Shown here: in pieces, positions 1 to 64,000 of the stretch | How the letters are laid out: every line of letters starts with the position of its first letter | Position numbering within the stretch: position 1 is the stretch's first letter | Assembly (NCBI GenBank): GCA_044359535.1 | Contig: JBIKLZ010000001.1 | Span: 1 to 64,000, forward strand | Length of the DNA: 64,000 nucleotides | Direction: 5' to 3' | From: Chlamydiia bacterium | GTDB lineage: Bacteria > Chlamydiota > Chlamydiia > Chlamydiales > 2-12-FULL-49-11 | Notes under the pieces: model-generated | Seen by the model: only the letters and a program-made list of their open reading frames with translations | Told to the model about the DNA's origin: nothing | Database searches by the model: none | Position numbers and translations under genes: made by a program

Positions 1-679
1 TATCCTCTCCTTCAAGTTGAACGGGCTTAAAGCCTCTTTTTTCGTAGGTCGTTTGTTGGACTATCCGATCACAATAAATTGCCATTTTATTGTGATGAGG
101 GTGCTTTGTAATCACTTCATTAAAATAGGCAAGGAGGGTGGGTGCAAGTACTTTCATTTTTTTGAGTTGTTCCAAAGTTGTTGGATCCTCAGGGTCAATG
201 CACTTTATCGTTTCAACAACCCCAGTTTCTATATTGAGGATCACGGTTTTGAAATCCCTGTTGTAACCTTGAATAAGCCAGTCAAATAGTTTTTTTAGTT
301 TAGGGTCTGCATTTTTTACAATCATGGCGTAGTTGCCAATTTTTTCTATCTCCGATTGCTTTATTATTTGCCTAGTAGTTTTTTTAAAACGATCTTTGGC
401 TTCTGCTTGAGCTTTGGCTTTGGCTTCTGCTTGAGCTTCGGCTTCGGCTTCTGCTGCTGCTTGAGCTTTGGCTTCGGCTTTTTTCTTTGCTTCATGGGTG
501 AGTTTAATAGACCAGCACGTCACTAAAGGAACAATCACAGTTAAGGCTACGATTGTAAAAATAGCTAAAATCCAAATCCCAATTCTTAAGGCTAGATCTT
601 TTTCCTCCGGATTCTTTGCACGAGCGTCTGCATATTGGGTGGGATCAGTAACAAGTTGAACAAATGGATTAATTGACAT
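1..679 (-). CDS. Candidate membrane-anchored/Inc-like effector, 3' end runs off the window (missing from the ORF track)
   Basis: Hand translation from ATG at 679 is open to base 1: MSINPFVQLVTDPTQYADARAK..., hydrophobic segment IGIWILAIFTIVALTVIVPLVTCW, then an AEAKAQ repeat. The N-terminus resembles the neighbouring ORF 829..1992. Confidence 0.75.
   Translation of the reverse strand, partial: MSINPFVQLVTDPTQYADARAKNPEEKDLALRIGIWILAIFTIVALTVIVPLVTCWSIKLTHEAKKKAEAKAQAAAEAEAEAQAEAKAKAQAEAKDRFKKTTRQIIKQSEIEKIGNYAMIVKNADPKLKKLFDWLIQGYNRDFKTVILNIETGVVETIKCIDPEDPTTLEQLKKMKVLAPTLLAYFNEVITKHPHHNKMAIYCDRIVQQTTYEKRGFKPVQLEGED
398..480. repeat. Imperfect 6-nt-based tandem repeat encoding an Ala/Glu/Lys/Gln helical linker
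   Basis: Units such as ggcttc, tgcttg and agcttt; the minus strand reads AEAKAQAAAEAEAEAQAEAKAKAQAEAK. Confidence 0.8.
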
Positions 680-828
680 AATAATTAAATTTTATTTTCA
701 GTTATAATTATAGATGTTTTCTAAAGTAAATTCAACCCTTCTATACTTCTTTTTGAAAATAGAGGCTTTGTAACTAAGAATCAATTGGATAGATACATCC
801 TTTGACAGGGTTGCTCTACGTTTTCCAT

Positions 829-1992
829 TCATGATGAGGGTTTTATATTTACAGCAAATCGAATAAAAGGACCTTTTGTTATAGATGGGTGAAAGGTATC
901 ACCCCGCAAAAAACATTGATCTCTTAGAGTGTGGTTTGTAACGTTGCTGTAACTAGGGGTTGCATGAAGGGTCATTAAATTATTAAAGCCAAAAAGATCT
1001 CCTTCGTGTAACTCCGGTAACAAGAGGGTGACATCATTATTAATAAGAAATTCTGATGTCGGAGCGTGACCCCTTCCTTCAAGACTAGTAAATCGTTCTG
1101 CAAAGGTTGGATCTGATAAACACATATCTTCTTTAGAAGATTCAATGACTAAAGTTGGTAAAATAGGCACATCAATAGGTTTCTTATATAAAAAAAATAG
1201 AAAATGATCGCCATTTTCGATTCCCCCATCTCTGTGTAAAAACGGTGTTTGGATTCTACGGGTTCTATACTCAATATCAAAAGAAACACAAGAGCCTTGA
1301 ATTAGTTTATCGGCTAAAGAAGTGTGTCTTAGACACCCCATAAGCTGTGAACATATACCAATAAATCTCCTCCTTAGCGAATCGTTATTGTTAAAATGGT
1401 GATGTGCTACATTGCCAACATAGCTGATTAATTGCAGAGGATTTGTATTAAAGGTAAGTATACCAAAATGACTCTGAAGGATAACTTCTTGTTCTAGAGT
1501 TGAGAAAATAGAGCTGTTTTCATCTTGGAAACTTCGAAAGATATAACTATTGTTTCCACACATTTCTGGTCTTGGAGCCGCAGGCTCCATTAAAGTAGTT
1601 CTATTTTCGGGTGGAATGTTGTGCAAGGTGGTATTTGCTTCGTCCAACATGGAACCATACCGAGGTGAGTGAGATGATTGAGATGATTGAGATGATTGAG
1701 ATGATTGAGATGATTGAGATGATTGAGATGATTGAGATGATTGAGATGATTGAGATGTCGGTATAGGGGTGTTTTCACTAGGAAGAGGACGTGGTACGGT
1801 TGTTGATCCACCCCTTGTCAAATGTCTAATGACCCAACAGGTGACTAACGGGATGATAATGGTAAGTGGAATAATGGTTATGATAAAAAGAAGGGTAAAG
1901 CCCACTTTTTCTGCTGCAGCGTACCTTCTGTTGTTTTCTACTAATTCCCATGGCGTAGTAAAAAATTTTATAGCTTGTTGATCTATTTTCAA
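829..1992 (-). CDS. Membrane-anchored candidate effector with SQS repeat and a putative 2OG-Fe(II) dioxygenase domain
   Basis: TTG start with GGAG 8 nt upstream; hydrophobic FTLLFIITIIPLTIIIPLVTCW; (SQS)n linker; FLHRDG...GDLFGFN...TLHATP...R motif pattern. Confidence 0.7.
   Translation of the reverse strand: MKIDQQAIKFFTTPWELVENNRRYAAAEKVGFTLLFIITIIPLTIIIPLVTCWVIRHLTRGGSTTVPRPLPSENTPIPTSQSSQSSQSSQSSQSSQSSQSSQSSQSSHSPRYGSMLDEANTTLHNIPPENRTTLMEPAAPRPEMCGNNSYIFRSFQDENSSIFSTLEQEVILQSHFGILTFNTNPLQLISYVGNVAHHHFNNNDSLRRRFIGICSQLMGCLRHTSLADKLIQGSCVSFDIEYRTRRIQTPFLHRDGGIENGDHFLFFLYKKPIDVPILPTLVIESSKEDMCLSDPTFAERFTSLEGRGHAPTSEFLINNDVTLLLPELHEGDLFGFNNLMTLHATPSYSNVTNHTLRDQCFLRGDTFHPSITKGPFIRFAVNIKPSS
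1671..1757. repeat. Perfect 9-nt tandem repeat (GAGATGATT)x9 plus a partial unit
   Basis: Directly visible; in frame within the 829..1992 ORF, encoding SQS repeats. Confidence 0.97.
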
Positions 1993-2113
1993 AATAATAA
2001 CTCCATAGGCTTATTGTCATTGATTATATAAAAAATGCAAATAATTACGAAATGAATTATTTATTAAAGAATTTAGTGTGCTATCGAGTGGACGCTAAAT
2101 TATTTTTTAAACG

Positions 2114-2671
2114 TTATAAGGTGTTGTAATGGATAGTTACCCTATCATGGGTTTGAGGTAAGGAGTTTTGGAATAAAACATAGAGGTTGTTATAATTTTT
2201 CTTACTAAGGATCAATTCGATAGGCAGCCCTTTAAAGGGCTCTTTCTCTAAAACGTAGATAGGCTCAAAAATCGTTGAAAGGGTGTTGTAGTCGATAAGT
2301 TTTATTTCATTATCATGAAAAAGATGTGCTCGCTGACATTTTGCATCAATTATGGCAAAAGATCCTTTTTCTTCAAAAAGATCAAATGATGAAAAGGGAA
2401 ACAAAGGGATATCTGATCCATAGCAGAGGGCCTTTGCCGTCATTACCCCAACACGCGTCCCTGTAAAGAGGCCAGGGCCTGTGCAAATCCCAATACCTGA
2501 GAGCTCCTTGATATCTAACTGCTGCTCTTCAAGGAGCTTTTTGATCATAGGAATCAGTTCTTTGGTTTGATTTGTTTGGGGAAGGGGAATTTCTATAGAT
2601 CTTTTTTCATCTAAAAGAAGACAGATCGCGCTGTCTGTAGAGCTTGTATCAATGATCAGGTATTTCTTCAT
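2114..2671 (-). CDS. tsaB: tRNA threonylcarbamoyladenosine biosynthesis protein TsaB (YeaZ)
   Basis: LIIDTS and GPGLFTGTRVG motifs; likely start MKKYL at 2671. Confidence 0.92.
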   Translation of the reverse strand: MKKYLIIDTSSTDSAICLLLDEKRSIEIPLPQTNQTKELIPMIKKLLEEQQLDIKELSGIGICTGPGLFTGTRVGVMTAKALCYGSDIPLFPFSSFDLFEEKGSFAIIDAKCQRAHLFHDNEIKLIDYNTLSTIFEPIYVLEKEPFKGLPIELILSKKNYNNLYVLFQNSLPQTHDRVTIHYNTL

Positions 2672-2724
2672 AATATATCGCAAACCTATTATAAATAGAA
2701 AAATGGGTTTTTGTCTGCTCTTTC

Positions 2725-2753
2725 TTGAATTAATGTGTAAAAGAGGGTAGAGT
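2725..2753 (+). promoter_or_regulatory. Putative sigma66 (sigma70-type) promoter for lon
   Basis: TTGAAT-17 nt-TAGAGT upstream of the AAGGAG RBS and GTG start. Confidence 0.45.
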
Positions 2754-2787
2754 GGTTCCCTTTATCGGTACTTAAGGAGCTTGTATT

Positions 2788-5265
2788 GTGTTAGACGATG
2801 ATGAATATTTCGATGATGAGGGTGATTTACCCCCCCTTTTTGACTCAAATGAAATTATTGAGGGCGATATTGATGTGAGTCAATATCCTAAATTATTGCC
2901 TATTCTCCCCCTCACAAAAAGACCTTTTCCCCCATCTCTTACCGTCCCCCTAATGGTTGAAAAGGGGATTTATTTCGATCTTTTAAAAGAAATGGCTCAC
3001 TCTAAACATAAGTTTGTCGGTCTTGTCCTCACAAGGGATGAAAAGCAAAATATCAATACTGTCACTTTAAAAGATCTTTATGATATTGGAGTAATTGCTC
3101 GCATATTGCGGATTGTATCTACAAATGAAAGGGGAGCACAGGTCATTTTAAGCATTGAGAGCCGTTTTAAGATTTTAAGGCGTGTTTCTAAAAAAGAAGA
3201 TAAATACTTAGCAGCTGCAGTCTCCTATCATCAAGATAGAATTGTTCCAAAACAAAAAGATGAAGTGCAGGCCTACGTGGCAAATATTTTACAAACTGTA
3301 AAGGATTTAATTGCTTTAAACCCTTTATACAAAGAAGAGCTCCAAATTTTTCTCAATAATTCCGAGTTTTCTCAGCCGTGGAAGCTTTGTGATTTTGCTA
3401 CCGCCCTAACCACTGCTTCGAGGGAGGATTTACAAGATGTTTTAGGGACCCTTGATCTATCCAAACGTCTTGAAAAGGCCCTTGTTTTGCTTCGAAAAGA
3501 GTTAGATATTGGTAAAATTCAAAACATGATCAATCAAAAGATTGAAACAACCATTTCTAAAACACAAAAAGACTTTTTTCTTCGCGAGCAGCTTAAGGCA
3601 ATTAAAAAAGAATTAGGCGGTGCAAAAGATGACAAATCTTTAGATAGTGAAAAGTTTAAGGAAAGGGCTAAACACTTAAAAATGTCTGAAGAGGCAAAAG
3701 AAATTTTTGCTGAGGAAATGGATAAACTATCGGTGTTAGAGGTTCAGTCCGCAGAGTATTCAGTTGTAAGAGGCTATTTAGATTGGCTAACCATCCTCCC
3801 TTGGGGGGTTTTGGATAAAGAAAAGCAGTCCATTAGTGAGGCGAGCAACATTTTAGATGAAGATCACTATGGCCTAAAAGATATCAAAGAGCGGATCATT
3901 GAATTCATAAGTGTCGGTGCTTTAAAAAAAACAGGGACCAAAGGGTATATCATTTGTTTAGTCGGCCCCCCTGGTGTTGGAAAAACAAGTATTGGGAAAA
4001 GTATTGCAAGGGCTCTTGATAGAAAGTTTTTTAGGTTTTCATTGGGAGGAATGCGCGATGAGGCTGAAATCAAAGGGCATAGACGCACCTATATTGGGGC
4101 AATGCCTGGAAAAATTTTGCAAGCGTTAAAACAGACAAAAAGTGCAAATCCTGTGATCATGTTAGATGAAATTGATAAAATTGGTCAAAGTTATCATGGA
4201 GATCCAGCTTCTGCTTTGTTGGAAGTGTTAGATCCAGAGCAAAATACCGACTTTTTAGATCACTATTTAGATTGCCGATTTGATCTATCAAACATCTTAT
4301 TCATAGTCACTGCAAATACCCTTGACACCATCCCCTCAGCGCTTCTTGATCGGTGCGAAGTATTGCGCTTATCTGGCTATATCGAAGAAGAAAAAATACA
4401 AATTGCTAAAAAGTATTTAATCAAAAAAAATCGGCAACAGGTGGGGCTTAAACTCTCAGATGTCTCTTTCAAGGCCGATGCCTATCATGCTCTTATCAAT
4501 AACTATTGTAGAGAGGCGGGGGTAAGGCAACTTGAAAAGGCCATTAATAAAGTCTTAAGAAAAATTGCCACAGAAAAAGTAAAGGCAATAGAAGAAGATC
4601 AGGGTAAACAGACCCTAAAAGTGGAAGTTACAGCTAAAAATCTTGAAACCTACCTTGGTAAACCCCTATTCACTTCCGATCGGTTCTATAAGGAACAGTC
4701 TCAAAAAGGGGTTGTCACAGGTCTTGCTTGGACAGAATTTGGGGGGTCCATTTTATATATTGAGGTGGTTGCTCATCCTGGAAAAGAGCGGTTAAGGCTC
4801 ACTGGAAATGCGGGCGATGTGATGAAAGAATCTTCAAGTATTGCTTTAACCTATGTCTATTCACAAGTAGAAACCTATTTACCTAAAGGATTTTTAATGG
4901 ACGGGACAGAGGTGCACATCCACATCCCTGAAGGAGCCACCCCTAAAGATGGCCCTTCGGCAGGAATTGCAATGACTACCGCCATTATTTCCTTGTTCAA
5001 TGATATCCCCGTTCCAGATAGCATTGCAATGACAGGGGAGATCACCCTCACAGGGAAAGTCTTGCCTATTGGCGGCCTTAAAGAAAAAGTCATTGCTGCA
5101 AAGCGTGAAAATATTCATACCCTCATTGTCCCTCATAAAAACAAAAGGGATTTTGATGAGCTTGCCCCCCATATTAAAAAGGATGTCGATATCCATTTTG
5201 TAGAATGCTATATGGATGTCTATCAACTCATCTTTGGAAAGAAAAGGGCAAAGCTAGGTTTATAA
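2788..5265 (+). CDS. lon: ATP-dependent protease La
   Basis: GPPGVGKTS Walker A, RRTYIGAMPG, KDGPSAG catalytic Ser motif, GGLKEK. Confidence 0.98.
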   Translation: MLDDDEYFDDEGDLPPLFDSNEIIEGDIDVSQYPKLLPILPLTKRPFPPSLTVPLMVEKGIYFDLLKEMAHSKHKFVGLVLTRDEKQNINTVTLKDLYDIGVIARILRIVSTNERGAQVILSIESRFKILRRVSKKEDKYLAAAVSYHQDRIVPKQKDEVQAYVANILQTVKDLIALNPLYKEELQIFLNNSEFSQPWKLCDFATALTTASREDLQDVLGTLDLSKRLEKALVLLRKELDIGKIQNMINQKIETTISKTQKDFFLREQLKAIKKELGGAKDDKSLDSEKFKERAKHLKMSEEAKEIFAEEMDKLSVLEVQSAEYSVVRGYLDWLTILPWGVLDKEKQSISEASNILDEDHYGLKDIKERIIEFISVGALKKTGTKGYIICLVGPPGVGKTSIGKSIARALDRKFFRFSLGGMRDEAEIKGHRRTYIGAMPGKILQALKQTKSANPVIMLDEIDKIGQSYHGDPASALLEVLDPEQNTDFLDHYLDCRFDLSNILFIVTANTLDTIPSALLDRCEVLRLSGYIEEEKIQIAKKYLIKKNRQQVGLKLSDVSFKADAYHALINNYCREAGVRQLEKAINKVLRKIATEKVKAIEEDQGKQTLKVEVTAKNLETYLGKPLFTSDRFYKEQSQKGVVTGLAWTEFGGSILYIEVVAHPGKERLRLTGNAGDVMKESSSIALTYVYSQVETYLPKGFLMDGTEVHIHIPEGATPKDGPSAGIAMTTAIISLFNDIPVPDSIAMTGEITLTGKVLPIGGLKEKVIAAKRENIHTLIVPHKNKRDFDELAPHIKKDVDIHFVECYMDVYQLIFGKKRAKLGL

Positions 5266-5268
5266 AAA

Positions 5269-6195
5269 ATGAGTGTTAGAGATTTAACAGTTTTAGGGTC
5301 ATCCTCTCAACAACCTACAAGAAAGCGTAACCATGGAGCCTACTTACTTCGGTGGAATGGTGAGGGGTTTTTATTTGACCCAGGGGAGGGAACTCAAAGG
5401 CAATTTATTCATGCCGGCATTGCCCCTCCCACTGTCACCCGCATTTTTATTTCTCATTTTCATGGAGACCATTGTTTAGGCTTTGGTTCAATGCTCATGA
5501 GATTAAATTTAGATGGGGTCAACCATCCCATCCATTGCTACTATCCAAAAAGTGGAAAAAAGTACTTTGATAGACTCCGATACGGAACGATTTATCATGA
5601 AAGGATCCAGGTAATTGAGCACCCAATTGATGAGTCAGGGGTGGTTCACGACGATGGGGCATTTACTATTTCAGCTGAATTTTTAGATCATGGGGTTGAT
5701 AATATTGCCTATAGAGTTCAAGAAAAAGATGAACGAAAGTATTATAAAGATAAATTACTTGCATTGGGCATTGTTGGCGAAAAGATGCGAGAGCTCAATG
5801 AAAAGGGTTCAATTCATATCAATGGAGCCACAATCCTTGTCCAAGAGGTAAGTTATATTCGACAAGGGGACAGCTTTGCTTACATTTCTGATACACGAGT
5901 GTGTCCTGCGGCTGAAAAAATTGCTAAAGATGTCACTATGCTTTTATCAGAAAGCACTTATCTTGATGAAGAAGCAGAAATGGCTTATAATCACCACCAC
6001 CTTACAGCAAAACAGGCAGCATCGATTGCAAAAAAAGCCAATGCAAAAATGCTCATCCTAACTCATTTTTCTGCAAGATACTTAGAGTTAGATCTTTTTG
6101 AAAAGCAAGCTTCTGAAATTTTTAAAAACACCCATATCGCTGAGGATTTAAAGCGTTTTTCTTTTATAAAATCGGTAGATCCTTTAGGCAGCTAG
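5269..6195 (+). CDS. rnz: Ribonuclease Z
   Basis: [17 protein letters not shown] metallo-beta-lactamase motif, LTHFSARY. Confidence 0.96.
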
Positions 6196-6606
6196 GTCTT
6201 TGTAAATAACGGTTAAATCGTCAAAAAGACCTTCTAAAGAGGGTTTATCTTTTATAAAATTGTGTAACATCGTCTTCATTGTTTCGAGATTGTCATCATA
6301 CTTAAGTCTATCGGCAGCGCCGATTAAAGAACAAAAATCCCGACTTTTTTTGTTTAGATGGAGAGGGATTTCTAAAAGATCTTTAACAATGGTTGCATTA
6401 TAGTAGGCGGTTTCATCTAAATTCTTTTTCCCAAGGAGCTCTTTGGAAAAATAATGGACATTCCAAATTTTTTCAGCAAACTGAGAATATTCTTTATTAT
6501 TTATAAATTCTTCTCCAATTTGAGCCTTATCTATCAAAGATTGAAGGTAATTTATAAAAGATTTAATCTCTCTTTGTAAGTATGTTACATTTGGATGAAC
6601 CATCAT
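6184..6606 (-). CDS. Hypothetical protein, 140 aa
   Basis: Open frame with GGAG RBS; fills the gap between rnz and the ABC-F gene; no recognisable motif. Confidence 0.7.
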
Positions 6607-6657
6607 AGACTCCCTATAGATTTCCCTATAAAATTCACCCTATGTTAACAGATGTTT

Positions 6658-8241
6658 TTACTCAACCTTAGATTTTCGATATTCTTCAAGGGGGCCATCA
6701 AAGGTATGGATCCCATTTTTCTCAAGTGCAATAATGCGAGTAGCTACTGTGTCAATTAAGTCTCTATCATGAGAGGCAAAAATAACTGTTCCTGGGTAAT
6801 TTTTAAGTCCACTTCCTAATGCCGATACCGATTCAAGGTCAAGGTGGTTGTTAGGCTCATCCAAGATTAAGGTATTAAAGGTGTTTAAGATAAGACCGGC
6901 AAGAAGGACTCTTGCTGTCTCTCCTCCAGAAAGCTTTGCGACCCCTTTAAAAGCATCATCCCCTGGAAATAAAAGTTTTCCTAATGCAGAGCGAATCTCC
7001 TGCTCATGGGCGGTAGATTTTTGCGTTCTTAAAAAATCAAGAATTGAGATGTTAGATTTTTTATCAATCACCTCTTCATGAAGCTGTGGGAAGTACCCAA
7101 ACAGCGTTTGGTGACCAAGGGTGATTTCCCCTTCGCTAGGTGGGATAATTCCAGCTATTAATTTGAGGAGGGTGGTTTTTCCCATCCCGTTGTTTCCAAT
7201 AATTGCAATTTTATCGCCACGATTGACTTCATAGGAAAAATTCTTGATGACAAGGTTATCCCCAAAGGATTTGGAAACCTTCTTAAGCTTATAGGTAATA
7301 GCCCCAGAGTTTCTTTCTGGATTTTGAAAACAAATATAGGGTCTTAAAATATTAGATTTTTTTAACTCTTGAGGTTGAAGTTTTTCAATTTCTTTTATCC
7401 GAGATTGGACTTGGGAAGCCCTTGTTCCAGCTCCAAATTTTGCTACAAATTGCTTAAGTTGCTCAGCCTTTTTTTCTTTATTTTTATTTTCAGCATCTAC
7501 TCGAGAGCGCACTTCAGATTTAGCAACCACCATCTCGTCATAATTTCCTGGATAATGGATAATGGTTTCGTAGTCAATATCGGCAATACAGGTACACACT
7601 GCATTTAAAAAGTGTCTGTCGTGAGAGATGACAATAAGGGTCCCATCAAAGGATTTTAAGAAGGTTTCAAGCCAAAATATCGCTTCTAAATCAAGGTGGT
7701 TGGTTGGTTCATCAAGAAGCAATGCCTCTGGGTTCCCATAAAGAGCTTGGCAGAGCAAAACTCTAAATTGCATATCATTTGGAAGGGTGTGCATTTTCTT
7801 TTCATAGGATTCAGGTTTGATCCCCATCCCTTCTAAAAGAACTTCAGCATCTGAAGCTGCGGTATACCCATTTTCCTCACCCACAATTTCTTCAAGCTCA
7901 GCAAGCCTCATCCCTGCAGCATCTGTAATTTCCCCTGCGTAGAGCTCATCTTGTTCTTTAACAGCGGCCCAAAGGCGTTTGTTCCCCATGATCACAACAT
8001 CACGAATCATGTTGTCCTTAAATTCGGCAATATCCTGTTTTAAAAAACCTACTTTTTTAGGTAAACTCACCGTTCCAGAGGTGGCATCCTCAGTTCCCAT
8101 CATGATTTTCATTAGAGTGGATTTTCCTGCCCCATTAGGTCCTGTTAAACCATAGCGCTGATTGGAATTAAACGATGCAGAAACGTTTTCAAATAAAACC
8201 CTTGCTCCAATTTTTTTTGTAATTTTATCTAAGATTATCAT
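6658..8241 (-). CDS. ABC-F family ATPase (YbiT-like, ribosome-associated)
   Basis: Two ABC domains (GPNGAGKST, GNNGMGKTT, LLDEPTNHLD, LSGGE) and no transmembrane segments; start MIILDK at 8241 with AAGGAG RBS. Confidence 0.93.
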   Translation of the reverse strand: MIILDKITKKIGARVLFENVSASFNSNQRYGLTGPNGAGKSTLMKIMMGTEDATSGTVSLPKKVGFLKQDIAEFKDNMIRDVVIMGNKRLWAAVKEQDELYAGEITDAAGMRLAELEEIVGEENGYTAASDAEVLLEGMGIKPESYEKKMHTLPNDMQFRVLLCQALYGNPEALLLDEPTNHLDLEAIFWLETFLKSFDGTLIVISHDRHFLNAVCTCIADIDYETIIHYPGNYDEMVVAKSEVRSRVDAENKNKEKKAEQLKQFVAKFGAGTRASQVQSRIKEIEKLQPQELKKSNILRPYICFQNPERNSGAITYKLKKVSKSFGDNLVIKNFSYEVNRGDKIAIIGNNGMGKTTLLKLIAGIIPPSEGEITLGHQTLFGYFPQLHEEVIDKKSNISILDFLRTQKSTAHEQEIRSALGKLLFPGDDAFKGVAKLSGGETARVLLAGLILNTFNTLILDEPNNHLDLESVSALGSGLKNYPGTVIFASHDRDLIDTVATRIIALEKNGIHTFDGPLEEYRKSKVE

Positions 8242-8342
8242 AATAGTCTCCTTTAGCAAATAGGATAACATGACAGGGGGGTTCCTTGCAAGGGGCTCAT
8301 ATTCTTATTTCACTATTTACACCCCTATGCTACCCTTTGAAC

Positions 8343-9260
8343 ATGGAAAAAAATATTGAAGAGTTCACTCACTATTTAGAATCTGTTAAAGGGGCCTCCT
8401 CCCACACTGTACGCAATTACACCCTTGATTTAAAGGCTCTTTCTGATTTTTTAGGGGACAAAAAGGGCTCAGCACCTCTTATTCGTGAGTTTTTAGGCAA
8501 TCTTCATGCTAAAGGAAAAAAGAAAAGTTCTATTGCTCGAACCCTTTCAGCGATTCGCTCCTTTTATACATTTTTACAAAGGGAAAAATATATAAAAGAG
8601 AATCCTGCGATTACTTTACAGCGTCCAAAGACAGTACGAAAAATTCCTATGATCCTTTCCCTTGAAGAGATTAAACTCTTTATGAGTGCCCCAGATACAA
8701 CCACCTATCTTGGGTTTAGAGATGCTGTTATCATAGAACTTTTTTACAGCTCTGGGATTCGAGTTTCTGAACTTGTCTCTTTAAATAAAAAGCATTTTTA
8801 CCCAGGGGATCTTACAATAAAAGTTTTAGGAAAGGGGAAAAAGGAAAGGATTGTTCCCCTCACACAAAGGTGTTGCTCCTTGTTGGAAAGATATATCACA
8901 GACCCAAAGCGCTTTATCGATGTGGAACATCACCTTAAAGAATTTGATAAAGAGGCGATCTTTCTTAACTGCTTTGGGGAAAAAATGACTCCCCGTTCTA
9001 TAAATCGTCTTTTTTCGCACTATCAAAAACAGGCTCAAATGGCTAAAAAAATCACTCCACATACTTTAAGGCACAGCATCGCTACCCATCTTTTAGAGCG
9101 GGGGATGGATCTTAGATCCATTCAAGAAATTCTTGGACACACAACCATTGCAACCACAACGATCTATACACAGGTTTCTTCTACGTTAAAAAACAAAAGT
9201 TATCAAGAGCATCACCCCTATGGACAAGGGGGTAAAGAAAAAAAGGTAGAGAAGGTGTAA
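8343..9260 (+). CDS. xerC: Tyrosine recombinase XerC
   Basis: GIRVSEL, GKGKKER, TPHTLRHSIATHLL, LGH...TTIYT; likely ATG at 8343. Confidence 0.88.
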   Translation: MEKNIEEFTHYLESVKGASSHTVRNYTLDLKALSDFLGDKKGSAPLIREFLGNLHAKGKKKSSIARTLSAIRSFYTFLQREKYIKENPAITLQRPKTVRKIPMILSLEEIKLFMSAPDTTTYLGFRDAVIIELFYSSGIRVSELVSLNKKHFYPGDLTIKVLGKGKKERIVPLTQRCCSLLERYITDPKRFIDVEHHLKEFDKEAIFLNCFGEKMTPRSINRLFSHYQKQAQMAKKITPHTLRHSIATHLLERGMDLRSIQEILGHTTIATTTIYTQVSSTLKNKSYQEHHPYGQGGKEKKVEKV

Positions 9261-9614
9261 GCTGGGTTCTGTAAGGTTTTTTTATAAACCTTTTCAATCA
9301 TTCATCTAGGGGCAGTATTGCTACGGCCCTCAAGCGACTCTTCGAAGCTTTAAAGGTGACGGCCTTTTTCCCTTCGGAATAAAACTTCTTGTCTTGCTTT
9401 AGATAGGGTTTGCACTGACGTTAAGCCTCTTAGCCTAACCGCTCTTATCACAAATAAGAGATTTTCACTCTACCCATCTAACGATGGCGACCTATTTTCT
9501 GTTGCACTTTCCGTAGCCTTGCGGCCCCCAGGCTTTCCCTGGTATCTTTGTCTATAAAGCCCAGACTTTCCTCTTTATAAAAAATATTTATAAAGCGATT
9601 GATTCTCCTCTACC
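9245..9614 (-). ncRNA. rnpB: RNase P RNA (type A)
   Basis: Minus strand contains GAGGAAAGTC, GGAAAGTGCAACAGAAAA and 3' ACAGAACCCAGCTTA signatures; the termini GGTAGAG and CTCTACC pair as P1. Confidence 0.95.
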
Positions 9615-9617
9615 AAA

Positions 9618-10388
9618 CTATGTTGAAGACGCTTTGCGACGACGACGACGGACAACTTTTCCATCACCCTCTCCTTGGCTATCCTCTCCTGCCCAATAAT
9701 GAATTCTTGAGCAATGATCACAAAAAACAAGATTCTCTTTTCTTCGAACAAGAAGCTCATGTTGCGCTGTAAGAGCTATGTGACATCCTTGACAAATTCT
9801 ATTTTCAATAGGGACAATCACTTTGTCTTTCTTGTTTCGAAGAAGCTTTTCGTATATTTCTAAGATTTCTTTAGAGCTTTCTTTTGCTAAAACATCTCTT
9901 TCTGCTTTTAAAAGTCTCCCTTCTTCATTAATTTTTAAAATGGTCTCAAGAATTTCTTTCTTTAGGGTGATATTATTTTTTTCAGAGATTTTTAAAGCCT
10001 CTTTTGTCTTTTCAAGAACCTCTTCTTCAAGACTTTTTTGATCGACAAGAAGGCATAGATCATTTTCTAAAGTGGATTTTTCCTTTTCTTGAAGGGCTAT
10101 TTCTTTTGTTAAAGCATTGAACTCATCAATTTTTTTAATAGAGGTTTGATGGCTTTCTAATTTTTTAATTGTGCGGGTGCATTCTTCAATTTGTTTTTCA
10201 AACAATTCTATAGAAGCACTCATTTCTTGCAATTCATCTTCCTTATCGTCTAACTGATCTAACAATTCTTTATGGATAGATGAAAGTTCAGTAAGCTCAT
10301 CTGTGCGAGCCTTTTTCATTTGCATCAATCGGATCATCTTAATGTCAAGCTCTTGAATTGAAAGGATATCTTGTAAGGATTCTTGCAT
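9618..10388 (-). CDS. cdsZ: C4-type zinc-ribbon coiled-coil protein (CT398/CdsZ family)
   Basis: Long coiled coil, then CQGCH...CDHCSRI and an Arg-rich tail; MQESLQDILSIQELDIKMIRL N-terminus typical of the chlamydial family. Confidence 0.88.
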   Translation of the reverse strand: MQESLQDILSIQELDIKMIRLMQMKKARTDELTELSSIHKELLDQLDDKEDELQEMSASIELFEKQIEECTRTIKKLESHQTSIKKIDEFNALTKEIALQEKEKSTLENDLCLLVDQKSLEEEVLEKTKEALKISEKNNITLKKEILETILKINEEGRLLKAERDVLAKESSKEILEIYEKLLRNKKDKVIVPIENRICQGCHIALTAQHELLVRRKENLVFCDHCSRIHYWAGEDSQGEGDGKVVRRRRRKASST

Positions 10389-10525
10389 GGTCTATCTCTT
10401 ATTGGTAGTTGAAAAATATTAAGTATTCTACCATAACGCATCATTAAAGGTAAAGGGAAAATTCTCTTTCTTTTTTTTTCAAAATATCCTACCCTTTATC
10501 GGGTGTAAATAAATTAGGGGATTGT

Positions 10526-11998
10526 GTGTTAAAAACCATTAGAGATAGAAAGGATTTAAAGGATCTTTCAGTAGAGTCTATTGCGTACCTAGCAATATTT
10601 GAACTTTTGGAAAAAACAGACCCTTTATTGGTCGCTGGATTAAAAAAAGAATTGACAGATCAAAGAAATTCTTTAAAGCTCATTGCTTCAGAAAACTATT
10701 CATCCCTTGCAGTTCAATTGGCTATGGGCAATTTTTTAACCGACAAATATGCTGAAGGGCACCCTTTTCACCGTTTTTATGCCGGATGTGACAATGTCGA
10801 TACCATCGAAGCTCAAGCAGTAGAAAGGGCTAAAAAACTTTTTGGAGTTGAGCATGCTTATGTTCAACCCCATTCGGGAGCAGATGCAAACCTTATTGCC
10901 TATTGGGCAATTTTAATCAAACGGATTGAAACCCCTTTTATTGAAGCGTTGGGAAAAAAAAGTGTTAATGAACTTTCTGATCAAGAGTATGAAGAGGTGA
11001 GAAAGAGCTTTTCCCGTCAAAAGATTTTAGGGATGGCTTTAGACGCCGGAGGCCATTTAACCCATGGCAGTAGGGTGAACTTTTCATCAAAAATGATGCA
11101 AGCTATTTCCTATGGTGTCGATCCTGAAACGGGATTAATCGATTATGACAAGCTCAAAAACCAAGCTATAAAAGAAAAACCTGCTATTTTAGTGGCGGGG
11201 TATTCGGCCTATCCACGACGGATTGATTTTTCAAAAATGAGGGAGATAGCCGATGCTTGTCAAGCGACCCTTCTTGTAGATATGGCCCATTTTGCAGGGC
11301 TTGTCGCTGGAAAACAACTCAAAGGGAAGTATAATCCAGTCCCATATGCAGATGTAATTACATCAACCACTCATAAAACCCTCCGAGGACCTCGAGGGGG
11401 ATTGATTTTATCGACTAAGGAGTATGCTCCATTTATAGACAAAGGGTGCCCTTATGCAATAGGGGGGCCTTTACCTCATGTCATTGGAGCAAAACTTGTT
11501 GCTTTTGGTGAGTGTCTGGACCCTTCCTTTGAGCTTTATGCAGAAAATATCATTAAAAATGCACAGGCAATGGCCTTAGCCTTCTTACAAAGAGGGGTTC
11601 ATTTAATTTCTGGGGGAACTGATAACCACCTTGTTTTGATCGATGTCTTTAAAAGTTTTGGGTTAACAGGAAGGGCTGCTGAGACACTTTGTTCTCGATG
11701 TGGGATCACTGTCAATCGTAATGCTATTCCAATGGATAGCAAAGGGCCTTGGTACACTTCCGGTATTAGGCTCGGGGTTCCAGCTCTTACAACACGAAAG
11801 ATGGGGGAAAAGCAGATGAAAGAGATTGTCGATTGTATGTGCGATCTGCTCTTTAATGCAAAACCTTTCATAGATCCAAAAACAGGGATCAAAAGTGAGG
11901 CTCAGGTGGATGTAAGTGAGGATTGGATAGAAAAGACAAAAAATAGAGTGGCACATCTTCTCAAAGATTTTCCTTTGTATCCTGAAATAGTCTTTTAA
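10526..11998 (+). CDS. glyA: Serine hydroxymethyltransferase
   Basis: LIASEN, KYAEG, GGHLTHG, TTHKTLRGPRGG, SGIRLG. Confidence 0.98.
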   Translation: MLKTIRDRKDLKDLSVESIAYLAIFELLEKTDPLLVAGLKKELTDQRNSLKLIASENYSSLAVQLAMGNFLTDKYAEGHPFHRFYAGCDNVDTIEAQAVERAKKLFGVEHAYVQPHSGADANLIAYWAILIKRIETPFIEALGKKSVNELSDQEYEEVRKSFSRQKILGMALDAGGHLTHGSRVNFSSKMMQAISYGVDPETGLIDYDKLKNQAIKEKPAILVAGYSAYPRRIDFSKMREIADACQATLLVDMAHFAGLVAGKQLKGKYNPVPYADVITSTTHKTLRGPRGGLILSTKEYAPFIDKGCPYAIGGPLPHVIGAKLVAFGECLDPSFELYAENIIKNAQAMALAFLQRGVHLISGGTDNHLVLIDVFKSFGLTGRAAETLCSRCGITVNRNAIPMDSKGPWYTSGIRLGVPALTTRKMGEKQMKEIVDCMCDLLFNAKPFIDPKTGIKSEAQVDVSEDWIEKTKNRVAHLLKDFPLYPEIVF

Positions 11999-12057
11999 TT
12001 TATTTAAGTGATGAATTATACTCCAAAGAATTGAAAAAAGAATGAAAAGAGGGAAAA

Positions 12058-12660
12058 ATGGGTGAAAAAAAATGCAATGACAAAGAGATGGCAGCGCCTA
12101 CTATAGACAGTAAAATTGAAGAGATGTTGATCTCTCAAAGGAAGATTTTTCTCTCAGCAGCAGTAGATGAAAAATCAGCAAAAGAGGTGATTACAAAGGC
12201 TTGGTACCTTGATTATATCGATCCAAAAAAACCTATTTTACTTGTGATTAACTCCCCAGGGGGGTCGGTAGATTCTGGTTTTGCTATTTGGGATCAATTC
12301 AAAATGCTCTCTTGTCCTATCTATACCCTTGTCACAGGACTTGCAGCTTCCATGGGCTCAATTTTGATGCTTGTTGCAGATAAAGGACATCGATATGTCT
12401 CTTCCCACTCAAGAATTATGATTCATCAACCTTTGATTGGGGGCTATATTCAGGGTCAAGCTACAGACTTAGAAATTCAAGCAAAAGAAATTATCAAGAC
12501 AAAAGAGGGCTTGATTCGCATTTATGAGGAGCACACAGGTAAGGCAAAAGAAAAAATTGCTGAAGCTCTTGATAGAGACACATGGATGTCAGCTGCTGAG
12601 GCAAAAGCTTTTGGACTTTGTGATCACATTGTCAGTTCCTATTCAGAAATTAAGATGTAA
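12058..12660 (+). CDS. clpP: ATP-dependent Clp protease proteolytic subunit (ClpP1 type)
   Basis: INSPGG, GLAASMG, RIMIHQP; follows glyA as in Chlamydia. Confidence 0.96.
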   Translation: MGEKKCNDKEMAAPTIDSKIEEMLISQRKIFLSAAVDEKSAKEVITKAWYLDYIDPKKPILLVINSPGGSVDSGFAIWDQFKMLSCPIYTLVTGLAASMGSILMLVADKGHRYVSSHSRIMIHQPLIGGYIQGQATDLEIQAKEIIKTKEGLIRIYEEHTGKAKEKIAEALDRDTWMSAAEAKAFGLCDHIVSSYSEIKM

Positions 12661-12907
12661 TGATCGATTTTTTTCAAAGATTTCAACGCGAAGTTTAAAA
12701 AAAAGACCCTTGGATCTCCAACACCGAGTACAGCTAATGAGAAAGTATGACAAAAAAAAGAAATCTATGTATACTGTTTTCCCTAAATCAAAAGACCCTT
12801 TGCACTTTAATTTTGATCCTCAAGAAAAAATAAGGAGGGCTAGATTGGTGAAAAAGGGGTTTTAAGGGGAAAATAGAACTATCGATGGCTACAAAAAAGG
12901 GGGGAGG

Positions 12908-14038
12908 ATGTCTCAAAAAAAACAGTGTATAGGGATTCCAAAAGAAATCAAAAACATGGAATTTCGGGTAGGAGCTACCCCATCTATGGTCAAGGGTTTT
13001 GTCATGAACGGGCACACTGTCCTTGTAGAAAAAGATGCAGGGGAGAAAATCGGATGTTCTAATGCAATGTATGAAAATGCTGGGGCAACCATTGTCTTAA
13101 CCCCAAAAGAGGTCTATAAAGCCGATCTTATCATTAAGGTAAAAGAACCCCAAGAGAGTGAATTTCCTCTAATGCACGAGGGTCAAGTCTTATTTTGCTA
13201 TCTTCATTTAGCCCCAGATGCAGAGCAAACAAAGCAATTAATAGAAAAAAAGGTGGTAGCTATTGCCTATGAAACGGTCTTTGACAGTGCTTATAGGCTC
13301 CCTTTATTGACACCAATGAGTGAAATAGCAGGAAGAATTTCTATTCAAGCAGGAGCTACCGCTCTTCACATGGAAAAAGGGGGAAAAGGGGTCCTTTTAG
13401 GGGGCGTTCCTGGGGTAAGGTCTGGAAAAGTTGTCATTATTGGTGGGGGAGTAGTTGGTGCAAATGCCGCTCAAATGGCTGTAGGTATTGGCGCCGATGT
13501 CACTATTTTAGACACCCATCTTGACAGGCTAAGGGAATTAGATATGCATTATAGGGGGCGTTTAAAAACCCTTTATTCCACTTCATATAACATTGAAATG
13601 TCTGTTAAAGAGGCAGATTTAGTTATTGGTGCAGTGTTGATTCCTGGGAAAAAGGCTCCAAGCTTAGTTTCAAAAGAGATGATTGCAAAGATGGAAAAAG
13701 GCAGTGTCCTTGTCGATGTGGCTATTGATCAAGGGGGGTGTTTTGAAACTTCAAAACCCACAACCCATTCACATCCAACCTATCTTGTTGACGGGATTGT
13801 CCATTACTGTGTGGCCAATATGCCTGGGGCTTGTGCAAGGAGTTCAACCTATGCTCTTACACATGCGACCTATCCTTATGCCCTTAAAATTGCAAACTTA
13901 GGTTATAAAAAAGCCTTAGCAAGTGATCCTTATTTTTTAACTGGCTTAAATATTGACAAGGGGAGAGTCACTCATAAGAATGTTGCAGAAGATCTTGGTT
14001 ATGAGTATGTTTGCCCAAAAAAATGTGTAGAAGAATAA
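12908..14038 (+). CDS. ald: Alanine dehydrogenase
   Basis: [46 protein letters not shown]. Confidence 0.97.
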
Positions 14039-14125
14039 AAAGGATCTTTTTCTTGACCCAAAAAAATCCATTTGCTTTAGATAGAATCATGCCTATGGGT
14101 AAAACCTTAAGAGAAAAATAGAAAG

Positions 14126-17100
14126 ATGGTGGATAAGATTTTTACAGAAAGTGTCCTTAAAGAAGGAAATAGACTTGTTTCTTCTAAAAAAGTTCTCACT
14201 ATTATTTTTTCGAAAAGTATCTATCAAGTTGAAGTAGAGGATGAACATGGGGTCCAATGGACCTTTTTACAGTGTAAGGGAAAACAGGACATTATCGATC
14301 TATTTTGTGAGTGTGGGGGCTCAAAGGAAAAGGGGTGCAGTCATTTAGCTGCATCGGTAGAGGCCATTTTTAGAGGGTATAGTGAACCTTTACATATTCG
14401 ATATGAACGCTCTTTTTGGAAGGCGTTATTAGAAAATAGTGCGCTTAAGAACCATTATGCCCCCATTTTTTTAGACAAAGAGGGGCAAGCCTACCTAATT
14501 TCAAAAGAAGATCTTCTCATAGTAAAGATTGTTCCAAAAAGTTTTCGAGCTAAAGAGCATTGTAGAATCACTATCGATGAACGGGGAGAAGAAACGGAAG
14601 AAACAAGTATAAAATTCTCCAATTTAGAGGTAGAGGAATTAGAAAGGTATAAAAAAGGCGACCCTTCAGAGGCTCTAAAATTTGAATTGTCTTGGTGGTC
14701 AGATTTAGCCAAGTATCTTTTATTTTTAGAAGATGAGGGACAAAAGCCGTTTATTACCTTTATAGAGGAAGAGGGGAAACACCCCCAAGCTATTAAAGTT
14801 GAAATGGATGACTTTTCTTTGTATTTCTCTCTTCATTTTTCTGATATGGAAAAGATCATTCCCCCATTAAATGGGTATAGGACAAATCTCCCTTTATTTG
14901 ATCTTGCAGGAAAAGACATTGAAAATGTTTCTTATGATGAAAAGAGCCTTTCATTTTCCCTTGTCTTTAAAAAATCCGATCCCCATCACAGTAAGGGAGG
15001 GATAGAAATTGGAGAGTGGAGGTACCTTTTTAATAAAGGGTTTTTTCCAAAAAATACAGACCCCTTATTACAAACATCGAGAATTGAAAAAGAAAACTGT
15101 GAGCTGTTTTTAGAAAGATATAAGGAAAACTGCGTCGGGTGGTTAAAGGGGACAAAGATCTATCCGGCTCCAAAAAAGGTGCAGTTTGATCTTTTTTTTG
15201 ATAAAGAGCACACTTTTCATATTTCCATTTATCTTTTTGAAAAAGGGGATTTAGCTAAGGAAGGGGTCCAATTTTTTGGAAAATGGGTCTACATTCCAGA
15301 TAAAGGATTTTATTCTTTAGAAGGGACTCTTTTTAAAGGGGTCGAAAGGGTTATAAAAAATGAGATGATCTCAGAATTTGTCGATAGGCATAAAACCTTT
15401 TTATCGACCTTTAGTGACTTTTCTGTCCATTTAACAAATATTGAGTCTTCAATCAGATACGGTTTTGAGGGTTCAACCCTTGTTATTTTAGGCGATGACC
15501 TTCATGACGAAGACAGCGGGGTTATCGATTGTGGAAAATACCTCTACGTCAAAGGGCAAGGCTTTTTTATTCAAGGGGGGGCGCGCTACGATAAGCACGT
15601 CTTTCCTGGAATGAGAATTCAAGAGGATGAAATCACCCATTTTATCACCGCCAACAAAGAGGAGCTTGAAACCGTCAATCATTTTTTTGTCCATGAAGAA
15701 GGGATCGAAAAAACAGGGCTCAATGTCTTATACGATGAAGAAAAGGGGATCCTTATTGAGGCTAAATACCACTTTACAAAGGAGATTTTACAATTTGATC
15801 CGGTGATTTACGGGGATTTTGTTTATCTAAAAAATAAAGGATTTATGGAAATCCCTTTATCGATGCGATTGCCTACTGGATATACAAAAGATGTAGAAAT
15901 ATCTAAAGAACAGCTCCCTTTTTTCTTAAAACATGAGTTGTCAAAAATTGAGCCCTATATTCTTCACCTAGATAAACGTCTTATCATCCCAACTAAACTC
16001 TCTTTACGTGTAAACTATATAGAGAAAGTTGCAGGAGTATGGAGGATGAGTTTTACATTCAACTCCCCCCTTGGTGAAGTAAGGGCCTGTCAAGTCTATC
16101 AAGCTTATGTCCATTTTGCCCCTTTTTTACTCACAGATGCGGGAATGTTAATTCTAAAAGAGGAAAAATTCCATTGGCTCATGCGCCTTGCCCATGAGCA
16201 AATTGATTTTGAGAACAATTTAATCGAATTATCCACCCTTGATTGGATAAAACTTACGGTCACAGAAGATGTATACCTTCCGGCAAGTTCACAAGACCCT
16301 GTACAACAGCAGTTGTTAAACATATTAAAAAATCTCCATTTTGATACCGTGTCAGAGATGCCTGATATCAAGGGTTTAAAAAGTACGTTACGCCCTTATC
16401 AAGAAATTGGGGTGAGGTGGTTGTGGTTTTTATACTCCTTTGGACTTCCTGGGGGCTTTTTATGTGACGATATGGGGCTTGGAAAAACCCATCAGTCCAT
16501 GGCATTATTTGCGGCCCTTTTTAACGCCAAGAAAAAAGGGGATCGTGAAAAGTGTCTTGTGGTTTGTCCAACCTCTGTTATCTATCATTGGGAAGAGCTC
16601 CTTAAAAACTTTTTAAGCAAAGGGAATATTTTATTTTATCATGGCCCTTTTAGAAAATCTAAAGAGCTAAGTAAGAAAGGTTACGATATAATACTTACCA
16701 CTTACGGGATCATTCGCAGTGATAAAGAGATCTTTCAAAAGATGGATTTTGAAGTGGCCATTTATGATGAGATTCAAGTGGCAAAAAATCAAAAATCTCA
16801 AATTCATCTTACCTTAAAAAAGCTTTCAACAAAAATGAATCTTGCCCTTACTGGAACCCCTATTGAAAACAGCTTAGGGGAGCTAAAATCCCTTTTTGAT
16901 ATTATATTACCCAAGTACCTCCCTTCAGAAAATGAATTTAGAGAAAAATTTGTGATTCCTATAGAAAAAGATAGAAATATTGAAGCCAATAACCTCCTTT
17001 CAGCATTGATTAAGCCCTTTGTCCTCAGGAGAAAAAAAACCGAAGTTCTTGAAGACCTTCCTGAAAAAATTGAAGAGATCTCTTATACAGAACTTCTCCC

Positions 17101-17800
17101 TAAACAAAGGGAGCTGTACACAAAAGTGGCTTCAAAATCTAAAGAAATGCTTGAGGATGAGGATCAAAAACATTTTCATATCCATGTCTTTGCCCTTCTT
17201 AACACCCTTAAGCAGATTTGTAATCATCCAGCCCTTTACTATGACGATATTAAAAATTATCAGGAATATGCAAGTGGAAAATGGGAGCTGTTTGTTGAGC
17301 TTTTAGACGAATCACGGCAAAGTAAGCAAAAGGTGGTTGTTTTTACCCAGTACTTAGGGATGATGGATATTATCGAATCCTATCTTAAAGAAAATTCTAT
17401 AAAATATGCAGCCATTCGTGGATCGACATCGAATCGAAAAGAGCAGGTAAATTATTTTCAAAATAACTCTGAGTGTGAGGTCTTTGTTGGGTCTTTAAAT
17501 GCTGCAGGAGTTGGAATTGACTTAACAGCTGCTTCAGTTGTCATCCACTATGATCGATGGTGGAATCCAGCAAGGGAAAATCAAGCCACAGATAGGGTCC
17601 ATAGGATGGGTCAAAGTAAGGGCGTTTCTGTATTTAAGTTTGTGACAAAACATTCCTTAGAAGAACATATTCATCAAATTATTGAAAAAAAGACAAAATT
17701 GATAGAAACGATTGTAGGGTATGATAGTGAAGACTCTCTAAAAAAATTAGGGAAAGATGAATTAAAGAAAATTTTAAAATCAATTCAAAGCGATCTATAG
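14126..17800 (+). CDS. SWIM zinc finger / SNF2-family helicase (CT555-like)
   Basis: CECG...CSHLAA SWIM; DDMGLGKT, DEIQ, TGTPIEN, WWNPARENQATDRVHRMGQ. Confidence 0.93.
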   Translation: MVDKIFTESVLKEGNRLVSSKKVLTIIFSKSIYQVEVEDEHGVQWTFLQCKGKQDIIDLFCECGGSKEKGCSHLAASVEAIFRGYSEPLHIRYERSFWKALLENSALKNHYAPIFLDKEGQAYLISKEDLLIVKIVPKSFRAKEHCRITIDERGEETEETSIKFSNLEVEELERYKKGDPSEALKFELSWWSDLAKYLLFLEDEGQKPFITFIEEEGKHPQAIKVEMDDFSLYFSLHFSDMEKIIPPLNGYRTNLPLFDLAGKDIENVSYDEKSLSFSLVFKKSDPHHSKGGIEIGEWRYLFNKGFFPKNTDPLLQTSRIEKENCELFLERYKENCVGWLKGTKIYPAPKKVQFDLFFDKEHTFHISIYLFEKGDLAKEGVQFFGKWVYIPDKGFYSLEGTLFKGVERVIKNEMISEFVDRHKTFLSTFSDFSVHLTNIESSIRYGFEGSTLVILGDDLHDEDSGVIDCGKYLYVKGQGFFIQGGARYDKHVFPGMRIQEDEITHFITANKEELETVNHFFVHEEGIEKTGLNVLYDEEKGILIEAKYHFTKEILQFDPVIYGDFVYLKNKGFMEIPLSMRLPTGYTKDVEISKEQLPFFLKHELSKIEPYILHLDKRLIIPTKLSLRVNYIEKVAGVWRMSFTFNSPLGEVRACQVYQAYVHFAPFLLTDAGMLILKEEKFHWLMRLAHEQIDFENNLIELSTLDWIKLTVTEDVYLPASSQDPVQQQLLNILKNLHFDTVSEMPDIKGLKSTLRPYQEIGVRWLWFLYSFGLPGGFLCDDMGLGKTHQSMALFAALFNAKKKGDREKCLVVCPTSVIYHWEELLKNFLSKGNILFYHGPFRKSKELSKKGYDIILTTYGIIRSDKEIFQKMDFEVAIYDEIQVAKNQKSQIHLTLKKLSTKMNLALTGTPIENSLGELKSLFDIILPKYLPSENEFREKFVIPIEKDRNIEANNLLSALIKPFVLRRKKTEVLEDLPEKIEEISYTELLPKQRELYTKVASKSKEMLEDEDQKHFHIHVFALLNTLKQICNHPALYYDDIKNYQEYASGKWELFVELLDESRQSKQKVVVFTQYLGMMDIIESYLKENSIKYAAIRGSTSNRKEQVNYFQNNSECEVFVGSLNAAGVGIDLTAASVVIHYDRWWNPARENQATDRVHRMGQSKGVSVFKFVTKHSLEEHIHQIIEKKTKLIETIVGYDSEDSLKKLGKDELKKILKSIQSDL

Positions 17801-17846
17801 GTTTACTATCGCTCTTTAATTCTGAGATAGTGTATACTCTTTGATT

Positions 17847-19163
17847 ATGGAAACAAAAAAATTTAAAGTTGCTATTGTCGGACGTCCAAATGTAGGCAAA
17901 TCTCATCTATTTAATAGAATTACAGGTGGGCGCAAGTCTATTGTTGAAGATATTCCTGGGGTGACTCGCGATCGACTTTATGCTGAAGCTGAATTTTTTG
18001 GAAAAAGAGCCATTTTTATTGATACAGGGGGGATTGCTGGGGATAACGAGGGAGTTTTTTCAAAATCAATTAGGATCCAGGCCCAGATGGCTATTGAAGA
18101 GTGTGATGTGGTTATTTTTGTTATTGATGGGACAACTGGGATTACGGTTTTTGATGAAGATGTCTTAGCGTTACTTAGAAAGACAAAAAAGCATGTCATT
18201 TTGGCTATCAATAAAATGGATTTAGAAAAGGAAATGGGTGATTTTTCCGAGTATTATACTCTTGGATTAGAACATATTTTCCCCGTATCGGCAGTGCACG
18301 GAGATGGGGTAGCAAACCTTCTTGAATATCTTGGGACCCTTACCCCTGCTTGGGAGGAAGAAAAGATCACTGCTTTACCAAAAGTGGCTATTGTAGGAAG
18401 ACCTAATGTAGGTAAATCTACCATTTTAAATAAATTATTGGGTCAAAATAGATCTTTAGTAAGTCCAGTTGCCGGGACCACTTTGGATTCTGTAGATAGT
18501 GAGATTGATGGAGTCTGCTTTATTGACACAGCTGGAATTAAACGAAAACAAAAAGAAGATGAAACGATAGAAAAATATGCCCGAATAAGGACAGAAAATG
18601 CCATCCAGCGGGCAGATATTTGTCTCTTGGTATTGGATGCATCTGCCGGATTTACAGCTCAAGATAAAAAGATTTTTTCAGAAATAGCAGAGGGGAAGAA
18701 GGGGTGTATTTTTTACATCAATAAGTGGGACTTAATTACTCATACCCAAAAAGAGCATTTGCTTCGGAGGATGAAAGAAATTCTTCCTGAAGCAAAACAC
18801 CTTCCAACCCTTATTGGATCAGCATTAAAGGATAAAGAGCTTAAAGGATTATTTGAAATGATCCAACGAGTTCATGAAAATTATACAAGGCGTATTACCA
18901 CAGGGCAATTAAATGCCTTTTTAGAAAGGGTGGTTCAAGAATATAACCCCCCAGTTATTGGGACAAAAAGGCTCCGTATTTATTACCTTACTCAAGGAAG
19001 CTCTTGTCCACCAACATTTATTTTATTTGTGAACTACCCAGAATTGATGCCTAATTCATATAAAAGATATCTCCAAAATTGTTTTAAAGAAGCCTATGAT
19101 TTTTTAGGAATCCCTCTAACCTTTCATATGAAAGCAAAAAATAAGCAAAAAGCCCCTGTTTAA
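17847..19163 (+). CDS. der: Ribosome biogenesis GTPase Der (EngA)
   Basis: Two GRPNVGKS G-domains, DTGG/DTAG, NKMD/NKWD, C-terminal PPTF KH-like domain. Confidence 0.97.
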   Translation: METKKFKVAIVGRPNVGKSHLFNRITGGRKSIVEDIPGVTRDRLYAEAEFFGKRAIFIDTGGIAGDNEGVFSKSIRIQAQMAIEECDVVIFVIDGTTGITVFDEDVLALLRKTKKHVILAINKMDLEKEMGDFSEYYTLGLEHIFPVSAVHGDGVANLLEYLGTLTPAWEEEKITALPKVAIVGRPNVGKSTILNKLLGQNRSLVSPVAGTTLDSVDSEIDGVCFIDTAGIKRKQKEDETIEKYARIRTENAIQRADICLLVLDASAGFTAQDKKIFSEIAEGKKGCIFYINKWDLITHTQKEHLLRRMKEILPEAKHLPTLIGSALKDKELKGLFEMIQRVHENYTRRITTGQLNAFLERVVQEYNPPVIGTKRLRIYYLTQGSSCPPTFILFVNYPELMPNSYKRYLQNCFKEAYDFLGIPLTFHMKAKNKQKAPV

Positions 19164-20884
19164 TCCCCAAACTCTATTTGAGCTAATTCTAAAACAATCC
19201 CTACAGAAATTCTTGAAGAGGCTAAATAGGTAATGAGCCATTCAAATACCGTTGGAACACTATCTAGATAGGCTCCTAAAATCTGGAGATAGTTAATCTC
19301 ACTTCTAATAGGGTTAAGAGTGGTCTTTAGAAAATGATAGGCGCAAATGGCAATGACAAAGCGCTGACTTTCTGAATAGCTTGTTGTGTACACTATACCT
19401 TTGTTTTCTGTGTTTAAAAGACCGGCATGTAATACAGCTGTTAACAGATCCCCTGACAAAATTTTTTTAGAATTATCTGAATCAATATCTTTAAACCAAT
19501 CTTCAGCACCTGGATAGGATGCAAGAAATGCATCTGTGACCTTTGAATAGGTATATTTTGAACCGCCCCCTCCTAGAGACTCTTGGGATTGCTGTTGAGA
19601 AAAGTCTTGAAGAAGGGTTGCTTTAGCGTTTTGAAAAGCTTGATTCATAGATTCGATGAGTCCTTTTTGGCCTTCAATGTCTTTTTCAACGGGTTTTTTT
19701 TCATCTTCTTTACATTCAATAAGAGCCCTTTCTAACTCTACCAAGCGGCTTTGTTGATTTTTAATGAAAACAGTTAATAGATCCAAGGTTTCAAAAGTAG
19801 TACAAGCGTTACATTTTCGCATAAATCGATTAAAAATCTGCGTTTTGGATTTTGCTTTAATAGGTTTTTTTTTAGCAGCCTCACTGCAGGGGACTTCAAC
19901 AGAAGGGTGCTCCACCTCTAAAACAGGGGGGCTTTGAGGGTTTGCCTGAGGAACTTCAGGATTTGTAGCAGGAGGTGGGTCTAAAGGTTTTTTCTTACTT
20001 CTTTTTGATTTCTTTTTCTTAAGAGGGGTCTTTGGGTTATTTGGATTTACAGATAGATCTTGTTCAACTCTAGGAGGGGGTGCATTTTTTAATATTTCCT
20101 CCATCGTTTCAATAAAACCCTTTTTAAAGGCTTCATAATGGGGTGAAGAAGGATTTATGTATGATTTTAAATAGGTCATAACATGGGGATGGGTGGACCC
20201 TGTTATGAAATAGTCATTTGCCGACGGGTCTATCTTATTTTCAGTTGAGGTGGTGATTAGATATTCATGATAATTGGATGCAAGACATGCGCCTGCCACA
20301 TGAAAGGAATCCTCATCCTCTTCTCCAACATCTTTAACACGTTCTAAAAAATGGATAAAAGAAAGTTCTGCTAGCTTTTGTTTAAATCCATCTTTAAATG
20401 AAACAACTTCAGAATCCTTTTCTTTATAGTATTGAAGAACTTTAGGATTTTGTTCTACAAATACTGAAAAGTGTTCTTGCCAAGAGATAGAATTTGGTTT
20501 TACTATGGCTTGTTTGTTAGAATCTTGTGAAAAGTAATGGAGTGCAGCTTCACTGCCTCTATAAGTATGTAAGATCGTTTTTTTATATCCGGAGGGGTCA
20601 AATCCATGATCTTCAGCAAGTTTTTGATATGTAAGCTCTCTTAACGAGCGATCCTTTATCAAAAGTTTTAGTGCAACAATAAATATTTCTTTTATCACTG
20701 AAATATTGTACTCAGCTGTGGGGATAATAGAAGAGTGTTTGCTGCATGCAGCCCTAAAATAGCCCTCTAATCTTTCTTGAGTTAATTTAAGTGGATGGGG
20801 GAGGGTATTCATTTTTGCAAAAAATGTGATCGCTAAATTATGCCCTAAACGTTCATCTGTTGAGATAGGTTTTAAAGCTTCCAT
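19160..20884 (-). CDS. Hypothetical protein, 574 aa; candidate effector with a basic NLS-like stretch and Pro-rich region
   Basis: Long ORF with AGGA RBS; PLKKKKSKRSKKKP, DPPPATNPEVPQANPQSPP and a coiled-coil segment; no family recognised. Confidence 0.75.
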   Translation of the reverse strand: MEALKPISTDERLGHNLAITFFAKMNTLPHPLKLTQERLEGYFRAACSKHSSIIPTAEYNISVIKEIFIVALKLLIKDRSLRELTYQKLAEDHGFDPSGYKKTILHTYRGSEAALHYFSQDSNKQAIVKPNSISWQEHFSVFVEQNPKVLQYYKEKDSEVVSFKDGFKQKLAELSFIHFLERVKDVGEEDEDSFHVAGACLASNYHEYLITTSTENKIDPSANDYFITGSTHPHVMTYLKSYINPSSPHYEAFKKGFIETMEEILKNAPPPRVEQDLSVNPNNPKTPLKKKKSKRSKKKPLDPPPATNPEVPQANPQSPPVLEVEHPSVEVPCSEAAKKKPIKAKSKTQIFNRFMRKCNACTTFETLDLLTVFIKNQQSRLVELERALIECKEDEKKPVEKDIEGQKGLIESMNQAFQNAKATLLQDFSQQQSQESLGGGGSKYTYSKVTDAFLASYPGAEDWFKDIDSDNSKKILSGDLLTAVLHAGLLNTENKGIVYTTSYSESQRFVIAICAYHFLKTTLNPIRSEINYLQILGAYLDSVPTVFEWLITYLASSRISVGIVLELAQIEFGD

Positions 20885-20902
20885 CTATTTTTCCTTTTTG
20901 GT

Positions 20903-21283
20903 TTAGTATGTTGGGTCCCATTTATATTTTTTTCCCTCAATAGTTTTTGTTCGATAGACCCAAGAGTCGTTATTTTCTCGCATAAGACGGTCAAATCCTT
21001 TGAGCGTTCCCATTAAAAACCCATGGCGATGGATTGCTAAAAGCATATATTGAGAACTTGTGGGGCGAAAATGGCTACGGGGCCCATCAATAGGGCTAAG
21101 TATATGTTGGTGAAAAAGGATCACATTTTCAGCAACGATCGATAAGGGATCAAACCCTTTGGATAGAGAGTGTTTTTTCTCTTGTCTACGATTGATTTCC
21201 ACCCCCTTGCCCCATGGGAGGGTGTAACCTACTTCGGCAAAAAGACAACTAGAAATAAAAAGGAGGAGGAGTTTAAAAGCCAT
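20903..21283 (-). CDS. yidD: Membrane protein insertion efficiency factor YidD-like protein (chlamydial type)
   Basis: FHQHILSPIDGPRSHFRPTSSQY...RHG...DRLMREN...DP; probable start MAFKLLL at 21283. Confidence 0.8.
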   Translation of the reverse strand: MAFKLLLLFISSCLFAEVGYTLPWGKGVEINRRQEKKHSLSKGFDPLSIVAENVILFHQHILSPIDGPRSHFRPTSSQYMLLAIHRHGFLMGTLKGFDRLMRENNDSWVYRTKTIEGKKYKWDPTY

Positions 21284-22337
21284 AGCGTAGCATAAGGATA
21301 GGGTATAATTTATGATCGCGCATTCTGTAGTGAGCGGCCCCTTCAAAAACCCGTGTGTTAAAAAATTCAGCTTCGTGTTTTGCCCCAACAATCCCTCCAA
21401 AATACCATCCTGATTCAAAGCTGAGTGTAAGTAGCGCTGCAGGAAGGTTGTCATTTTTATAAAAGTAGACAGCTGCAGCTGTTGTAAGGCCATTAATAAA
21501 TAAAGCAGTGAGTGCCGATTGCTTTTGTCCTAAGTATAAATAGCCAAGTCCCGGCAAAATAGCGTTTAAGCCAGAGGCTAATGTTGGATTTTTTCTATGA
21601 TGGAGATACTCTTTATACAGCTCATCAGAGGCTTTTTTGCACTCTTTAAGGGCGTAGAGCTCTTTAAGCTTTTGTTCTTCTTTTTCATAGGAAATCTCTT
21701 TAGAGATCAATCCCCTTTCAGTTTCTTCAAAAAATTGAGAATCAAGGGAGGTTTCTACCGACGCTATTAAAGAGTCAATAGAGGGGTTTTTAAGAGTGCT
21801 TTTTAGCCCATCAATGTCTCCTGAAAGGATAGAGGAAGTAAGTGCTAATTTCTCTTTTTCAAAAGGGAAGGTCTTTTCCATCACCTTTAGGATAGTTTCA
21901 CTTTTTTCTCCCTCTTTTTGACTTGTATAGGCATCATAAAGGATGACTAAAAGATCGTGAAAAGCTGAAAAGGTGGGTTCAATAGTGGCTAAAAGGGATT
22001 GCTCGAAAAATTCTGTTGCTAATTGGGGTTGTCCCCCAAGATAATAGGCCTTAATAATATGGTAATCCATTTCTCGACACCTTTGAAAGTGGTCTTTAGG
22101 GATCAGGATTGATGCCCTTTTAAAGGCAGTTATTGCTTGGTATAAATCCAATTGTTTTCCAAAGCTAAGGCCAATATGGTATTCTTTACCCCATTGAGTT
22201 TTTCTTTCTTCTTCTGTTAGGGGAGCAAAGGGGGAGTCTAACTGTTGCATATAGATCTCTTGAACAAAATATCCAAGTTTTGGGGATAAGGTTTCAGCTC
22301 CTAAAAAGCTAATAAAAAGCAATGCCAGATAGATCAT
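21273..22337 (-). CDS. Conserved chlamydial TPR-like protein with a C-terminal TM2-like membrane segment
   Basis: Signal-peptide-like N-terminus, helical repeat YQAITAFKRA, KNPTLASGLNAILPGLGYLYLGQ; coupled to yidD. Confidence 0.75.
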   Translation of the reverse strand: MIYLALLFISFLGAETLSPKLGYFVQEIYMQQLDSPFAPLTEEERKTQWGKEYHIGLSFGKQLDLYQAITAFKRASILIPKDHFQRCREMDYHIIKAYYLGGQPQLATEFFEQSLLATIEPTFSAFHDLLVILYDAYTSQKEGEKSETILKVMEKTFPFEKEKLALTSSILSGDIDGLKSTLKNPSIDSLIASVETSLDSQFFEETERGLISKEISYEKEEQKLKELYALKECKKASDELYKEYLHHRKNPTLASGLNAILPGLGYLYLGQKQSALTALFINGLTTAAAVYFYKNDNLPAALLTLSFESGWYFGGIVGAKHEAEFFNTRVFEGAAHYRMRDHKLYPILMLRYGF

Positions 22338-22371
22338 AAAAATAAAGTATAGAGACAGATTCTATTATTGT

Positions 22372-25300
22372 CTAGTCATCGTAATCATCTTCATTGTCAT
22401 CCATCTCATTTTCATCAGAAGAGGATTTTCCAAGCTCTAATCCTTGTGAAAAATCTTGAATGTTACATTGCCCTTCTTGAGAGAAAATGGCTTCTTGCTG
22501 TTTTGTAATTTCATTGAAATCATGAGAAGAATGGATGATATGGGGTTTTATAAACATAATCACATTTCGATTGGTCACTGTCTTTTCAGTCTTAGAAAAA
22601 GCCGCTCCAATGAGGGGAAGGCCCCCTAAGCAAGGAATTCCAGCAACATTTCGGACCGTATTGTTCACCATTGTACCACTGAGTAAAACAAAGTGGCGAT
22701 CTGGAACCCGAATTTTTGTAGTCATATTGGTTTTTGCTGTACGAATTCCGTTAATAGTTCTTGAATCCACACTATCGGAGCTGTCGGAAGTTCCGTCATT
22801 GACCTCTTCAGAAATTTCTTCGTCTACATCTAAGGTAATCATCCCATCAGAGCTGATATTTGGAGTGATACTTAGGGTCACACCAATATTTCTATACTCT
22901 AAGTTGGCGTTTGTTGTTTGAGACAATCCAGAAGTGGTTACAAGCGATCCAGTAAAAGGGACGTTTTGTCCTGAAAAGATCTTGGCATTCTGGTTGTCTT
23001 GGGTGACAATTTTTTGTGTTAAAACAACCGTTGTGGTCCCATCTGTCCTTAAAGCATTGACAAGAGATCCAATAGATGAATACGATTTTCCATTGTGAAA
23101 AATGATATCTCCAATAATCCCCATATACCCCCCAGCAAGGGGAGGAACAGCTTGACCTGTAGGTGTTGTTGTCCCATCAATTTTATTCAAATTTAAGGCA
23201 AAAGGGATTGCAGGGCTGTCGGTTTGTGGTTCAAAATTGCCCAACGAGTAGCCAAATTTATTATTTAAGGTCCCCTTATTTTGCCAGCTTAACCCAAAAG
23301 AGGTGTCGTGATCTAAGGTTGTATCAATGACCAGTATCTCAATAAAGACTTGAGAGATGGGTCTATCGACAGACTTAAGGACTTGGTCCAATTTTGTTAA
23401 GACAGCTGGAGCTCCTGTAGCTATCAAAGAGTTGGTTGTTTCAATCCATTGGATAGAGCTGATTGCTTGAATTAAATCTTGATTGAATTTTGAACTTTGT
23501 TGTTGAACGCCAAGGCTTATACTGATTTTTTTTAATGCAGAAACAATTTCATTTCCTTGGATATTTTGAATTTTATAGAGCAAAAACCCTTGATCATTGG
23601 CCGCTTCTAGAAGAGTTTGGTCAGGGGCAAAACCACGGGCTTCGATAGTATCAAACTGTTTTAATAGGGCAACGACTTCTAAAACAGAATCTTTTGCCCC
23701 CGATACAATAATCGTATTGGTCTTTTGAACAAAACTTAAATGGTCTACAACTTCAGCAAGAGAGGGGTTTGTCATCCCACTATGAACAAGGTGAGACTCA
23801 AAACTTGCCACCATTAAAATCAATTCTGGACCTGGAACGTATTGGGGGACATAAATTTGATACCCTTCGACATCTTTTCTCCCCTCTTTATTCGGTTGAT
23901 AGGCTAAAGAGGCTCCAATATCTAAATCGACAAGGAGCTTTTGAAGCTTTTGCAACGCCTCATTACTCCCAACAAAAACAAGGCTGTGGCTATTTTTAAT
24001 GTAGCGGACCGATTCTATTGCATAGTAGAGGGCTGAAGTTTTCTTCTGTTGAGCTCTAGATTCTTCAGCAATAGCTTTTAATTGTGCAATTAACTCTGTA
24101 GGAGAGGCCTCTTTCACTTTATAGACTAACACATTGGATCCAAAAGCAGAGGTGATATCTGACTCTTTATCCACTTTTGCTAAAATTTCTTTTAGCTTGT
24201 TGATTGAGTCCATTGTCCCGACAAATTGAACAGAGTCTGAGTCCTGAATTTGCCTCATCGAAGCTATAGTTTTAAACAAGGGAGAGTATCCTGGTTTAGA
24301 TACTTTTTTTGAGTCATCGACAATTTGTTGTAAAATGGCTTGCAACTCTTTGAAAGATAAACTGTTTAATTCGTATATAAATACAGTTGTTTCATCTAAT
24401 CCATCATGACTTTGCATGTCCAATTTTTCAACAAGACTATTTAAACGGGCAAGGGCGGTTGAAGTTCCTGTAAAAAGCAATTGCTCTGATTCTTGGAGTA
24501 CTTTAATACTTGATAAAGCTTTCATAAAAGCAGGATCTGACAAATCAGAGGAGGCTAAATTGTCTAAAGTCTCCATCACAAGGGTTTTTAAATGTTCTGC
24601 GTCGGTGTTTTTTGGGGTAAAAACTAAAAATTCTGTCGAAGGGGGCGCCTGTGTGAGCATCTCTTTTGCTTCAGAAATGGCTACGTCAAAGCTAGGGAGA
24701 ATCTCAGCTACCTCTTTAAGGGATTTTGTTGTCCCCACAAAAAGCAAAGAGTTGGTCGCTTTTATCCATCTCATCGATGAAATGGCTTTTATCAAGTTTT
24801 CGTTTGGATATTCATGCGATTTTAGGTAGTCAACTAAATTAGATAAAGCATCGCCTAATTGTTCTTCTGATGCTTTTTGAATATTATAGAGATAAAATTG
24901 GGAAACCCCTGTTTTTCCTGTGTCCCCACTATAGGATTGAGTGACTGATTCTAAAAGGTCTTTAAGCTCTATTAAGGTGGGCTGTGGAACAACAAAGAGT
25001 ATGGAATTAATATCGTAAATTGGGACGGCATTTTTAATCACGTAGAGAAGATTTTGATTTAAGTAGCCAGATTTTTGCAAGCTTTCTGAGATTTCTTCCA
25101 AAATTTTCAACATTTGAGGAATGCTGATTTCATCAGATTCATAGAGAAAAAAAGAGGTATTGCTTGATCCTAAAAAGGTATTTTCAACATCGATATTTTT
25201 CAAAAAACCATCGATAAGGGCAAGATTTTCAGGAAGTCCAATCATTAAAAGAGAGTGAGTCGATCGAATGTATAAAGCACTATCTACAATTTTTTCTAAA

Positions 25301-26211
25301 GAGGAAACATCTAATCCTTGATCTTTTGACTCCTTAAAAATATTTTTCAAAGTCGCTACTACATCTACTTCACTTTTATAAATAAGGGGGTAAATCAACA
25401 CATTTGTCGGATTTAGCCTTTTATTTTGAGAGGAATAGGTGATACTTGAATCAATTTCTTTAAGTAATGAGAGGGTTTTTTCAATTAAATAGGGGGTAGA
25501 AACAATATAAAGAGTGTTTGAGTCAGGTTGAGCTATGATTTGCAACAGGGTTGTTTCAGAAAAAGGTTTCATAATCTTTTCAGAAAAGATCTGCAACTCT
25601 AAGACATTCATATTTTCAGCTTCATAAGTATCAATATCATAGGGAGTGTCAGGGACATCTAAACTCTTAAGAAGTTGCTGAACAGTTTCAATGCTTGAAG
25701 CCACATCTGTAACAATGATTTGTTGGGACTCAAGGGAGACTTCAACCATTGCACTTGTTGAAAGAAGGGGGGAGATTAAGGCGGCAATATTTGTGGGATT
25801 GCCATTATAGATCTTAAAGACACGGGTCATAATGGCGGGCATTTTCCCTAAAGTGGCATTGTCTTTAGTGATCACTGTCGGAATTTGCTTCACGGCGGGG
25901 TTTCTGTGAATGATTAAATTTTTCCCCTCCTCAATAAGGGAGAGGTTATTAATTCTAAGAATTTGAATCAAAGCACTTTTAACATCTTCTAAAGAGGTGG
26001 GTTTATCTGAAACAAAGGTGATGTTGAAATTCACCTCACTTTCATTATAGACAAGGTTTAGCCCCCCAATTTTACTTATAAATTGAAGCAATTGGGTCAT
26101 TTGAACATTTTCAAAATTGATCGTGTACCCCTCATCGGTTGGGGAAGGATCCTTTCCAAATAAGGATAGGCTGGCTAAAAAGCTGATGAAAAATAGTTTT
26201 ATTTTGCTCAT
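22372..26211 (-). CDS. cdsC: T3SS outer-membrane secretin CdsC/SctC, elongated
   Basis: Signal peptide, N0 (YTINFENV), about 10 N-domain repeats, secretin core (QVFIEILVIDT, GVTLSITPNI, GIPCLGGLPLIGAAFS, IFIKPHII-like end). Confidence 0.95.
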   Translation of the reverse strand: MSKIKLFFISFLASLSLFGKDPSPTDEGYTINFENVQMTQLLQFISKIGGLNLVYNESEVNFNITFVSDKPTSLEDVKSALIQILRINNLSLIEEGKNLIIHRNPAVKQIPTVITKDNATLGKMPAIMTRVFKIYNGNPTNIAALISPLLSTSAMVEVSLESQQIIVTDVASSIETVQQLLKSLDVPDTPYDIDTYEAENMNVLELQIFSEKIMKPFSETTLLQIIAQPDSNTLYIVSTPYLIEKTLSLLKEIDSSITYSSQNKRLNPTNVLIYPLIYKSEVDVVATLKNIFKESKDQGLDVSSLEKIVDSALYIRSTHSLLMIGLPENLALIDGFLKNIDVENTFLGSSNTSFFLYESDEISIPQMLKILEEISESLQKSGYLNQNLLYVIKNAVPIYDINSILFVVPQPTLIELKDLLESVTQSYSGDTGKTGVSQFYLYNIQKASEEQLGDALSNLVDYLKSHEYPNENLIKAISSMRWIKATNSLLFVGTTKSLKEVAEILPSFDVAISEAKEMLTQAPPSTEFLVFTPKNTDAEHLKTLVMETLDNLASSDLSDPAFMKALSSIKVLQESEQLLFTGTSTALARLNSLVEKLDMQSHDGLDETTVFIYELNSLSFKELQAILQQIVDDSKKVSKPGYSPLFKTIASMRQIQDSDSVQFVGTMDSINKLKEILAKVDKESDITSAFGSNVLVYKVKEASPTELIAQLKAIAEESRAQQKKTSALYYAIESVRYIKNSHSLVFVGSNEALQKLQKLLVDLDIGASLAYQPNKEGRKDVEGYQIYVPQYVPGPELILMVASFESHLVHSGMTNPSLAEVVDHLSFVQKTNTIIVSGAKDSVLEVVALLKQFDTIEARGFAPDQTLLEAANDQGFLLYKIQNIQGNEIVSALKKISISLGVQQQSSKFNQDLIQAISSIQWIETTNSLIATGAPAVLTKLDQVLKSVDRPISQVFIEILVIDTTLDHDTSFGLSWQNKGTLNNKFGYSLGNFEPQTDSPAIPFALNLNKIDGTTTPTGQAVPPLAGGYMGIIGDIIFHNGKSYSSIGSLVNALRTDGTTTVVLTQKIVTQDNQNAKIFSGQNVPFTGSLVTTSGLSQTTNANLEYRNIGVTLSITPNISSDGMITLDVDEEISEEVNDGTSDSSDSVDSRTINGIRTAKTNMTTKIRVPDRHFVLLSGTMVNNTVRNVAGIPCLGGLPLIGAAFSKTEKTVTNRNVIMFIKPHIIHSSHDFNEITKQQEAIFSQEGQCNIQDFSQGLELGKSSSDENEMDDNEDDYDD

Positions 26212-26249
26212 TAAATAGGAAGGCTTTGAATTAGATCTAACAAGTTGTG

Positions 26250-26278
26250 ATCCTAACCAAATTCTTTAATCAATGCAA
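26250..26278 (-). promoter_or_regulatory. Putative sigma66 promoter for cdsC
   Basis: Minus strand TTGCAT-17 nt-TAGGAT, 38 nt upstream of the ATG. Confidence 0.5.
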
Positions 26279-26357
26279 CAAATTTTAGAATTTAAAACTA
26301 TCGATAGAAATAAAAAGGGGAGAATTGTATATGAAAAGTAAAGAATAGGTAAAGAAA

Positions 26358-26627
26358 ATGTGGAAAAAGAGAAAGAGAAGAAAAAAGTCCCCCCTTTCTG
26401 AAAAAGAGAAACAAAGGAAAATGCTTAAAAATAGTGAGTGGATCCTTGTAGGCATTTTTTTTGTTGCAGTATCAGAAATAGTTATAAAAAAGTATGAATT
26501 AACGTGGCGCTACTTACCCTATACATGTGCAGTTCTTTGGGTTTTAGCGATGCAGATTTTTTTAAGGATGGTGCACATATTTACAAGAGGGGCCACTTAC
26601 TTTCTAAATTCCCTCAAGGACTTATAG
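26358..26627 (+). CDS. Small basic membrane protein, hypothetical
   Basis: 89 aa with a Lys/Arg-rich N-terminus and two hydrophobic segments; AGGT upstream; stop codon abuts the pkn5 stop. Confidence 0.5.
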   Translation: MWKKRKRRKKSPLSEKEKQRKMLKNSEWILVGIFFVAVSEIVIKKYELTWRYLPYTCAVLWVLAMQIFLRMVHIFTRGATYFLNSLKDL

Positions 26628-28202
26628 TTATATTCTATACAAAGAGAGGGTGAAGTTTTGATTGGAATGAACTTTTTTTCCCTCCAATTTTTCAAAAACC
26701 ACTCGACATAGCGCTTTACTTTCTAATAAACGGTTTTCTAATAGGGTTTTAACAGTAAGTTCCCCGATCTGCGTTGTTTCTTTTGTAGGGAGCAAAGGAT
26801 CAGAAAACGAATGGATAAAACAGATATCCCCTTCAGAAAATGGATCGATAGTTGGGTAAAAGTCTGCAGTTGGAAACTGTCCTAATGGGGGCGTTTTATT
26901 TAGCAAAAGTCGGGGATGGGAACCATTGGATGAAATATGGTAGATGCTTTCTTGCATCGATGTGATATGGGCAAGGGTCCTTGAGGCGGGAACAATATGT
27001 ATGAGAGTGGTATGGGTCTTTTTATGAAGTCTATCATAATAAAGGAGGGTGTTTAATTCATTTGCAAAGGATTGCAATGAAAAAACAGAAACTTTAGTTG
27101 AGTGTTGGTAGGGATTAACAAGGGTATGAGCCATAGCGCGTAGATTGATGATGGGTAAGTAAGAGGAGGTCGATTCTGCTTGGGTATTGGCTAAAAAAAT
27201 AAAGTAGCTCCCATCAAGAAGTTGAAAAAATTCGTAATAAATTCCTGGGACTGAAAACTCCTCAGAGGTCCATAGACCGATTTCAAGGTTTTGAAAGCGG
27301 GGAATCTGTTTTGGAAGGAGCTCTTGTTGAATGGCTAAAAGGGCTGTTTCTTCTTTAAATCCCTCATCTTTATAGTCTTTAAGAAATGAAGAAATTGCAA
27401 GTATATAGTCAACGATATCCTCGGTGCGCTCTTTATAATCAGGGTTTAGAGCTTGTTCTAAAATACCTTTAAGTTTTGGGTGAATATGGGAAAGATTGAC
27501 TTTGCCAAAAGAGAGTTTTCCTGTGAGCAGTTCATAGGTAATAATAGCTAAAGAATAGATATCGGTGTTGTAATGGACTGCTAAAGGATTTTCCCTTTGT
27601 TCAGGGCTCATATAAGAGGGGGTGCCAATGACCGGTCGTTTAGAAAAAGCAGGGGTGTTTCTTGTGCTTTTTTTTAGCTCTGCGATCCCAAAATCAATCA
27701 CTTTAACAGCCCCTTCTTGAGTGATAAGGATGTTTTCAGGCTTTAGATCCCTATGAATAATTTTATGGGAATGCAAATGCATTAAGGCGTAGGAAACGTT
27801 TAAAACAATTTCTAAAGCCCGTCTTTGACAAAAGGCATTTGTCTCTATAAATTGGGTAAGGGATACCCCATGGATGTATTCCATAGCAATATATAAACCC
27901 CTTTCCCACTTTCCCGATTCATAGACTTTGACAATATTTTCATGGGAAGCTGTGGCTATGATTTTTGCCTCCAATAAAAATCTTTCTACCAATTCTTTTT
28001 GCTCGACAAGATTTGGGGCTAAAATTTTTACAGCGGTAAGAAGGCCGTTAGGATCTTTTGCAAGGTACAAATAGCTCATTGCCCCTTTATGGAGACAGGC
28101 TTCTATCTGATATTTACCAATGTGAGTAAATTCTGGATCCTTTAAGGGAGTTTTAAAGGTGGGCAACGTTTTTCTTTGGTATATATCTTTATCGTTCATC
28201 AT
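26628..28202 (-). CDS. pkn5: Ser/Thr protein kinase Pkn5 with a C-terminal degenerate PP2C/SpoIIE-like domain
   Basis: AVK, HRDLKPEN, DFG, GTPSYMSPE; located between cdsQ and cdsC like CT673; C-terminal IQQELLP... region. Confidence 0.88.
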   Translation of the reverse strand: MMNDKDIYQRKTLPTFKTPLKDPEFTHIGKYQIEACLHKGAMSYLYLAKDPNGLLTAVKILAPNLVEQKELVERFLLEAKIIATASHENIVKVYESGKWERGLYIAMEYIHGVSLTQFIETNAFCQRRALEIVLNVSYALMHLHSHKIIHRDLKPENILITQEGAVKVIDFGIAELKKSTRNTPAFSKRPVIGTPSYMSPEQRENPLAVHYNTDIYSLAIITYELLTGKLSFGKVNLSHIHPKLKGILEQALNPDYKERTEDIVDYILAISSFLKDYKDEGFKEETALLAIQQELLPKQIPRFQNLEIGLWTSEEFSVPGIYYEFFQLLDGSYFIFLANTQAESTSSYLPIINLRAMAHTLVNPYQHSTKVSVFSLQSFANELNTLLYYDRLHKKTHTTLIHIVPASRTLAHITSMQESIYHISSNGSHPRLLLNKTPPLGQFPTADFYPTIDPFSEGDICFIHSFSDPLLPTKETTQIGELTVKTLLENRLLESKALCRVVFEKLEGKKVHSNQNFTLSLYRI

Positions 28203-29432
28203 TTATGTATAGAGGGTGGTTACCTTTACACCCACTGTATCTCCAAGTGAAATGATTTCTCCCATTCCAATTGATTTTCCCGAAACAACCAAATGTACCT
28301 GCCTAGGATTTATAGAAATAGGGAGTTTTGCCCCTGGGGAGAGTTTTTTAAGCTCTTCTAAGGAAAGGGTGAATCGGGCAACTTCCATATGGATAGTAAT
28401 GGAAACCTTGGAAAGATTTGTTTTTTCCGGAGAAAGTAATGAGCTTTTTTCTCCTACTTCTTCTTCCTCTTCGTCCTCTTCTTCTTCAAAGGGCTCTTCT
28501 TCACTGAGCTCTTCTTCACTTAGCTCTTCACTTAAAAAATCATCGGTAGAGTCATCGCTAAAATCCTCTTTAAGCTCAAAGTCATCATCATCATCCATTT
28601 TTTCCTCATTATAAAAATATAAATAGTCAAGAAGCTTAATCCCATCTTTTTGCTTTTTTACTTGAAAGAGGGGAAGGTTGCCAATAACCATTTGAAACGA
28701 ACCTTTTTCTTTTGTACAGTTATAGAAACAATTGTGTAGAATAAGAAAATCCCCTTCAATAATTTCTTCAAACTCTGTTGATGAAAAGGTTACAGATCCT
28801 GTTCTTATCGATAAAGGGATTGCCACATCGGGGATGTTTTCTAAAGAATCTAAAGTTGGAGGGATAAAAGTAAAATGGGAATGAATGGATCTATAAAAAG
28901 GAAAGGGAATTAAAAGTCTTGCCCAAAAAGGGGTTCCTTTTATAGTGATCCCAAGGTCGATGGAATAACTTTCTAAAGCCTCATTTTTCTTTTCAATCAT
29001 TTTTAAAGAGAGGTTTTGATAGACCTTTAGACCCATAATTGTGTGGAGGGCTTCGGCAATAAAAAAAGTATATAACCCTTTGACAACCGATTCATTTTCT
29101 AAAGTAAGGGGTGAAGGTTCTTCCCCTTCCATCTTTTGGATCAATCCTTTGATATCTTCTATAGCCATAGCAAAATAGAACTCTCCATCAAGGGGGGTCA
29201 TTTCAAGTGAGATCACACAAGGCTTAGATCCAAGGGCTGAATAATAACTATCAGCTGTAAGGGTATCGATTTTTCCTATTTCTATTGAAAGGTCAGACAA
29301 TTCTAGGGATTGTTTAAGTTGCTCTGTAAATGACTGAAGAGGGAATGTAGGGATCGAGCCAAGATCGGAAAGAGACAGACTTTCAAAAATAGAAGGGGCT
29401 ATTTTTTTTATCCATAGAGCATCAGCTGTCAT
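28203..29432 (-). CDS. cdsQ: T3SS C-ring/sorting platform protein CdsQ/SctQ
   Basis: C-terminal SpoA domain (VSITIHMEVARF...GEIISLGDTVGVKV); synteny; likely start MTADALW at 29432 with AAGGA RBS. Confidence 0.92.
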   Translation of the reverse strand: MTADALWIKKIAPSIFESLSLSDLGSIPTFPLQSFTEQLKQSLELSDLSIEIGKIDTLTADSYYSALGSKPCVISLEMTPLDGEFYFAMAIEDIKGLIQKMEGEEPSPLTLENESVVKGLYTFFIAEALHTIMGLKVYQNLSLKMIEKKNEALESYSIDLGITIKGTPFWARLLIPFPFYRSIHSHFTFIPPTLDSLENIPDVAIPLSIRTGSVTFSSTEFEEIIEGDFLILHNCFYNCTKEKGSFQMVIGNLPLFQVKKQKDGIKLLDYLYFYNEEKMDDDDDFELKEDFSDDSTDDFLSEELSEEELSEEEPFEEEEDEEEEEVGEKSSLLSPEKTNLSKVSITIHMEVARFTLSLEELKKLSPGAKLPISINPRQVHLVVSGKSIGMGEIISLGDTVGVKVTTLYT

Positions 29433-30006
29433 AACCGTATCCTTCTTTTGACGCACTATACCTACTTGTATTGGAATTTTCAACCGATTTCTTTTTTGTT
29501 TGAACAAAGCGGTGGGCTTTTTTTAACCCGAAAGATTCGATATGGATCTTTATATGGGGAAGCTTTGTTTGGATTTGTTGAGATAACAGTGTTTGGTGCT
29601 GCATCAAAAGCTCCGCAATTTTTTTATTTCCAAGGATAAGGATATGAAAACTGTCCGGCGCTGTATCATAAAGGGTGAGGGTTATTTCTAGTTCATCGAA
29701 ATATTTTGTTTGAATAACAAAATGGGTTGTCACCCTTCCTTCTGCTTTTTGTAAGGAGATCTTTTCGGCAATAGGAAGGCTTATTTCTTGAAGGTGAGCC
29801 ACTTTTTCTACAAGGAGAGGGGGGGCAATGATTGCTAAAGGGGGGAGGTGAAAAACTGAAGGAGGACTATTTTCTTCCTTTTTTTTCTTCTTTTCATCAG
29901 GATCTATTTCTAAAATTGCGGAAAAGGGTTTACTTCTAAATGAAGAGGTTCTTTCAGATTCTAAGCAAGGTTCTTCTGAGGCTTTTTTTAATGGAGATGA
30001 AAACAT
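29422..30006 (-). CDS. Short SctP/CdsP-like paralogue (T3S4/FliK-C-like domain)
   Basis: TLYDTAPDSFHILILG aligns with EQYDTAPHSFNVQFFG of the upstream CdsP. Confidence 0.75.
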   Translation of the reverse strand: MFSSPLKKASEEPCLESERTSSFRSKPFSAILEIDPDEKKKKKEENSPPSVFHLPPLAIIAPPLLVEKVAHLQEISLPIAEKISLQKAEGRVTTHFVIQTKYFDELEITLTLYDTAPDSFHILILGNKKIAELLMQHQTLLSQQIQTKLPHIKIHIESFGLKKAHRFVQTKKKSVENSNTSRYSASKEGYGYDS

Positions 30007-30032
30007 AAGGGATAGAAGTCTACCCCTTTTTT

Positions 30033-31496
30033 TTATTCTGCGCTATCTTTTTCTTCTCTATCTTGTTGTTTATCGACTCTACTTACAAAGCTTTTTGATA
30101 GTTTTGGGGGGAGCAAATTGATAGAAAAATTTAATTTACTCTCTTTAATGGTGGCATTTAATCCCTGCATATTTTTTGCAAAACGGGCAATAGCTTCTGG
30201 ACTTCCAAAAAACTGCACGTTAAAAGAGTGAGGGGCTGTATCGTATTGCTCTAAAACCAATTCGGCCTTGTTAAAGACAGATTTTGGCATATTAAGGGTA
30301 ATTGTTGTCACTGTTTTGCCACTATCTTTTTGTATGGTAAGCATCCCTGCCATTTTTTCAAAGAGATCAAAAACATCTTTTGGAAGAGAGGAAAAGGGGG
30401 ACATTTCAGAAGCTGGGATGCTTGGAAGGGTCATTGTGGGTACAGATATGGGGGTAATGATCGATTCGTCTTTATTTGATGAATGGCTGTCAGAATCCTT
30501 TTGAGAATCATGTTTTGAGTCAGTGGATTCAATAGGATTTTTCTCAGTTTTAGAGTCTAATTTTTCATGGGATACGGTTTTTTCAACACTAGATTTTTTT
30601 TCTTCAGAGGGTTTTGTTGAAGGAAGGGCTTTTGTCACCTCTTGTTCTTGTGTAGATTTTAAGAGAGTTTGAGGCTTTTGTTTCTCCTCTTTTTTTGAAA
30701 AAACCTCCCCTTGGAGGGGTTTAGAAGGGGCTTGTTTCCCTTTTTCTAGAGAAGGGGCCTTTTTTACCCCTCCTTTGTTTGGATTGTCTTTTGAATCTGA
30801 ATCCTTTTCACTATGTGAGCTATCTAACAAAGTTGGGCTGTTTGTCGATGGCGATGGAAGGGGTGGGGCATCAAAGGAGGGTTTAGACTCTTTATTGTCT
30901 GATGATGGGGGATTTGAAGAAGGGGCGTTGATGGTTTCATCCTCTTGATCGGTTGAAATTTCTTCTTCAGAAATAGAATCATCAAAAAAGGCAATAGAGC
31001 TTTGAGCGGTTTGTTGAGCATATGCAGCGGAGGAAAATGAACCCTCTTCATAGGTAGGGGAGGGTTCATCAATGGATCCATCTTCATCAGTATCCTCATT
31101 GGAAGGATCGTCACTACCTGTTATAGAAATGTTGCTTGTTTGACCATTACTTGAAGCAGATATCGAAGCACTTGTTCCATTGCTTAAAAGGTTGGATTCA
31201 GAGGATAGAACTGTTTTTGAACCCCCCGTGGGGTCAAAAATCGAGGAAGATTGCCCCTTTTCTTTCATGAACTCTTTAAAAACTCCTGGAGGGACAGCTA
31301 TAGAGTGATTTTCCTTTTCATTGTCATCTTCAACTTCTTCTTGTTGTTTAGGACGGTTACGCTGCTCTCTTTTATCTGTTTCATCAGATTTTTCAACCTT
31401 TAACGCTTTTTGAAATCTTTCAGGGTCAACAGCATCTTTATCCCCATTTGTTTTTTTTGGTGATGGAAGGCCTTCAATCCCTTGAGTTTGGTTCAT
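30033..31496 (-). CDS. cdsP: T3SS needle-length ruler / substrate switch CdsP/SctP (CT671-like)
   Basis: Lies between cdsO and cdsQ; long disordered Ser/Asp/Lys/Pro region and a C-terminal folded domain. Confidence 0.82.
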   Translation of the reverse strand: MNQTQGIEGLPSPKKTNGDKDAVDPERFQKALKVEKSDETDKREQRNRPKQQEEVEDDNEKENHSIAVPPGVFKEFMKEKGQSSSIFDPTGGSKTVLSSESNLLSNGTSASISASSNGQTSNISITGSDDPSNEDTDEDGSIDEPSPTYEEGSFSSAAYAQQTAQSSIAFFDDSISEEEISTDQEDETINAPSSNPPSSDNKESKPSFDAPPLPSPSTNSPTLLDSSHSEKDSDSKDNPNKGGVKKAPSLEKGKQAPSKPLQGEVFSKKEEKQKPQTLLKSTQEQEVTKALPSTKPSEEKKSSVEKTVSHEKLDSKTEKNPIESTDSKHDSQKDSDSHSSNKDESIITPISVPTMTLPSIPASEMSPFSSLPKDVFDLFEKMAGMLTIQKDSGKTVTTITLNMPKSVFNKAELVLEQYDTAPHSFNVQFFGSPEAIARFAKNMQGLNATIKESKLNFSINLLPPKLSKSFVSRVDKQQDREEKDSAE

Positions 31497-31993
31497 TGCT
31501 TTTTCCTTGATTGTTTACCATGAATAATTGTTCCAATCTCATCTTCAACAATGGCTTCAAAAATTTCTAGTTCCTTTTTAGCTTCTTTACTCCACTCCTT
31601 TTCATGGGTATGAATTTTTTCTAGATCCTTATGTTTTTCAAGGCGTTCTGCACGTGCTTTATCTAAAGCCACTTGAGCTTCTTGAACAACTTTTTTTTGC
31701 GCCTCAACCTTCTTTTTTTCCTCCGCAATTTTGACATTGATCACCTCTTGAATATAGTGATTATGTCTTTCCATCACATCAGCTGTGGTTCCATTTTCGA
31801 TCTTTTTATAATGCTTTTCAATCATCTCTAATTTTACCTTTTCAGAGGCATTTAAGAGTTTTTTTTTCTCTGTTAAATTCTTTTCAGCCTCAACAAGAGC
31901 CTCTTGCTTCTGACGAAGAATTTTTTCAGCTTCTTCTAAACGACGTTTTTTTATTTCTATAATTTCTTTTAAGGGGTATTCTTTCTTTTTCAT
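31493..31993 (-). CDS. cdsO: T3SS stalk protein CdsO/SctO (CT670-like)
   Basis: [19 protein letters not shown] coiled coil; directly downstream of cdsN with an ATGA overlap. Confidence 0.9.
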
Positions 31994-33357
31994 TTAAATA
32001 GCCCCATCAATTGATTTAACGTTTCATCCATCGATGAGTCTTCTTTTGTCCCCTGTTTTAGAAACCGATTGACTTTATCGATATATTTAATCGCGTAATC
32101 GGCATTTTTATCAGACCCAGGTTTGTACTCTCCAATACGGATTAAAAGTTCAATTTTTTTGTACGTTGCAAGAACTTCACGAATTTTTCCTACAACTACA
32201 AGTTGCTCTTTTGAAATAATATGTCCTATGATACGACTTGCCGAAGAAAGGATATCAATAGCCGGATAGTGGTATTGACGGGCAAGCTCGGCAGATAAAA
32301 TGATATGACCATCTAAAATCGAGCGTACCTCATCTGCCACAGGTTCATTCATATCATCGCCAGCAACTAAAATGGTGTAAAAGGCAGTGATCGATCCTTT
32401 ATTTGAGTTTCCAGATCTTTCTAAAAGTTTTGGAAGGGTGGCAAATACTGAAGGGGTAAATCCCGCTCTTGCAGGAGGCTCGCCAGCAGCAAGACCCACT
32501 TCTCGCAAAGCTCGAGCAAAACGGGTGACAGAGTCCATCATTAAAATGACTTTTTTCCCTTGATCCCTAAAATATTCAGCAATGGCAGTCCCAACATAGG
32601 CCGCATTTAAACGCAATTGAGGGGATTGATCTGAGGTTGAAACAATAAGTACTGAACGTTTAAGCCCTTCTTCACCAAGATCATTTTCAATAAACTCTCT
32701 AACCTCTCTTCCCCTTTCCCCAATTAAGGTAATGACATTGACATCGGCTTTTGCATAACGGGCAAGCATCCCTAAAAGGGTGGATTTACCCCCTCCTGCA
32801 GCAGCAAATATCCCCACCCTTTGCCCTTCACCACAGGTTAAGACAGCGTCAATAGCACGAATCCCTGTGGATATAGGTGTAGAAATAACTTTTCTTTGAA
32901 GGGGGTCTGGAGGGGAGTTGATCACTGAGTAGGTTTCAGTAAGGTCTAATGGCCCTTTTTTTTCAATATCTAAAGGTTCACCTAAACCGTTTAAAACCCT
33001 CCCAAGAAGCTGATTTCCCACTTTTATAGTAAGTTTTGCATGTAAAGGGATCACTTCAGAGGAGGTAGAAATTCCATGCATCTCTCCAAGGGGAGATAAA
33101 AACACTTCATCTTTAGTAAACCCCACCACTTCAGCTAAAAGGGGGGAACCCTCTCTTTTAATCAAGCAAATTTCTCCCATTTTTACATTAGGGACAATGG
33201 CTCGAATTAACATCCCAACCACTTCTGTAATTCTTCCATGAACAATTGAAAGCTCAATATCCTCTAAGCGGTGCTCAACCTCATCAAAGGAGACAGTAAA
33301 CGAGAGGTCATTGTTGTCATCAAACTCTTTATACTTTTTTTTGTGAAGGAAAAACAT
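31990..33357 (-). CDS. cdsN: T3SS ATPase CdsN/SctN
   Basis: [45 protein letters not shown]. Confidence 0.98.
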
Positions 33358-33366
33358 AGCCCCTCA

Positions 33367-34008
33367 TTATATTTGTATGTTAAAGAGCGTTTTGATCATT
33401 GACGTTGCGTTTCCTAAAATTGTGGAGGTGTAGTTAAGCTCAACTTGAGCTTGGTTAAGCTTTACTTGAACAAGGAGGAGGTCGCCAGCACTTAAATCTC
33501 CCTTAGTGTTTAAATTTTTGATCGATTCAGCAGCTTGAACCATTTGCTGTTGACCATCTGAGACCATACTCAAAAAACGGGCAAGGGGGTTTTTAGATTG
33601 TGCTAAGGCATCATCATAAGAGTCGCTATCTTGTTCAACTCCCAATTTTGCTGCAGCCCCAGAAATAGACTCATGGGCCGAGGTGAGCTTTTTTCTTACT
33701 AAATACTGCTCAGAGGTTTTAAGTTTTAACCCATTGGTGTTAAGTTGGGTTTTGATATCGCCAAGGGACTGGCTGACATTATTCATTTGAGATTGAACAG
33801 TAGCCATAGTTGGGGGGGTGTTGGGATTGACCTTTTGACCTTGAGCAATATCCATAGGGGATGGAGCAGAACTTTTTGAGGGTGAGTTTTCTGTACCGCT
33901 CATATGCTTTTTAAAGGCATCATTATCAGGGGTGCTAGATTGAGAGGTGAGATCTTGCTTGTTGATAGGATCAATTTTATCTGGGTCGGTGATCGGATTT
34001 TGTGACAT
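33367..34008 (-). CDS. T3SS-associated protein, CT668-like (possible inner-rod-like C-terminus)
   Basis: Positional orthologue between cdsG and cdsN; C-terminal AGDLLLVQVKL...IKTLFNIQI. Confidence 0.78.
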   Translation of the reverse strand: MSQNPITDPDKIDPINKQDLTSQSSTPDNDAFKKHMSGTENSPSKSSAPSPMDIAQGQKVNPNTPPTMATVQSQMNNVSQSLGDIKTQLNTNGLKLKTSEQYLVRKKLTSAHESISGAAAKLGVEQDSDSYDDALAQSKNPLARFLSMVSDGQQQMVQAAESIKNLNTKGDLSAGDLLLVQVKLNQAQVELNYTSTILGNATSMIKTLFNIQI

Positions 34009-34021
34009 ATTTCCTTAGGTG

Positions 34022-34474
34022 TTACTTTTTCTTTTTTGGTTTTGCTAAATCCATTGGTGAGGTTGAGCTTTTTTTGATATGGGTATCAATAAAGTCTTTA
34101 GACATATGAGCCAGTTTTTTCATATCGTCATCTTTAGTGACCTTTTCAAGAGACTCAAGGATTTTTTCCCCTTCAGAAACTTTGTTAGGCATGAACCCTT
34201 TTGTGATTCCCAAAAAGGATAAGGCAAGTTCATTGTTAGGCTCTACTTTTAAGACAGAAGAAAACATTTCCTCTGCTTGTTTAAGCTCAAGCTTACACAT
34301 GTGCATATATCCATAGCCAATTTTTGGAAAGATATTGTCAGGGCGAAGAATTTGTGCAGCCATAAATAATTTTAGAGCAGAGTCCTCATCAAGACGATTT
34401 ACAGCTACAAATCCAGCTTCTAAAAACAAGAAATAATCGTTATCGTACTCTGTATGTTTTTTTTGTTTATCCAT
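34022..34474 (-). CDS. cdsG: T3SS needle chaperone CdsG (TPR)
   Basis: LEAGFVAVN..DEDSALKLF TPR pattern; follows cdsF. Confidence 0.88.
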   Translation of the reverse strand: MDKQKKHTEYDNDYFLFLEAGFVAVNRLDEDSALKLFMAAQILRPDNIFPKIGYGYMHMCKLELKQAEEMFSSVLKVEPNNELALSFLGITKGFMPNKVSEGEKILESLEKVTKDDDMKKLAHMSKDFIDTHIKKSSTSPMDLAKPKKKK

Positions 34475-34484
34475 TTTTTACACC

Positions 34485-34730
34485 TTATTGAGTTCTTTGG
34501 TTACTGATTGTCTTATTTATAACAGTTTGTATTTGAGCAAGTAAGTTAGAAATCGAGGATCCAATCTGGGTCACTTGACTCATTGCATATTGTAGGAGCA
34601 AAAATCTTCCAGGAGTTGCAGTAGAAATTCTTGATGCAACTTTTCGAACCATACTCATTACCTGACTTTGCAAATGCACATATTTATTAATTAATGTGCT
34701 AAATGTTACTGATCCCCATTGACTTGTCAT
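34485..34730 (-). CDS. cdsF: T3SS needle subunit CdsF/SctF
   Basis: 81 aa helical hairpin between cdsE and cdsG; FLLLQYAMSQVTQIGSSISNLL pattern. Confidence 0.82.
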   Translation of the reverse strand: MTSQWGSVTFSTLINKYVHLQSQVMSMVRKVASRISTATPGRFLLLQYAMSQVTQIGSSISNLLAQIQTVINKTISNQRTQ

Positions 34731-34743
34731 CTTTTATCCTCAC

Positions 34744-34992
34744 TTATTTTTTTTCAGGTAATTTGTTTATTATTTTTAATAAGGCGCTATAGGCATGAAG
34801 GAGGGTCCCTAAATGCTCATACTCGTCGGAACTTGCCCCTTCTTTAATTCGCTTTTTTATAGCAAGAATTTGCTTTTCAGTATGTTCCATCATTTTTTTA
34901 CATTTTTTCTCATCCTCTAAATCGGTTTCTAGAGGAAACTTAAAAAGGGGTTTTTGCCCTTTACCCTTTTTATCACTATTTAAACCAAACAT
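34744..34992 (-). CDS. cdsE: T3SS needle chaperone CdsE
   Basis: 82 aa, MFGL...FPLETDL...GASSDEYEHLGTLLHAYSAL; synteny with CT665. Confidence 0.85.
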   Translation of the reverse strand: MFGLNSDKKGKGQKPLFKFPLETDLEDEKKCKKMMEHTEKQILAIKKRIKEGASSDEYEHLGTLLHAYSALLKIINKLPEKK

Positions 34993-35038
34993 CGGTTTTT
35001 CTCCATTTTTTCTTTCTTTAACTAACGGTTACCAATTT

Positions 35039-36748
35039 TTATTCATTGAAGTCAATTTTATATTTTATCCCCCCCTGTTGAAGGAGGATTTGATTATTAG
35101 AAATAGAACTTATAATCATCCCATCTAACGTATCGTTAACACCTAAGATTTTTCCATTGATAAGGACAAATTGATTTGCATTGCCAAATTTTGAAGAACC
35201 TGTGACCTGATATTTACTTGTGATATCAATTGCAGAAGAACTTTTTGTCGTAAAAAGGACAAAATTTTGAACAACCCTGATCCCTTGAACATGCAAGATC
35301 TCTTCAACAAGTTGAGTGAATGTCTCTTTATCGGCCTCATCGGCTCTTCCAGATAGGATAAGTTGACCGTTTGTTTGCTGTATTACAACATTTGCAAACC
35401 CTTTATCTAACAACATCGATTCAATATGAGCATTTAAAGAGTCTTGAGCAACCACTTGATTCTGAAGAAGATTGAGGTAATCAAAATAGTTATTGATAAA
35501 ATCTGTTAAAGAGGCCCTTTCTTCTTCAGTTTGAATATAGCCGGTTAAAAGAAACTCTCCAGGATCTCTTGCAGTCATTAAAACCGATTGCCATTGAGGG
35601 TTTTTTGAAAGTAAGGCGTTGATATTGCTACATACAATTGAGTCAATGATGACGTTATCATCAATTGTACCAATATAGGGGATGTTTTTTAAACGGTAGG
35701 AAAGTTCACTGTAGCTGATTTCATTAAGAACATGGCCAGTTAGAAATAGGGTGGAGGTTGTTTTATTGTAGTTAAACTCTACTGCTTGAAAATGGGAAAC
35801 AGCACTTTGTATCTGCATAGATTCATCCACAGAGGGAGGTTCTACAGAAGAGCTCCTAAATAAGGCAAGCATACTGATAATCCCTATGCATATAAAGGCA
35901 GAAAATACCGAGGCAAGGGCTAAATGTTTTGTAGGGATAAAGGTATCTTTCCAATGAGGGGGCTTTTCTTCTTTTTTTTCTTCAGAAAAAATAGAGTCTT
36001 CAGAAGGAAAAGGGGTTGAAATCCCTGGAGAGTAGATTGTCTCCCTTGTTTGATCCATATCAAGGAAAAGAATCGAGGTGTTTCCAAGATGAATTTGATC
36101 AAAAGGGTGTAAAACTCTGTCTGAGGCAATTTTTTTTCCTTGAACAAAGACCCCATTTCGACTTTGTAAATCAATAAGAGCCACCTCTCCAGAAGAAGAT
36201 AGGGTAATTCTTGCATGGGCTTTTGAGACACTTAAATCATGAAGTAGAATATCGGAGTGCTCACTATCTGAACCTATGACGTAGCTTTCTCCCTCAACTA
36301 AGGGGAATGTTGCCCCGGTTGCCGATCCATTCATCACTTTAAGGACCCATTTTGAGGGGGTGTGGCTTTTTGTGAAGTGGCCTAATGTTAAAGGGGCTGA
36401 AGGCTCTTGTTTAGAAAAGGCAAGCTCTTCTTGCTGTTGCTTTTCTGGAAGAGAAAGGGAAAATCTAAAAGTGTTGTTCCCTATTTGAATTAAGTCATCC
36501 TCAGTAAGGGGGGTTTTTTCCTCTATTGGGGACTCATTTAAAAGAGCTGGGTTTGTAGAGCTTTCATTTTGTATAAAATAGGTGTCGTTTTCAAAAAATA
36601 TCGAAAGGTGCTTTCGAGAGACCATAGGGTCTTGTAAAACAAAGGTACAGACATCTTTATCTCGACCAATTGTCCAATGGTTTCCTTCATCAAATGTAAA
36701 CACCCACTCACCAAGTGGACCATCTTCACATATTAGAAAGCCTTTCAT
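35039..36748 (-). CDS. cdsD: T3SS inner-membrane ring protein CdsD/SctD with two FHA domains
   Basis: FHA1 (IGRD...SRKH...STNP), FHA2 (IGSD...SKAH...SRNG), one TM segment, periplasmic BON-like domains. Confidence 0.93.
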   Translation of the reverse strand: MKGFLICEDGPLGEWVFTFDEGNHWTIGRDKDVCTFVLQDPMVSRKHLSIFFENDTYFIQNESSTNPALLNESPIEEKTPLTEDDLIQIGNNTFRFSLSLPEKQQQEELAFSKQEPSAPLTLGHFTKSHTPSKWVLKVMNGSATGATFPLVEGESYVIGSDSEHSDILLHDLSVSKAHARITLSSSGEVALIDLQSRNGVFVQGKKIASDRVLHPFDQIHLGNTSILFLDMDQTRETIYSPGISTPFPSEDSIFSEEKKEEKPPHWKDTFIPTKHLALASVFSAFICIGIISMLALFRSSSVEPPSVDESMQIQSAVSHFQAVEFNYNKTTSTLFLTGHVLNEISYSELSYRLKNIPYIGTIDDNVIIDSIVCSNINALLSKNPQWQSVLMTARDPGEFLLTGYIQTEEERASLTDFINNYFDYLNLLQNQVVAQDSLNAHIESMLLDKGFANVVIQQTNGQLILSGRADEADKETFTQLVEEILHVQGIRVVQNFVLFTTKSSSAIDITSKYQVTGSSKFGNANQFVLINGKILGVNDTLDGMIISSISNNQILLQQGGIKYKIDFNE

Positions 36749-36865
36749 GTTCCCCCATAGACATTTGATCTTTATGTCTTTTTATTTAATCCTTTATAAA
36801 ACGATTTCCTATCTGCTTTTATAATAACAAGAATGATACGGTCAACAATTTTAAAACTTTACGCT

Positions 36866-37276
36866 TTATTTGTCTAGCCGAATTTTATTGTTAACTTCCT
36901 TTTTCCAATAGGAAAGATAATTAACAAATTCTTCTACCCAATCGAAAAACATTTTATAATTTACTTCATAAGCGATGAGGGTAGACAGTGTCAAGAACTT
37001 CTCATCAGGATCGATACTTATTACAGAATTACCTGTTCCTTGACCCAAATAGTTAGCCTGTGAAAGATAGATGTAGAAATCCTCGACATTTTTTATCTCC
37101 TTTTCATTAAAAGGAGAGATGTTTGAAGAGATAAAAATAAAAGAGTGTTCCTCCTCAAAAGACAGTTCGCTCCCATCATTTATTGTGAGGAAATATTTTT
37201 TTTTAGTTCCATGTTCTTCTGTAACTAAAGGGATGTTGAGTTGCTTTTCTAACTGTTTAATAAAGGATTCAAGCAT
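36866..37276 (-). CDS. scc4: Class I T3SS chaperone Scc4 (CT663, CesT family)
   Basis: 136 aa, acidic; ANYLGQGTG and EEFVNYLSYW; upstream of cdsD. Confidence 0.88.
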   Translation of the reverse strand: MLESFIKQLEKQLNIPLVTEEHGTKKKYFLTINDGSELSFEEEHSFIFISSNISPFNEKEIKNVEDFYIYLSQANYLGQGTGNSVISIDPDEKFLTLSTLIAYEVNYKMFFDWVEEFVNYLSYWKKEVNNKIRLDK

Positions 37277-37296
37277 AAAACTATTTTATAAGGGGG

Positions 37297-37731
37297 TTAT
37301 GATTTTAGCCAAGGAGATTGTCCCCTTTTAGAACGTTTTCTTTTTATCCGCCCTTTTGTTGTCTTAAGGGGATCTTCAGTTTTTTTAGAAGAAAGCTTTT
37401 CTTTATCCCTTTTAGCCGAAGATTTAGCAGTTTGGAGCATCTCCCATTGCTCCTTTGTGAAGTTGCTTTCATCTAAGGATAAAGCATTGATCTCTTCAGG
37501 GGTTAACGAAAGTTGTTCTTGAGAAAGTTTTTTTTCGTAGGAAATTTTTTCTTTTAAAAGGGCCATTTTTTCATTAATAGACTTTTTTTCTGTCTCATCG
37601 CCTTTATTTTGGATGTACTTGTATTTTTCTATAAACGACATGGTTAAGTGAAAAATTTCATCAATGCGCTGTTCTTTGTCCTCTGACTCTAAAGAAAATA
37701 GATCAATGAGTGTACTAAAATCATCCTTCAT
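37297..37731 (-). CDS. Hypothetical helical protein with a basic C-terminal tail
   Basis: 144 aa ORF co-oriented with scc4; tail KRKRSKRGQSPWLKS. Confidence 0.75.
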   Translation of the reverse strand: MKDDFSTLIDLFSLESEDKEQRIDEIFHLTMSFIEKYKYIQNKGDETEKKSINEKMALLKEKISYEKKLSQEQLSLTPEEINALSLDESNFTKEQWEMLQTAKSSAKRDKEKLSSKKTEDPLKTTKGRIKRKRSKRGQSPWLKS

Positions 37732-37827
37732 GACTTTGAATATAGTTATTTATTTTTAGAAGGGAAGTTTTTTTATTGAATCTTAAGATAAGAATTGTTC
37801 AATTACAAGAAAAGAGAGGAAGAGGGT

Positions 37828-38241
37828 ATGAATCAACTTGAAGAAATAGAGGATGAAATCTTTGAGACAATGGATCTTATGATACAAGCTTACAAAATGT
37901 TTAATGAGGTTTTAAAGCAGGATCATTTTGCTCATAAGGCTATAGCTGCCTCATTAATGGATCAAATAAGTAGACAATTTAAAATAGATGTTAGGGAAAA
38001 AGAGGAAAAGATTGCCTCTATTAGAGATCACTTTGGAAGCGATGCTTTGATAAGTGACGAAGAAGCAAAACTAAAAGAAGAAAAATTTAAATCTTTTACC
38101 TTTAAAGTTGAAGAGTATGAAAAGATGATGGAAATGACTGCAAAAAACCTAAAAAAGCACTTTCCATTAAATAATAGAGCTCAAGAATTTAAAAAGAAAA
38201 GAAATAGACTAAGAAAAATGAGATCTAAAGGGAGAAAATAA
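37828..38241 (+). CDS. Hypothetical helical protein with a basic C-terminal tail
   Basis: ATG at 37828 with GAGGG RBS; charged helical sequence; tail KKKRNRLRKMRSKGRK. Confidence 0.72.
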   Translation: MNQLEEIEDEIFETMDLMIQAYKMFNEVLKQDHFAHKAIAASLMDQISRQFKIDVREKEEKIASIRDHFGSDALISDEEAKLKEEKFKSFTFKVEEYEKMMEMTAKNLKKHFPLNNRAQEFKKKRNRLRKMRSKGRK

Positions 38242-38610
38242 GTGTTAGACGAATTAAAAAGAACCATAGAGGCCTTTAAAGAGATCCTTAAAATGAACCT
38301 TCAGGCAAAAGAGCCTTCACATTCAGCGATCATGTTGTGGCTAATTAGGGTGTTTTCGGTGGCCAATGGCTTATTGCAACACGCAGCCACATTAGAGGAT
38401 AAAGGGAAAATTTTTGACCTTATGAAGGGGATGCACCCTTTTTTAGAATCCAATAGAGAGGTCATTAAAAGGAAATTAAAAAATGAAGATATCAAAAATC
38501 CTCAGGAAATTGTGGTTACAATGATCAGTTTTGAAAAACAGACAAGATTGTACTCAAAATTTTTACGGGCAGCAAATAGAGAAAAAGAACGAAAAGTAGT
38601 AAATCAGTAA
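38242..38610 (+). CDS. Hypothetical protein, 122 aa (possible chaperone)
   Basis: GTG start immediately after the previous stop, with GGGAG upstream; amphipathic helices. Confidence 0.65.
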   Translation: MLDELKRTIEAFKEILKMNLQAKEPSHSAIMLWLIRVFSVANGLLQHAATLEDKGKIFDLMKGMHPFLESNREVIKRKLKNEDIKNPQEIVVTMISFEKQTRLYSKFLRAANREKERKVVNQ

Positions 38611-38652
38611 AAGTAAAAGGGTTATTTTAAGGTAAATAAAAGGAGTAAAGCA

Positions 38653-39690
38653 ATGTCAGATCCAGTAACAGGAAACCAAGGGCAAGATCCAACAGATCCA
38701 ACAGATCCTTACTCAACAGCGGGGATGGCTCAGCAAATAATGCAACAAATTGATCAAATTATTGACGATTTAAAAAAGCACCCTGCCGATATGACCCAAG
38801 CAATCAATGAAGTATTTAATAAAATGCAACAGCTTCAGGGGAACCTTGTGGGGCAATCTTCTGAAACGCAATCAGCAATGACAGTAGCTACAAACGGTAT
38901 TGCAAACTTACAAGCCTATGGAGCTGATAAGGATGGGACCCCTGTCCAAGATATTAATGTCTATACAGGTTTACCGGAAGTAAATGCAGATGGATCAAAA
39001 AAGATGGTCTCTCCAGAAAAAGCCTTTCAAGATGAGTCTACTTTTTTACTGAATAATCCAAATACTCAATATCAATTAGATTCAAGTGGAAAAGCCATTC
39101 AAGCTGTTGGAGCTGATGGAAAACCGATGTTTGATAAAGATGGCAATCCTGTCTTTGAAAAAAATAAGCTCTATACATTTATGCATACAAAAGGAAATGA
39201 GGCAGTTGCAGAACAACTTAAATCTGCTGTGGAAGGATCGATCACCTCACTTTCAGATAAAAATTGCCCTGCAACGTTTTCTGGGGACTCTGGATATACA
39301 ATAGACCCAAAAACAGGGCAGGTAGAGCTTGATGATAAAGGAAACCCTAAAGGAGAGCAAGTCTCTATTACTCAACCGGGTACAGATAGTAAAGGGAATC
39401 CAACTTTAGGGTCTATCGGGAACATGTGGAATAAAGCTGAGCCGGGAACCGATACATCAGGGGGGTCAACAACCCCTAAAACTCCTGATTCTTCGATTTT
39501 AAATGCCTTTCAAAGTGCCATGGGGACCTTAGGGCAAGCTGGAACGGCCTCTTCATCGACCTTGCAAGCCTTTATAAAAGTCTTAACCGATAATTTTACC
39601 GGTTCCCAAGGAAACTTAAACAATGCCCTCAATAAATCGATCTCGTTACTGACAGCAATGGTGAATAATTCTCGACCTGGAGGAGGTTAA
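38653..39690 (+). CDS. Candidate T3SS needle-tip (LcrV-like) or other secreted structural protein
   Basis: AAGGAG RBS; disordered N-terminus, helical termini, central DxxGxP hairpin repeats; C-terminal helix LTDNFTGSQGNLNNALNKSISLLTAMVNN. The ORF is secure; the function is inferred. Confidence 0.5.
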   Translation: MSDPVTGNQGQDPTDPTDPYSTAGMAQQIMQQIDQIIDDLKKHPADMTQAINEVFNKMQQLQGNLVGQSSETQSAMTVATNGIANLQAYGADKDGTPVQDINVYTGLPEVNADGSKKMVSPEKAFQDESTFLLNNPNTQYQLDSSGKAIQAVGADGKPMFDKDGNPVFEKNKLYTFMHTKGNEAVAEQLKSAVEGSITSLSDKNCPATFSGDSGYTIDPKTGQVELDDKGNPKGEQVSITQPGTDSKGNPTLGSIGNMWNKAEPGTDTSGGSTTPKTPDSSILNAFQSAMGTLGQAGTASSSTLQAFIKVLTDNFTGSQGNLNNALNKSISLLTAMVNNSRPGGG

Positions 39691-39747
39691 GTCTTTGCTT
39701 ATCTCTTTGATAATAAATGCGATAGCAAAAAAAGTCTTAATAATATC

Positions 39748-39776
39748 TTGATTTTTTAAGGAAAAACAGGTAAAAT
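39748..39776 (+). promoter_or_regulatory. Putative sigma66 promoter for the 39819-43814 genes
   Basis: TTGATT-17 nt-TAAAAT. Confidence 0.55.
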
Positions 39777-39818
39777 AAAGGTAGGGAAAAAGAACTTTAA
39801 TAAAATAAGGATAAAAAA

Positions 39819-40835
39819 ATGGATTTAGAAGATATACCTAATAATGATCAAAATAGTGTTTCTAATGAGATTGAAAGACAAAAGATTGAGGCAGAACTTA
39901 ACGCTATCAATCACGATAGTGGGGGAAAAACGGTAGATCCAAAAAAGGGATTAGCTGCCGTTATGACAGGATTAGATGCTGTAACTAAAGAGGCTTCTTC
40001 TAAAGAATCAGCCGGGCAGGGTTCAGCAACTGAGGATACTTCGAGTAACCCTTATGCAAGCGATTCTGATTCTGATTCTGGTTCTTACTATGTAACAGAT
40101 CCTTTGGTAGCCTCAATTCTTGCGGGGGTAACAAACCTTACTTCTAAAACAGAACTGATGAAAGCCACCTCTGATATGCAAGAAAAGCTCTCTGATTTAA
40201 CAACAAAGGTAGCACAATCAGGACGTGATTGGATGCAAAACTTTTATCAATATGGACTTGTAGCTTCTGATGGTTCTGCATCAATGGGCTCTTATGATGC
40301 GGGCACCGCCCATAAGCCTGGAGATGTGTCTGTAGTGGATTTTAAAATTGCGAATGGAAAAATTTCCATGAGTATTAATGGAGGGGTGACTTGGGAAACC
40401 CTAGGTCCAGATAGTTTAATTGAGGGGACACCTTCGGATACTTTAATAGCTGCAGCATTTCCTAACTATACCACAAGTGGATTGAATTCTGGCGAGCTTG
40501 CGTACTTATCACAACAATTTTATGATGCAGGGTTTAAAACAGCACAAGGTCCGGTTCAATTTCAAGGGATTCTTATAAATAATGGAACAACCGAAGGGGG
40601 GGGGACAGGTCTTCAAGCAGCATCTAGTGGAGATATGCAAGCTTTAATGAGTCAGTGGTCATATGTTCAACAAACTGCAAACAGTAATAATCAAACCATT
40701 CAAACAACCTCTAATTTACCTACAGCGATGCAATCAAACACAAACTCAGATATTGGTAATAGTACTCAAAGTCGGCAAGGTGTTGAAGGATGTTTGGATA
40801 GTACAGCAAATTTAATTACAGGTTGGACAAGGTAG
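39819..40835 (+). CDS. Putative T3SS-secreted protein, paralogue A (Asp-box-like motif)
   Basis: Ser/Thr/Gln/Asn/Gly-rich; motif-level identity to 40845..41774; SINGGVTW. Confidence 0.65.
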   Translation: MDLEDIPNNDQNSVSNEIERQKIEAELNAINHDSGGKTVDPKKGLAAVMTGLDAVTKEASSKESAGQGSATEDTSSNPYASDSDSDSGSYYVTDPLVASILAGVTNLTSKTELMKATSDMQEKLSDLTTKVAQSGRDWMQNFYQYGLVASDGSASMGSYDAGTAHKPGDVSVVDFKIANGKISMSINGGVTWETLGPDSLIEGTPSDTLIAAAFPNYTTSGLNSGELAYLSQQFYDAGFKTAQGPVQFQGILINNGTTEGGGTGLQAASSGDMQALMSQWSYVQQTANSNNQTIQTTSNLPTAMQSNTNSDIGNSTQSRQGVEGCLDSTANLITGWTR

Positions 40836-40844
40836 GGGGTCTTT

Positions 40845-41774
40845 ATGAGTGATAATTTAGGTATAAACTCCGATGGAGTGAATAATAGTGTTCCTTCTCA
40901 AGATGTCGATTCTACAAAAAAATCTTTAAAAGGGGTCGATCCGAAAGTAGCCCATGCAGCCGTTGTTTCAGGGTTAGAAAACGCAATTGATACAGCACAG
41001 TCAGAAAGCAAGACTTCCCATGCAATGCCTGCCCTTATGGCAGTGATTGAGGCATCGCAAAAATCTCAAGATGCAGGGAATGAAATTATTACAAGTCTCT
41101 CATCCATGGCAAATCAGATCGTGGAAGTGACCACAAAAGCCACTACTGAAGGGGTGCAGTGGGCCAATAACTACTATAATTATGGACTTTCTACCGCCCA
41201 ATCTGACCCTTCACAAGGGATTGGTCAATGGTCTAAAGGGACAGATCTTCCGGCAGGACCGATCACAGTAAATATGAAAATTGAGGGGGGAAACTACTAC
41301 ATGAGTATTGATGGGGGAAAAACCTACAAAAATATTGGGGCTATTATGCGTGGAGATGATGGATTTGTAGCTCCCCCTCCTCAATCTGAAATTGATGCTG
41401 CCTTCCCTGGGTATACATGGCCTACAGATCCAAAACTTGTGAATGAAAATAAGGCAAGCACATACTGGCATTCTGGAACAGGATGTCAGGGGGATGATCA
41501 AGTTTTCACAATGACTATTGAGGCTCCCGATAGAACCACAGGGGGGACAGGGATTGCTGGTGGAGCTCCTGATGACATGAATGATAAGTTAAATCAGTAC
41601 TCTTATATACAAAATGTTAATAGTGAAGTAAATACTGCAAATCAAACCCTTTCAGCCCTTCCAGGGGCTCTTGAAAATACCATTGTCACTTCAATCAATC
41701 AAGGGAACAGCAATGCAAAAGATATCCTTAACGCCCAAGATCAGCTTGGGAATATGATACAAAACGCAGGGTAA
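40845..41774 (+). CDS. Putative T3SS-secreted protein, paralogue B (Asp-box motif)
   Basis: Shares VDPK..AAV..GL, W..N.Y.YGL, MSI.GG.T, AAFP.YT, GGTG and Q.SY.Q with 39819..40835. Confidence 0.65.
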   Translation: MSDNLGINSDGVNNSVPSQDVDSTKKSLKGVDPKVAHAAVVSGLENAIDTAQSESKTSHAMPALMAVIEASQKSQDAGNEIITSLSSMANQIVEVTTKATTEGVQWANNYYNYGLSTAQSDPSQGIGQWSKGTDLPAGPITVNMKIEGGNYYMSIDGGKTYKNIGAIMRGDDGFVAPPPQSEIDAAFPGYTWPTDPKLVNENKASTYWHSGTGCQGDDQVFTMTIEAPDRTTGGTGIAGGAPDDMNDKLNQYSYIQNVNSEVNTANQTLSALPGALENTIVTSINQGNSNAKDILNAQDQLGNMIQNAG

Positions 41775-41795
41775 TTAAACAAGGGAGGAGGGGCT

Positions 41796-43814
41796 ATGGG
41801 TGATGATAAAATACAAAGAGCAGATAACGTAGGTGAAGACGCTTACGTATATAACGACCTTGTTCAAGATGGGGTGGAAAAGAATAAAAAAAAGACAAAC
41901 GCCCTTCTTTCGGGGTTAGAGCAGGTTGTGATGGGATCAATGGAAGAAAGTGAAGGGAAAACGCCATCAAAAGCTCTAAAGCTCCTTCAAAAGGACCCAG
42001 TACAATTTGCCGATCTTTTCAAAAGTTCAAATAAAACCGATCAAGATGAGGCTTTTAAAGCTATTGGAGCCTATGTAGCTTCTACAAAAGGGAGCGACAC
42101 AAAAAATTTAAGGGTTATGCTACAAGAGCTGATCAAGGGGACCCCTCAAGAAAAGAAGGGGGCTGAATTTGTTAAAATTGCTGAAGAGATGTTTGATACA
42201 TTTGCTAAAGGGGTGGATACAGGTCAGGTTTCTTTAGATGAGGCTTGTTGCTCCCAACAAATTCAAGCATTTTCTTTAGAGCTGATGAATACAAAGCATG
42301 GGGAAACCTCTACAGGGATAAAAAATGCATTAACCTCCCTTTTTCAAGGGAAAAAGATTGACGATGATTTTGTTGGAAAAGTGGTCGATCTTTCTGTTAA
42401 AGCCTCTGTGAGCAAGACAAAAGAAGGGGATGACATTATAAAAACCCTTACTTCAAATCAGGGTATAAAAGCGTTATATAATGCTAAAGGGGGGGATCCA
42501 TCGATAGATTCATTGTCTAAAACAGTGCCTTCTTCAAATGTCGGTGGTTCCTATGTGAACGCAATGATGTCGCTAGCGGCAGCCTTAGTAGCCCTTTTAG
42601 CAAATGTGTGTAATGCAGAAACCTCAGCAAGTGATATTGGGTCAAAAATTTCTCAAAAGCAAGGGGAAAATGCTGAATCGATTGCAAAAAATAATATCAA
42701 TGCCCTTCAAACTCAGTTGCAGGCTCAAGCCGATGCAAGCAAGCAACCTTGGTATATGTATTTAATTGCCGGTGTTTTAGCTCTTGCCGGTGCTGTGGCA
42801 ACATTTTTTACAGCAGGAGCGGCCGGTGCTGCTGTTGCTTTAATCATTGGGGCAGTTATGGCTTCACCAGCTGGAAGTAGTATCACTGGAGGGTTATCAA
42901 AAGCCTTAGGGGGAGATAATGCCGGTCCTGGGGCTCAGGCGGGAGCCACTGCAATTGTTGCTGCAATCACAACCATTTTGAGCTTAGGGGCGGGAGGGTT
43001 TACTTCTGCAACAGAGGCAGCTGAAACAGGTCTTGAACAAGGGGTAGATGCTGCAGGGGATGCTGCAGGGGCAGCTGCTAAGGGTGGAGGACAAGTTGCT
43101 GAGGATGCAACAGCAGCAGCCCAGGTGGGTGATGAGGCAGCAGATGCTTCAGGAAATGAGGCTGAGGAGACGGTAAGCAAGATATCCAAACTTACTGAGA
43201 AAATTAAAAAGGGTTTTAATCAGAAGTGGGATAACGGAGCTTTTACAAAAGGGATTGTTAAGAGGGGAATAGGGACCTATCTTCAAGGGTTTTTAGGTAC
43301 TGGGGGACTAACAGAGTCTGCTGAAGCAATTGCTACTGCTGTAAAGCCAGATATTCTTAATGATAGTAACTGGGCTCTTGCCATTGCTATTACCGGGGCA
43401 GTCATCTCTTTTGCTGGAGGGCTTGTTTCTGCTACTAAATTAACGGGTGCTGGGGTTGAAGAAAGGGCTAACTATTTATCACAGAAAGATCTTGTGGATA
43501 GCATTTTAAAATATACAAAGCCAATAGAAGTATCTGTAAGGGTAATAGAGGCCTCTGGAGCTTTAGCTCAAGGGGGGCTTAATATTGACCAAGGGTTTCA
43601 AGAGATGCATGTCTCTGATTTACAAAGACAAACAGCGTTAACACAGTCTGCATTAGAAATGCAGAAATCTGTTCAACAACAGGCTTTAAATTCTAATAGC
43701 GATATAAATAAGGCCTACACAGATATGGTGGATAATGTAAATAAAGCTGTTAATGAGGCAGAAGGGGCCATTGGGGTAGAGGAGCAAAATACAAAAAAGG
43801 CAATTTCTAAATAG
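41796..43814 (+). CDS. Major T3SS translocator, CopB/YopB/SseC-like (SctE)
   Basis: Coiled coil followed by a long Ala/Gly-rich hydrophobic region (WYMYLIAGVLALAGAVATFFTAGAAGAAVALIIGAVMA...), and a C-terminal coiled coil. Confidence 0.78.
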   Translation: MGDDKIQRADNVGEDAYVYNDLVQDGVEKNKKKTNALLSGLEQVVMGSMEESEGKTPSKALKLLQKDPVQFADLFKSSNKTDQDEAFKAIGAYVASTKGSDTKNLRVMLQELIKGTPQEKKGAEFVKIAEEMFDTFAKGVDTGQVSLDEACCSQQIQAFSLELMNTKHGETSTGIKNALTSLFQGKKIDDDFVGKVVDLSVKASVSKTKEGDDIIKTLTSNQGIKALYNAKGGDPSIDSLSKTVPSSNVGGSYVNAMMSLAAALVALLANVCNAETSASDIGSKISQKQGENAESIAKNNINALQTQLQAQADASKQPWYMYLIAGVLALAGAVATFFTAGAAGAAVALIIGAVMASPAGSSITGGLSKALGGDNAGPGAQAGATAIVAAITTILSLGAGGFTSATEAAETGLEQGVDAAGDAAGAAAKGGGQVAEDATAAAQVGDEAADASGNEAEETVSKISKLTEKIKKGFNQKWDNGAFTKGIVKRGIGTYLQGFLGTGGLTESAEAIATAVKPDILNDSNWALAIAITGAVISFAGGLVSATKLTGAGVEERANYLSQKDLVDSILKYTKPIEVSVRVIEASGALAQGGLNIDQGFQEMHVSDLQRQTALTQSALEMQKSVQQQALNSNSDINKAYTDMVDNVNKAVNEAEGAIGVEEQNTKKAISK

Positions 43815-43830
43815 GAATAAATAATAATAG

Positions 43831-43859
43831 TTGAAAATCAATAATAAATATGTTATAAT
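43831..43859 (+). promoter_or_regulatory. Near-consensus sigma66 promoter for the CopD-like gene
   Basis: TTGAAA-17 nt-TATAAT with a TG extended -10 element. Confidence 0.65.
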
Positions 43860-43902
43860 TATATTAGGGAATAATGTAGTTGTTATAAAAAAGGGGTAAA
43901 AT

Positions 43903-45111
43903 ATGTCTTCAACAAATCAAGTAAACGGGTCCGTTCAGCCAAATCCAAATGATCCAACACAAGGGGGATCAGATACTGTGGACAACAAAAAAATTGCAGC
44001 AAAGCTTCAAGGGATCTCTGCTGCTATGGGTTCAGTAAATGATCAAGGGACAACAGGGGGTCAAACTACTGGGGGGACTGAGAATGTATCGATCAACGGA
44101 CAAGTGTACGTTATAGATTATATCCCATTTAAAGCCTTTTTAGAGCAGCTAAAACAGCGTCTTGAGCAGACGTTGACAAGTATTGATATTCAAAAGATGC
44201 AAGTAGCCTCATACATTGGAGACACAGTCAATCAAGATGGGTCGGTCTCTACATCAAGTAATGGAGGGATTATGGGGCAAATTTGTGCAGCAATTATTGC
44301 TGGAGGGGATGCTCAAGCCCAACAAACAATGAATCAGTCGATACAGAGTTTATCTCAAGCAGGAACTCAAATTGCTGGAGGGATATTTGTTGAAGCTGCC
44401 CAAGGGAATTCTAAAAAAGAACAAGATACAGTAGACAAAACGCAAAATGCCATCGATGCGTTAGATAAAATTCCTGCTCAAGGAACTAAAGATCCAAATA
44501 CTCAAACAAGAACAAACAATAATAACCAAACACTGTCTGATGAAGATAGTGAATCTCTAGAAAGTGCAATTAATGATTTAAAAAATGGAACATTGGATTT
44601 TTCTAAGGAAGACACAACATTTGGATCAAAGGTTGTGAAAGATCAAAAAAACAAAACTACAATTCAAAAACAAACACAAGCCGAACTTGAGGGTGATCAA
44701 ACTAAAGTCAATGGAGAAAACGACGACTCACCTACAGTATATGAGACATTGCTAAATTCAACCCCAGAGGAAAAACAACAAATTAAAACGGCGCTGACAA
44801 AACAACTTAATAAGGCAAAAGATAAACTGGAAAAAAAACAAGAAACAAATAGAAATACAAGGGAGAGCTATCGAAGGATTGTTGAAGCTGCAGGAATGGC
44901 TACTGGGGGAGGGGTGACGATGCTTAATGCTGCAGCAACCAGAGAAAAAGCTAGCCAAGATGCCGCTCAAACTCAGGCTCAAAGTGTGGATTCTACTGCA
45001 AAATCAATGATGAGTACAAACGATGCAAGCACAACCGATAGACGAGCAGATATTAAGTCAACCTTGGATGCTTTACAGTCTCTTATTGATGCAGTCAATA
45101 GAAGGACATAA
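43903..45111 (+). CDS. Minor T3SS translocator, CopD/YopD-like (SctB)
   Basis: Directly after the CopB-like gene; AAIIAGGDAQAQQTMNQSIQSLSQAGTQIAGGIFV segment, coiled coil, amphipathic C-terminal helix IKSTLDALQSL. Confidence 0.68.
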   Translation: MSSTNQVNGSVQPNPNDPTQGGSDTVDNKKIAAKLQGISAAMGSVNDQGTTGGQTTGGTENVSINGQVYVIDYIPFKAFLEQLKQRLEQTLTSIDIQKMQVASYIGDTVNQDGSVSTSSNGGIMGQICAAIIAGGDAQAQQTMNQSIQSLSQAGTQIAGGIFVEAAQGNSKKEQDTVDKTQNAIDALDKIPAQGTKDPNTQTRTNNNNQTLSDEDSESLESAINDLKNGTLDFSKEDTTFGSKVVKDQKNKTTIQKQTQAELEGDQTKVNGENDDSPTVYETLLNSTPEEKQQIKTALTKQLNKAKDKLEKKQETNRNTRESYRRIVEAAGMATGGGVTMLNAAATREKASQDAAQTQAQSVDSTAKSMMSTNDASTTDRRADIKSTLDALQSLIDAVNRRT

Positions 45112-45120
45112 GGTCGATTT

Positions 45121-45157
45121 AAAAAGGCGCTAGGGATGTTCCTGGCGCTTTTTTTTA
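45121..45157. terminator. Bidirectional intrinsic terminator between the CopD-like gene and clpX
   Basis: AAAAAGGCGCTAGG-loop-CCTGGCGCTTTTTTTT hairpin between convergent genes. Confidence 0.8.
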
Positions 45158-46390
45158 TGAAGTTTTTTCCTTTGCCACTCTATGAATAATAGGGGGGCTT
45201 TTTCCTTCTATACATCCTTTATCAATGATGATTTCAGAGACCTCGTCATCAGAAGGGACCTCGTACATCAAATCAATTAAGGTGTTTTCAACAATCATTT
45301 TCAAAGCACGTGCACCGGTCCCTGCTTCTTTAGCTTTGACAGCAATGGACTCAAGGGCCTCATCGGTAAAGGAGAGGGACACATTGTCTTCAGCAAAGAG
45401 ATTTTTATACTGCTCAATGATAGAATTTTTTGGCTTTGTTAAAATTTCCATTAGATCATGGATAGAAAGCTCATTACAGCTTGCTATGGAGTTAAAACGT
45501 CCCACAAATTCTGGGATAAGGCCATATTTGACAAGGTCTCCTGTTTCAACTTTTGAAAGGAGGTAATTAAGTTCATTGATATCAAAATGTTTGTTTGCAG
45601 GATTTTCTTCAAAGCCAATAGTTCCCTTTCCAAGACGCTTTGAAATAATTCCAGGGAGGTGGACAAAAGCCCCACCGACGATGAATAAGATATTTTCTGT
45701 GTTTACTTTGATATACTCTTGATTTGGGTGCTTTCTCCCCCCTTTTGGAGGAACGTTTGCAATAGTCCCTTCAACAATTTTTAAAAGAGCTTGCTGAACC
45801 CCTTCCCCAGAGACATCTCGTGTGATAGAGACATTAGATGTGGTCTTTCCAATTTTGTCAATTTCATCGACATAAATAATCCCTTGTTCAGCTCGAGCAA
45901 TATCGTAGTCAGCATTTTGAACAAGTCTTAAGATGATGTTTTCAACATCCTCCCCAACATAGCCAGCTTCTGTAAGGGTTGTTGCATCCACAATTGCAAA
46001 AGGGACGTCGATAGAATCAGCTAAAATCCGAGCAAGCAAGGTTTTTCCAGATCCTGTGGGGCCTAAAAGAAGGACGTTAGATTTTGTATAAGAAGGGGAC
46101 CCCTCTTTATGATGAGCGCGGATCCTTTTATAGTGGTTGTAGACAGCGACAGCAAGGGTCTTTTTTGCAACAGATTGGCCAATGATATGTTGATTGAGTT
46201 TATCGACAATTTCTTTAGGTTTTAAACATTTCATCTCATGTTTTGTCGTTTTTTTTGAAATGATATCGACACAAAGGCGGACACATTTATCGCAAATGTA
46301 TGCATTGGGGCCAGATATTAATTTTTCAACACTATCTTCTGGCCTAGAACAAAAGGAACATTTTGCATTTTCTTCGTTACTTCCCGACAT
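45155..46390 (-). CDS. clpX: ATP-dependent Clp protease ATP-binding subunit ClpX
   Basis: CSFC...CDKC zinc domain, [28 protein letters not shown]. Confidence 0.98.
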
Positions 46391-46994
46391 GTTTTTCCTC
46401 TACTGGGGTACTATTTTGAAGGCCGATGACTGTATCGATGAGCCCATAAGCTTTTGCCTCTTGAGCGCTCATGTAGTAATCTCTATCAGAATCTTTATGA
46501 ATTTGCTCAGGGGTTTGTCCTGTATTGCGAGATAAAATATTTGTTAAACTGTGCTTGAGGTAGAGGATCTCTTTTGCTTGAAGCTCGATGTCAGCAGAGG
46601 TCCCACCGACAGCTCCAGCGGGTTGATGGATCATAATTCTGCTATTTGGGAGGGCAAAACGCTTCCCAGGAGTTCCGCTAGAAAGCAATACCGCAGCCAT
46701 CGAGGCAGCCATCCCTATGCAGTAAGTATAGACATCACACTCTAAATATTTCATCGTATCGTAAATAGCAAGCCCTGCAGATATGACCCCTCCAGGAGAG
46801 TTGATGTAAATGCTGATAGGCTTTTTTGGATCTGTGGCTCTAAGATAGATGAGTTGAGAAATAATATGATTTGCAAGGGTATCATTGATTTCTTCCCCAA
46901 TAAAAATGATCCGATCCTGCAAGAGTCTCGACATAATATCCATGGTTTTATCACCACGAGCGGTTTCTTCTACTACGTAAAGGGGGTATGCCAT
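46377..46994 (-). CDS. clpP: Clp protease proteolytic subunit (ClpP2 type)
   Basis: [31 protein letters not shown]; lies in the tig-clpP-clpX operon. Confidence 0.97.
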
Positions 46995-47060
46995 AAATGA
47001 TCCTCATTTTTGTGTTAATCTACTAGTTATAGCGTGGCTACCCCTAGTGAGTCAAGAGAT

Positions 47061-48413
47061 TTATTTCTTTGTAGCAATAAGGTGATTGACAATAAAATCT
47101 TCAGCTTTTTGAATCATTACCTGAGTAAGAGCCATCTGTTTTTCCTCTTGTGAGGACGATTTATACTGCAATTTGTTTTTATCAGCATACATCATTTCTA
47201 AAACAGAATCAAAGGATGTCTCCATATCTGAAGGGCTCACAGAAATGTGATTTTGGCTCACAACTGTTGTGCATAGGTAGTAAAGACAGATCGCTTGTGT
47301 AGACTTTTGCCTAATTTCAGCCTTTTTTGCCTCTTTTTGTTCATCGGTAAAGTCATTTTCCCACTCTTTTTTGAAAGAGGGATTGTTTAATAGCTGAGAC
47401 ATTCTGTGATTGGCTTCTTGCTCTAAAAGGGTTTTTGGGATGTCAAAAAGAACCTTTTCGATGAGTTGCTCTTCAATATCTAAACGGAGTTGAGTGGCTC
47501 TTTCCCTTGCAATTTTTTCTTTGAGTAAGTGCGTGATTTTTTCTTTTACTTCGTTGATATTTTCAGCGCCGAGCTTTTTTGCAAAGGCATCGTCAAATGA
47601 AGGGAGGGTGGATTTTTCTATTCCATGGATTGTGATTCTTACTTTTTTCTCTTTAAAGTTTTCTTTATCTTCTAAAGAGGCGCTTTCATCAGGTTGAGAA
47701 GAACCAAGGGAGACATCCCCGATATTTTTTCCAAGGACAAGGGCTTTCATCCAAGGGGCCATTTTTTCTTCTGACACTTCAAAACGGGCTGAATTAAAGA
47801 TTTTTGCAGGAGGTTCTTGGTCCATGTCTTCAATATCTAGAAGGAGAAAATCTCCCATTTCAACAGCTCGGTCGGTGATTTGCTCCCACGTTGCATAAAA
47901 ACTACGGATAAGATCGATATCCTCTTGAATTTTCTTTTCATCGATGACAACTTCATCCACTTGTTTTAACTGTAATTGATCGTAGGGAATTGAAGGGATT
48001 GAGGGTTCAGATTCAAAATCAAATACGAATACAACGGGATCTGCTTTTTTATCTTCAATATGGTAACCAATGTTATTATGGGCCTGCAAAATAGGGGTTT
48101 TTGCACTTTTTTGACACTGCTGAAAACACATATTTGCAAGTTCAAGTTCTGTTTGCCCCTCAATTTGAGTGCGATATTTGTCTAAAATGAAGCTCTCTGG
48201 GGCTTTGCCTTTTCTAAAACCGGGGATAGAAATGTCTTTAGAAATTTTTTTAACTGCATGAGAGCGAGCCTTTTCCCATAAGCTTTTTTCAGGGGTGGCT
48301 CTATAAATGATTTTGCAATGGGGGAGGGTCTTTTTTTCAAAGTGGAGCCCTTCCCCTTGAAATGTTTCAATAATGGCTTGCTCTTGAGTTTTTGGTTCTT
48401 CTACTGTGGTCAT
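47061..48413 (-). CDS. tig: Trigger factor
   Basis: IPGFRKGKAP signature; upstream of clpP-clpX. Confidence 0.93.
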   Translation of the reverse strand: MTTVEEPKTQEQAIIETFQGEGLHFEKKTLPHCKIIYRATPEKSLWEKARSHAVKKISKDISIPGFRKGKAPESFILDKYRTQIEGQTELELANMCFQQCQKSAKTPILQAHNNIGYHIEDKKADPVVFVFDFESEPSIPSIPYDQLQLKQVDEVVIDEKKIQEDIDLIRSFYATWEQITDRAVEMGDFLLLDIEDMDQEPPAKIFNSARFEVSEEKMAPWMKALVLGKNIGDVSLGSSQPDESASLEDKENFKEKKVRITIHGIEKSTLPSFDDAFAKKLGAENINEVKEKITHLLKEKIARERATQLRLDIEEQLIEKVLFDIPKTLLEQEANHRMSQLLNNPSFKKEWENDFTDEQKEAKKAEIRQKSTQAICLYYLCTTVVSQNHISVSPSDMETSFDSVLEMMYADKNKLQYKSSSQEEKQMALTQVMIQKAEDFIVNHLIATKK

Positions 48414-48440
48414 AATCCCTCATTCATTGATATGTATATT

Positions 48441-48512
48441 AGCGGGTGATGAGATTCGAACCCACGACCCTCACGTTGGCAACGTGATGCTCTACCACTG
48501 AGCTACACCCGC
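48441..48512 (-). tRNA. tRNA-Gly(GCC)
   Basis: GCGGGTGTAGCTCAGTGGTAGAGCATCACG-TTGCCAA-CGTGAGGGTCGTGGGTTCGAATCTCATCACCCGCT cloverleaf; CCA not encoded. Confidence 0.96.
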
Positions 48513-48592
48513 ATTGAATCCTTTTCCTACTCACAGGTTGGGATAAACTGGCTAAACTATACAAGGGATAGAGATATTAAGTCAATTGGAAT

Positions 48593-51500
48593 TTAATCGT
48601 TTGTCTTAAGAAGGTCAAGAACATCTTCCCAAGTAAGCTTTGAAATGACATCTTCATCTGTACTAACAATCTTTTTAACAACGCCCATTTTCTTTTTCTG
48701 CATCGCAACAATTTTTTCTTCAATGGTGTCTAAAGTGATGAGCTTATAGACAGAGACATTTTGCTTTTGCCCCATTCGGTGGACCCTGTCGGTGGCTTGA
48801 TTTTCAACAGCTGGATTCCACCACATATCGTAATGGATGACTGTGTCTGCCCCTGTTAAGTTTAAACCTGTCCCTCCAGCTTTTAAAGAGACAAGGAAAA
48901 TAGGGTTATCCCCCTCATTAAATTCTTTAACAATGCCCATTCTGTTTTTTGAGGCCCCATCAAGGTAGGAGTATTTAATCCCTGCAGCATCGAATTGATC
49001 GCGCATGATTTTGAGCATCTTTGTGTATTGAGAGAATATGACTGTTTTATGCCCCCCAGTAATCAGGGTGTCTAAAAGCTCTAAAAGGAGATCAAATTTG
49101 GATGAATCCCCAGTTTCGCCCTCTTCAGTAGCAAAAATAGCAGGATGACAACAAATTTGTTTAAGGCGGGTTAAGGTTGCAAGAACGTGGATTTGTACTT
49201 TATCAAAGCCATCCCTTTCAACAAGTTTTGTAAGTTCATCTTTTGCTGATGTAGCATAGGAATTGTAGAGTTCTTTTTGAGATTTAGAAAGTCTGCTGTG
49301 GTAGATAATTTCTGAAACAGGGGGCAAATCATCCAGGACGTCGCTTTTCATACGGCGTAAAATAAAGGGAGCCACTTTTTTCTTAAGGTATTCAAGATTC
49401 TTTTTAAGCTCCTCATTTTTTGGACGGACATATTTTTCTAGGAATCGATCATAGGTGTTTAAGAAGTTTGGCATCAGGTAGTCAAAAAGACTCCACAGCT
49501 CGTCTAAAGAATTTTCAATTGGGGTTCCAGATAGGATTAATTTATAATTTGAGGAGAGCATTTTTACAGATTTTGCGTTTCGAGTGCTTCTGTTTTTGAT
49601 ATGTTGAGCCTCATCTAAAATGCAATAGTGAAAAGGTGCGTTTTCATAAAGCTCAATATCTTTTTGTAACAGACTATAGGAAGTAATGATGGCATCGTAG
49701 TCTGAAATCTGAGAGATAAGCTTTTTCCGTTGAGCGGGAATTCCATCAATGACTAAAGTTTTGAAGTTTGTGTTAAATTTATGGAATTCTTCTTTCCAGT
49801 TATAGAGCAATGAGGTAGGACAGATAATGATAGAAGGGGGCGTTGTCGCTGTTTTACTTTGGGATAAAGTGACAATGGTTTGAAGGGTTTTTCCAAGTCC
49901 CATATCATCGGCAAGAATCCCTCCAAGGTACATATTTCGAAGTCTTTCTAGGTAGTTAACCCCCTCAATTTGGTAAGGGCGCAAGGTAGCTTTAATATCT
50001 GATGGGATAGGGGAGGATGAAAGTTGTTTTTCACCTAACATTTGAGATCGAATTTCTTTTAATCTCTCTGACATTGAAAAAGTTACAGGAAGATCTACAA
50101 AGTTTTCAGCATCAATGTTTGCTATTGTCCAAATAGGGGCGGTAAGGGTGTGATTATCCAACTTTTTAATCCCTAGTTCATCAAAGAGATAGACAATTTT
50201 TGAAAGAAGTTTTAGGTTTAAGACTAAAATTTTATTCATTTTAGGGGAAGAGTCTTTTGCCCCCCCTTTCTTTTTATAGCTAAGTTCAAGGTAAGCTCGT
50301 CTAGAAAGGATGCAATCCCAGAGGCTATCCATACGGATCCCTTCAAGACTTCCATCGACCTCAACTTTTAATTCGAAGCTGTCTAAGCGTTGAGTGTGAG
50401 ACAATGTGAGGGTAAAACAGGAGTTGTCGTAGATAAACTGATCGAGTAAATTTTGAGGGCAATTAAATGTGATAAGATGTTTATACTCTGGCAATCTTTC
50501 TGTCATAAATTCGACAATCTTTTTTTCACTTTTAGCGACAAATGCCCCTTGCTCTTTTTCGTAGACAAAATCTAAAAAAAGGTTGTCAATGATTTGTTTT
50601 TCTTCAAAAAGGTTTCTTGCTAGGAGGCCAGAATCCTTTTGAAAAAGTTCTAAATGGTCTATTGTGAGGGCATCTGGGGATGCAGGAATGGGGATATCGT
50701 TGTAAATAAATTCTAAAACAGCCTCTAGTTCACCATCTAAATAGGAGATATTGCACGTCCCTTTAAGGGCATGGACATAAGGGAGGGTGGTAAACTGATT
50801 GAAAATATCTTTTCCTGAAATGGAGGTATAGGAGGCAAGTCTTCCTAGGCCATTTTCGATAAAAGTACCAAAAAGGGGTTTGCAAATAGTGATTTCCCTC
50901 ATCGAATTTAAGTGGATAAGATGTTGTCTTGTGATTGAAGGGCCAAATTTAAAGAAGGTGTTTTCATGGATAAAGGAGGGTGAGGCACATTCAAAAAAGA
51001 GGGCGTCTTCTAAAAGGATCGATTTTTCCCCTGCTAAAATAGTGGGGTTGAGTAAAATTTTTGAGGCAGGGGGTTTTATATACTCTAAGTTCATATTAAA
51101 GGAGGATAAAATTGGGGAGTAGTATAATGGGGTATCTAAAGTATCAATATAAATCCCTGGAAGTTCATGGGTAATAGAGCTGTTTTTAGCACCCGAAGGG
51201 AGGGTTGCATAAGCAGCAAGAAAGCATTTTGAAAGAAGTAATCCTAAGGATTTTGTCTCAATATAGGCGCACTTTTGCCCTTTTTCTGTCGTTGCCTTAT
51301 CATGAACTCTTGCATAATCAATAAGCATACGAACAATGTCTCTAGATTCTTCCGGAAATGATTCTGGGGTAAAAAGGTATTTTTTCCCCCCAATTTGCAA
51401 CGGTTCTTCATAACGAATTCCATCTAAGAAACTTTTTGCATTCGGGATATGAAGAGGTTTTGATCGAGAAGGGAGGCGCAAAGCAAATTGAAGTTCAACA

Positions 51501-52063
51501 ATGGCTTTAGAGCCATCTTTTGTTTCCGGAAAGCTGTATACAATCATGATCGATGCAGGGGTCACTTCAATTTCTTTCTTTTGAGAAAAAAATGGAGATG
51601 TCGATAGGATTTTAGAGGCAAGAATATACTCTTGCATGAGCTCTTTTTGAAACTCAACATCCTTTCTTTTTTCCTCTTTTGAAACTGCATCTTTCACTAC
51701 TTCTAAAAGTTCAATGGCGGCAGGATCTTGATAGGCTACCCCTTCAGAGTCTTTTGAATAGGAGACAAGCATTTTATCAAGGTGAGCTTCTAAGTAAAAA
51801 AGAAGGGCTGCTAAATGTTGACAGTCGTAATGGTAGGGGCAGTCACAATCTGAATCGATAGTTTCACAATCAATGCGATCAATTTCGATTTCACATGCGT
51901 AGCCATTTTCAAATTGACCTTCGACTTTGGCACTAATTCTTAAGGAGGTGGAATCAAGGCTGATAATTTTTGCTGCTGTGACCTTTTTGTCAGTAAATAA
52001 ATCTTTTCCTTCACGCAGAACATTTTGAGAAAAATCTTGCTTTAATTTTCTGACATTTAACAT
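48593..52063 (-). CDS. SWIM zinc finger / SNF2-family helicase (CT708-like)
   Basis: CDCPYHYDCQHLAA; LADDMGLGKT, DEAQ, SGTPIEN, WWNPAVENQATDRVHRMGQ; between tig and mreB as in Chlamydia. Confidence 0.94.
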   Translation of the reverse strand: MLNVRKLKQDFSQNVLREGKDLFTDKKVTAAKIISLDSTSLRISAKVEGQFENGYACEIEIDRIDCETIDSDCDCPYHYDCQHLAALLFYLEAHLDKMLVSYSKDSEGVAYQDPAAIELLEVVKDAVSKEEKRKDVEFQKELMQEYILASKILSTSPFFSQKKEIEVTPASIMIVYSFPETKDGSKAIVELQFALRLPSRSKPLHIPNAKSFLDGIRYEEPLQIGGKKYLFTPESFPEESRDIVRMLIDYARVHDKATTEKGQKCAYIETKSLGLLLSKCFLAAYATLPSGAKNSSITHELPGIYIDTLDTPLYYSPILSSFNMNLEYIKPPASKILLNPTILAGEKSILLEDALFFECASPSFIHENTFFKFGPSITRQHLIHLNSMREITICKPLFGTFIENGLGRLASYTSISGKDIFNQFTTLPYVHALKGTCNISYLDGELEAVLEFIYNDIPIPASPDALTIDHLELFQKDSGLLARNLFEEKQIIDNLFLDFVYEKEQGAFVAKSEKKIVEFMTERLPEYKHLITFNCPQNLLDQFIYDNSCFTLTLSHTQRLDSFELKVEVDGSLEGIRMDSLWDCILSRRAYLELSYKKKGGAKDSSPKMNKILVLNLKLLSKIVYLFDELGIKKLDNHTLTAPIWTIANIDAENFVDLPVTFSMSERLKEIRSQMLGEKQLSSSPIPSDIKATLRPYQIEGVNYLERLRNMYLGGILADDMGLGKTLQTIVTLSQSKTATTPPSIIICPTSLLYNWKEEFHKFNTNFKTLVIDGIPAQRKKLISQISDYDAIITSYSLLQKDIELYENAPFHYCILDEAQHIKNRSTRNAKSVKMLSSNYKLILSGTPIENSLDELWSLFDYLMPNFLNTYDRFLEKYVRPKNEELKKNLEYLKKKVAPFILRRMKSDVLDDLPPVSEIIYHSRLSKSQKELYNSYATSAKDELTKLVERDGFDKVQIHVLATLTRLKQICCHPAIFATEEGETGDSSKFDLLLELLDTLITGGHKTVIFSQYTKMLKIMRDQFDAAGIKYSYLDGASKNRMGIVKEFNEGDNPIFLVSLKAGGTGLNLTGADTVIHYDMWWNPAVENQATDRVHRMGQKQNVSVYKLITLDTIEEKIVAMQKKKMGVVKKIVSTDEDVISKLTWEDVLDLLKTND

Positions 52064-52214
52064 AAAACCTCAAATATTCATGATGATTTAAAAATCACCT
52101 TTTTACTCTATTTTGAATCATTGAGCAAGGAAAAAATATCAACTTGAAACAGTTGCATCCAATTAAAATCTCTGTTAACATGCTAAAACAGATAAATATT
52201 TAAGAGCGACCCCT

Positions 52215-53309
52215 ATGAAAGAATTAGAGTTTGTGAAAAAAAGTGCATTAAAACTTAAGCAATTAGCCTCAGGTAGGTGGAATAAAGTATCGAGTCTATT
52301 TGCTAGTGATATAGGTATAGATTTAGGGACCGCAAACACCCTTGTCTATGTAAAGGGTAAAGGGATTGTTCTTGCCGAGCCCTCAGTAGTTGCTATTGAT
52401 TCTCAAACTAATGAAGTGTTAGCTGTAGGACATAAAGCAAAAGCAATGCTTGGAAAAACGCCAAGAAAAATTCATGCAGTGCGCCCAATGAAGGATGGGG
52501 TGATTGCAGATTTTGAAATTGTGGGCGATATGCTTGCAGTGATTTTAAAAAGGGTGACCCCTACACGGAGCATTTTTAGGCCAAAAATTTTAATTGCAGT
52601 TCCATCAGGAATTACAGGGGTTGAAAAGCGAGCTGTTGAAGATTCAGCCCTTAAAGCAGGAGCTCAAGAGGTCTTTTTAATTGAAGAGCCGATGGCAGCG
52701 GCTATTGGAGTGGATTTACCTGTGCATGAGCCAGCGGCTAATATGATCATAGATATTGGGGGTGGAACTACAGAAATTGCGATTATTTCGTTAGGGGGAA
52801 TAGTTGAGAGTCGTTCTTTAAGAATTGGTGGAGATGAATTTGATGAGTGCATCATTAATTATATGAGACGCACCTATAATTTGATGATAGGTCCAAGAAC
52901 AGCTGAAGAAATTAAGATCACAATAGGTTCAGCCTATTCTTTAGGGGACAATGAGTTAGAGATGGAAGTGCGAGGAAGGGATCAAGTGGCCGGTCTTCCT
53001 GTAACAAAAAGAATCAATTCAGTAGAAATTAGAGAGTGTCTTTCTGAGCCGATTTTACAGATTGTAGAAAGTGTGAAATTGACCCTTGAAAAGTGTCCTC
53101 CAGAGCTTGCTGCTGACCTTGTGGACAGGGGTATGGTTTTAGCTGGAGGGGGAGCTTTAATCAAAGGGCTGGATAAGTTTTTAATCAAAGAGTGTGGCTT
53201 ATCGGTCATTATTGCCCCTAATCCGCTCCTTGCTGTCTGCTTAGGGACTGGAAAAGCATTAGAATATTTAGAGCAGTTTAAAAAGAGTAAAAAAGTTACA
53301 AGAGCATAA
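52215..53309 (+). CDS. mreB: Actin-like protein MreB with the chlamydial N-terminal extension
   Basis: DIGIDLGTANTLVY, EPMAAAIG, DIGGGTTE, GGGALIKG. Confidence 0.98.
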   Translation: MKELEFVKKSALKLKQLASGRWNKVSSLFASDIGIDLGTANTLVYVKGKGIVLAEPSVVAIDSQTNEVLAVGHKAKAMLGKTPRKIHAVRPMKDGVIADFEIVGDMLAVILKRVTPTRSIFRPKILIAVPSGITGVEKRAVEDSALKAGAQEVFLIEEPMAAAIGVDLPVHEPAANMIIDIGGGTTEIAIISLGGIVESRSLRIGGDEFDECIINYMRRTYNLMIGPRTAEEIKITIGSAYSLGDNELEMEVRGRDQVAGLPVTKRINSVEIRECLSEPILQIVESVKLTLEKCPPELAADLVDRGMVLAGGGALIKGLDKFLIKECGLSVIIAPNPLLAVCLGTGKALEYLEQFKKSKKVTRA

Positions 53310-54934
53310 TGGATCAATTCTCTTTAAGAGTCCAACATAAAATTTATGAATGGATAGATCTATGCAAACCAAAAGGGTTCCATATTTGTGATGGCTCCAA
53401 AGAGGAGTACCAATTTTTTATCGATCAACTTGTTGAGAAGAAAATGGCTAAACCCTTAAAAAGAAAGGGGTGTTACTACTTTAGATCAGATCCAAAGGAT
53501 GTAGCTCGAGTTGAAGAGTCGACCTTTATTTGTTGTAACGAGGAAAAAGATTCAGGACCGACAAACAATTGGTGTGAACCACAGTTAATGAAAAGGCGCT
53601 TAAATGGGCTATTTTCTCAATGTATGGAGGGGAGGGTGATGTATATTATCCCCTACCGATTAGGGCCAAAAGAAAGTGATCTCTCTCAAGTGGGGATTGA
53701 GGTGACCGATTCACTCTATGTCTGTGTGCACATGTATAAAATGACAAGGATGGGCCCTATTCCAAAAAGTGAAGATGTGGTGATAGGTCTTCACAGTGTG
53801 GGGGTCCCATTAAAGGGAGAGGGGGAGCAATCCTTATGGCCTTGCAATAGTGAAAAGGTGATTGCCCACTTTCCTGAAATAAAGGAGATTTACTCTTTTG
53901 GAAGTGGCTATGGGGGCAATGCTCTTCTTGCAAAAAAATGCCATGCACTAAGGATTGCTTCAGTGATAGCAAGGGAAAAAGGGACCTTTGCTGAACATAT
54001 GTTGGTGATAGGGGTGACAAACCCTTTAGGAGAGAAAAAATACTTTGCAGCGGCGTTTCCTTCAGCCTGTGGGAAAACTAATTTAGCAATGATGAAGCCC
54101 TCTTTACCCGGATGGAAAGTTGAATGTGTGGGCGATGATATTGCATGGATGAAATTTGGTGAGGATGGGGTTTTATATGCAATCAACCCTGAGAACGGTT
54201 TTTTTGGAGTTGCCCCTGGAACCTCTGAATGGACAAATCCGCATGCAATGAAAATGATGGAAGAGGATACTTTATTTACAAATGTAGCCTTAGATGGGGA
54301 TGATGTGTGGTGGGAGGGGATGACCCAAACAGTTCCTGAAGGGTTGATCAATTGGAAAGGAGAAAAGCATGATAAGGGGGGTAAAATCCCTGCAGCTCAC
54401 CCAAACTCCCGTTTTACAGCTTCAATAGAAAGATGTCCTTGCTTAGATAGTTCGGTTCTTAAAGGAAAAGCCGTTCCTATCGAGGGGATCATTTTTGGGG
54501 GAAGAAGGGCTGCAATTGCCCCCCTTGTGATAGCAGCAAAAGATTGGGGAATGGGGACCTTTTATGGAGCAAACCTTACTTCTGAACAAACCTTTGCTGC
54601 CGAGGGGACTCCTGGAGAGCTTCGAAAGGATCCCTTTGCTATGCTCCCATTTTGTGGATACAATATCAATGATTACGTTGCTCATTTTCTTTCTATGGAA
54701 AAAAAGGGGAGGAAAATGCCAAAAATATTTGCTGTTAACTGGTTTAGGAAAAATAAGAGGGGAAAATACGTTTGGCCTGGATTTGGTGAAAACATTCGGG
54801 TGATTGAATGGATGTTTCAAGTCATTGATGGGAAAGAGTGTGGGAATGAGTCCTTTTATGGTTATTTACCTAAATCAATCAATACCATAGGTTTAAGTGT
54901 TGATAAAGAAGAACTTAAGAGTATTTTAATATAA
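53309..54934 (+). CDS. pckG: GTP-dependent PEP carboxykinase, C-terminally short
   Basis: DVARVE, GSGYGGNALL, AFPSACGKTNLAM, VGDDIAW, HPNSRF, DPFAMLPFCGY; 541 aa. Confidence 0.93.
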   Translation: MDQFSLRVQHKIYEWIDLCKPKGFHICDGSKEEYQFFIDQLVEKKMAKPLKRKGCYYFRSDPKDVARVEESTFICCNEEKDSGPTNNWCEPQLMKRRLNGLFSQCMEGRVMYIIPYRLGPKESDLSQVGIEVTDSLYVCVHMYKMTRMGPIPKSEDVVIGLHSVGVPLKGEGEQSLWPCNSEKVIAHFPEIKEIYSFGSGYGGNALLAKKCHALRIASVIAREKGTFAEHMLVIGVTNPLGEKKYFAAAFPSACGKTNLAMMKPSLPGWKVECVGDDIAWMKFGEDGVLYAINPENGFFGVAPGTSEWTNPHAMKMMEEDTLFTNVALDGDDVWWEGMTQTVPEGLINWKGEKHDKGGKIPAAHPNSRFTASIERCPCLDSSVLKGKAVPIEGIIFGGRRAAIAPLVIAAKDWGMGTFYGANLTSEQTFAAEGTPGELRKDPFAMLPFCGYNINDYVAHFLSMEKKGRKMPKIFAVNWFRKNKRGKYVWPGFGENIRVIEWMFQVIDGKECGNESFYGYLPKSINTIGLSVDKEELKSILI

Positions 54935-54996
54935 AAAATTTTTTTATATTATGAAATAGGTTTTTGTGCTATAATTATATTAATTTGGAGTTATAT

Positions 54997-55992
54997 ATGA
55001 TTAATAATCTGGATCAAGTATCTCAGGGGACATTAGGCAAAAACAATTATAAAGAGCCAATAAACACAAAATCAGTGGTTGGGATTACGTTAATAGTTAT
55101 AGGTGTCTTATTAGCTGGAGTCGCAGTGGTTCTTTTATTAGGATTTTCGGTGATTATCGCTTCAATAGTAGTTGGAGTGGTTGCTGTGGGTACCGCAGCT
55201 ATAGGTTCTGGATTGTTTATTGCCGGCAAAAAAGAAGAAAAAAATCAAAATGTTAATATACTCTTGTCTCCAGCTCCAGCTCCAACTTTAGATTCAGCTC
55301 CAGCTCCAGCTCCAACTTTAGATTCAGCTCCAACTCCAACTCCAACTCCAACTCCAACTCTAGATTCAGCTCCAGCTCCAGCTCCAACTCCAACTCCAAC
55401 TCCAACTCCAACTCCAACTCCAACTCCAACTCCAACTCCAACTCCAACTCCAACTCCAACTCCAACTCTAGATTCAGCTCCAGCTCCAGCTCCAACTCCA
55501 ACTCCAACTCCAACTCCAACTCCAACTCCAACTCCAACTCCAACTCCAACTCCAACTCCAACTCTAGATTCAGCTCCAGCTCCAGCTCTAGATTCAGCTC
55601 CAGCTCCAGCTCCAGCTCCAACTTTAGATTCAGCTCCAGCTTTAGATTTACAAAGTGAATTAAAAAAAATCGAAGACCTTGTAAACAAAACAAGAGTATT
55701 AAAATCTCGGTTAAAAGTCATGGAATGGTGGTATAAAGAACGATTAGAATTCAAATCTATAAAAAATGAAATTGTGGGCAATTTAAAAGTATTATTAGAC
55801 TTAGAAGACTATTACAACAATTTATGCATTTTATCCAGAGAAAAAAAGAGTCAGTTCAATAAAATAACAGAACTTTTGAATAAAGGGAATAAAACTTTTA
55901 ACGAGTGTAAAATCTATGATGAACAAACTATTCAAAAAGAAATAAATAAACTGGACGATTTAGAACAAAGACTTAAAAATCATAACTCATAA
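54997..55992 (+). CDS. Inclusion-membrane (Inc)-like protein with a Pro-Thr/Pro-Ala repeat and C-terminal coiled coil
   Basis: ATG at 54997 after GGAG; about 50-aa bilobed hydrophobic domain (VVGITLIVIG...AIGSGLFIAG), PT/AP repeats, heptad-rich tail. Confidence 0.82.
   Translation: MINNLDQVSQGTLGKNNYKEPINTKSVVGITLIVIGVLLAGVAVVLLLGFSVIIASIVVGVVAVGTAAIGSGLFIAGKKEEKNQNVNILLSPAPAPTLDSAPAPAPTLDSAPTPTPTPTPTLDSAPAPAPTPTPTPTPTPTPTPTPTPTPTPTPTPTLDSAPAPAPTPTPTPTPTPTPTPTPTPTPTPTLDSAPAPALDSAPAPAPAPTLDSAPALDLQSELKKIEDLVNKTRVLKSRLKVMEWWYKERLEFKSIKNEIVGNLKVLLDLEDYYNNLCILSREKKSQFNKITELLNKGNKTFNECKIYDEQTIQKEINKLDDLEQRLKNHNS
55270..55646. repeat. Hierarchical 6-nt tandem repeat (CCAACT/CCAGCT) punctuated by (T/C)TAGATTCAG (LDS) units
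   Basis: Directly visible; encodes (PT)n/(AP)n blocks. Confidence 0.95.
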
Positions 55993-56007
55993 ATTAAAGA
56001 ATCAATT

Positions 56008-56054
56008 AAATAAAAACACCCTCAAAGGAGAAACCCTTGAGGGTGTTTTTATTT
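56008..56054. terminator. Bidirectional intrinsic terminator
   Basis: AAATAAAAACACCCTCAA / TTGAGGGTGTTTTTATTT inverted repeat between the convergent Inc-like gene and ndk. Confidence 0.88.
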
Positions 56055-56489
56055 TTAGATGTCTAACTTTGAAAAAATCTCATCTTCATCGAAAAAGAAT
56101 AAAATTTCATGAACAGCATTTTCATGACTGTCTGAACCGTGAACAGCGTTGGCATCAATTGAATCGGCAAAATCTCTTCGAATGGTTCCAATAGCTGCCT
56201 GTGCAGGGTTTGTCGCACCCATAATTTCTCTATTTTTTGCTACAGCATTTTCCCCTTCAAGGACAGAGACTACAACAGGTCCTGAAATCATAAAGGAGAC
56301 TAAGTCATTAAAAAAGGGTCTTTCTTTGTGGATTGCATAAAAGGCTTCTGCTTCTTCTTTTGAAAGGTACACTTGCTTCATTGCAATAATGGATAAACCT
56401 TTTTCTTCAAAACGGGAGAGAATTTTTCCGATGACATTTTTTTTCACAGCATCGGGTTTTATAATAGAAAGGGTTTGTTGAATTGTCAT
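56055..56489 (-). CDS. ndk: Nucleoside diphosphate kinase
   Basis: [30 protein letters not shown]. Confidence 0.98.
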
Positions 56490-56537
56490 AAGGGTCTTCC
56501 TTTGTTAAAATTTTGATGAAAACAATATCAGGAAGGG

Positions 56538-57263
56538 TTAAATATGTAAAGAAAAGCTTTTTCCTAGGTAGTGTTCTATAAGGGCAGGGTGGTGGAGCAA
56601 TCCTTCTTTTGTCCCTTGAGCTAACAGCTGTCCGTCATGCAAAAAAAGCCCTCTGTCTATAAAGGATAAAAGTTCTTTTGCATTGTGATCGGTAATCACA
56701 ACACTGATCCCTTTATTCTTAAGAAAGAGAATGAGCCCTTTGACATCTTCAATGGTTTTAGGGTCAATATTGGCAAACGGCTCATCTAAAAAAAGAATTT
56801 TTGGATTTGTGATAAGGGACCTACTAATTTCAACACGCCTTCTTTCTCCCCCAGAAATGCGGTCGGCCCGTTTTTTCTTAAGGTGAGTGATATGTAGTTC
56901 ATTAAGGCTCTCCTCAACAATCTGTTTCTTTTCTTTAGAAGAGATTCTTTTCATTTCAAGGGGGAGAAGAAGGTTTTCTTCCACAGTAAGCTCTTTGAAA
57001 ATAGAGGGCTCTTGGCTTAAGTAGCCCATCCCTTTTTGTCCCCGTTTATACATAGGAAGGTGTGTGATATCCTCTCCCATAAAATAGATCTTTCCACATG
57101 AAACAGGCAAAAGTCCAATAAGGGCATGAAAGGTGGTTGTTTTACCCGCCCCATTTGCCCCTAAAAGGCCTGTAATTACCCCTTTTTCGATGTTAAAGGT
57201 AAGATCTTTTAAAATCGTCTCCCTTTGTATTTTAATAGAAAGATCTTCCACCTTCAGGATCAT
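56538..57263 (-). CDS. lptB: LPS export ABC transporter ATP-binding protein LptB
   Basis: GANGAGKTTTF, GYLSQEPSIF, SGGERRRVEI, LDEPFA, ITDHN; ATGA overlap with the upstream gene at 57260-57263. Confidence 0.95.
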   Translation of the reverse strand: MILKVEDLSIKIQRETILKDLTFNIEKGVITGLLGANGAGKTTTFHALIGLLPVSCGKIYFMGEDITHLPMYKRGQKGMGYLSQEPSIFKELTVEENLLLPLEMKRISSKEKKQIVEESLNELHITHLKKKRADRISGGERRRVEISRSLITNPKILFLDEPFANIDPKTIEDVKGLILFLKNKGISVVITDHNAKELLSFIDRGLFLHDGQLLAQGTKEGLLHHPALIEHYLGKSFSLHI

Positions 57264-57544
57264 TGTCTCCTCCACGTCATAGAAATCCAACTATCAGAGG
57301 AGTGTTTTGGCTCTTTTCCCACTGTCGATGAGGCGTTATTTTCCTTTATTGTAAGAAAAGACTCAGAGGTAGATCTCTTCCAAAGGGTGCTGTTTGTCCC
57401 AATGTGATCAATTGAAAATTGCTCTTTGTCTTTAAAGGGTTTTTCTTGATTGTTTTTGACATAAGGTTTGATCCATATAATAGAGATGGCTATTAAAAAG
57501 ATGCAAAAACTATTCCAAAGAAAAGGGGTGTATTTACCAAGCAT
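57260..57544 (-). CDS. Small N-terminally anchored protein between kdsA and lptB (CT654/LptC position)
   Basis: Probable start MLGKYT at 57544 overlapping the kdsA stop; one TM segment; coupled to lptB. Confidence 0.55.
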   Translation of the reverse strand: MLGKYTPFLWNSFCIFLIAISIIWIKPYVKNNQEKPFKDKEQFSIDHIGTNSTLWKRSTSESFLTIKENNASSTVGKEPKHSSDSWISMTWRRQ

Positions 57545-58373
57545 TGATCGGTTCATTTTGTTGTAAAAAGGATCTAAGTGCAGCAAGTTTTTTCACAAGT
57601 GGAGGGACTTTTTCTAGCTCCATCTGTGTGTTTTTATCAGACTTTGCTTGAGGGGGATTTTTATGGGTCTCAAGAAAAATACAATCACAACCAGAGGCCA
57701 CAGCTGAAAGGGCTAAAGGCTCCATAAAAGCCTTTTCTCCTCCAGATTCTTTCCCTTGCCCTGGAAGTTGTGCCGAGTGGGTGACATCATAGCATGTTGC
57801 TGCGCAGTAACGGCTCATTATTGGAAATGCCCTAAAATCATTGACCAAATTATTGTAACCAAAGCAACTCCCTCTTTCAGTAAAGAGAATTTTTTTATTC
57901 CCTGTGGAAAGAAGTTTATTGGAAACGTGCTCCATATCTCTTGGGGCCATAAATTGCCCCTTTTTTACATGTACTGGAAGTAAAGTCTTCCCTGCCGAAA
58001 GAATGAGATCGGTTTGACGGGCTAAAAATGCCGGTATTTGGATGATGTCGACAACTTGAGCAACCATTGCCGCTTCCGATGGAAGGTGAATATCGGTTGT
58101 GACAGCTACATCAAACTCTTTTTTAATTTTTGAAAGATAGGTTAACCCTTTTTCTATCCCCACCCCTCGGAAGGATTCAACGCTTGATCGGTTAGCCTTA
58201 TCAAAGCTTGCTTTAAAAATAAATGGAACAGAAAGATGCTCTTTAAGATAGCCGCAGACCTCTTGTATTTGTTCATACGATTCAATCACACATGGCCCAA
58301 GGATAAAACCCAAGGGTTGATTTTTTCCATAAAGGGTGCCCTTTATAGAAAGGGGCTCAAATAGTTCAGTCAT
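57534..58373 (-). CDS. kdsA: KDO-8-phosphate synthase
   Basis: GPCVIES, KASFDKANRSS, QIPAFLARQTDL, KKGQF, ERG...GYNNLV; start MTELF after AGGAG. Confidence 0.97.
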   Translation of the reverse strand: MTELFEPLSIKGTLYGKNQPLGFILGPCVIESYEQIQEVCGYLKEHLSVPFIFKASFDKANRSSVESFRGVGIEKGLTYLSKIKKEFDVAVTTDIHLPSEAAMVAQVVDIIQIPAFLARQTDLILSAGKTLLPVHVKKGQFMAPRDMEHVSNKLLSTGNKKILFTERGSCFGYNNLVNDFRAFPIMSRYCAATCYDVTHSAQLPGQGKESGGEKAFMEPLALSAVASGCDCIFLETHKNPPQAKSDKNTQMELEKVPPLVKKLAALRSFLQQNEPINAW

Positions 58374-58563
58374 CTGACTCCTTTTTGTAAACATCATCCA
58401 CAGTATAGAGCCCTTTTTCTTTTTTATAAAGGGAGAAAAGGAGCCTTAAGACCCCTTCAGAAAACAGAGATAAAGATGCTTCATTCTTTGGCAGGGGGCT
58501 TTTTTTTGAATTGTTCTTACCGATGTTTCTAATCATATTTTGCACTATACGGAAAATCTTCAT
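58366..58563 (-). CDS. Small hypothetical protein upstream of kdsA
   Basis: 65 aa ORF overlapping the kdsA start; no motif. Confidence 0.4.
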   Translation of the reverse strand: MKIFRIVQNMIRNIGKNNSKKSPLPKNEASLSLFSEGVLRLLFSLYKKEKGLYTVDDVYKKESDD

Positions 58564-58641
58564 TTGTGGTATAGTCGTTGCATGAATAAGATTATCCTTG
58601 ATTTGATAAGAAAATCAAGTTATTCTTAACTAATGTGCATT

Positions 58642-58714
58642 GGACCGATAGCTCAGTGGATAGAGCACCCGCCTTCTAAGCGGGTGGTCGCAGGTTCGAA
58701 TCCTGCTCGGTCCG
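58642..58714 (+). tRNA. tRNA-Arg(TCT)
   Basis: GGACCGATAGCTCAGTGGATAGAGCA-CCCGC-CTTCTAA-GCGGG-TGGTCGCAGGTTCGAATCCTGCTCGGTCCG cloverleaf. Confidence 0.97.
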
Positions 58715-58736
58715 AATTTGTGTTAGGGGGGAAGTT

Positions 58737-61280
58737 TTGAACAAGGATAAACAGTCCTATATTTCTTATGAGGGTACGTGGTTAGGCGATGTGGTTTTCA
58801 CCCCTCAGTTATTCAAAAAATCGATGTATACTGCTTTAAACGAGCCCTCTTTAAAGGAAAAGAATTCTTTTGACCAACATCATTTTATTGGAAACCTTTT
58901 ATTAGAAGAAATAAAGGCCATTAAAGAAGGGGTTTTTATCCTCCCTGCAATCATTGATTTTATTGGGGCAGTCCGAAAAAGTCTCATCCCTTCGTATACA
59001 TTTGCAAGCTTTGAAATCTTTTTATCTAATTATGCTCGGTTAGATTTAAAAGAAGATTTACTCATTCGTGGAAAAATTGTGGGAAGGTATATCCCCCGTG
59101 TAGAGTATCAGCCATTTTTTCCAATAGGAACGGGGAAAATTTTTAATGGGTCTCATTTTACGGTGGCCCACTTTTCTCCAGACATGGATACTGTGATTGC
59201 TTCTTTCCATGGGTTTTTAGATGCTTTTGCGGCAAAAGTTGGCAAAGGGGTGCACTATTGGCAAGTTCCAGGGGGGCCTCCTTCTGGAAGTATTGAAATT
59301 GAAAATCTATTTTGTAAACCCCTTGGGAGCGATATCTTTGATGTCCTTGTAAAAAAATCAAGGGAGCTTTCCTTAACCTCGTTAGATTTAATCTCTCAAG
59401 AACATAAAATCATGAAAACCCTTTTTGAGTCCTCTATCGGTGTCAATCATGATAGAACAACAAATTCGGTCATTGTGGTTAATGAAAAAGGGGAGTACAT
59501 TGCTGATTGGAGGGCCACAGATTATGATGAAGTCCGAATGGTCATCAATCATTTTCAATTGACCCTCAAAAGTTTTGAAAAAGCCCTCACGATGGGGATT
59601 ATTACATTTCTTTTGCACCAAGGGGATTTAAAACAAGAGGTTCAAAGACTTCTAAAAAAATCCATTTTAGAATTTTTTCATTCGGGGTTAGATGAAAGCC
59701 GCTGTCGAGAGAAGCTTTCCCTATTTATCATTGAAGTGCTTGGTTATAAAAAAGGGCTTGAGTTAACTATGAAAGAATTTTTTAGTTCAACAAAGGAACT
59801 AAAAAAAATTTATAGTGAATTGGAAAAATTAGATTCGAATAACGGAATCGAAAAAACATTAGAGATGTTCCACCAAGAGCTTTTACACTATTTTTCCTAT
59901 CTAGATTCTTTGGAAATCGCTATTGCGGTGAAGAGAAAAGTGTTATTGCTCCAACCGATTACTGTCTCTCATTTAGATGACTATCAAACAATTGTGACAA
60001 AAATGGAAGGGCATAGCCATTTGACAGTCATTCATCAAGATAAACAGGGGGCAATCCCCCTTGGGGTAATTCATTCAAAAGATCTTAAAGGAAGCTGTCT
60101 AGCTACTGTCAGTATGCGTGATTTTTCAAATAGCGACGAAATGGACAAGCCTCCATTTATGGATATTATATCGTGTATAGATCATCATAAAAGTGATTTT
60201 AAAACAAACGTCCCATCCACTGTCTTAGTTTCTGATGCCCAAAGTACAAATTCGACAATTGCAAAGATGCATATGAGAATTAACGATCGGTATTCTTCTA
60301 GTGGTTATTCCCTCGAAGAAATTGAAGGGCAAATTCGTGAGATTTCTTCAAACATTAAAGAGGGCAGTAGTATTCGTATTTTAAAGCGCCTTCTTTCTAA
60401 AAAGGAGGTGATTTCCAAAGGGTCAAGGTATTTTATTGCAAAAGAAAAGGAGTATCTTGATTATACCCACTTTCTATTTGCAATACTTGATGATACAGAC
60501 CTTTTAACAAAAGTCACTGCAGTAGATGTGTATGTGGTTGCTGCACTTGTTAATAGAATGAAATCAATGATGTTAAGAAAAGAGGTTGAGATTGTCTGTT
60601 TTGATGATCTTGACAAAGATTCTCCTGAATTTGCAGATAAAGCTGCAAAAAAGCTGTTACAATCCCATGACTTGTACTCTTTATATAGTGATAATTATGC
60701 TAAAAAGGAAAAACAAGTGGAGGAGACCCTCAAAAAGGCGACAGCCGAGCATGAAGAGCTCTTTTTTCAAGATACAAAAATTATTGGAAAGTATGGTGAG
60801 GTAGGACAATATAAAATGTTTTCAAGTAACCATGCAACGTACCATAAAAAGAAAAAGGAGATCCAAAAGCATTGGCTGCAAAGATGTGCAGAACATGCAA
60901 AGGATCAACCTTCCTTATCGATCTTCATTTTTATGATTTCGACAATTGATTCAGCAGAGGATTTATTTTCAGGGGCAAAAGGGGGTGGGAGTAAACTTAA
61001 AGATGAAATTTGGGTCACCTGCATAGAAGGGAATAGGGAATCCTATGAAAAGGCCGTTCGGTTTACAAAAAATGTCCTCCAATCTCCAAAAGTTTATCCT
61101 CAAGAGGTCATAGTTGCCTTATATGGGGAATTTTGTGATGGGGAAACGGTGATGAAAAAAATTTCTAGTCGTATCGAAGTTAAAATGGCGGGTTTTTCAA
61201 AAGAAACTCTTTTAGAGCTTTATGTAGACCTTAAATCGTTAAAATCACGCAAGACAGATGTGGCTCCCTATATTAAATAG
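58737..61280 (+). CDS. DHH-family phosphoesterase, divergent family II (Mn-dependent) pyrophosphatase-like protein with a large insertion
   Basis: AHFSPDMDTVIAS, IDHHK, AQSTNSTIA, ILDDTDLL, QDTK...GQ appear in PpaC motif order. Confidence 0.65.
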   Translation: MNKDKQSYISYEGTWLGDVVFTPQLFKKSMYTALNEPSLKEKNSFDQHHFIGNLLLEEIKAIKEGVFILPAIIDFIGAVRKSLIPSYTFASFEIFLSNYARLDLKEDLLIRGKIVGRYIPRVEYQPFFPIGTGKIFNGSHFTVAHFSPDMDTVIASFHGFLDAFAAKVGKGVHYWQVPGGPPSGSIEIENLFCKPLGSDIFDVLVKKSRELSLTSLDLISQEHKIMKTLFESSIGVNHDRTTNSVIVVNEKGEYIADWRATDYDEVRMVINHFQLTLKSFEKALTMGIITFLLHQGDLKQEVQRLLKKSILEFFHSGLDESRCREKLSLFIIEVLGYKKGLELTMKEFFSSTKELKKIYSELEKLDSNNGIEKTLEMFHQELLHYFSYLDSLEIAIAVKRKVLLLQPITVSHLDDYQTIVTKMEGHSHLTVIHQDKQGAIPLGVIHSKDLKGSCLATVSMRDFSNSDEMDKPPFMDIISCIDHHKSDFKTNVPSTVLVSDAQSTNSTIAKMHMRINDRYSSSGYSLEEIEGQIREISSNIKEGSSIRILKRLLSKKEVISKGSRYFIAKEKEYLDYTHFLFAILDDTDLLTKVTAVDVYVVAALVNRMKSMMLRKEVEIVCFDDLDKDSPEFADKAAKKLLQSHDLYSLYSDNYAKKEKQVEETLKKATAEHEELFFQDTKIIGKYGEVGQYKMFSSNHATYHKKKKEIQKHWLQRCAEHAKDQPSLSIFIFMISTIDSAEDLFSGAKGGGSKLKDEIWVTCIEGNRESYEKAVRFTKNVLQSPKVYPQEVIVALYGEFCDGETVMKKISSRIEVKMAGFSKETLLELYVDLKSLKSRKTDVAPYIK

Positions 61281-61301
61281 AGCCTTTTTTCAAGAGGGTT
61301 C

Positions 61302-61342
61302 ATAAAAAAAGGTGTTATACTTTGTATAACACCTTTTTTTAT
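61302..61342. terminator. Bidirectional intrinsic terminator
   Basis: Perfect 19-bp inverted repeat ATAAAAAAAGGTGTTATAC-TTT-GTATAACACCTTTTTTTAT between convergent genes. Confidence 0.9.
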
Positions 61343-61363
61343 CTTAATTTTATAGGGCTAAAA

Positions 61364-61642
61364 TTAGTTGTGATGAGAAATTTCTTCAGAGGTCTCTTCT
61401 TTATCAGAGGAATCTTCTAAAATTTCTAAGTTAACTCTTAATCCATTGCGACTTGCAACAGACATTAATAAAGTGCGGATGGCGTTGATAGTTTTGCCGC
61501 GCTTTCCAATAATTTTTCCGATATCACTTTTTTCTACGCTAAGTTCAATAATCAGTGTCTGAGTCCCTCCAACTTCCTTGATACTTACTTTATCAGGATT
61601 GTCTACGAGGTTTTTTACGATATAAGCTACAAATTCTTTCAT
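61364..61642 (-). CDS. khpA: KH-domain RNA-binding protein KhpA (CT659-like)
   Basis: IVKNLVDNPD, DIGKIIGKRGKTINAIRTLL. Confidence 0.93.
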   Translation of the reverse strand: MKEFVAYIVKNLVDNPDKVSIKEVGGTQTLIIELSVEKSDIGKIIGKRGKTINAIRTLLMSVASRNGLRVNLEILEDSSDKEETSEEISHHN

Positions 61643-61699
61643 TGTTCGATCCTTGGTTAACAGATTACAAATACTAGCAAATTTTTTCTTTTTTGTAAA

Positions 61700-62605
61700 C
61701 TAAGAACGTGTATGGTGGCTCCAAAAGTCAGAAAAATCTTGTGGAGGGGGTGTAGAAATAAAGATTTCTTTATCTAAAAAGGGATGGATAAAGGTAAGGG
61801 TGTGTGCATGAAGGAGGTGTCTTTTAAAGAGGGGCTTTTTAGGACCATAAAACTCATCTCCAACAAGGGGACATTGTTGATATTTAGCATGCACCCTAAT
61901 TTGATGGGTTCTGCCTGTAAAAGGTTTAGCTTCAACAAAGCAAAGTCCGTTATGCTTTTCTAAAAGTCTAAACTCAGTAAGGGCCTCTTTACCATCTTGT
62001 ACCGGAGCCATCAGCTTGCGATTTGTTGGGTGTCTCCCAATAGGGATATCTACAAAAGGTTGCTCTAGATAGCCATGACAAATAGCAAGGTAGCTTTTTT
62101 GGACCTTTCTTTCTGCAAACATCTTTTGTAATGCGAGAAGGGCCCTTCTTGTTTTTGCCCCAAGGAGGATGCCGGTTGTGTCTTTATCCAATCTATGAAC
62201 AATTCCAGGACGCAATGGATCCTCACTTTCTGGAAGAGTTTTTAAGTAGTAAAGTAATGCTCCCGCAAAAGTGTTGGAGAGACTTCCAGGAGCTGGATGG
62301 GTCACCATCCCTGCAGGTTTGTTTACTGCGATGATATCCTCATCTTCGAAAAGAATCTCTAAAGGGATATTTTCTGGAAAAAGATGGACATCAGGAAGGG
62401 TTTTGAAAGTCACTAAGATTTCATCCCCTTCCTTACACATAAAACTTTTTTTAATAGTTTTGGAATTTCTTGAAATCATCCCTTCTTCAAAAAGATAGTG
62501 GATATAACTTCTTGAACACGTTTCAAAGCGCTCTGTAAGTAAGGTGTCTAATCGGAGCGTTTCTTCATCCTTAGTTACAACAATGGTTTTACTCTGTAAC
62601 TTCAT
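61700..62605 (-). CDS. rluD: RluA/RluD family pseudouridine synthase
   Basis: S4 domain (RLD...SRS), VNKPAGMVTHP, GIVHRLDKDTTG, TGRTHQIRVH; the start may be 62605 or 62626. Confidence 0.93.
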   Translation of the reverse strand: MKLQSKTIVVTKDEETLRLDTLLTERFETCSRSYIHYLFEEGMISRNSKTIKKSFMCKEGDEILVTFKTLPDVHLFPENIPLEILFEDEDIIAVNKPAGMVTHPAPGSLSNTFAGALLYYLKTLPESEDPLRPGIVHRLDKDTTGILLGAKTRRALLALQKMFAERKVQKSYLAICHGYLEQPFVDIPIGRHPTNRKLMAPVQDGKEALTEFRLLEKHNGLCFVEAKPFTGRTHQIRVHAKYQQCPLVGDEFYGPKKPLFKRHLLHAHTLTFIHPFLDKEIFISTPPPQDFSDFWSHHTRS

Positions 62606-62888
62606 CGGGATCTTCACCTTTTTCAACAGCAGCTAGTTTTCTTCTGGCAAGATCTGCTTTTTGTTCATCATCTTTCATAGAATTGGTGATACTTTGACAA
62701 AGATTATTTATAAACTCTTTGTATTGTTTTGGACCGAGCCAATTTTTGAAGGCATCCATCCCACTTCCATCATCCCCTGTAGGGAGTTTAAAGATACTTC
62801 CCGCAGTAGGGGCGTCTTTGTTCCAAGCAGACTCCCAAGAGCTTGAGCCTATTGCATTTGCGTCATTGTTTGAATCAATATCTGTCAT
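62589..62888 (-). CDS. Hypothetical protein, 99 aa (CT657 position)
   Basis: ORF overlapping the rluD start; disordered N-terminus and helical C-terminus. Confidence 0.65.
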   Translation of the reverse strand: MTDIDSNNDANAIGSSSWESAWNKDAPTAGSIFKLPTGDDGSGMDAFKNWLGPKQYKEFINNLCQSITNSMKDDEQKADLARRKLAAVEKGEDPDEVTE

Positions 62889-62965
62889 AATTGGAGTATA
62901 TCTGAATTAAGGAATTTGAGCAACTCTTGATAACTTAACTTTAATAAGATCTATTGTAAAAAAAA

Positions 62966-64000
62966 TTAAAATTCAGCGTGCTTTGGATATCGTGGGAAAG
63001 CTGAAACATCTCGGATGTTTTCCATTCCAGTGATATATTGGACAAGTCTTTCAAATCCAAGACCAAAACCTGCATGAGGGACTGTTCCATATCTTCTTAA
63101 ATCGACATACCAATCATAAACATCTCTATCTAATTGATTTTGGTCTAGCTTTTGAAGTAAGATATCAAGACGCTCTTCTCGTTGAGAGCCTCCAATAAGC
63201 TCTCCAATGCCTGGAACAAGAAGGTCCATAGCTGCAACAGTTTTCCCATCGTCATTTGCTCTCATATAAAAAGATTTAATTTCCTTTGGGTAGTTGTACA
63301 AAATTAAGGGCCCTTTAAAATGTTGCTCGCATAAAAAGCGTTCATGCTCTGACTGTAAATCTGTTCCCCACTTGACTTCATACTCAAAGTGTTTTCCACT
63401 TTTTCTTAAAATTTCAATGGCATCTGTGTAACTTAGTCTTGTGCAGGGGACAGAAATAACTGACTCTAGCCTTTCTAATAACTGTGTATCGATAAATGAG
63501 TTGAAAAAAGAAAGATCAGAAGAGCAGTGGTCTAAAGCGTGCTTTACAAGATATTTGAGGTATTTTTCTGCTAGGTCCATATTATCTTTTAAATCAGCAA
63601 AGGCAATTTCGGGTTCAATCATCCAAAATTCTGCTAAATGTCTAGATGTGTTAGAATTTTCCGCTCGAAATGTGGGACCAAAGGTATAAATATCCTTCAA
63701 TGCTGTAGCATACGCCTCGCCATTAAGTTGACCAGAGACCGTTAGAAAGGCTTCTTTTTCGAAAAAATCTTTTGAAAAATCTACTTTTCCCTCTGTATCT
63801 TTTGGGAGGGCATTCTTATTTAGGGTCGAAACAGAAAACATTTCCCCCGCACCTTCACAATCTGAGGATGTGATGATTGGGGTTTGAACATAGACAAAGT
63901 CATTTTCTTGAAAAAATTTATGGGTAGCATAAGCCATTTGACTTCTTACGCGAGCGACAGCTCCAAAGGTGTTTGTTCGAGGACGTAAGTGGGCAATAGT
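62966..64000 (-). CDS. asnS: Asparagine--tRNA ligase, 5' end outside the window
   Basis: Frame is open to the window edge ([12 protein letters not shown]); [43 protein letters not shown]. Confidence 0.98.

Follow-up and report, generated by a model that had tools for sequence, protein, structure and literature searches.

A lineage variant of an unannotated chlamydial translocon operon located beside type III secretion apparatus genes

Introduction

A cluster of seven genes at positions 37828–45111 of the DNA analyzed here (the window: 64,000 nucleotides of a Chlamydiia bacterium, GenBank assembly GCA_044359535.1, contig JBIKLZ010000001.1, positions 1 to 64,000 of the forward strand) is one lineage's variant of a chlamydial translocon operon that is widespread yet unannotated, rather than a separate secretion system. 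In an uncultured genus of freshwater chlamydiae, it is likely to serve as the main type III secretion system (T3SS) translocon operon, and to vary a five-part module, designated S-T1-T2-E-B, that is kept by many chlamydiae outside the Chlamydiaceae. Taken alone, the window yields a moderate result: a variant of this module and no new secretion system. The broader observation is that many other chlamydial families keep the conserved, unannotated module beside scc4 and sctD, with a pore protein of the SseC family and two hydrophilic proteins, T1 and T2, that have no known relatives. To our knowledge, the needle-tip protein of chlamydiae has never been settled. T1 and T2 are concrete candidates for tip or adaptor proteins. 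In addition, the putative chaperone CT635 is now tied to a translocon, and the cluster clearly illustrates the insertion of a domain into a scaffold linked to the T3SS, the derivation of this scaffold from T2 being itself probable.

Gene Organization and Coding Evidence

The genes of the cluster (O1–O7), a small divergent gene (Om1), and the two apparatus genes that anchor their context are as follows:

35039..36748, minus strand: SctD (CdsD), inner-membrane ring (TIGR02500, 163.7 bits, plus CdsD domains); context anchor
36866..37276, minus strand: Scc4-like CesT-family chaperone, first gene of the divergent apparatus operon (Pfam CesT, E=4.6e-9); context
37297..37731, minus strand: Om1, 144 aa, S class, CT635 family (hhalign vs. 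S class, 99.7%)
37828..38241, plus strand: O1, 137 aa, helical with a basic tail; reading frame open from a TTG at 37795
38242..38610, plus strand: O2, 122 aa, helical and basic; start abuts the O1 stop; probable counterpart of sister-genus Sc
38653..39690, plus strand: O3, 345 aa, hydrophilic, T1 class (hhalign vs. T1, 95.1%)
39819..40835, plus strand: O4, 338 aa, paralogue of O5; helical scaffold with an Asp-box repeat insert
40845..41774, plus strand: O5, 309 aa, paralogue of O4; AF2 model, weak T2 profile match
41796..43814, plus strand: O6, 672 aa, SctE (SseC/YopB/EspD-type) major translocator by homology (hhalign vs. E class, 99.6%)
43903..45111, plus strand: O7, 402 aa, B class, probable SctB-like minor translocator (hhalign vs. 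B, 97.1%)

The seven plus-strand open reading frames are separated by 0–128 nt, and a purine-rich ribosome-binding site (RBS) lies 5′ of every start. For O1, the start at 37828 is the better choice, as an RBS is present and the orthologue in the related locus L006 aligns from this position. O7 ends 43 nt from the convergent clpX gene. The minus-strand cluster on the other side encodes CesT/Scc4-like, SctD, DUF5398, needle-sized, CdsG, SctN, YscO, SctQ, Pkn5-like kinase, and SctC secretin proteins. O1–O7 are syntenic in six other genomes of the same genus, and all eight genes, including Om1, are syntenic in L006. Comparison of the window with L006 gave pN values of 0.22–0.39 against saturated pS values of 0.66–0.77 for the eight genes, and pN of 0.054–0.068 for clpX and clpP, indicating that the eight genes are coding, constrained, and fast-evolving. 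The RBSs, the synteny within the genus, and the divergent scc4-sctD…sctC genes uphold the description in the first-pass annotation of seven co-oriented genes facing away from an apparatus cluster. Searches of Pfam and NCBIfam returned no direct match for any of O1–O7, nor did a PDB sequence search for any of the seven proteins.

A Translocon Module Beside scc4 and sctD

At least 19 of the sampled genomes, from eight families (f1, f6, f7, f9, f10, f12, f21, and f27; read by eye), have a match to SseC or to the O6 profile on the sctD contig, 1.5–14 kb from that gene. The order S-T1-T2-E-B was observed in all seven of the loci fetched from f1, f9, f10, and f21 (among L045–L055). In f1, f10, and f21, the module is flanked by scc4 and clpX-clpP-tig, precisely the situation in the window. 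In f9, the four-gene unit T1-T2-E-B has been duplicated as a block. T1 and T2, the latter 131–171 aa in size, are fixed directly upstream of SctE in these four families. An LcrH/TPR gene immediately precedes the SseC-type gene in f6 (G055) and probably in f27 (G145). Because an SseC-type gene recurs near sctD in so many genomes, and with the same layout in f1, f9, f10, and f21, the earlier proposal of a distinct, undescribed system at this locus is not sustained. Within the genus, other members carry a variable gene of 453–923 aa before clpX, which the window lacks.

O6 and O7: Major and Probable Minor Translocators

Profile–profile comparison links the cluster to the module described above. 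The O6 genus profile aligned with the chlamydial E class at 99.6% (hhalign E=2.5e-24, 365 columns), and four of the eight E-class members used pass the Pfam SseC (PF04888) gathering score (G179, 41 bits; G140, 44.4; G145, 40.5; G168, 35.4; cutoff 30.2), as well as which the sctD neighbour in G055 scores 221.8 bits. PF04888 itself found no match in the genome of the window, and none at E≤1 with O6 alone, so that the assignment of O6 to the SctE family runs through this intermediate link. By homology, O6 is a SctE-type (SseC/YopB-type) major translocator. Its hydropathy profile contains four strongly hydrophobic segments (residues 249–278, 318–365, 379–405, and 525–549), of which 318–365 and 379–405 form the central transmembrane hairpin expected of SctE, and this hydrophobic core is the best-conserved portion of the O6 alignment (A1). 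The gene context is likewise that of SctE: sctD is ~5 kb away and O7 comes next, and the same applies to the SseC-type genes of 19 genomes in eight families.

The O7 genus profile aligned with the B class at 97.1% (hhalign E=6.2e-11, 252 columns), and O7 belongs, by homology, to the class of proteins that follows SctE. Its position directly 3′ of the SctE gene is that expected for a minor translocator, and its language-model neighbours in the Atlas (0.90–0.93) fall in clusters with IpaC_SipC, YopD, and SctB2, on which seven of the ten best family-bearing matches agree. O7 is thus a probable SctB-like minor translocator, although the YopD (PF05844), IpaC_SipC (PF09599), and SctB2 (PF05802) profiles did not match it in Pfam/NCBIfam (E≤1) and a PDB search with the B-class profile returned no SctB chain. 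The EspB family was also seen among the language-model neighbours of O7. O7 is weakly hydrophobic, with best 19-residue Kyte-Doolittle means of 1.03–1.09 and no clear transmembrane segment, while its B-class relatives reach 1.27–1.71.

These results bear out the first-pass assignment of the cluster to a T3SS translocon module. They do so through the E and B classes, and not through the direct matches of O6 and O7 to SctE and SctB family profiles that the annotation had proposed as a check. The term “hydrophobic,” which it had applied to both translocators, suits O6, with its four strong segments, better than O7, whose best mean is just 1.09. The N-terminal parts of O6, O7, and the E and B families lack [PV]xLxxP, a class-II chaperone-binding motif.

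Hydrophilic Proteins Upstream of SctE

Three hydrophilic proteins, O3, O4, and O5, are encoded immediately upstream of O6. The O3 genus profile aligned with T1 at 95.1% (hhalign E=3.3e-8, 227 columns), which places O3, by homology, in this unnamed class. O3 has long N- and C-terminal helices in AF2 secondary structure, an N-terminal DPxDPY motif common to T1 proteins (alignment A3), and an insertion of ~100 aa relative to other T1 proteins. Its named database relatives are all “hypothetical protein.” O3 is a candidate secreted tip or adaptor protein.

O4 and O5 are tandem paralogues (BLASTP E=6e-20, 26% identity over 326 aa), in agreement with the two novel paralogues recognized in the first-pass annotation. 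The O4/O5 family is present in all eight genomes of the genus and absent from all 13 genomes that represent other genera of the same chlamydial family. In O4, an Asp-box repeat domain of ~95–110 aa is inserted in a helical scaffold. The AF2 model of O5 depicts a disordered segment (residues 1–62), a long helix (63–113), a confident alpha/beta domain (~135–235), and C-terminal helices (242–308), i.e., a helical hairpin with a globular insert; helical N- and C-termini are common to O3 and O5. The central domain of O4/O5 recurs as tandem arrays in other chlamydial hypothetical proteins. A genome-wide search with the T2 profile found a sole match, to O5 residues 37–128 (E=0.034), and the C-terminal helices of O5 matched the T2 C-terminus with E=7e-4 and 2.2e-4. 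Between them, these weak and mutually independent matches span precisely the helical scaffold and omit the inserted domain; the link remains below significance (26–45% probability; E=0.034). As O4/O5 also occupy the T2 position in a genus that has no T2-sized gene, they probably derive from T2 via insertion of a ~95-aa Asp-box repeat domain.

As tip or filament components, and as the secreted structural proteins proposed in the first-pass annotation, O3–O5 are plausible candidates. Their N-termini are polar and have no hydrophobic signal peptide, and a Sec signal peptide was found in none of the cluster’s proteins. The “LcrV-like” label previously given to O3 reflects its position only, since Pfam, including LcrV (PF04792) and EspA (PF03433), had no match for O3–O5, the PDB search had none for O3, and the AF2 model of O3 is unusable (pLDDT 47). 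In five related genomes, PF04792 had no match, a profile that matched no control genome either, and the best PF03433 match was E=0.039, at unrelated places. An Atlas cluster with LcrV in 12% of its members scored just 0.85. The fold comparison recommended with the first annotation likewise led to no known protein: for the O5 model, the best Foldseek match was E=0.047, the best VIA matches (Z 8.6) were generic helical hairpins, and there was no significant PDB neighbour. A suspected similarity to needle C-termini found no confirmation (hhalign E≥0.03).

Small Basic Proteins and Chaperones

Om1 possesses a basic C-terminal tail ending K-x-x-W-L-K-S, of which the Trp is invariant in the S-class alignment (A5). 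It is encoded on the strand opposite to the operon here and is co-oriented with the operon in the sister genus. A profile of A5, with Om1 as its first row, found matches in five of five further genomes (E=4e-14 to 9e-10). The match in G055 is a 146-aa gene adjoining greA, and that in the Chlamydia-like genome G009 is a 144-aa gene between nqrA and greA (E=8.9e-10), presumably CT635 itself in view of this gene order and the matching length. CT635 and its Protochlamydia homologue are listed at 144 and 146 aa (PMC1403754). CT635 is reported as a putative T3S chaperone whose binding site on the effector CT622 lies in the first 94 residues, and CT622 is described as unique to Chlamydiaceae (PMC5962693). 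By profile comparison, Om1 belongs to this CT635 family of putative T3S chaperones, and it is the only S-class match in the window’s genome.

O1 has a strongly basic tail, with a net charge of +10 over its last 20 residues. Orthologues were found in L006 and G250, and none was seen in four other loci of the genus. Its hhalign matches to sister-genus Sb (E=0.0044) and to S (E=0.042) are not significant; O1 is a possible diverged S-class paralogue. The O2 profile (fO2) aligned with that of Sc (x_Sc) over 108 columns (hhalign 36% probability, E=3.7e-4). Sc, a CT635-like paralogue of the sister genus, aligns within A5 and has the ending K-W-I-R-S/T, and O2 is probably its counterpart.

The LcrH/TPR model TIGR02552 matched neither O1–O7 (Pfam and NCBIfam, E≤1) nor Om1, and hhalign of O1, O2, and T2 against LcrH gave E≥0.097. 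The cluster therefore lacks an LcrH-type gene, as had been noted at the outset, while the genome does not: the suggested genome-wide search located LcrH-like genes at C15:7814-8293 (84.2 bits) and C48:10191-10586 (34.8 bits), one of which belongs to a second, compact translocator-like module. A putative chaperone of the CT635 family is encoded at the head of the cluster itself.

Proposed Mechanism and Alternative Explanations

Once the needle is built, O3 and O4/O5 would be exported by the T3SS, an expectation based on N-termini that are polar and free of signal peptides and on long helices at both ends. They may then be placed between needle and pore as a tip or adaptor, after which O6 and O7 would enter the host membrane and form the pore. 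Om1, and perhaps O1 and O2, might keep these substrates in the bacterial cytoplasm, in place of the LcrH chaperone present at this position in other families. O4/O5 would be a duplicated T2 with an Asp-box repeat domain added at the distal end of the helical hairpin, so that a variable globular domain would lie at the expected site of host contact. A bolder form of this model holds that T1 (O3) and T2 (here O4/O5) are the missing tip/adaptor proteins of non-Chlamydiaceae injectisomes, an unnamed pair that is unrelated, as far as can be detected, to LcrV, IpaD, or EspA; that duplicated T2 with its swappable distal Asp-box domain makes a modular host-contact tip; and that CT635-family proteins, instead of LcrH, chaperone the whole translocon. 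This extended version is speculative and, on balance, doubtful.

O3–O5 could instead be translocated effectors or host-binding secreted proteins that are co-transcribed with the translocators, with O6 and O7 alone forming the translocon and the tip, if any, encoded elsewhere. O4/O5 are confined to one genus and evolve rapidly (pN 0.36–0.39), as effectors often do, their central domain occurs in tandem arrays of other hypothetical proteins, O3–O5 displayed no LcrV, IpaD, or EspA similarity, and the variable 453–923-aa gene that follows the operon in other genus members means that cargo genes do occur at this site. Effectors would not, however, readily account for the constant position of T1 and T2 just 5′ of SctE in four families, and the block duplication of T1-T2-E-B in f9 suits functional partners better than cargo. 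Moreover, terminal helices with a variable insert are the layout of axial and tip proteins, and the effector explanation is considered unlikely.

Two further explanations are weaker still. T2, and hence O4/O5, might be unsecreted cytoplasmic chaperones that replace LcrH just 5′ of SctE. An LcrH/TPR gene does occupy that position in f6 and probably f27, T2 (131–171 aa) is of chaperone size, and the [PV]xLxxP motif does not occur in the N-terminal parts of the O6, O7, E, and B families. Against this, T2 and LcrH aligned with only E=0.93, a disordered polar N-terminus of ~60 aa and a globular repeat insert common to large multi-repeat proteins would be odd in a chaperone, and a duplicated, rapidly diverging pair is unusual among chaperones, which renders such a function improbable. 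Finally, the juxtaposition of helical paralogues and hydrophobic proteins, together with the appearance of MakB, MakE, and AhlB among the weak Foldseek rows for O5 (E=0.4–1.8, TM≤0.24), might suggest a multi-component alpha-helical pore-forming toxin operon (Mak/Ahl/Nhe-like) with non-T3SS export. Those rows are far from significance, O6 is homologous to proteins that pass Pfam SseC, the module is tied to scc4-sctD in eight families, and Sec signal peptides are absent from all of the proteins, leaving a toxin operon exceedingly improbable. The reading of the region as a translocon operon, with O3–O5 as secreted structural candidates, is considered likely.

Comparison with Known Systems

In Yersinia, the gene order is lcrG-lcrV-lcrH-yopB-yopD. 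The cluster resembles it in that a small helical protein and a hydrophilic protein precede two translocators, and differs in that O3 has no LcrV match, the cluster has no LcrH, and extra paralogues are present.

The loci scc2-CT577-copB-copD and CT863-scc3-copB2-copD2 of Chlamydia, whose layouts were read in the Chlamydia-like genome G009, belong to the same phylum and T3SS family and also place tandem hydrophobic/amphipathic translocators 3′ of small accessory genes. Translocator loci of the Chlamydia-like genomes sampled have a true LcrH (129–147 bits) and lie ~100 kb from sctD, confirming the statement in the first-pass annotation that such loci contain LcrH and are unlinked to the apparatus genes, whereas the cluster in the window has no LcrH and is near sctD. 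Five of six Chlamydia-like translocators carry [PV]xLxxP, unlike the N-terminal parts of O6 and O7, and hhalign detected no similarity of O6 or O7 to the proteins at the CopB and CopD positions of reference genomes. One study regards the CopB and CopD gene families as restricted to Chlamydiaceae, either alone or together with its sister family (PMC10448858). CT635 of C. trachomatis and Om1 are both small and helical, but Om1 heads a translocon operon instead of adjoining greA.

Salmonella SPI-2 has the order sseA-sseB-sscA-sseC-sseD and EPEC LEE4 the order espA-espD-espB; SseA and CesAB are small, basic, helical, non-TPR chaperones. In these systems, as here, the gene for an SseC-family translocator is directly preceded by one or more genes for hydrophilic helical proteins and followed by that for the minor translocator, and small basic helical proteins are present. 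The window differs in having three such hydrophilic genes rather than one, an Asp-box repeat insert in O4/O5, and no detected sequence or fold similarity of O3–O5 to EspA/SseB.

Relative to the sctD-adjacent module of other chlamydial families, the window has the O4/O5 pair instead of T2, the additional genes O1 and O2, and an inverted Om1. The slot beside scc4-sctD is the same, and T1, E, B, and S are the respective homologues of O3, O6, O7, and Om1.

Organization and conservation of the predicted translocon cluster

Seven consecutive plus-strand ORFs (O1–O7) occupy 37795–45111. A purine-rich ribosome binding site precedes every start, and the intergenic gaps are 0–128 nt.

Genes of the predicted translocon cluster
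37828–38241, plus strand: O1, 137 aa, open from a TTG at 37795
38242–38610, plus strand: O2, 122 aa
38653–39690, plus strand: O3, 345 aa
39819–40835, plus strand: O4, 338 aa
40845–41774, plus strand: O5, 309 aa
41796–43814, plus strand: O6, 672 aa
43903–45111, plus strand: O7, 402 aa
37297–37731, minus strand: Om1, 144 aa, divergent from O1–O7

Together with Om1, the divergent strand carries genes for a CesT/Scc4-like chaperone, SctD, a DUF5398 protein, a needle-sized protein (34485–34730), CdsG (144.7 bits, below the NCBIfam cutoff of 170), SctN, a YscO-like protein, SctQ, a Pkn5-like kinase and the SctC secretin, and convergent clpX, clpP, tig and SNF2 helicase genes lie downstream of O7. 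The first-pass annotation, which described seven co-oriented genes pointing away from the secretion apparatus cluster, was correct in this anatomy. The window corresponds to contig C35 in a genome of 1.21 Mb and 57 contigs, which is 92.6% complete. The window carries two ClpP genes (12058–12660 and 46377–46994), two long SNF2-family helicase genes (14126–17800 and 48593–52063), and a XerC/D-type integrase gene (8286–9260).

All eight genes of the cluster were found in the same order on a 15-kb MAG contig (L006), and versions of the cluster are also present in another five genomes of this genus. Amino acid identity to L006 is 41–67% for O1–O7 and Om1, compared with 92% for ClpX and 91% for ClpP. 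Non-synonymous divergence is 0.22–0.39 in the cluster, 0.054 in clpX and 0.068 in clpP, and synonymous divergence in the cluster (0.66–0.77) is saturated, so that dN/dS is not usable as a ratio. O1–O7 and Om1 are real genes that are constrained and fast-evolving. The title of the L006 record names a Chlamydia trachomatis MAG, yet L006 has the genus-specific cluster, which was found in none of the Chlamydia-like genomes sampled, and the species label of the record looks wrong.

Both promoter-like sites (12, vs. 22.3 in shuffled sequence) and terminator-like sites (4 vs. 7.0) were fewer than in shuffled sequence. The best sigma-70-like match of the region, TTGAAA-17 nt-TATAAT with an extended TG (11 of 12 positions; 43831–43859, plus strand), falls inside the 88-nt gap between O6 and O7, and hints at a possible internal transcription start before O7. 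Twenty-four lake or freshwater DNA sequencing runs were found, 12 of which contained half or more of the sampled words, with two being possible sources; no RNA runs were among the sequencing runs listed for the window.

Elsewhere in the genus, a variable gene encoding 453–923 aa and belonging to no Pfam family is located between the O7 homologue and clpX (L006:8559–10133, L074:5789–7150, L075:14292–15800, L076:6763–9534 and L078:12337–14448). In the window this interval (45111–45155) consists of 43 nt alone, and the slot may be a variable effector slot. One genome of the genus (G264) apparently has an O7-like gene (409 aa) ahead of the O6-like gene (667 aa) at L078:8894–12198, and has a single O4/O5-type gene.

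O6 and O7 as predicted translocators

A direct scan of O1–O7 gave no significant Pfam or NCBIfam match and no TPR in any of the seven proteins, and PDB sequence profile searches with alignments A1 (O6), A3 (O3 and its class), A4, A5 (the class of Om1) and A6 returned only coiled-coil and designed-protein noise. A word-seeded search of 5.8 billion clustered proteins found only two relatives of O6, and a profile built from these three sequences weakly matched proteins of the sister genus and of another family, whose genes occupy the equivalent chromosomal slot, from scc4-sctD to clpX. The sister-genus equivalent (515 aa) matches Pfam SseC at 41 bits, above the cutoff of 30.2. Its counterparts in G140, G145 and G168 also pass, at 44.4, 40.5 and 35.4 bits, and a gene neighboring sctD in G055 scores 221.8 bits. 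When a profile of seven O6 sequences from the genus was aligned using hhalign with eight such proteins (the E class), the match reached 99.6% probability (E = 2.5e-24, 365 columns). The hydrophobic hairpin expected for SctE is also present in O6. The earlier proposal of an SctE-type protein at this position is borne out by the link through the E class to proteins that pass Pfam SseC, and O6 is a predicted SctE-type translocator.

The genus profile of O7 matches the B class, 300–365-aa proteins that follow SctE in other families (97.1%, E = 6.2e-11, 252 columns; hhalign). Its protein-language-model neighbors include clusters with IpaC_SipC, YopD and SctB2 (scores 0.90–0.93; 179–198 of 256 features shared), and seven of the 10 best family-bearing neighbors agree on SctB-type families. 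These neighbors are a lead that fits the SctB position; the hydrophobic segments of O7 itself are weak. By hhalign, O6 showed no detectable relatedness to reference-genome proteins at the CopB and CopD positions, and no significant match linked O6, O7 or the E and B classes to CopB-/CopD-position proteins, to those of a compact module on contig C15, or to those of the G055-type module.

O3, O4, and O5 and their probable counterparts in other families

As single queries against 200 sampled genomes of the phylum, O3 and O5 found nothing else save one weak O3 match. At the profile level, O3 matches T1 (95.1%, E = 3.3e-8, 227 columns; hhalign), a class of 226–312-aa proteins whose genes head the structural part of the module. 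O3 and T1 have in common a DPxDPY motif near the N-terminus and a helix at the C-terminus, and O3 contains an insertion of ~100 aa. The database relatives of T1 are all ‘hypothetical protein’ where named (4 of 18 matches). The AF2 model of O3 (10 sequences) had a pLDDT of 47 and a pTM of 0.35 and was left out of the fold search, and the Atlas neighbors of O3, scoring 0.85–0.86, are only a lead. O3 had been called LcrV-like, a designation for which no evidence was found; in five related genomes, Pfam LcrV and EspA returned no informative match, and the LcrV model was likewise silent in the control genomes. A needle-like character of the C-termini of O3, O5 and a 177-aa protein of the C15 module was not confirmed (E ≥ 0.03 against the needle family; hhalign).

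O4 and O5 are paralogues (E = 6e-20) whose duplication is older than the split from L006. An exhaustive HMMER search yielded 34 proteins at E ≤ 0.001, of which ~13 are full-length relatives of 300–370 aa, in which the helical blocks at both termini are conserved and the middle is hypervariable. In a survey of 400 genomes of the order, this protein family occurred in all eight from the window’s genus (six strong, four with visible tandem pairs) and in none of 13 from other genera of the same taxonomic family, with one weak match elsewhere. The AF2 model of O5 (20 sequences) consists of a disordered N-terminus, a long helix (63–113), a confident alpha/beta domain (~135–235; pLDDT 82–94) and C-terminal helices (242–308). 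The central domain of O4 and O5 (residues 129–238 in O5) contains an Asp-box-like S-x-D-G-G-x-T-Y/W motif. With this domain, each protein has one copy of a ~95-aa repeat domain without a Pfam family (F-K-I-x-N-G-x-Y-Y-M-S-x-D-G ... P-P-S-D-Y-x-I-Q ... H-S-G ... G-D-G), which occurs in two to ~10 tandem copies in the chlamydial hypothetical proteins P0011, P0018, P0021 and P0024.

In sister lineages, the position directly upstream of SctE is held by T2, a class of 131–171-aa proteins. Searched against the whole genome, the T2 profile matched solely O5 residues 37–128 (weakly, E = 0.034), and the C-terminal helices of O4 and O5 match the T2 C-terminus, also weakly (E = 7e-4 and 2.2e-4). These matches jointly span the helical scaffold of O4/O5 and omit the inserted domain. 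Taking the two weak matches and the shared position together, it appears probable that O4 and O5 derive from a T2 protein that gained an inserted domain and was then duplicated. Foldseek found nothing for the O5 model at E ≤ 0.001 among solved structures; likenesses to FlgK, flagellin, MakB and AhlB (E = 0.2–1.8, TM < 0.27) and VIA neighbors consisting of generic helical hairpins (Z 7–8.6) were set aside as noise level for helical models.

Small proteins and putative chaperones

Om1 belongs to a class of small proteins (S) with an invariant Trp within a C-terminal K-x-K-W-x-K-S motif, and is the sole S-class gene in its genome. The class adjoins scc4 in five families, and its profile also picks up two genes near greA, one of 144 aa that lies between nqrA and greA in a Chlamydia-like genome and one of 146 aa next to greA in G055. 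Both lengths agree with the table entries for CT635 and the Protochlamydia homologue in PMC1403754. CT635 is described as a putative new type III secretion chaperone that binds the first 94 residues of the effector CT622 (PMC5962693, where CT622 was also assayed for secretion by reporter fusion in a laboratory type III surrogate). O2 shows a weak match (36%, E = 3.7e-4; hhalign) to a sister-genus paralogue that is CT635-like, and O1 was assigned to no class. Om1 lies opposite to the operon strand in the window’s genus and its sister-genus counterparts (L045:10170–10658 and L046:6165–6608) are co-oriented, which looks like a single-gene inversion.

The first-pass annotation also noted that the cluster has no LcrH chaperone. 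This holds, and two LcrH-like genes are located elsewhere in the genome.

LcrH-like loci outside the window
C15:6361–8827 (L001), minus strand: compact second translocator-like module
C48:9724–10586 (L002): pair of genes for a 154-aa protein and a 131-aa TPR/LcrH-like protein (34.8 bits), directly upstream of dnaA

The C15 module encodes, in order, a 177-aa protein, an LcrH-like protein (159 aa, 84.2 bits), and proteins of 306 aa (two TM segments) and 176 aa (one hydrophobic segment); it is followed by an ABC transporter, is shared by relatives in the family and is kept in both sister-genus genomes examined. The C48 TPR/LcrH-like gene may be a counterpart of CT274, which in Chlamydia encodes a TPR chaperone next to dnaA. 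The sctD-adjacent module of the f6-family genome G055 includes a pair of true LcrH genes (170 and 153 bits). The LcrH-binding hexapeptide is present in five of six reference CopB/CopD-type proteins. It was found in the N-terminal parts of none of seven O6-family and none of six O7-family proteins, an absence that is weak evidence because the motif is short.

In the best reading of the cluster, the operon would encode the distal end of the injectisome, in which O6 and O7 would form the pore, O3 and O4/O5 would be exported hydrophilic partners, and Om1, perhaps with O1 and O2, would serve as cytoplasmic helpers. Homology supports the proposed identities of O6, O7, O3 and Om1, and we infer the export, tip location and chaperone pairing of the cluster proteins.

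Distribution and comparison with Chlamydia

Pfam SseC matches 82 of 200 sampled genomes (61 above cutoff) and SctD matches 198. In at least 19 genomes, an SseC match (15 genomes) or an O6-profile match (four more) is located 1.5–14 kb from sctD on one contig, a count that was read by eye from coordinates and is a floor among the 150 sctD matches listed. These genomes belong to families f1, f6, f7, f9, f10, f12, f21 and f27. In G061 (f9; a database relative is named Simkaniaceae), the T1-T2-E-B unit is tandemly duplicated (L050:6158–16784), with proteins of 226-135-1036-308 aa and then 247-139-811-337 aa, the E proteins being unusually long. Neither a T1/T2 module nor sctD-linked translocators are described in the openly accessible running text of the literature consulted, which included PMC5451489, PMC8242063, PMC9666466, PMC10448858 and PMC3459982.

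The distance from the SseC-type gene to sctD is ~100 kb in Chlamydia-like genomes. At the scc2-type locus of one of these (G009), the second, ‘CopD’-position gene (L027:5195–6517) gives a strong Pfam SseC match (108 bits) and the first, ‘CopB’-position gene (L027:3681–5165) gives none, so that, judged by this profile, it is the CopD-position protein that resembles YopB/SseC, opposite to what the names imply.

Follow-up and report, generated by a model that had tools for sequence, protein, structure and literature searches.

A candidate needle-distal component of the type III injectisome, encoded next to the needle gene of a freshwater chlamydia

Among injectisomes, that of the chlamydiae forms the oldest and most divergent branch, and its needle ends in a tip that is visible yet has no agreed protein. 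The locus considered here raises the question of whether a hydrophilic protein, encoded a few genes away from a needle subunit in an uncultured freshwater chlamydia, might be a component of such a tip. In the portions available of the papers cited in this paragraph, a well-resolved tip complex is seen by cryo-tomography on C. trachomatis needles in situ (PMC4682100), CT584 is put forward as the putative chlamydial tip (PMC11512284) and is said to resist alignment with other tips (PMC3459982), CPn0810 and CPn1022 are suggested as tips from their hydrophilicity alone (PMC4760673), and a paper on gene expression in Protochlamydia makes no mention of a tip (PMC5451489). A search of the literature on chlamydial SctA (tip) proteins, supplementary gene lists apart, found only CT584, CPn0810 and CPn1022 and no description of the family treated below.

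The window (the whole stretch of 64,000 nucleotides that was analysed) comes from an assembly of 57 contigs (1.2 Mb, completeness 93%), and the same stretch is contained in many lake-water metagenomes. It holds a chlamydial type III secretion region, the main features of which are listed in Table 1. The minus strand carries cdsN, a CT668-like gene, cdsG, a CdsF-like gene, cdsE (DUF5398), cdsD, a gene for a CesT-family chaperone, and a 144-aa open reading frame. Diverging from these on the plus strand are the genes that I will refer to as A, B, X (the protein in question), the two Y paralogs Y338 and Y309, T672, and P402. Pfam and NCBIfam supply names only for the core secretion genes among the neighbors of X and give no family for X itself. 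All named public copies of X are annotated "hypothetical protein".

Table 1. Coordinates of X, its sub-regions, and neighboring genes in the window.
Feature	Position	Strand	Length	Description
cdsN	31990..33357	-		SctN ATPase
CdsF-like needle subunit	34485..34730	-	81 aa	Presumed docking partner; between cdsE (DUF5398) and cdsG
cdsD	35039..36748	-		SctD inner-membrane ring, FHA domains
CesT-family chaperone	36866..37276	-		PF05932, E 4.6e-9
A	37795..38241	+	148 aa	Helical, basic tail; first operon gene; putatively chaperone-like
B	38242..38610	+	122 aa	Helical, basic tail; directly upstream of X; putatively chaperone-like
X	38653..39690	+	345 aa	ATG start; hydrophilic; candidate needle-distal (tip/cap) component
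X residues 1-24	38653..38724	+		Polar N-terminus, predicted disordered (pLDDT <50 over residues 1-25); possible secretion signal
X residues 25-90	38725..38922	+		Helices 25-42 and 48-90; N-terminal half of predicted helical stalk; A1 gap fraction 0.01
X residues 91-280	38923..39492	+		Central alpha/beta domain with DxxGxP turns; indel-prone; gap fraction 0.18
X residues 281-339	39493..39669	+		Long C-terminal helix; best conserved part; contains LcrV-like 29-mer (311-339)
Y338	39819..40835	+		First Y paralog; axial-type, tip-protein-like termini, inserted domain
Y309	40845..41774	+	309 aa	Second Y paralog; weak HrpE_Xanth match, E 0.012
T672	41796..43814	+	672 aa	Hydrophobic, translocator-like; segments 251-274, 319-364, 382-403, 526-547
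P402	43903..45111	+	402 aa	Hydrophilic, no TM-like segment; last gene on strand

The arrangement around X recurs in other genomes. A Y gene directly follows X in all 16 loci that could be assessed (the window, L002-L007 and L013-L021; L008 ends at a contig edge and stands outside the count), and in all 15 loci that allow the check X is preceded by a small, basic-tailed helical ORF, judged to be of the B type in 11 and of the A type in four. Both counts come from reading lists of open reading frames. X and CdsF lie on one contig, no more than 11 kb apart, in 13 genomes, and the order of the operon and its linkage to cdsF and cdsD are kept across at least three chlamydial families. The position of T672 is orthologous in other genera; T672 itself belongs to no Pfam family (SseC included) and has no hits in five other chlamydial genomes. 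The most economical account of A-B-X-Y-T672 is that it forms a needle-distal and translocon operon, in which X and Y would both be exported proteins of the axial type. According to the available part of a review (PMC10333785), being encoded together with translocators and needle genes is one of the functional hallmarks of tip proteins (SctA), and X has it; another, hydrophilicity combined with a coiled-coil stalk made from distant helices, is taken up with the predicted structure.

Several further features of the region were observed in passing. The operon contains no TPR (LcrH class II) chaperone. LcrH-like genes are found elsewhere in the same genome, on contigs C15 and C48 (C48:10191-10586). 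C15 also has a second compact translocon-like locus (C15:6361-8827, minus strand), made up of an ORF of 177 aa, a chaperone resembling LcrH/SycD (E 5e-24, which falls below the cut-off of the family), and proteins of 306 and 176 aa, both with hydrophobic stretches as judged by eye. The sole Pfam SseC hit in the genome, a glycoside-hydrolase-like ORF, is spurious. The 144-aa ORF beside the CesT chaperone gene (37297-37731, minus strand) is conserved, acidic and helical, and its end (..SPWLKS) is similar to the tails of B-type proteins of other genera (..KWIKS or ..KWLKS). Finally, a metatranscriptome library from fresh water contains two contigs of 151 nt that are identical to the window at 39780-39930 and 39961-40111. 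They lie over the 5' end of Y338 and the 39 nt preceding it, with DNA carry-over possible; no contig of that library lies over X, which is evidence neither way.

X has no transmembrane segment and no evident signal peptide, and a conserved DPYS motif closes its N-terminus, which is predicted to be disordered. The sequence-only reading of this DNA had counted seven turns of the DxxGxP type in the middle of the protein, and all seven strings are present in the ORF: DKDGTP (residue 92), NADGSK (111), DSSGKA (143), GADGKP (at about 154, located from the translation since it fell outside the regular-expression output), DKDGNP (161), DDKGNP (227) and DSKGNP (245). The strict pattern D..G.P occurs four times as opposed to 0.16 expected, and none of 5000 shuffles of the residues reached four. 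The features of X thus exceed what composition provides and are real; its resemblance to LcrV is statistically weak. The central part (about residues 133-280) also matches repeats of very large proteins and surface adhesins, namely P0016 (1323 aa), P0019 (2775 aa, with a NUDIX domain) and the CshA-repeat adhesins P0021 and P0022, which suggests a short repeat or a composition held in common rather than common descent.

How far the family extends depends on the profile used to find it. An exhaustive HMMER search gave 20 representatives at E<=1e-3. The single X protein matches 7 of 41 related genomes (G000 included), all of its own genus, while a profile of 18 sequences (A1) finds the family in 13 of 200 genomes from the order, again counting G000, with 10 of 11 in f1, 1 of 1 in f2, and 1 of 2 in f20. 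The A1 counts are those of the clean family. A broader profile (A4) matches 47 of 401 genomes of the phylum, but it includes five f33 proteins added by eye after weak Pfam LcrV hits in f33, and since these five are no closer to X than to Y, results obtained with A4 are exploratory. Even A4 finds no member in the 30 genomes of f35, a group inferred to be the Chlamydiaceae from genomes of 1.0-1.2 Mb and from full-length MOMP in 3 of 3 genomes tested. The closest public relatives of X (L120 and L121) are metagenome-assembled genomes filed as Chlamydia trachomatis. The label looks like a misassignment: MOMP was found in 0 of 2 genomes of the X genus vs 3 of 3 in f35.

Within the family the two ends of the protein are kept and the middle changes. 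The gap fraction in A1 is 0.00-0.01 in the terminal helices vs 0.18 in the center. In distant members (247-334 aa), the A1 profile matches nothing but the helices of the N-terminus (about 25-120) and those of the C-terminus (about 242-333), and the middle is shortened or replaced, including forms of 247-288 aa. The strict D..G.P pattern is missing from all nine distant members (L013-L021), and the decoration with hairpin turns is therefore an elaboration of a variable head at the level of the genus, not part of the core of the family.

AlphaFold2 gave an unusable model of X from the single sequence (pLDDT 40) and, with the A1 alignment, a model with pLDDT 76.2 and pTM 0.71. Its layout is a disordered N-terminus, helices at 25-42 and 48-90, short strands and helices that make up a central alpha/beta domain, and a helix at 281-339. 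Averaged over blocks of ten residues, pLDDT is 72-97 across residues 91-280 and mostly above 90, and it drops to 40-63 as either end of the stalk is approached. Small, compact three-helix bundles superpose on residues 17-337 of the model (rmsd 2.1-2.7 A), from which it follows that the terminal helices pack together in the model. The earlier proposal had staked itself on this pairing and on some likeness to SctA structures, and the fit of the bundles agrees with it. The predicted helices 48-90 and 281-339 would in this way make the coiled-coil stalk from distant helices that is another hallmark of tip proteins, and in size and layout the modeled X is like a tip or cap, its terminal helices forming a stalk that bears a variable, exposed head. 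Foldseek against the PDB found nothing for the model at E<=1e-3. FlgK (E 0.035) and PrgI-SipD (E 0.37) head its list. The tip proteins SipD, IpaD and BipD occur among the fold matches of X as a whole, whose scores are of a size that long helices can attain by chance arrangement.

The one hint that X may bind the needle subunit comes from a faint likeness between their ends. With A4, and so as an exploratory result, the C-terminus of X aligns weakly and flush with that of CdsF (P 0.0088); A2, a clean profile of the family, instead pairs the start of the C-terminal helix of X with the start of the second helix of CdsF (P 0.027). The ending [NG]Q[KR][ST][QN] is common to CdsF and the X family, but the X of the window ends differently, in ..NNSRPGGG.

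To judge from sequence, the signal of a tip protein is more specific in Y than in X. Y proteins of most genera are helical hairpins of 137-164 aa ending in ..GWGS; in the genus of X, the gene is duplicated and its products have an inserted domain of about 100 residues and needle-like helical termini. Neither Y338 nor Y309 has a TM-like segment. The Y profile (A5), run against all PDB sequences, has seven hits at E<=1. Tip proteins account for six (the SipD-like 2p7n; SipD; LcrV twice; BipD; and PrgI-SipD), with E from 0.11 to 0.76. With full-length LcrV the score is 18.5 bits (E 0.016 for a database the size of the PDB), which none of 4000 shuffles reached, and the score with AcrV was reached by 43 of 4000. 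Among the language-model neighbors of Y338 are an IpaD/SipD/SspD cluster (0.89, with 180 features in common) and, at 0.90, a cluster of chlamydial proteins, 12% of which carry Pfam LcrV. The latter cluster is also a neighbor of X, at 0.85, as is one with Pfam EspA in 12% of its members (0.85), which is a lead only.

It is possible, then, though on the unlikely side, that the protein of the needle tip or filament is Y rather than X, and that X is another substrate of the operon, for example a translocated effector or an adhesin-like factor that binds the host, coregulated with the translocon as ipaA and sipA are after ipaD and sipD. Besides the signals just described, the matches between the turn-rich center of X and the repeats of very large proteins and surface adhesins would suit such a role. 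Y, however, is in most genera too small for a tip of the IpaD or LcrV type and nearer to a needle or EspA subunit, and X has the size and the domain layout of known tips. The sequence hits of Y may also be less specific than they appear. The CdsF profile, intended as a positive control, found no needle proteins in the PDB but helices of IpaD (E 0.45-0.84), and the tip-protein hits of Y may therefore mark axial proteins in general. When compared by hhalign, Y is not significantly similar to LcrV+AcrV (P 0.34) or to IpaD (P 0.67).

In every assessable locus X and Y stand side by side, so that they may be parts of a single structure. A weak similarity exists between their C-termini (P 0.023, clean profile). 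[quoted passage not shown] Y would contribute a subunit the size of a needle or EspA protein with what seems the clearer echo of tip-protein sequence. One arrangement of the pair would be a two-part extension of the needle, such as has been described for no injectisome, with Y as a ring or short filament on CdsF and X as its cap, much like FliD. I regard this as distinctly unlikely, and I am similarly doubtful that X would, in such an extension, present a rapidly changing, turn-rich head to the host.

The comparison with LcrV, from which the sequence-only reading set out, needs closer inspection. Reference sequences of LcrV, AcrV and IpaD were taken from plasmid records, LcrV from pYV of Y. 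pseudotuberculosis. The terminal helix of LcrV as given in that reading agrees with the real pYV protein, and in the register it proposed X 311-339 aligns with LcrV 294-322 with 6 identities in 29 (T, F, L, N, K, S) and a BLOSUM62 score of 27. The segment is the best of the 317 windows of X against the LcrV 29-mer. In the long open frames of the same genome, 23 of 341,143 29-mers score as high, amounting to about 0.02 expected per protein of the length of X. A profile-profile comparison (hhalign of A1 and A2 against LcrV+AcrV) arrived independently at the same register, but at P 0.05 and a probability of 1%.

Other comparisons at the level of sequence give little more. The Pfam models LcrV, IpaD and EspA match none of the 18 members of the X family at E<=10. 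The LcrV model also gave no hit that passed its cut-off, either in the genome of the window or in 401 chlamydial genomes, a scan that says little because none of 14 control genomes matched either. In a local hmmsearch at PDB database size, LcrV is found by A1 at E>400 and by A2 at E 12. The score of A2 against LcrV (8.5 bits) was reached by 4 of 4000 shuffles; against AcrV, which is 45% identical to LcrV, A2 has no match, and 718 of 4000 shuffles score as high. A4 gives lower values (AcrV E 0.72, LcrV E 3.4), but these rest on the five sequences added by eye, which are themselves weak matches to LcrV. For the IpaD/SipD/BipD family (PF06511), none of the 18 members matches the profile, and the X profiles do not rise above shuffles against IpaD, A2 being matched or beaten by 2410 of 4000. 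BLASTP of X against LcrV yields a single match of 12 residues, X 131-142 to LcrV 104-115 (E 0.037 for the pair). In X (39043-39078) this is a motif conserved in the family, FLLNNPNTQYQL, and it resembles a stretch conserved between LcrV and AcrV. The match is collinear with that of the terminal helix, at a similar spacing (181 vs 191 residues).

The X profiles, run against PDB sequences, find no tip protein at E<=3. The lists are dominated instead by the HR1 coiled coils of coronavirus spikes, which residues 277-327 or so of X (39481-39633) match better than they do any bacterial PDB protein. The best value, E 1e-7, is to an engineered construct of repeated HR1 and is a sum over stretches that alone have E of 0.06-0.6; chains with a single copy of HR1 give E 0.006-0.07. 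I read the likeness, which is one of sequence profiles, as a probable convergence of polar heptad repeats and not as kinship. Since HR1 coils outscore LcrV against the X profiles, the polar heptad composition of the C-terminal helix suffices to account for echoes of LcrV.

That X is a true but very divergent V antigen of the LcrV/PcrV family, with B as its LcrG-like chaperone, is accordingly very improbable in my estimation. The shared register of the terminal helix, the second, collinear match, the A2 score against LcrV, and the small helical ORF directly upstream, as with lcrG, speak for it. To the poor Pfam and AcrV results and the dependence of the better A4 values on sequences added by eye must be added, on the other side, that LcrV and PcrV are absent among the fold matches listed for X; that the model of X, with its stalk helices and single central alpha/beta domain, lacks the N-terminal globular domain of the LcrV dumbbell fold; and that B has no Pfam relative, the B-family profile finding nothing related in the PDB, LcrG and PcrG included. 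Of the original proposal, a helical tip scaffold with a variable hairpin domain fits the long terminal helices, the turn-rich, indel-prone center and the type III secretion operon, but its placement in the LcrV/PcrV family is not supported, with 0 of 18 members matched by Pfam and P at 0.05. X would be a new sequence family. Very improbable as well is that X has nothing to do with the needle and is a surface, periplasmic or lineage-specific protein beside secretion genes by chance, as its lack of a family and middling fold scores might allow, given the order and cdsF/cdsD linkage of the operon conserved in at least three chlamydial families, the lack of an evident signal peptide or TM segment, and the terminal-helix architecture common to X and Y.

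If X is a needle-distal component, as I tentatively prefer, it would be a secreted, hydrophilic, extracellular part of the chlamydial type III injectisome, and the following sequence of events can be imagined. The disordered N-terminus would carry the signal by which X is probably secreted. Before export, A or B or both, small proteins with basic tails encoded upstream, might stop the terminal helices of X from pairing too soon. Once outside, these N- and C-terminal helices would come together as a stalk, which would dock either on the CdsF needle or on Y in the form of a ring or short polymer. The central alpha/beta domain, with its DxxGxP turns in this genus, would face outward as a variable surface toward the host and may help to position the hydrophobic T672. 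What the data show is the gene with its motifs, the operon and how it is conserved, the hydrophilic character of X and its predicted architecture; I infer chaperoning, docking and oligomerization, as I do secretion.

The conserved X-Y pair beside the needle gene offers two concrete candidates for the tip, X by its architecture and Y by its echoes of sequence, and would show in what way tip proteins diversify. Should the two-part extension prove true, it would be the first tip complex to be identified in environmental chlamydiae, evolved independently of the LcrV and IpaD families. With no member of the X family in the 30 Chlamydiaceae genomes sampled, the pair may turn out not to explain the tip of the human pathogens.

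It remains to set X beside systems that are known. CT584/Cpn0803, CPn0810 and CPn1022 bear on the same question of the chlamydial tip, and the profiles of X and Y have no match in the Chlamydiaceae genomes sampled: A4 matches 0 of 30 genomes of f35 and the Y profile 0 of 29. The flagellar cap FliD and the hook-filament junction proteins FlgK/FlgL have no sequence similarity to X, which is half the size of FliD and has the context of an injectisome operon, not a flagellar one. EspA, SseB and Bsp22, which in the available part of the review depend on a small helical chaperone of their own and have their genes immediately ahead of those for the translocators (PMC10333785), differ from X in being about 190-205 aa and almost all coiled coil; the small forms of Y fit them better. 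The closest known systems include IpaD/SipD/BipD (PF06511, T3SS_TC) and LcrV/PcrV/AcrV (PF04792). X differs from the latter in lacking a significant profile match, the N-terminal globular domain in its model, and an lcrH in its operon. It resembles them in the 6 of 29 residues in register in the terminal helix and in the order of genes, lcrG-lcrV-...-yopB being like the succession of a small helical ORF, the hydrophilic X, and a hydrophobic, translocator-like protein.
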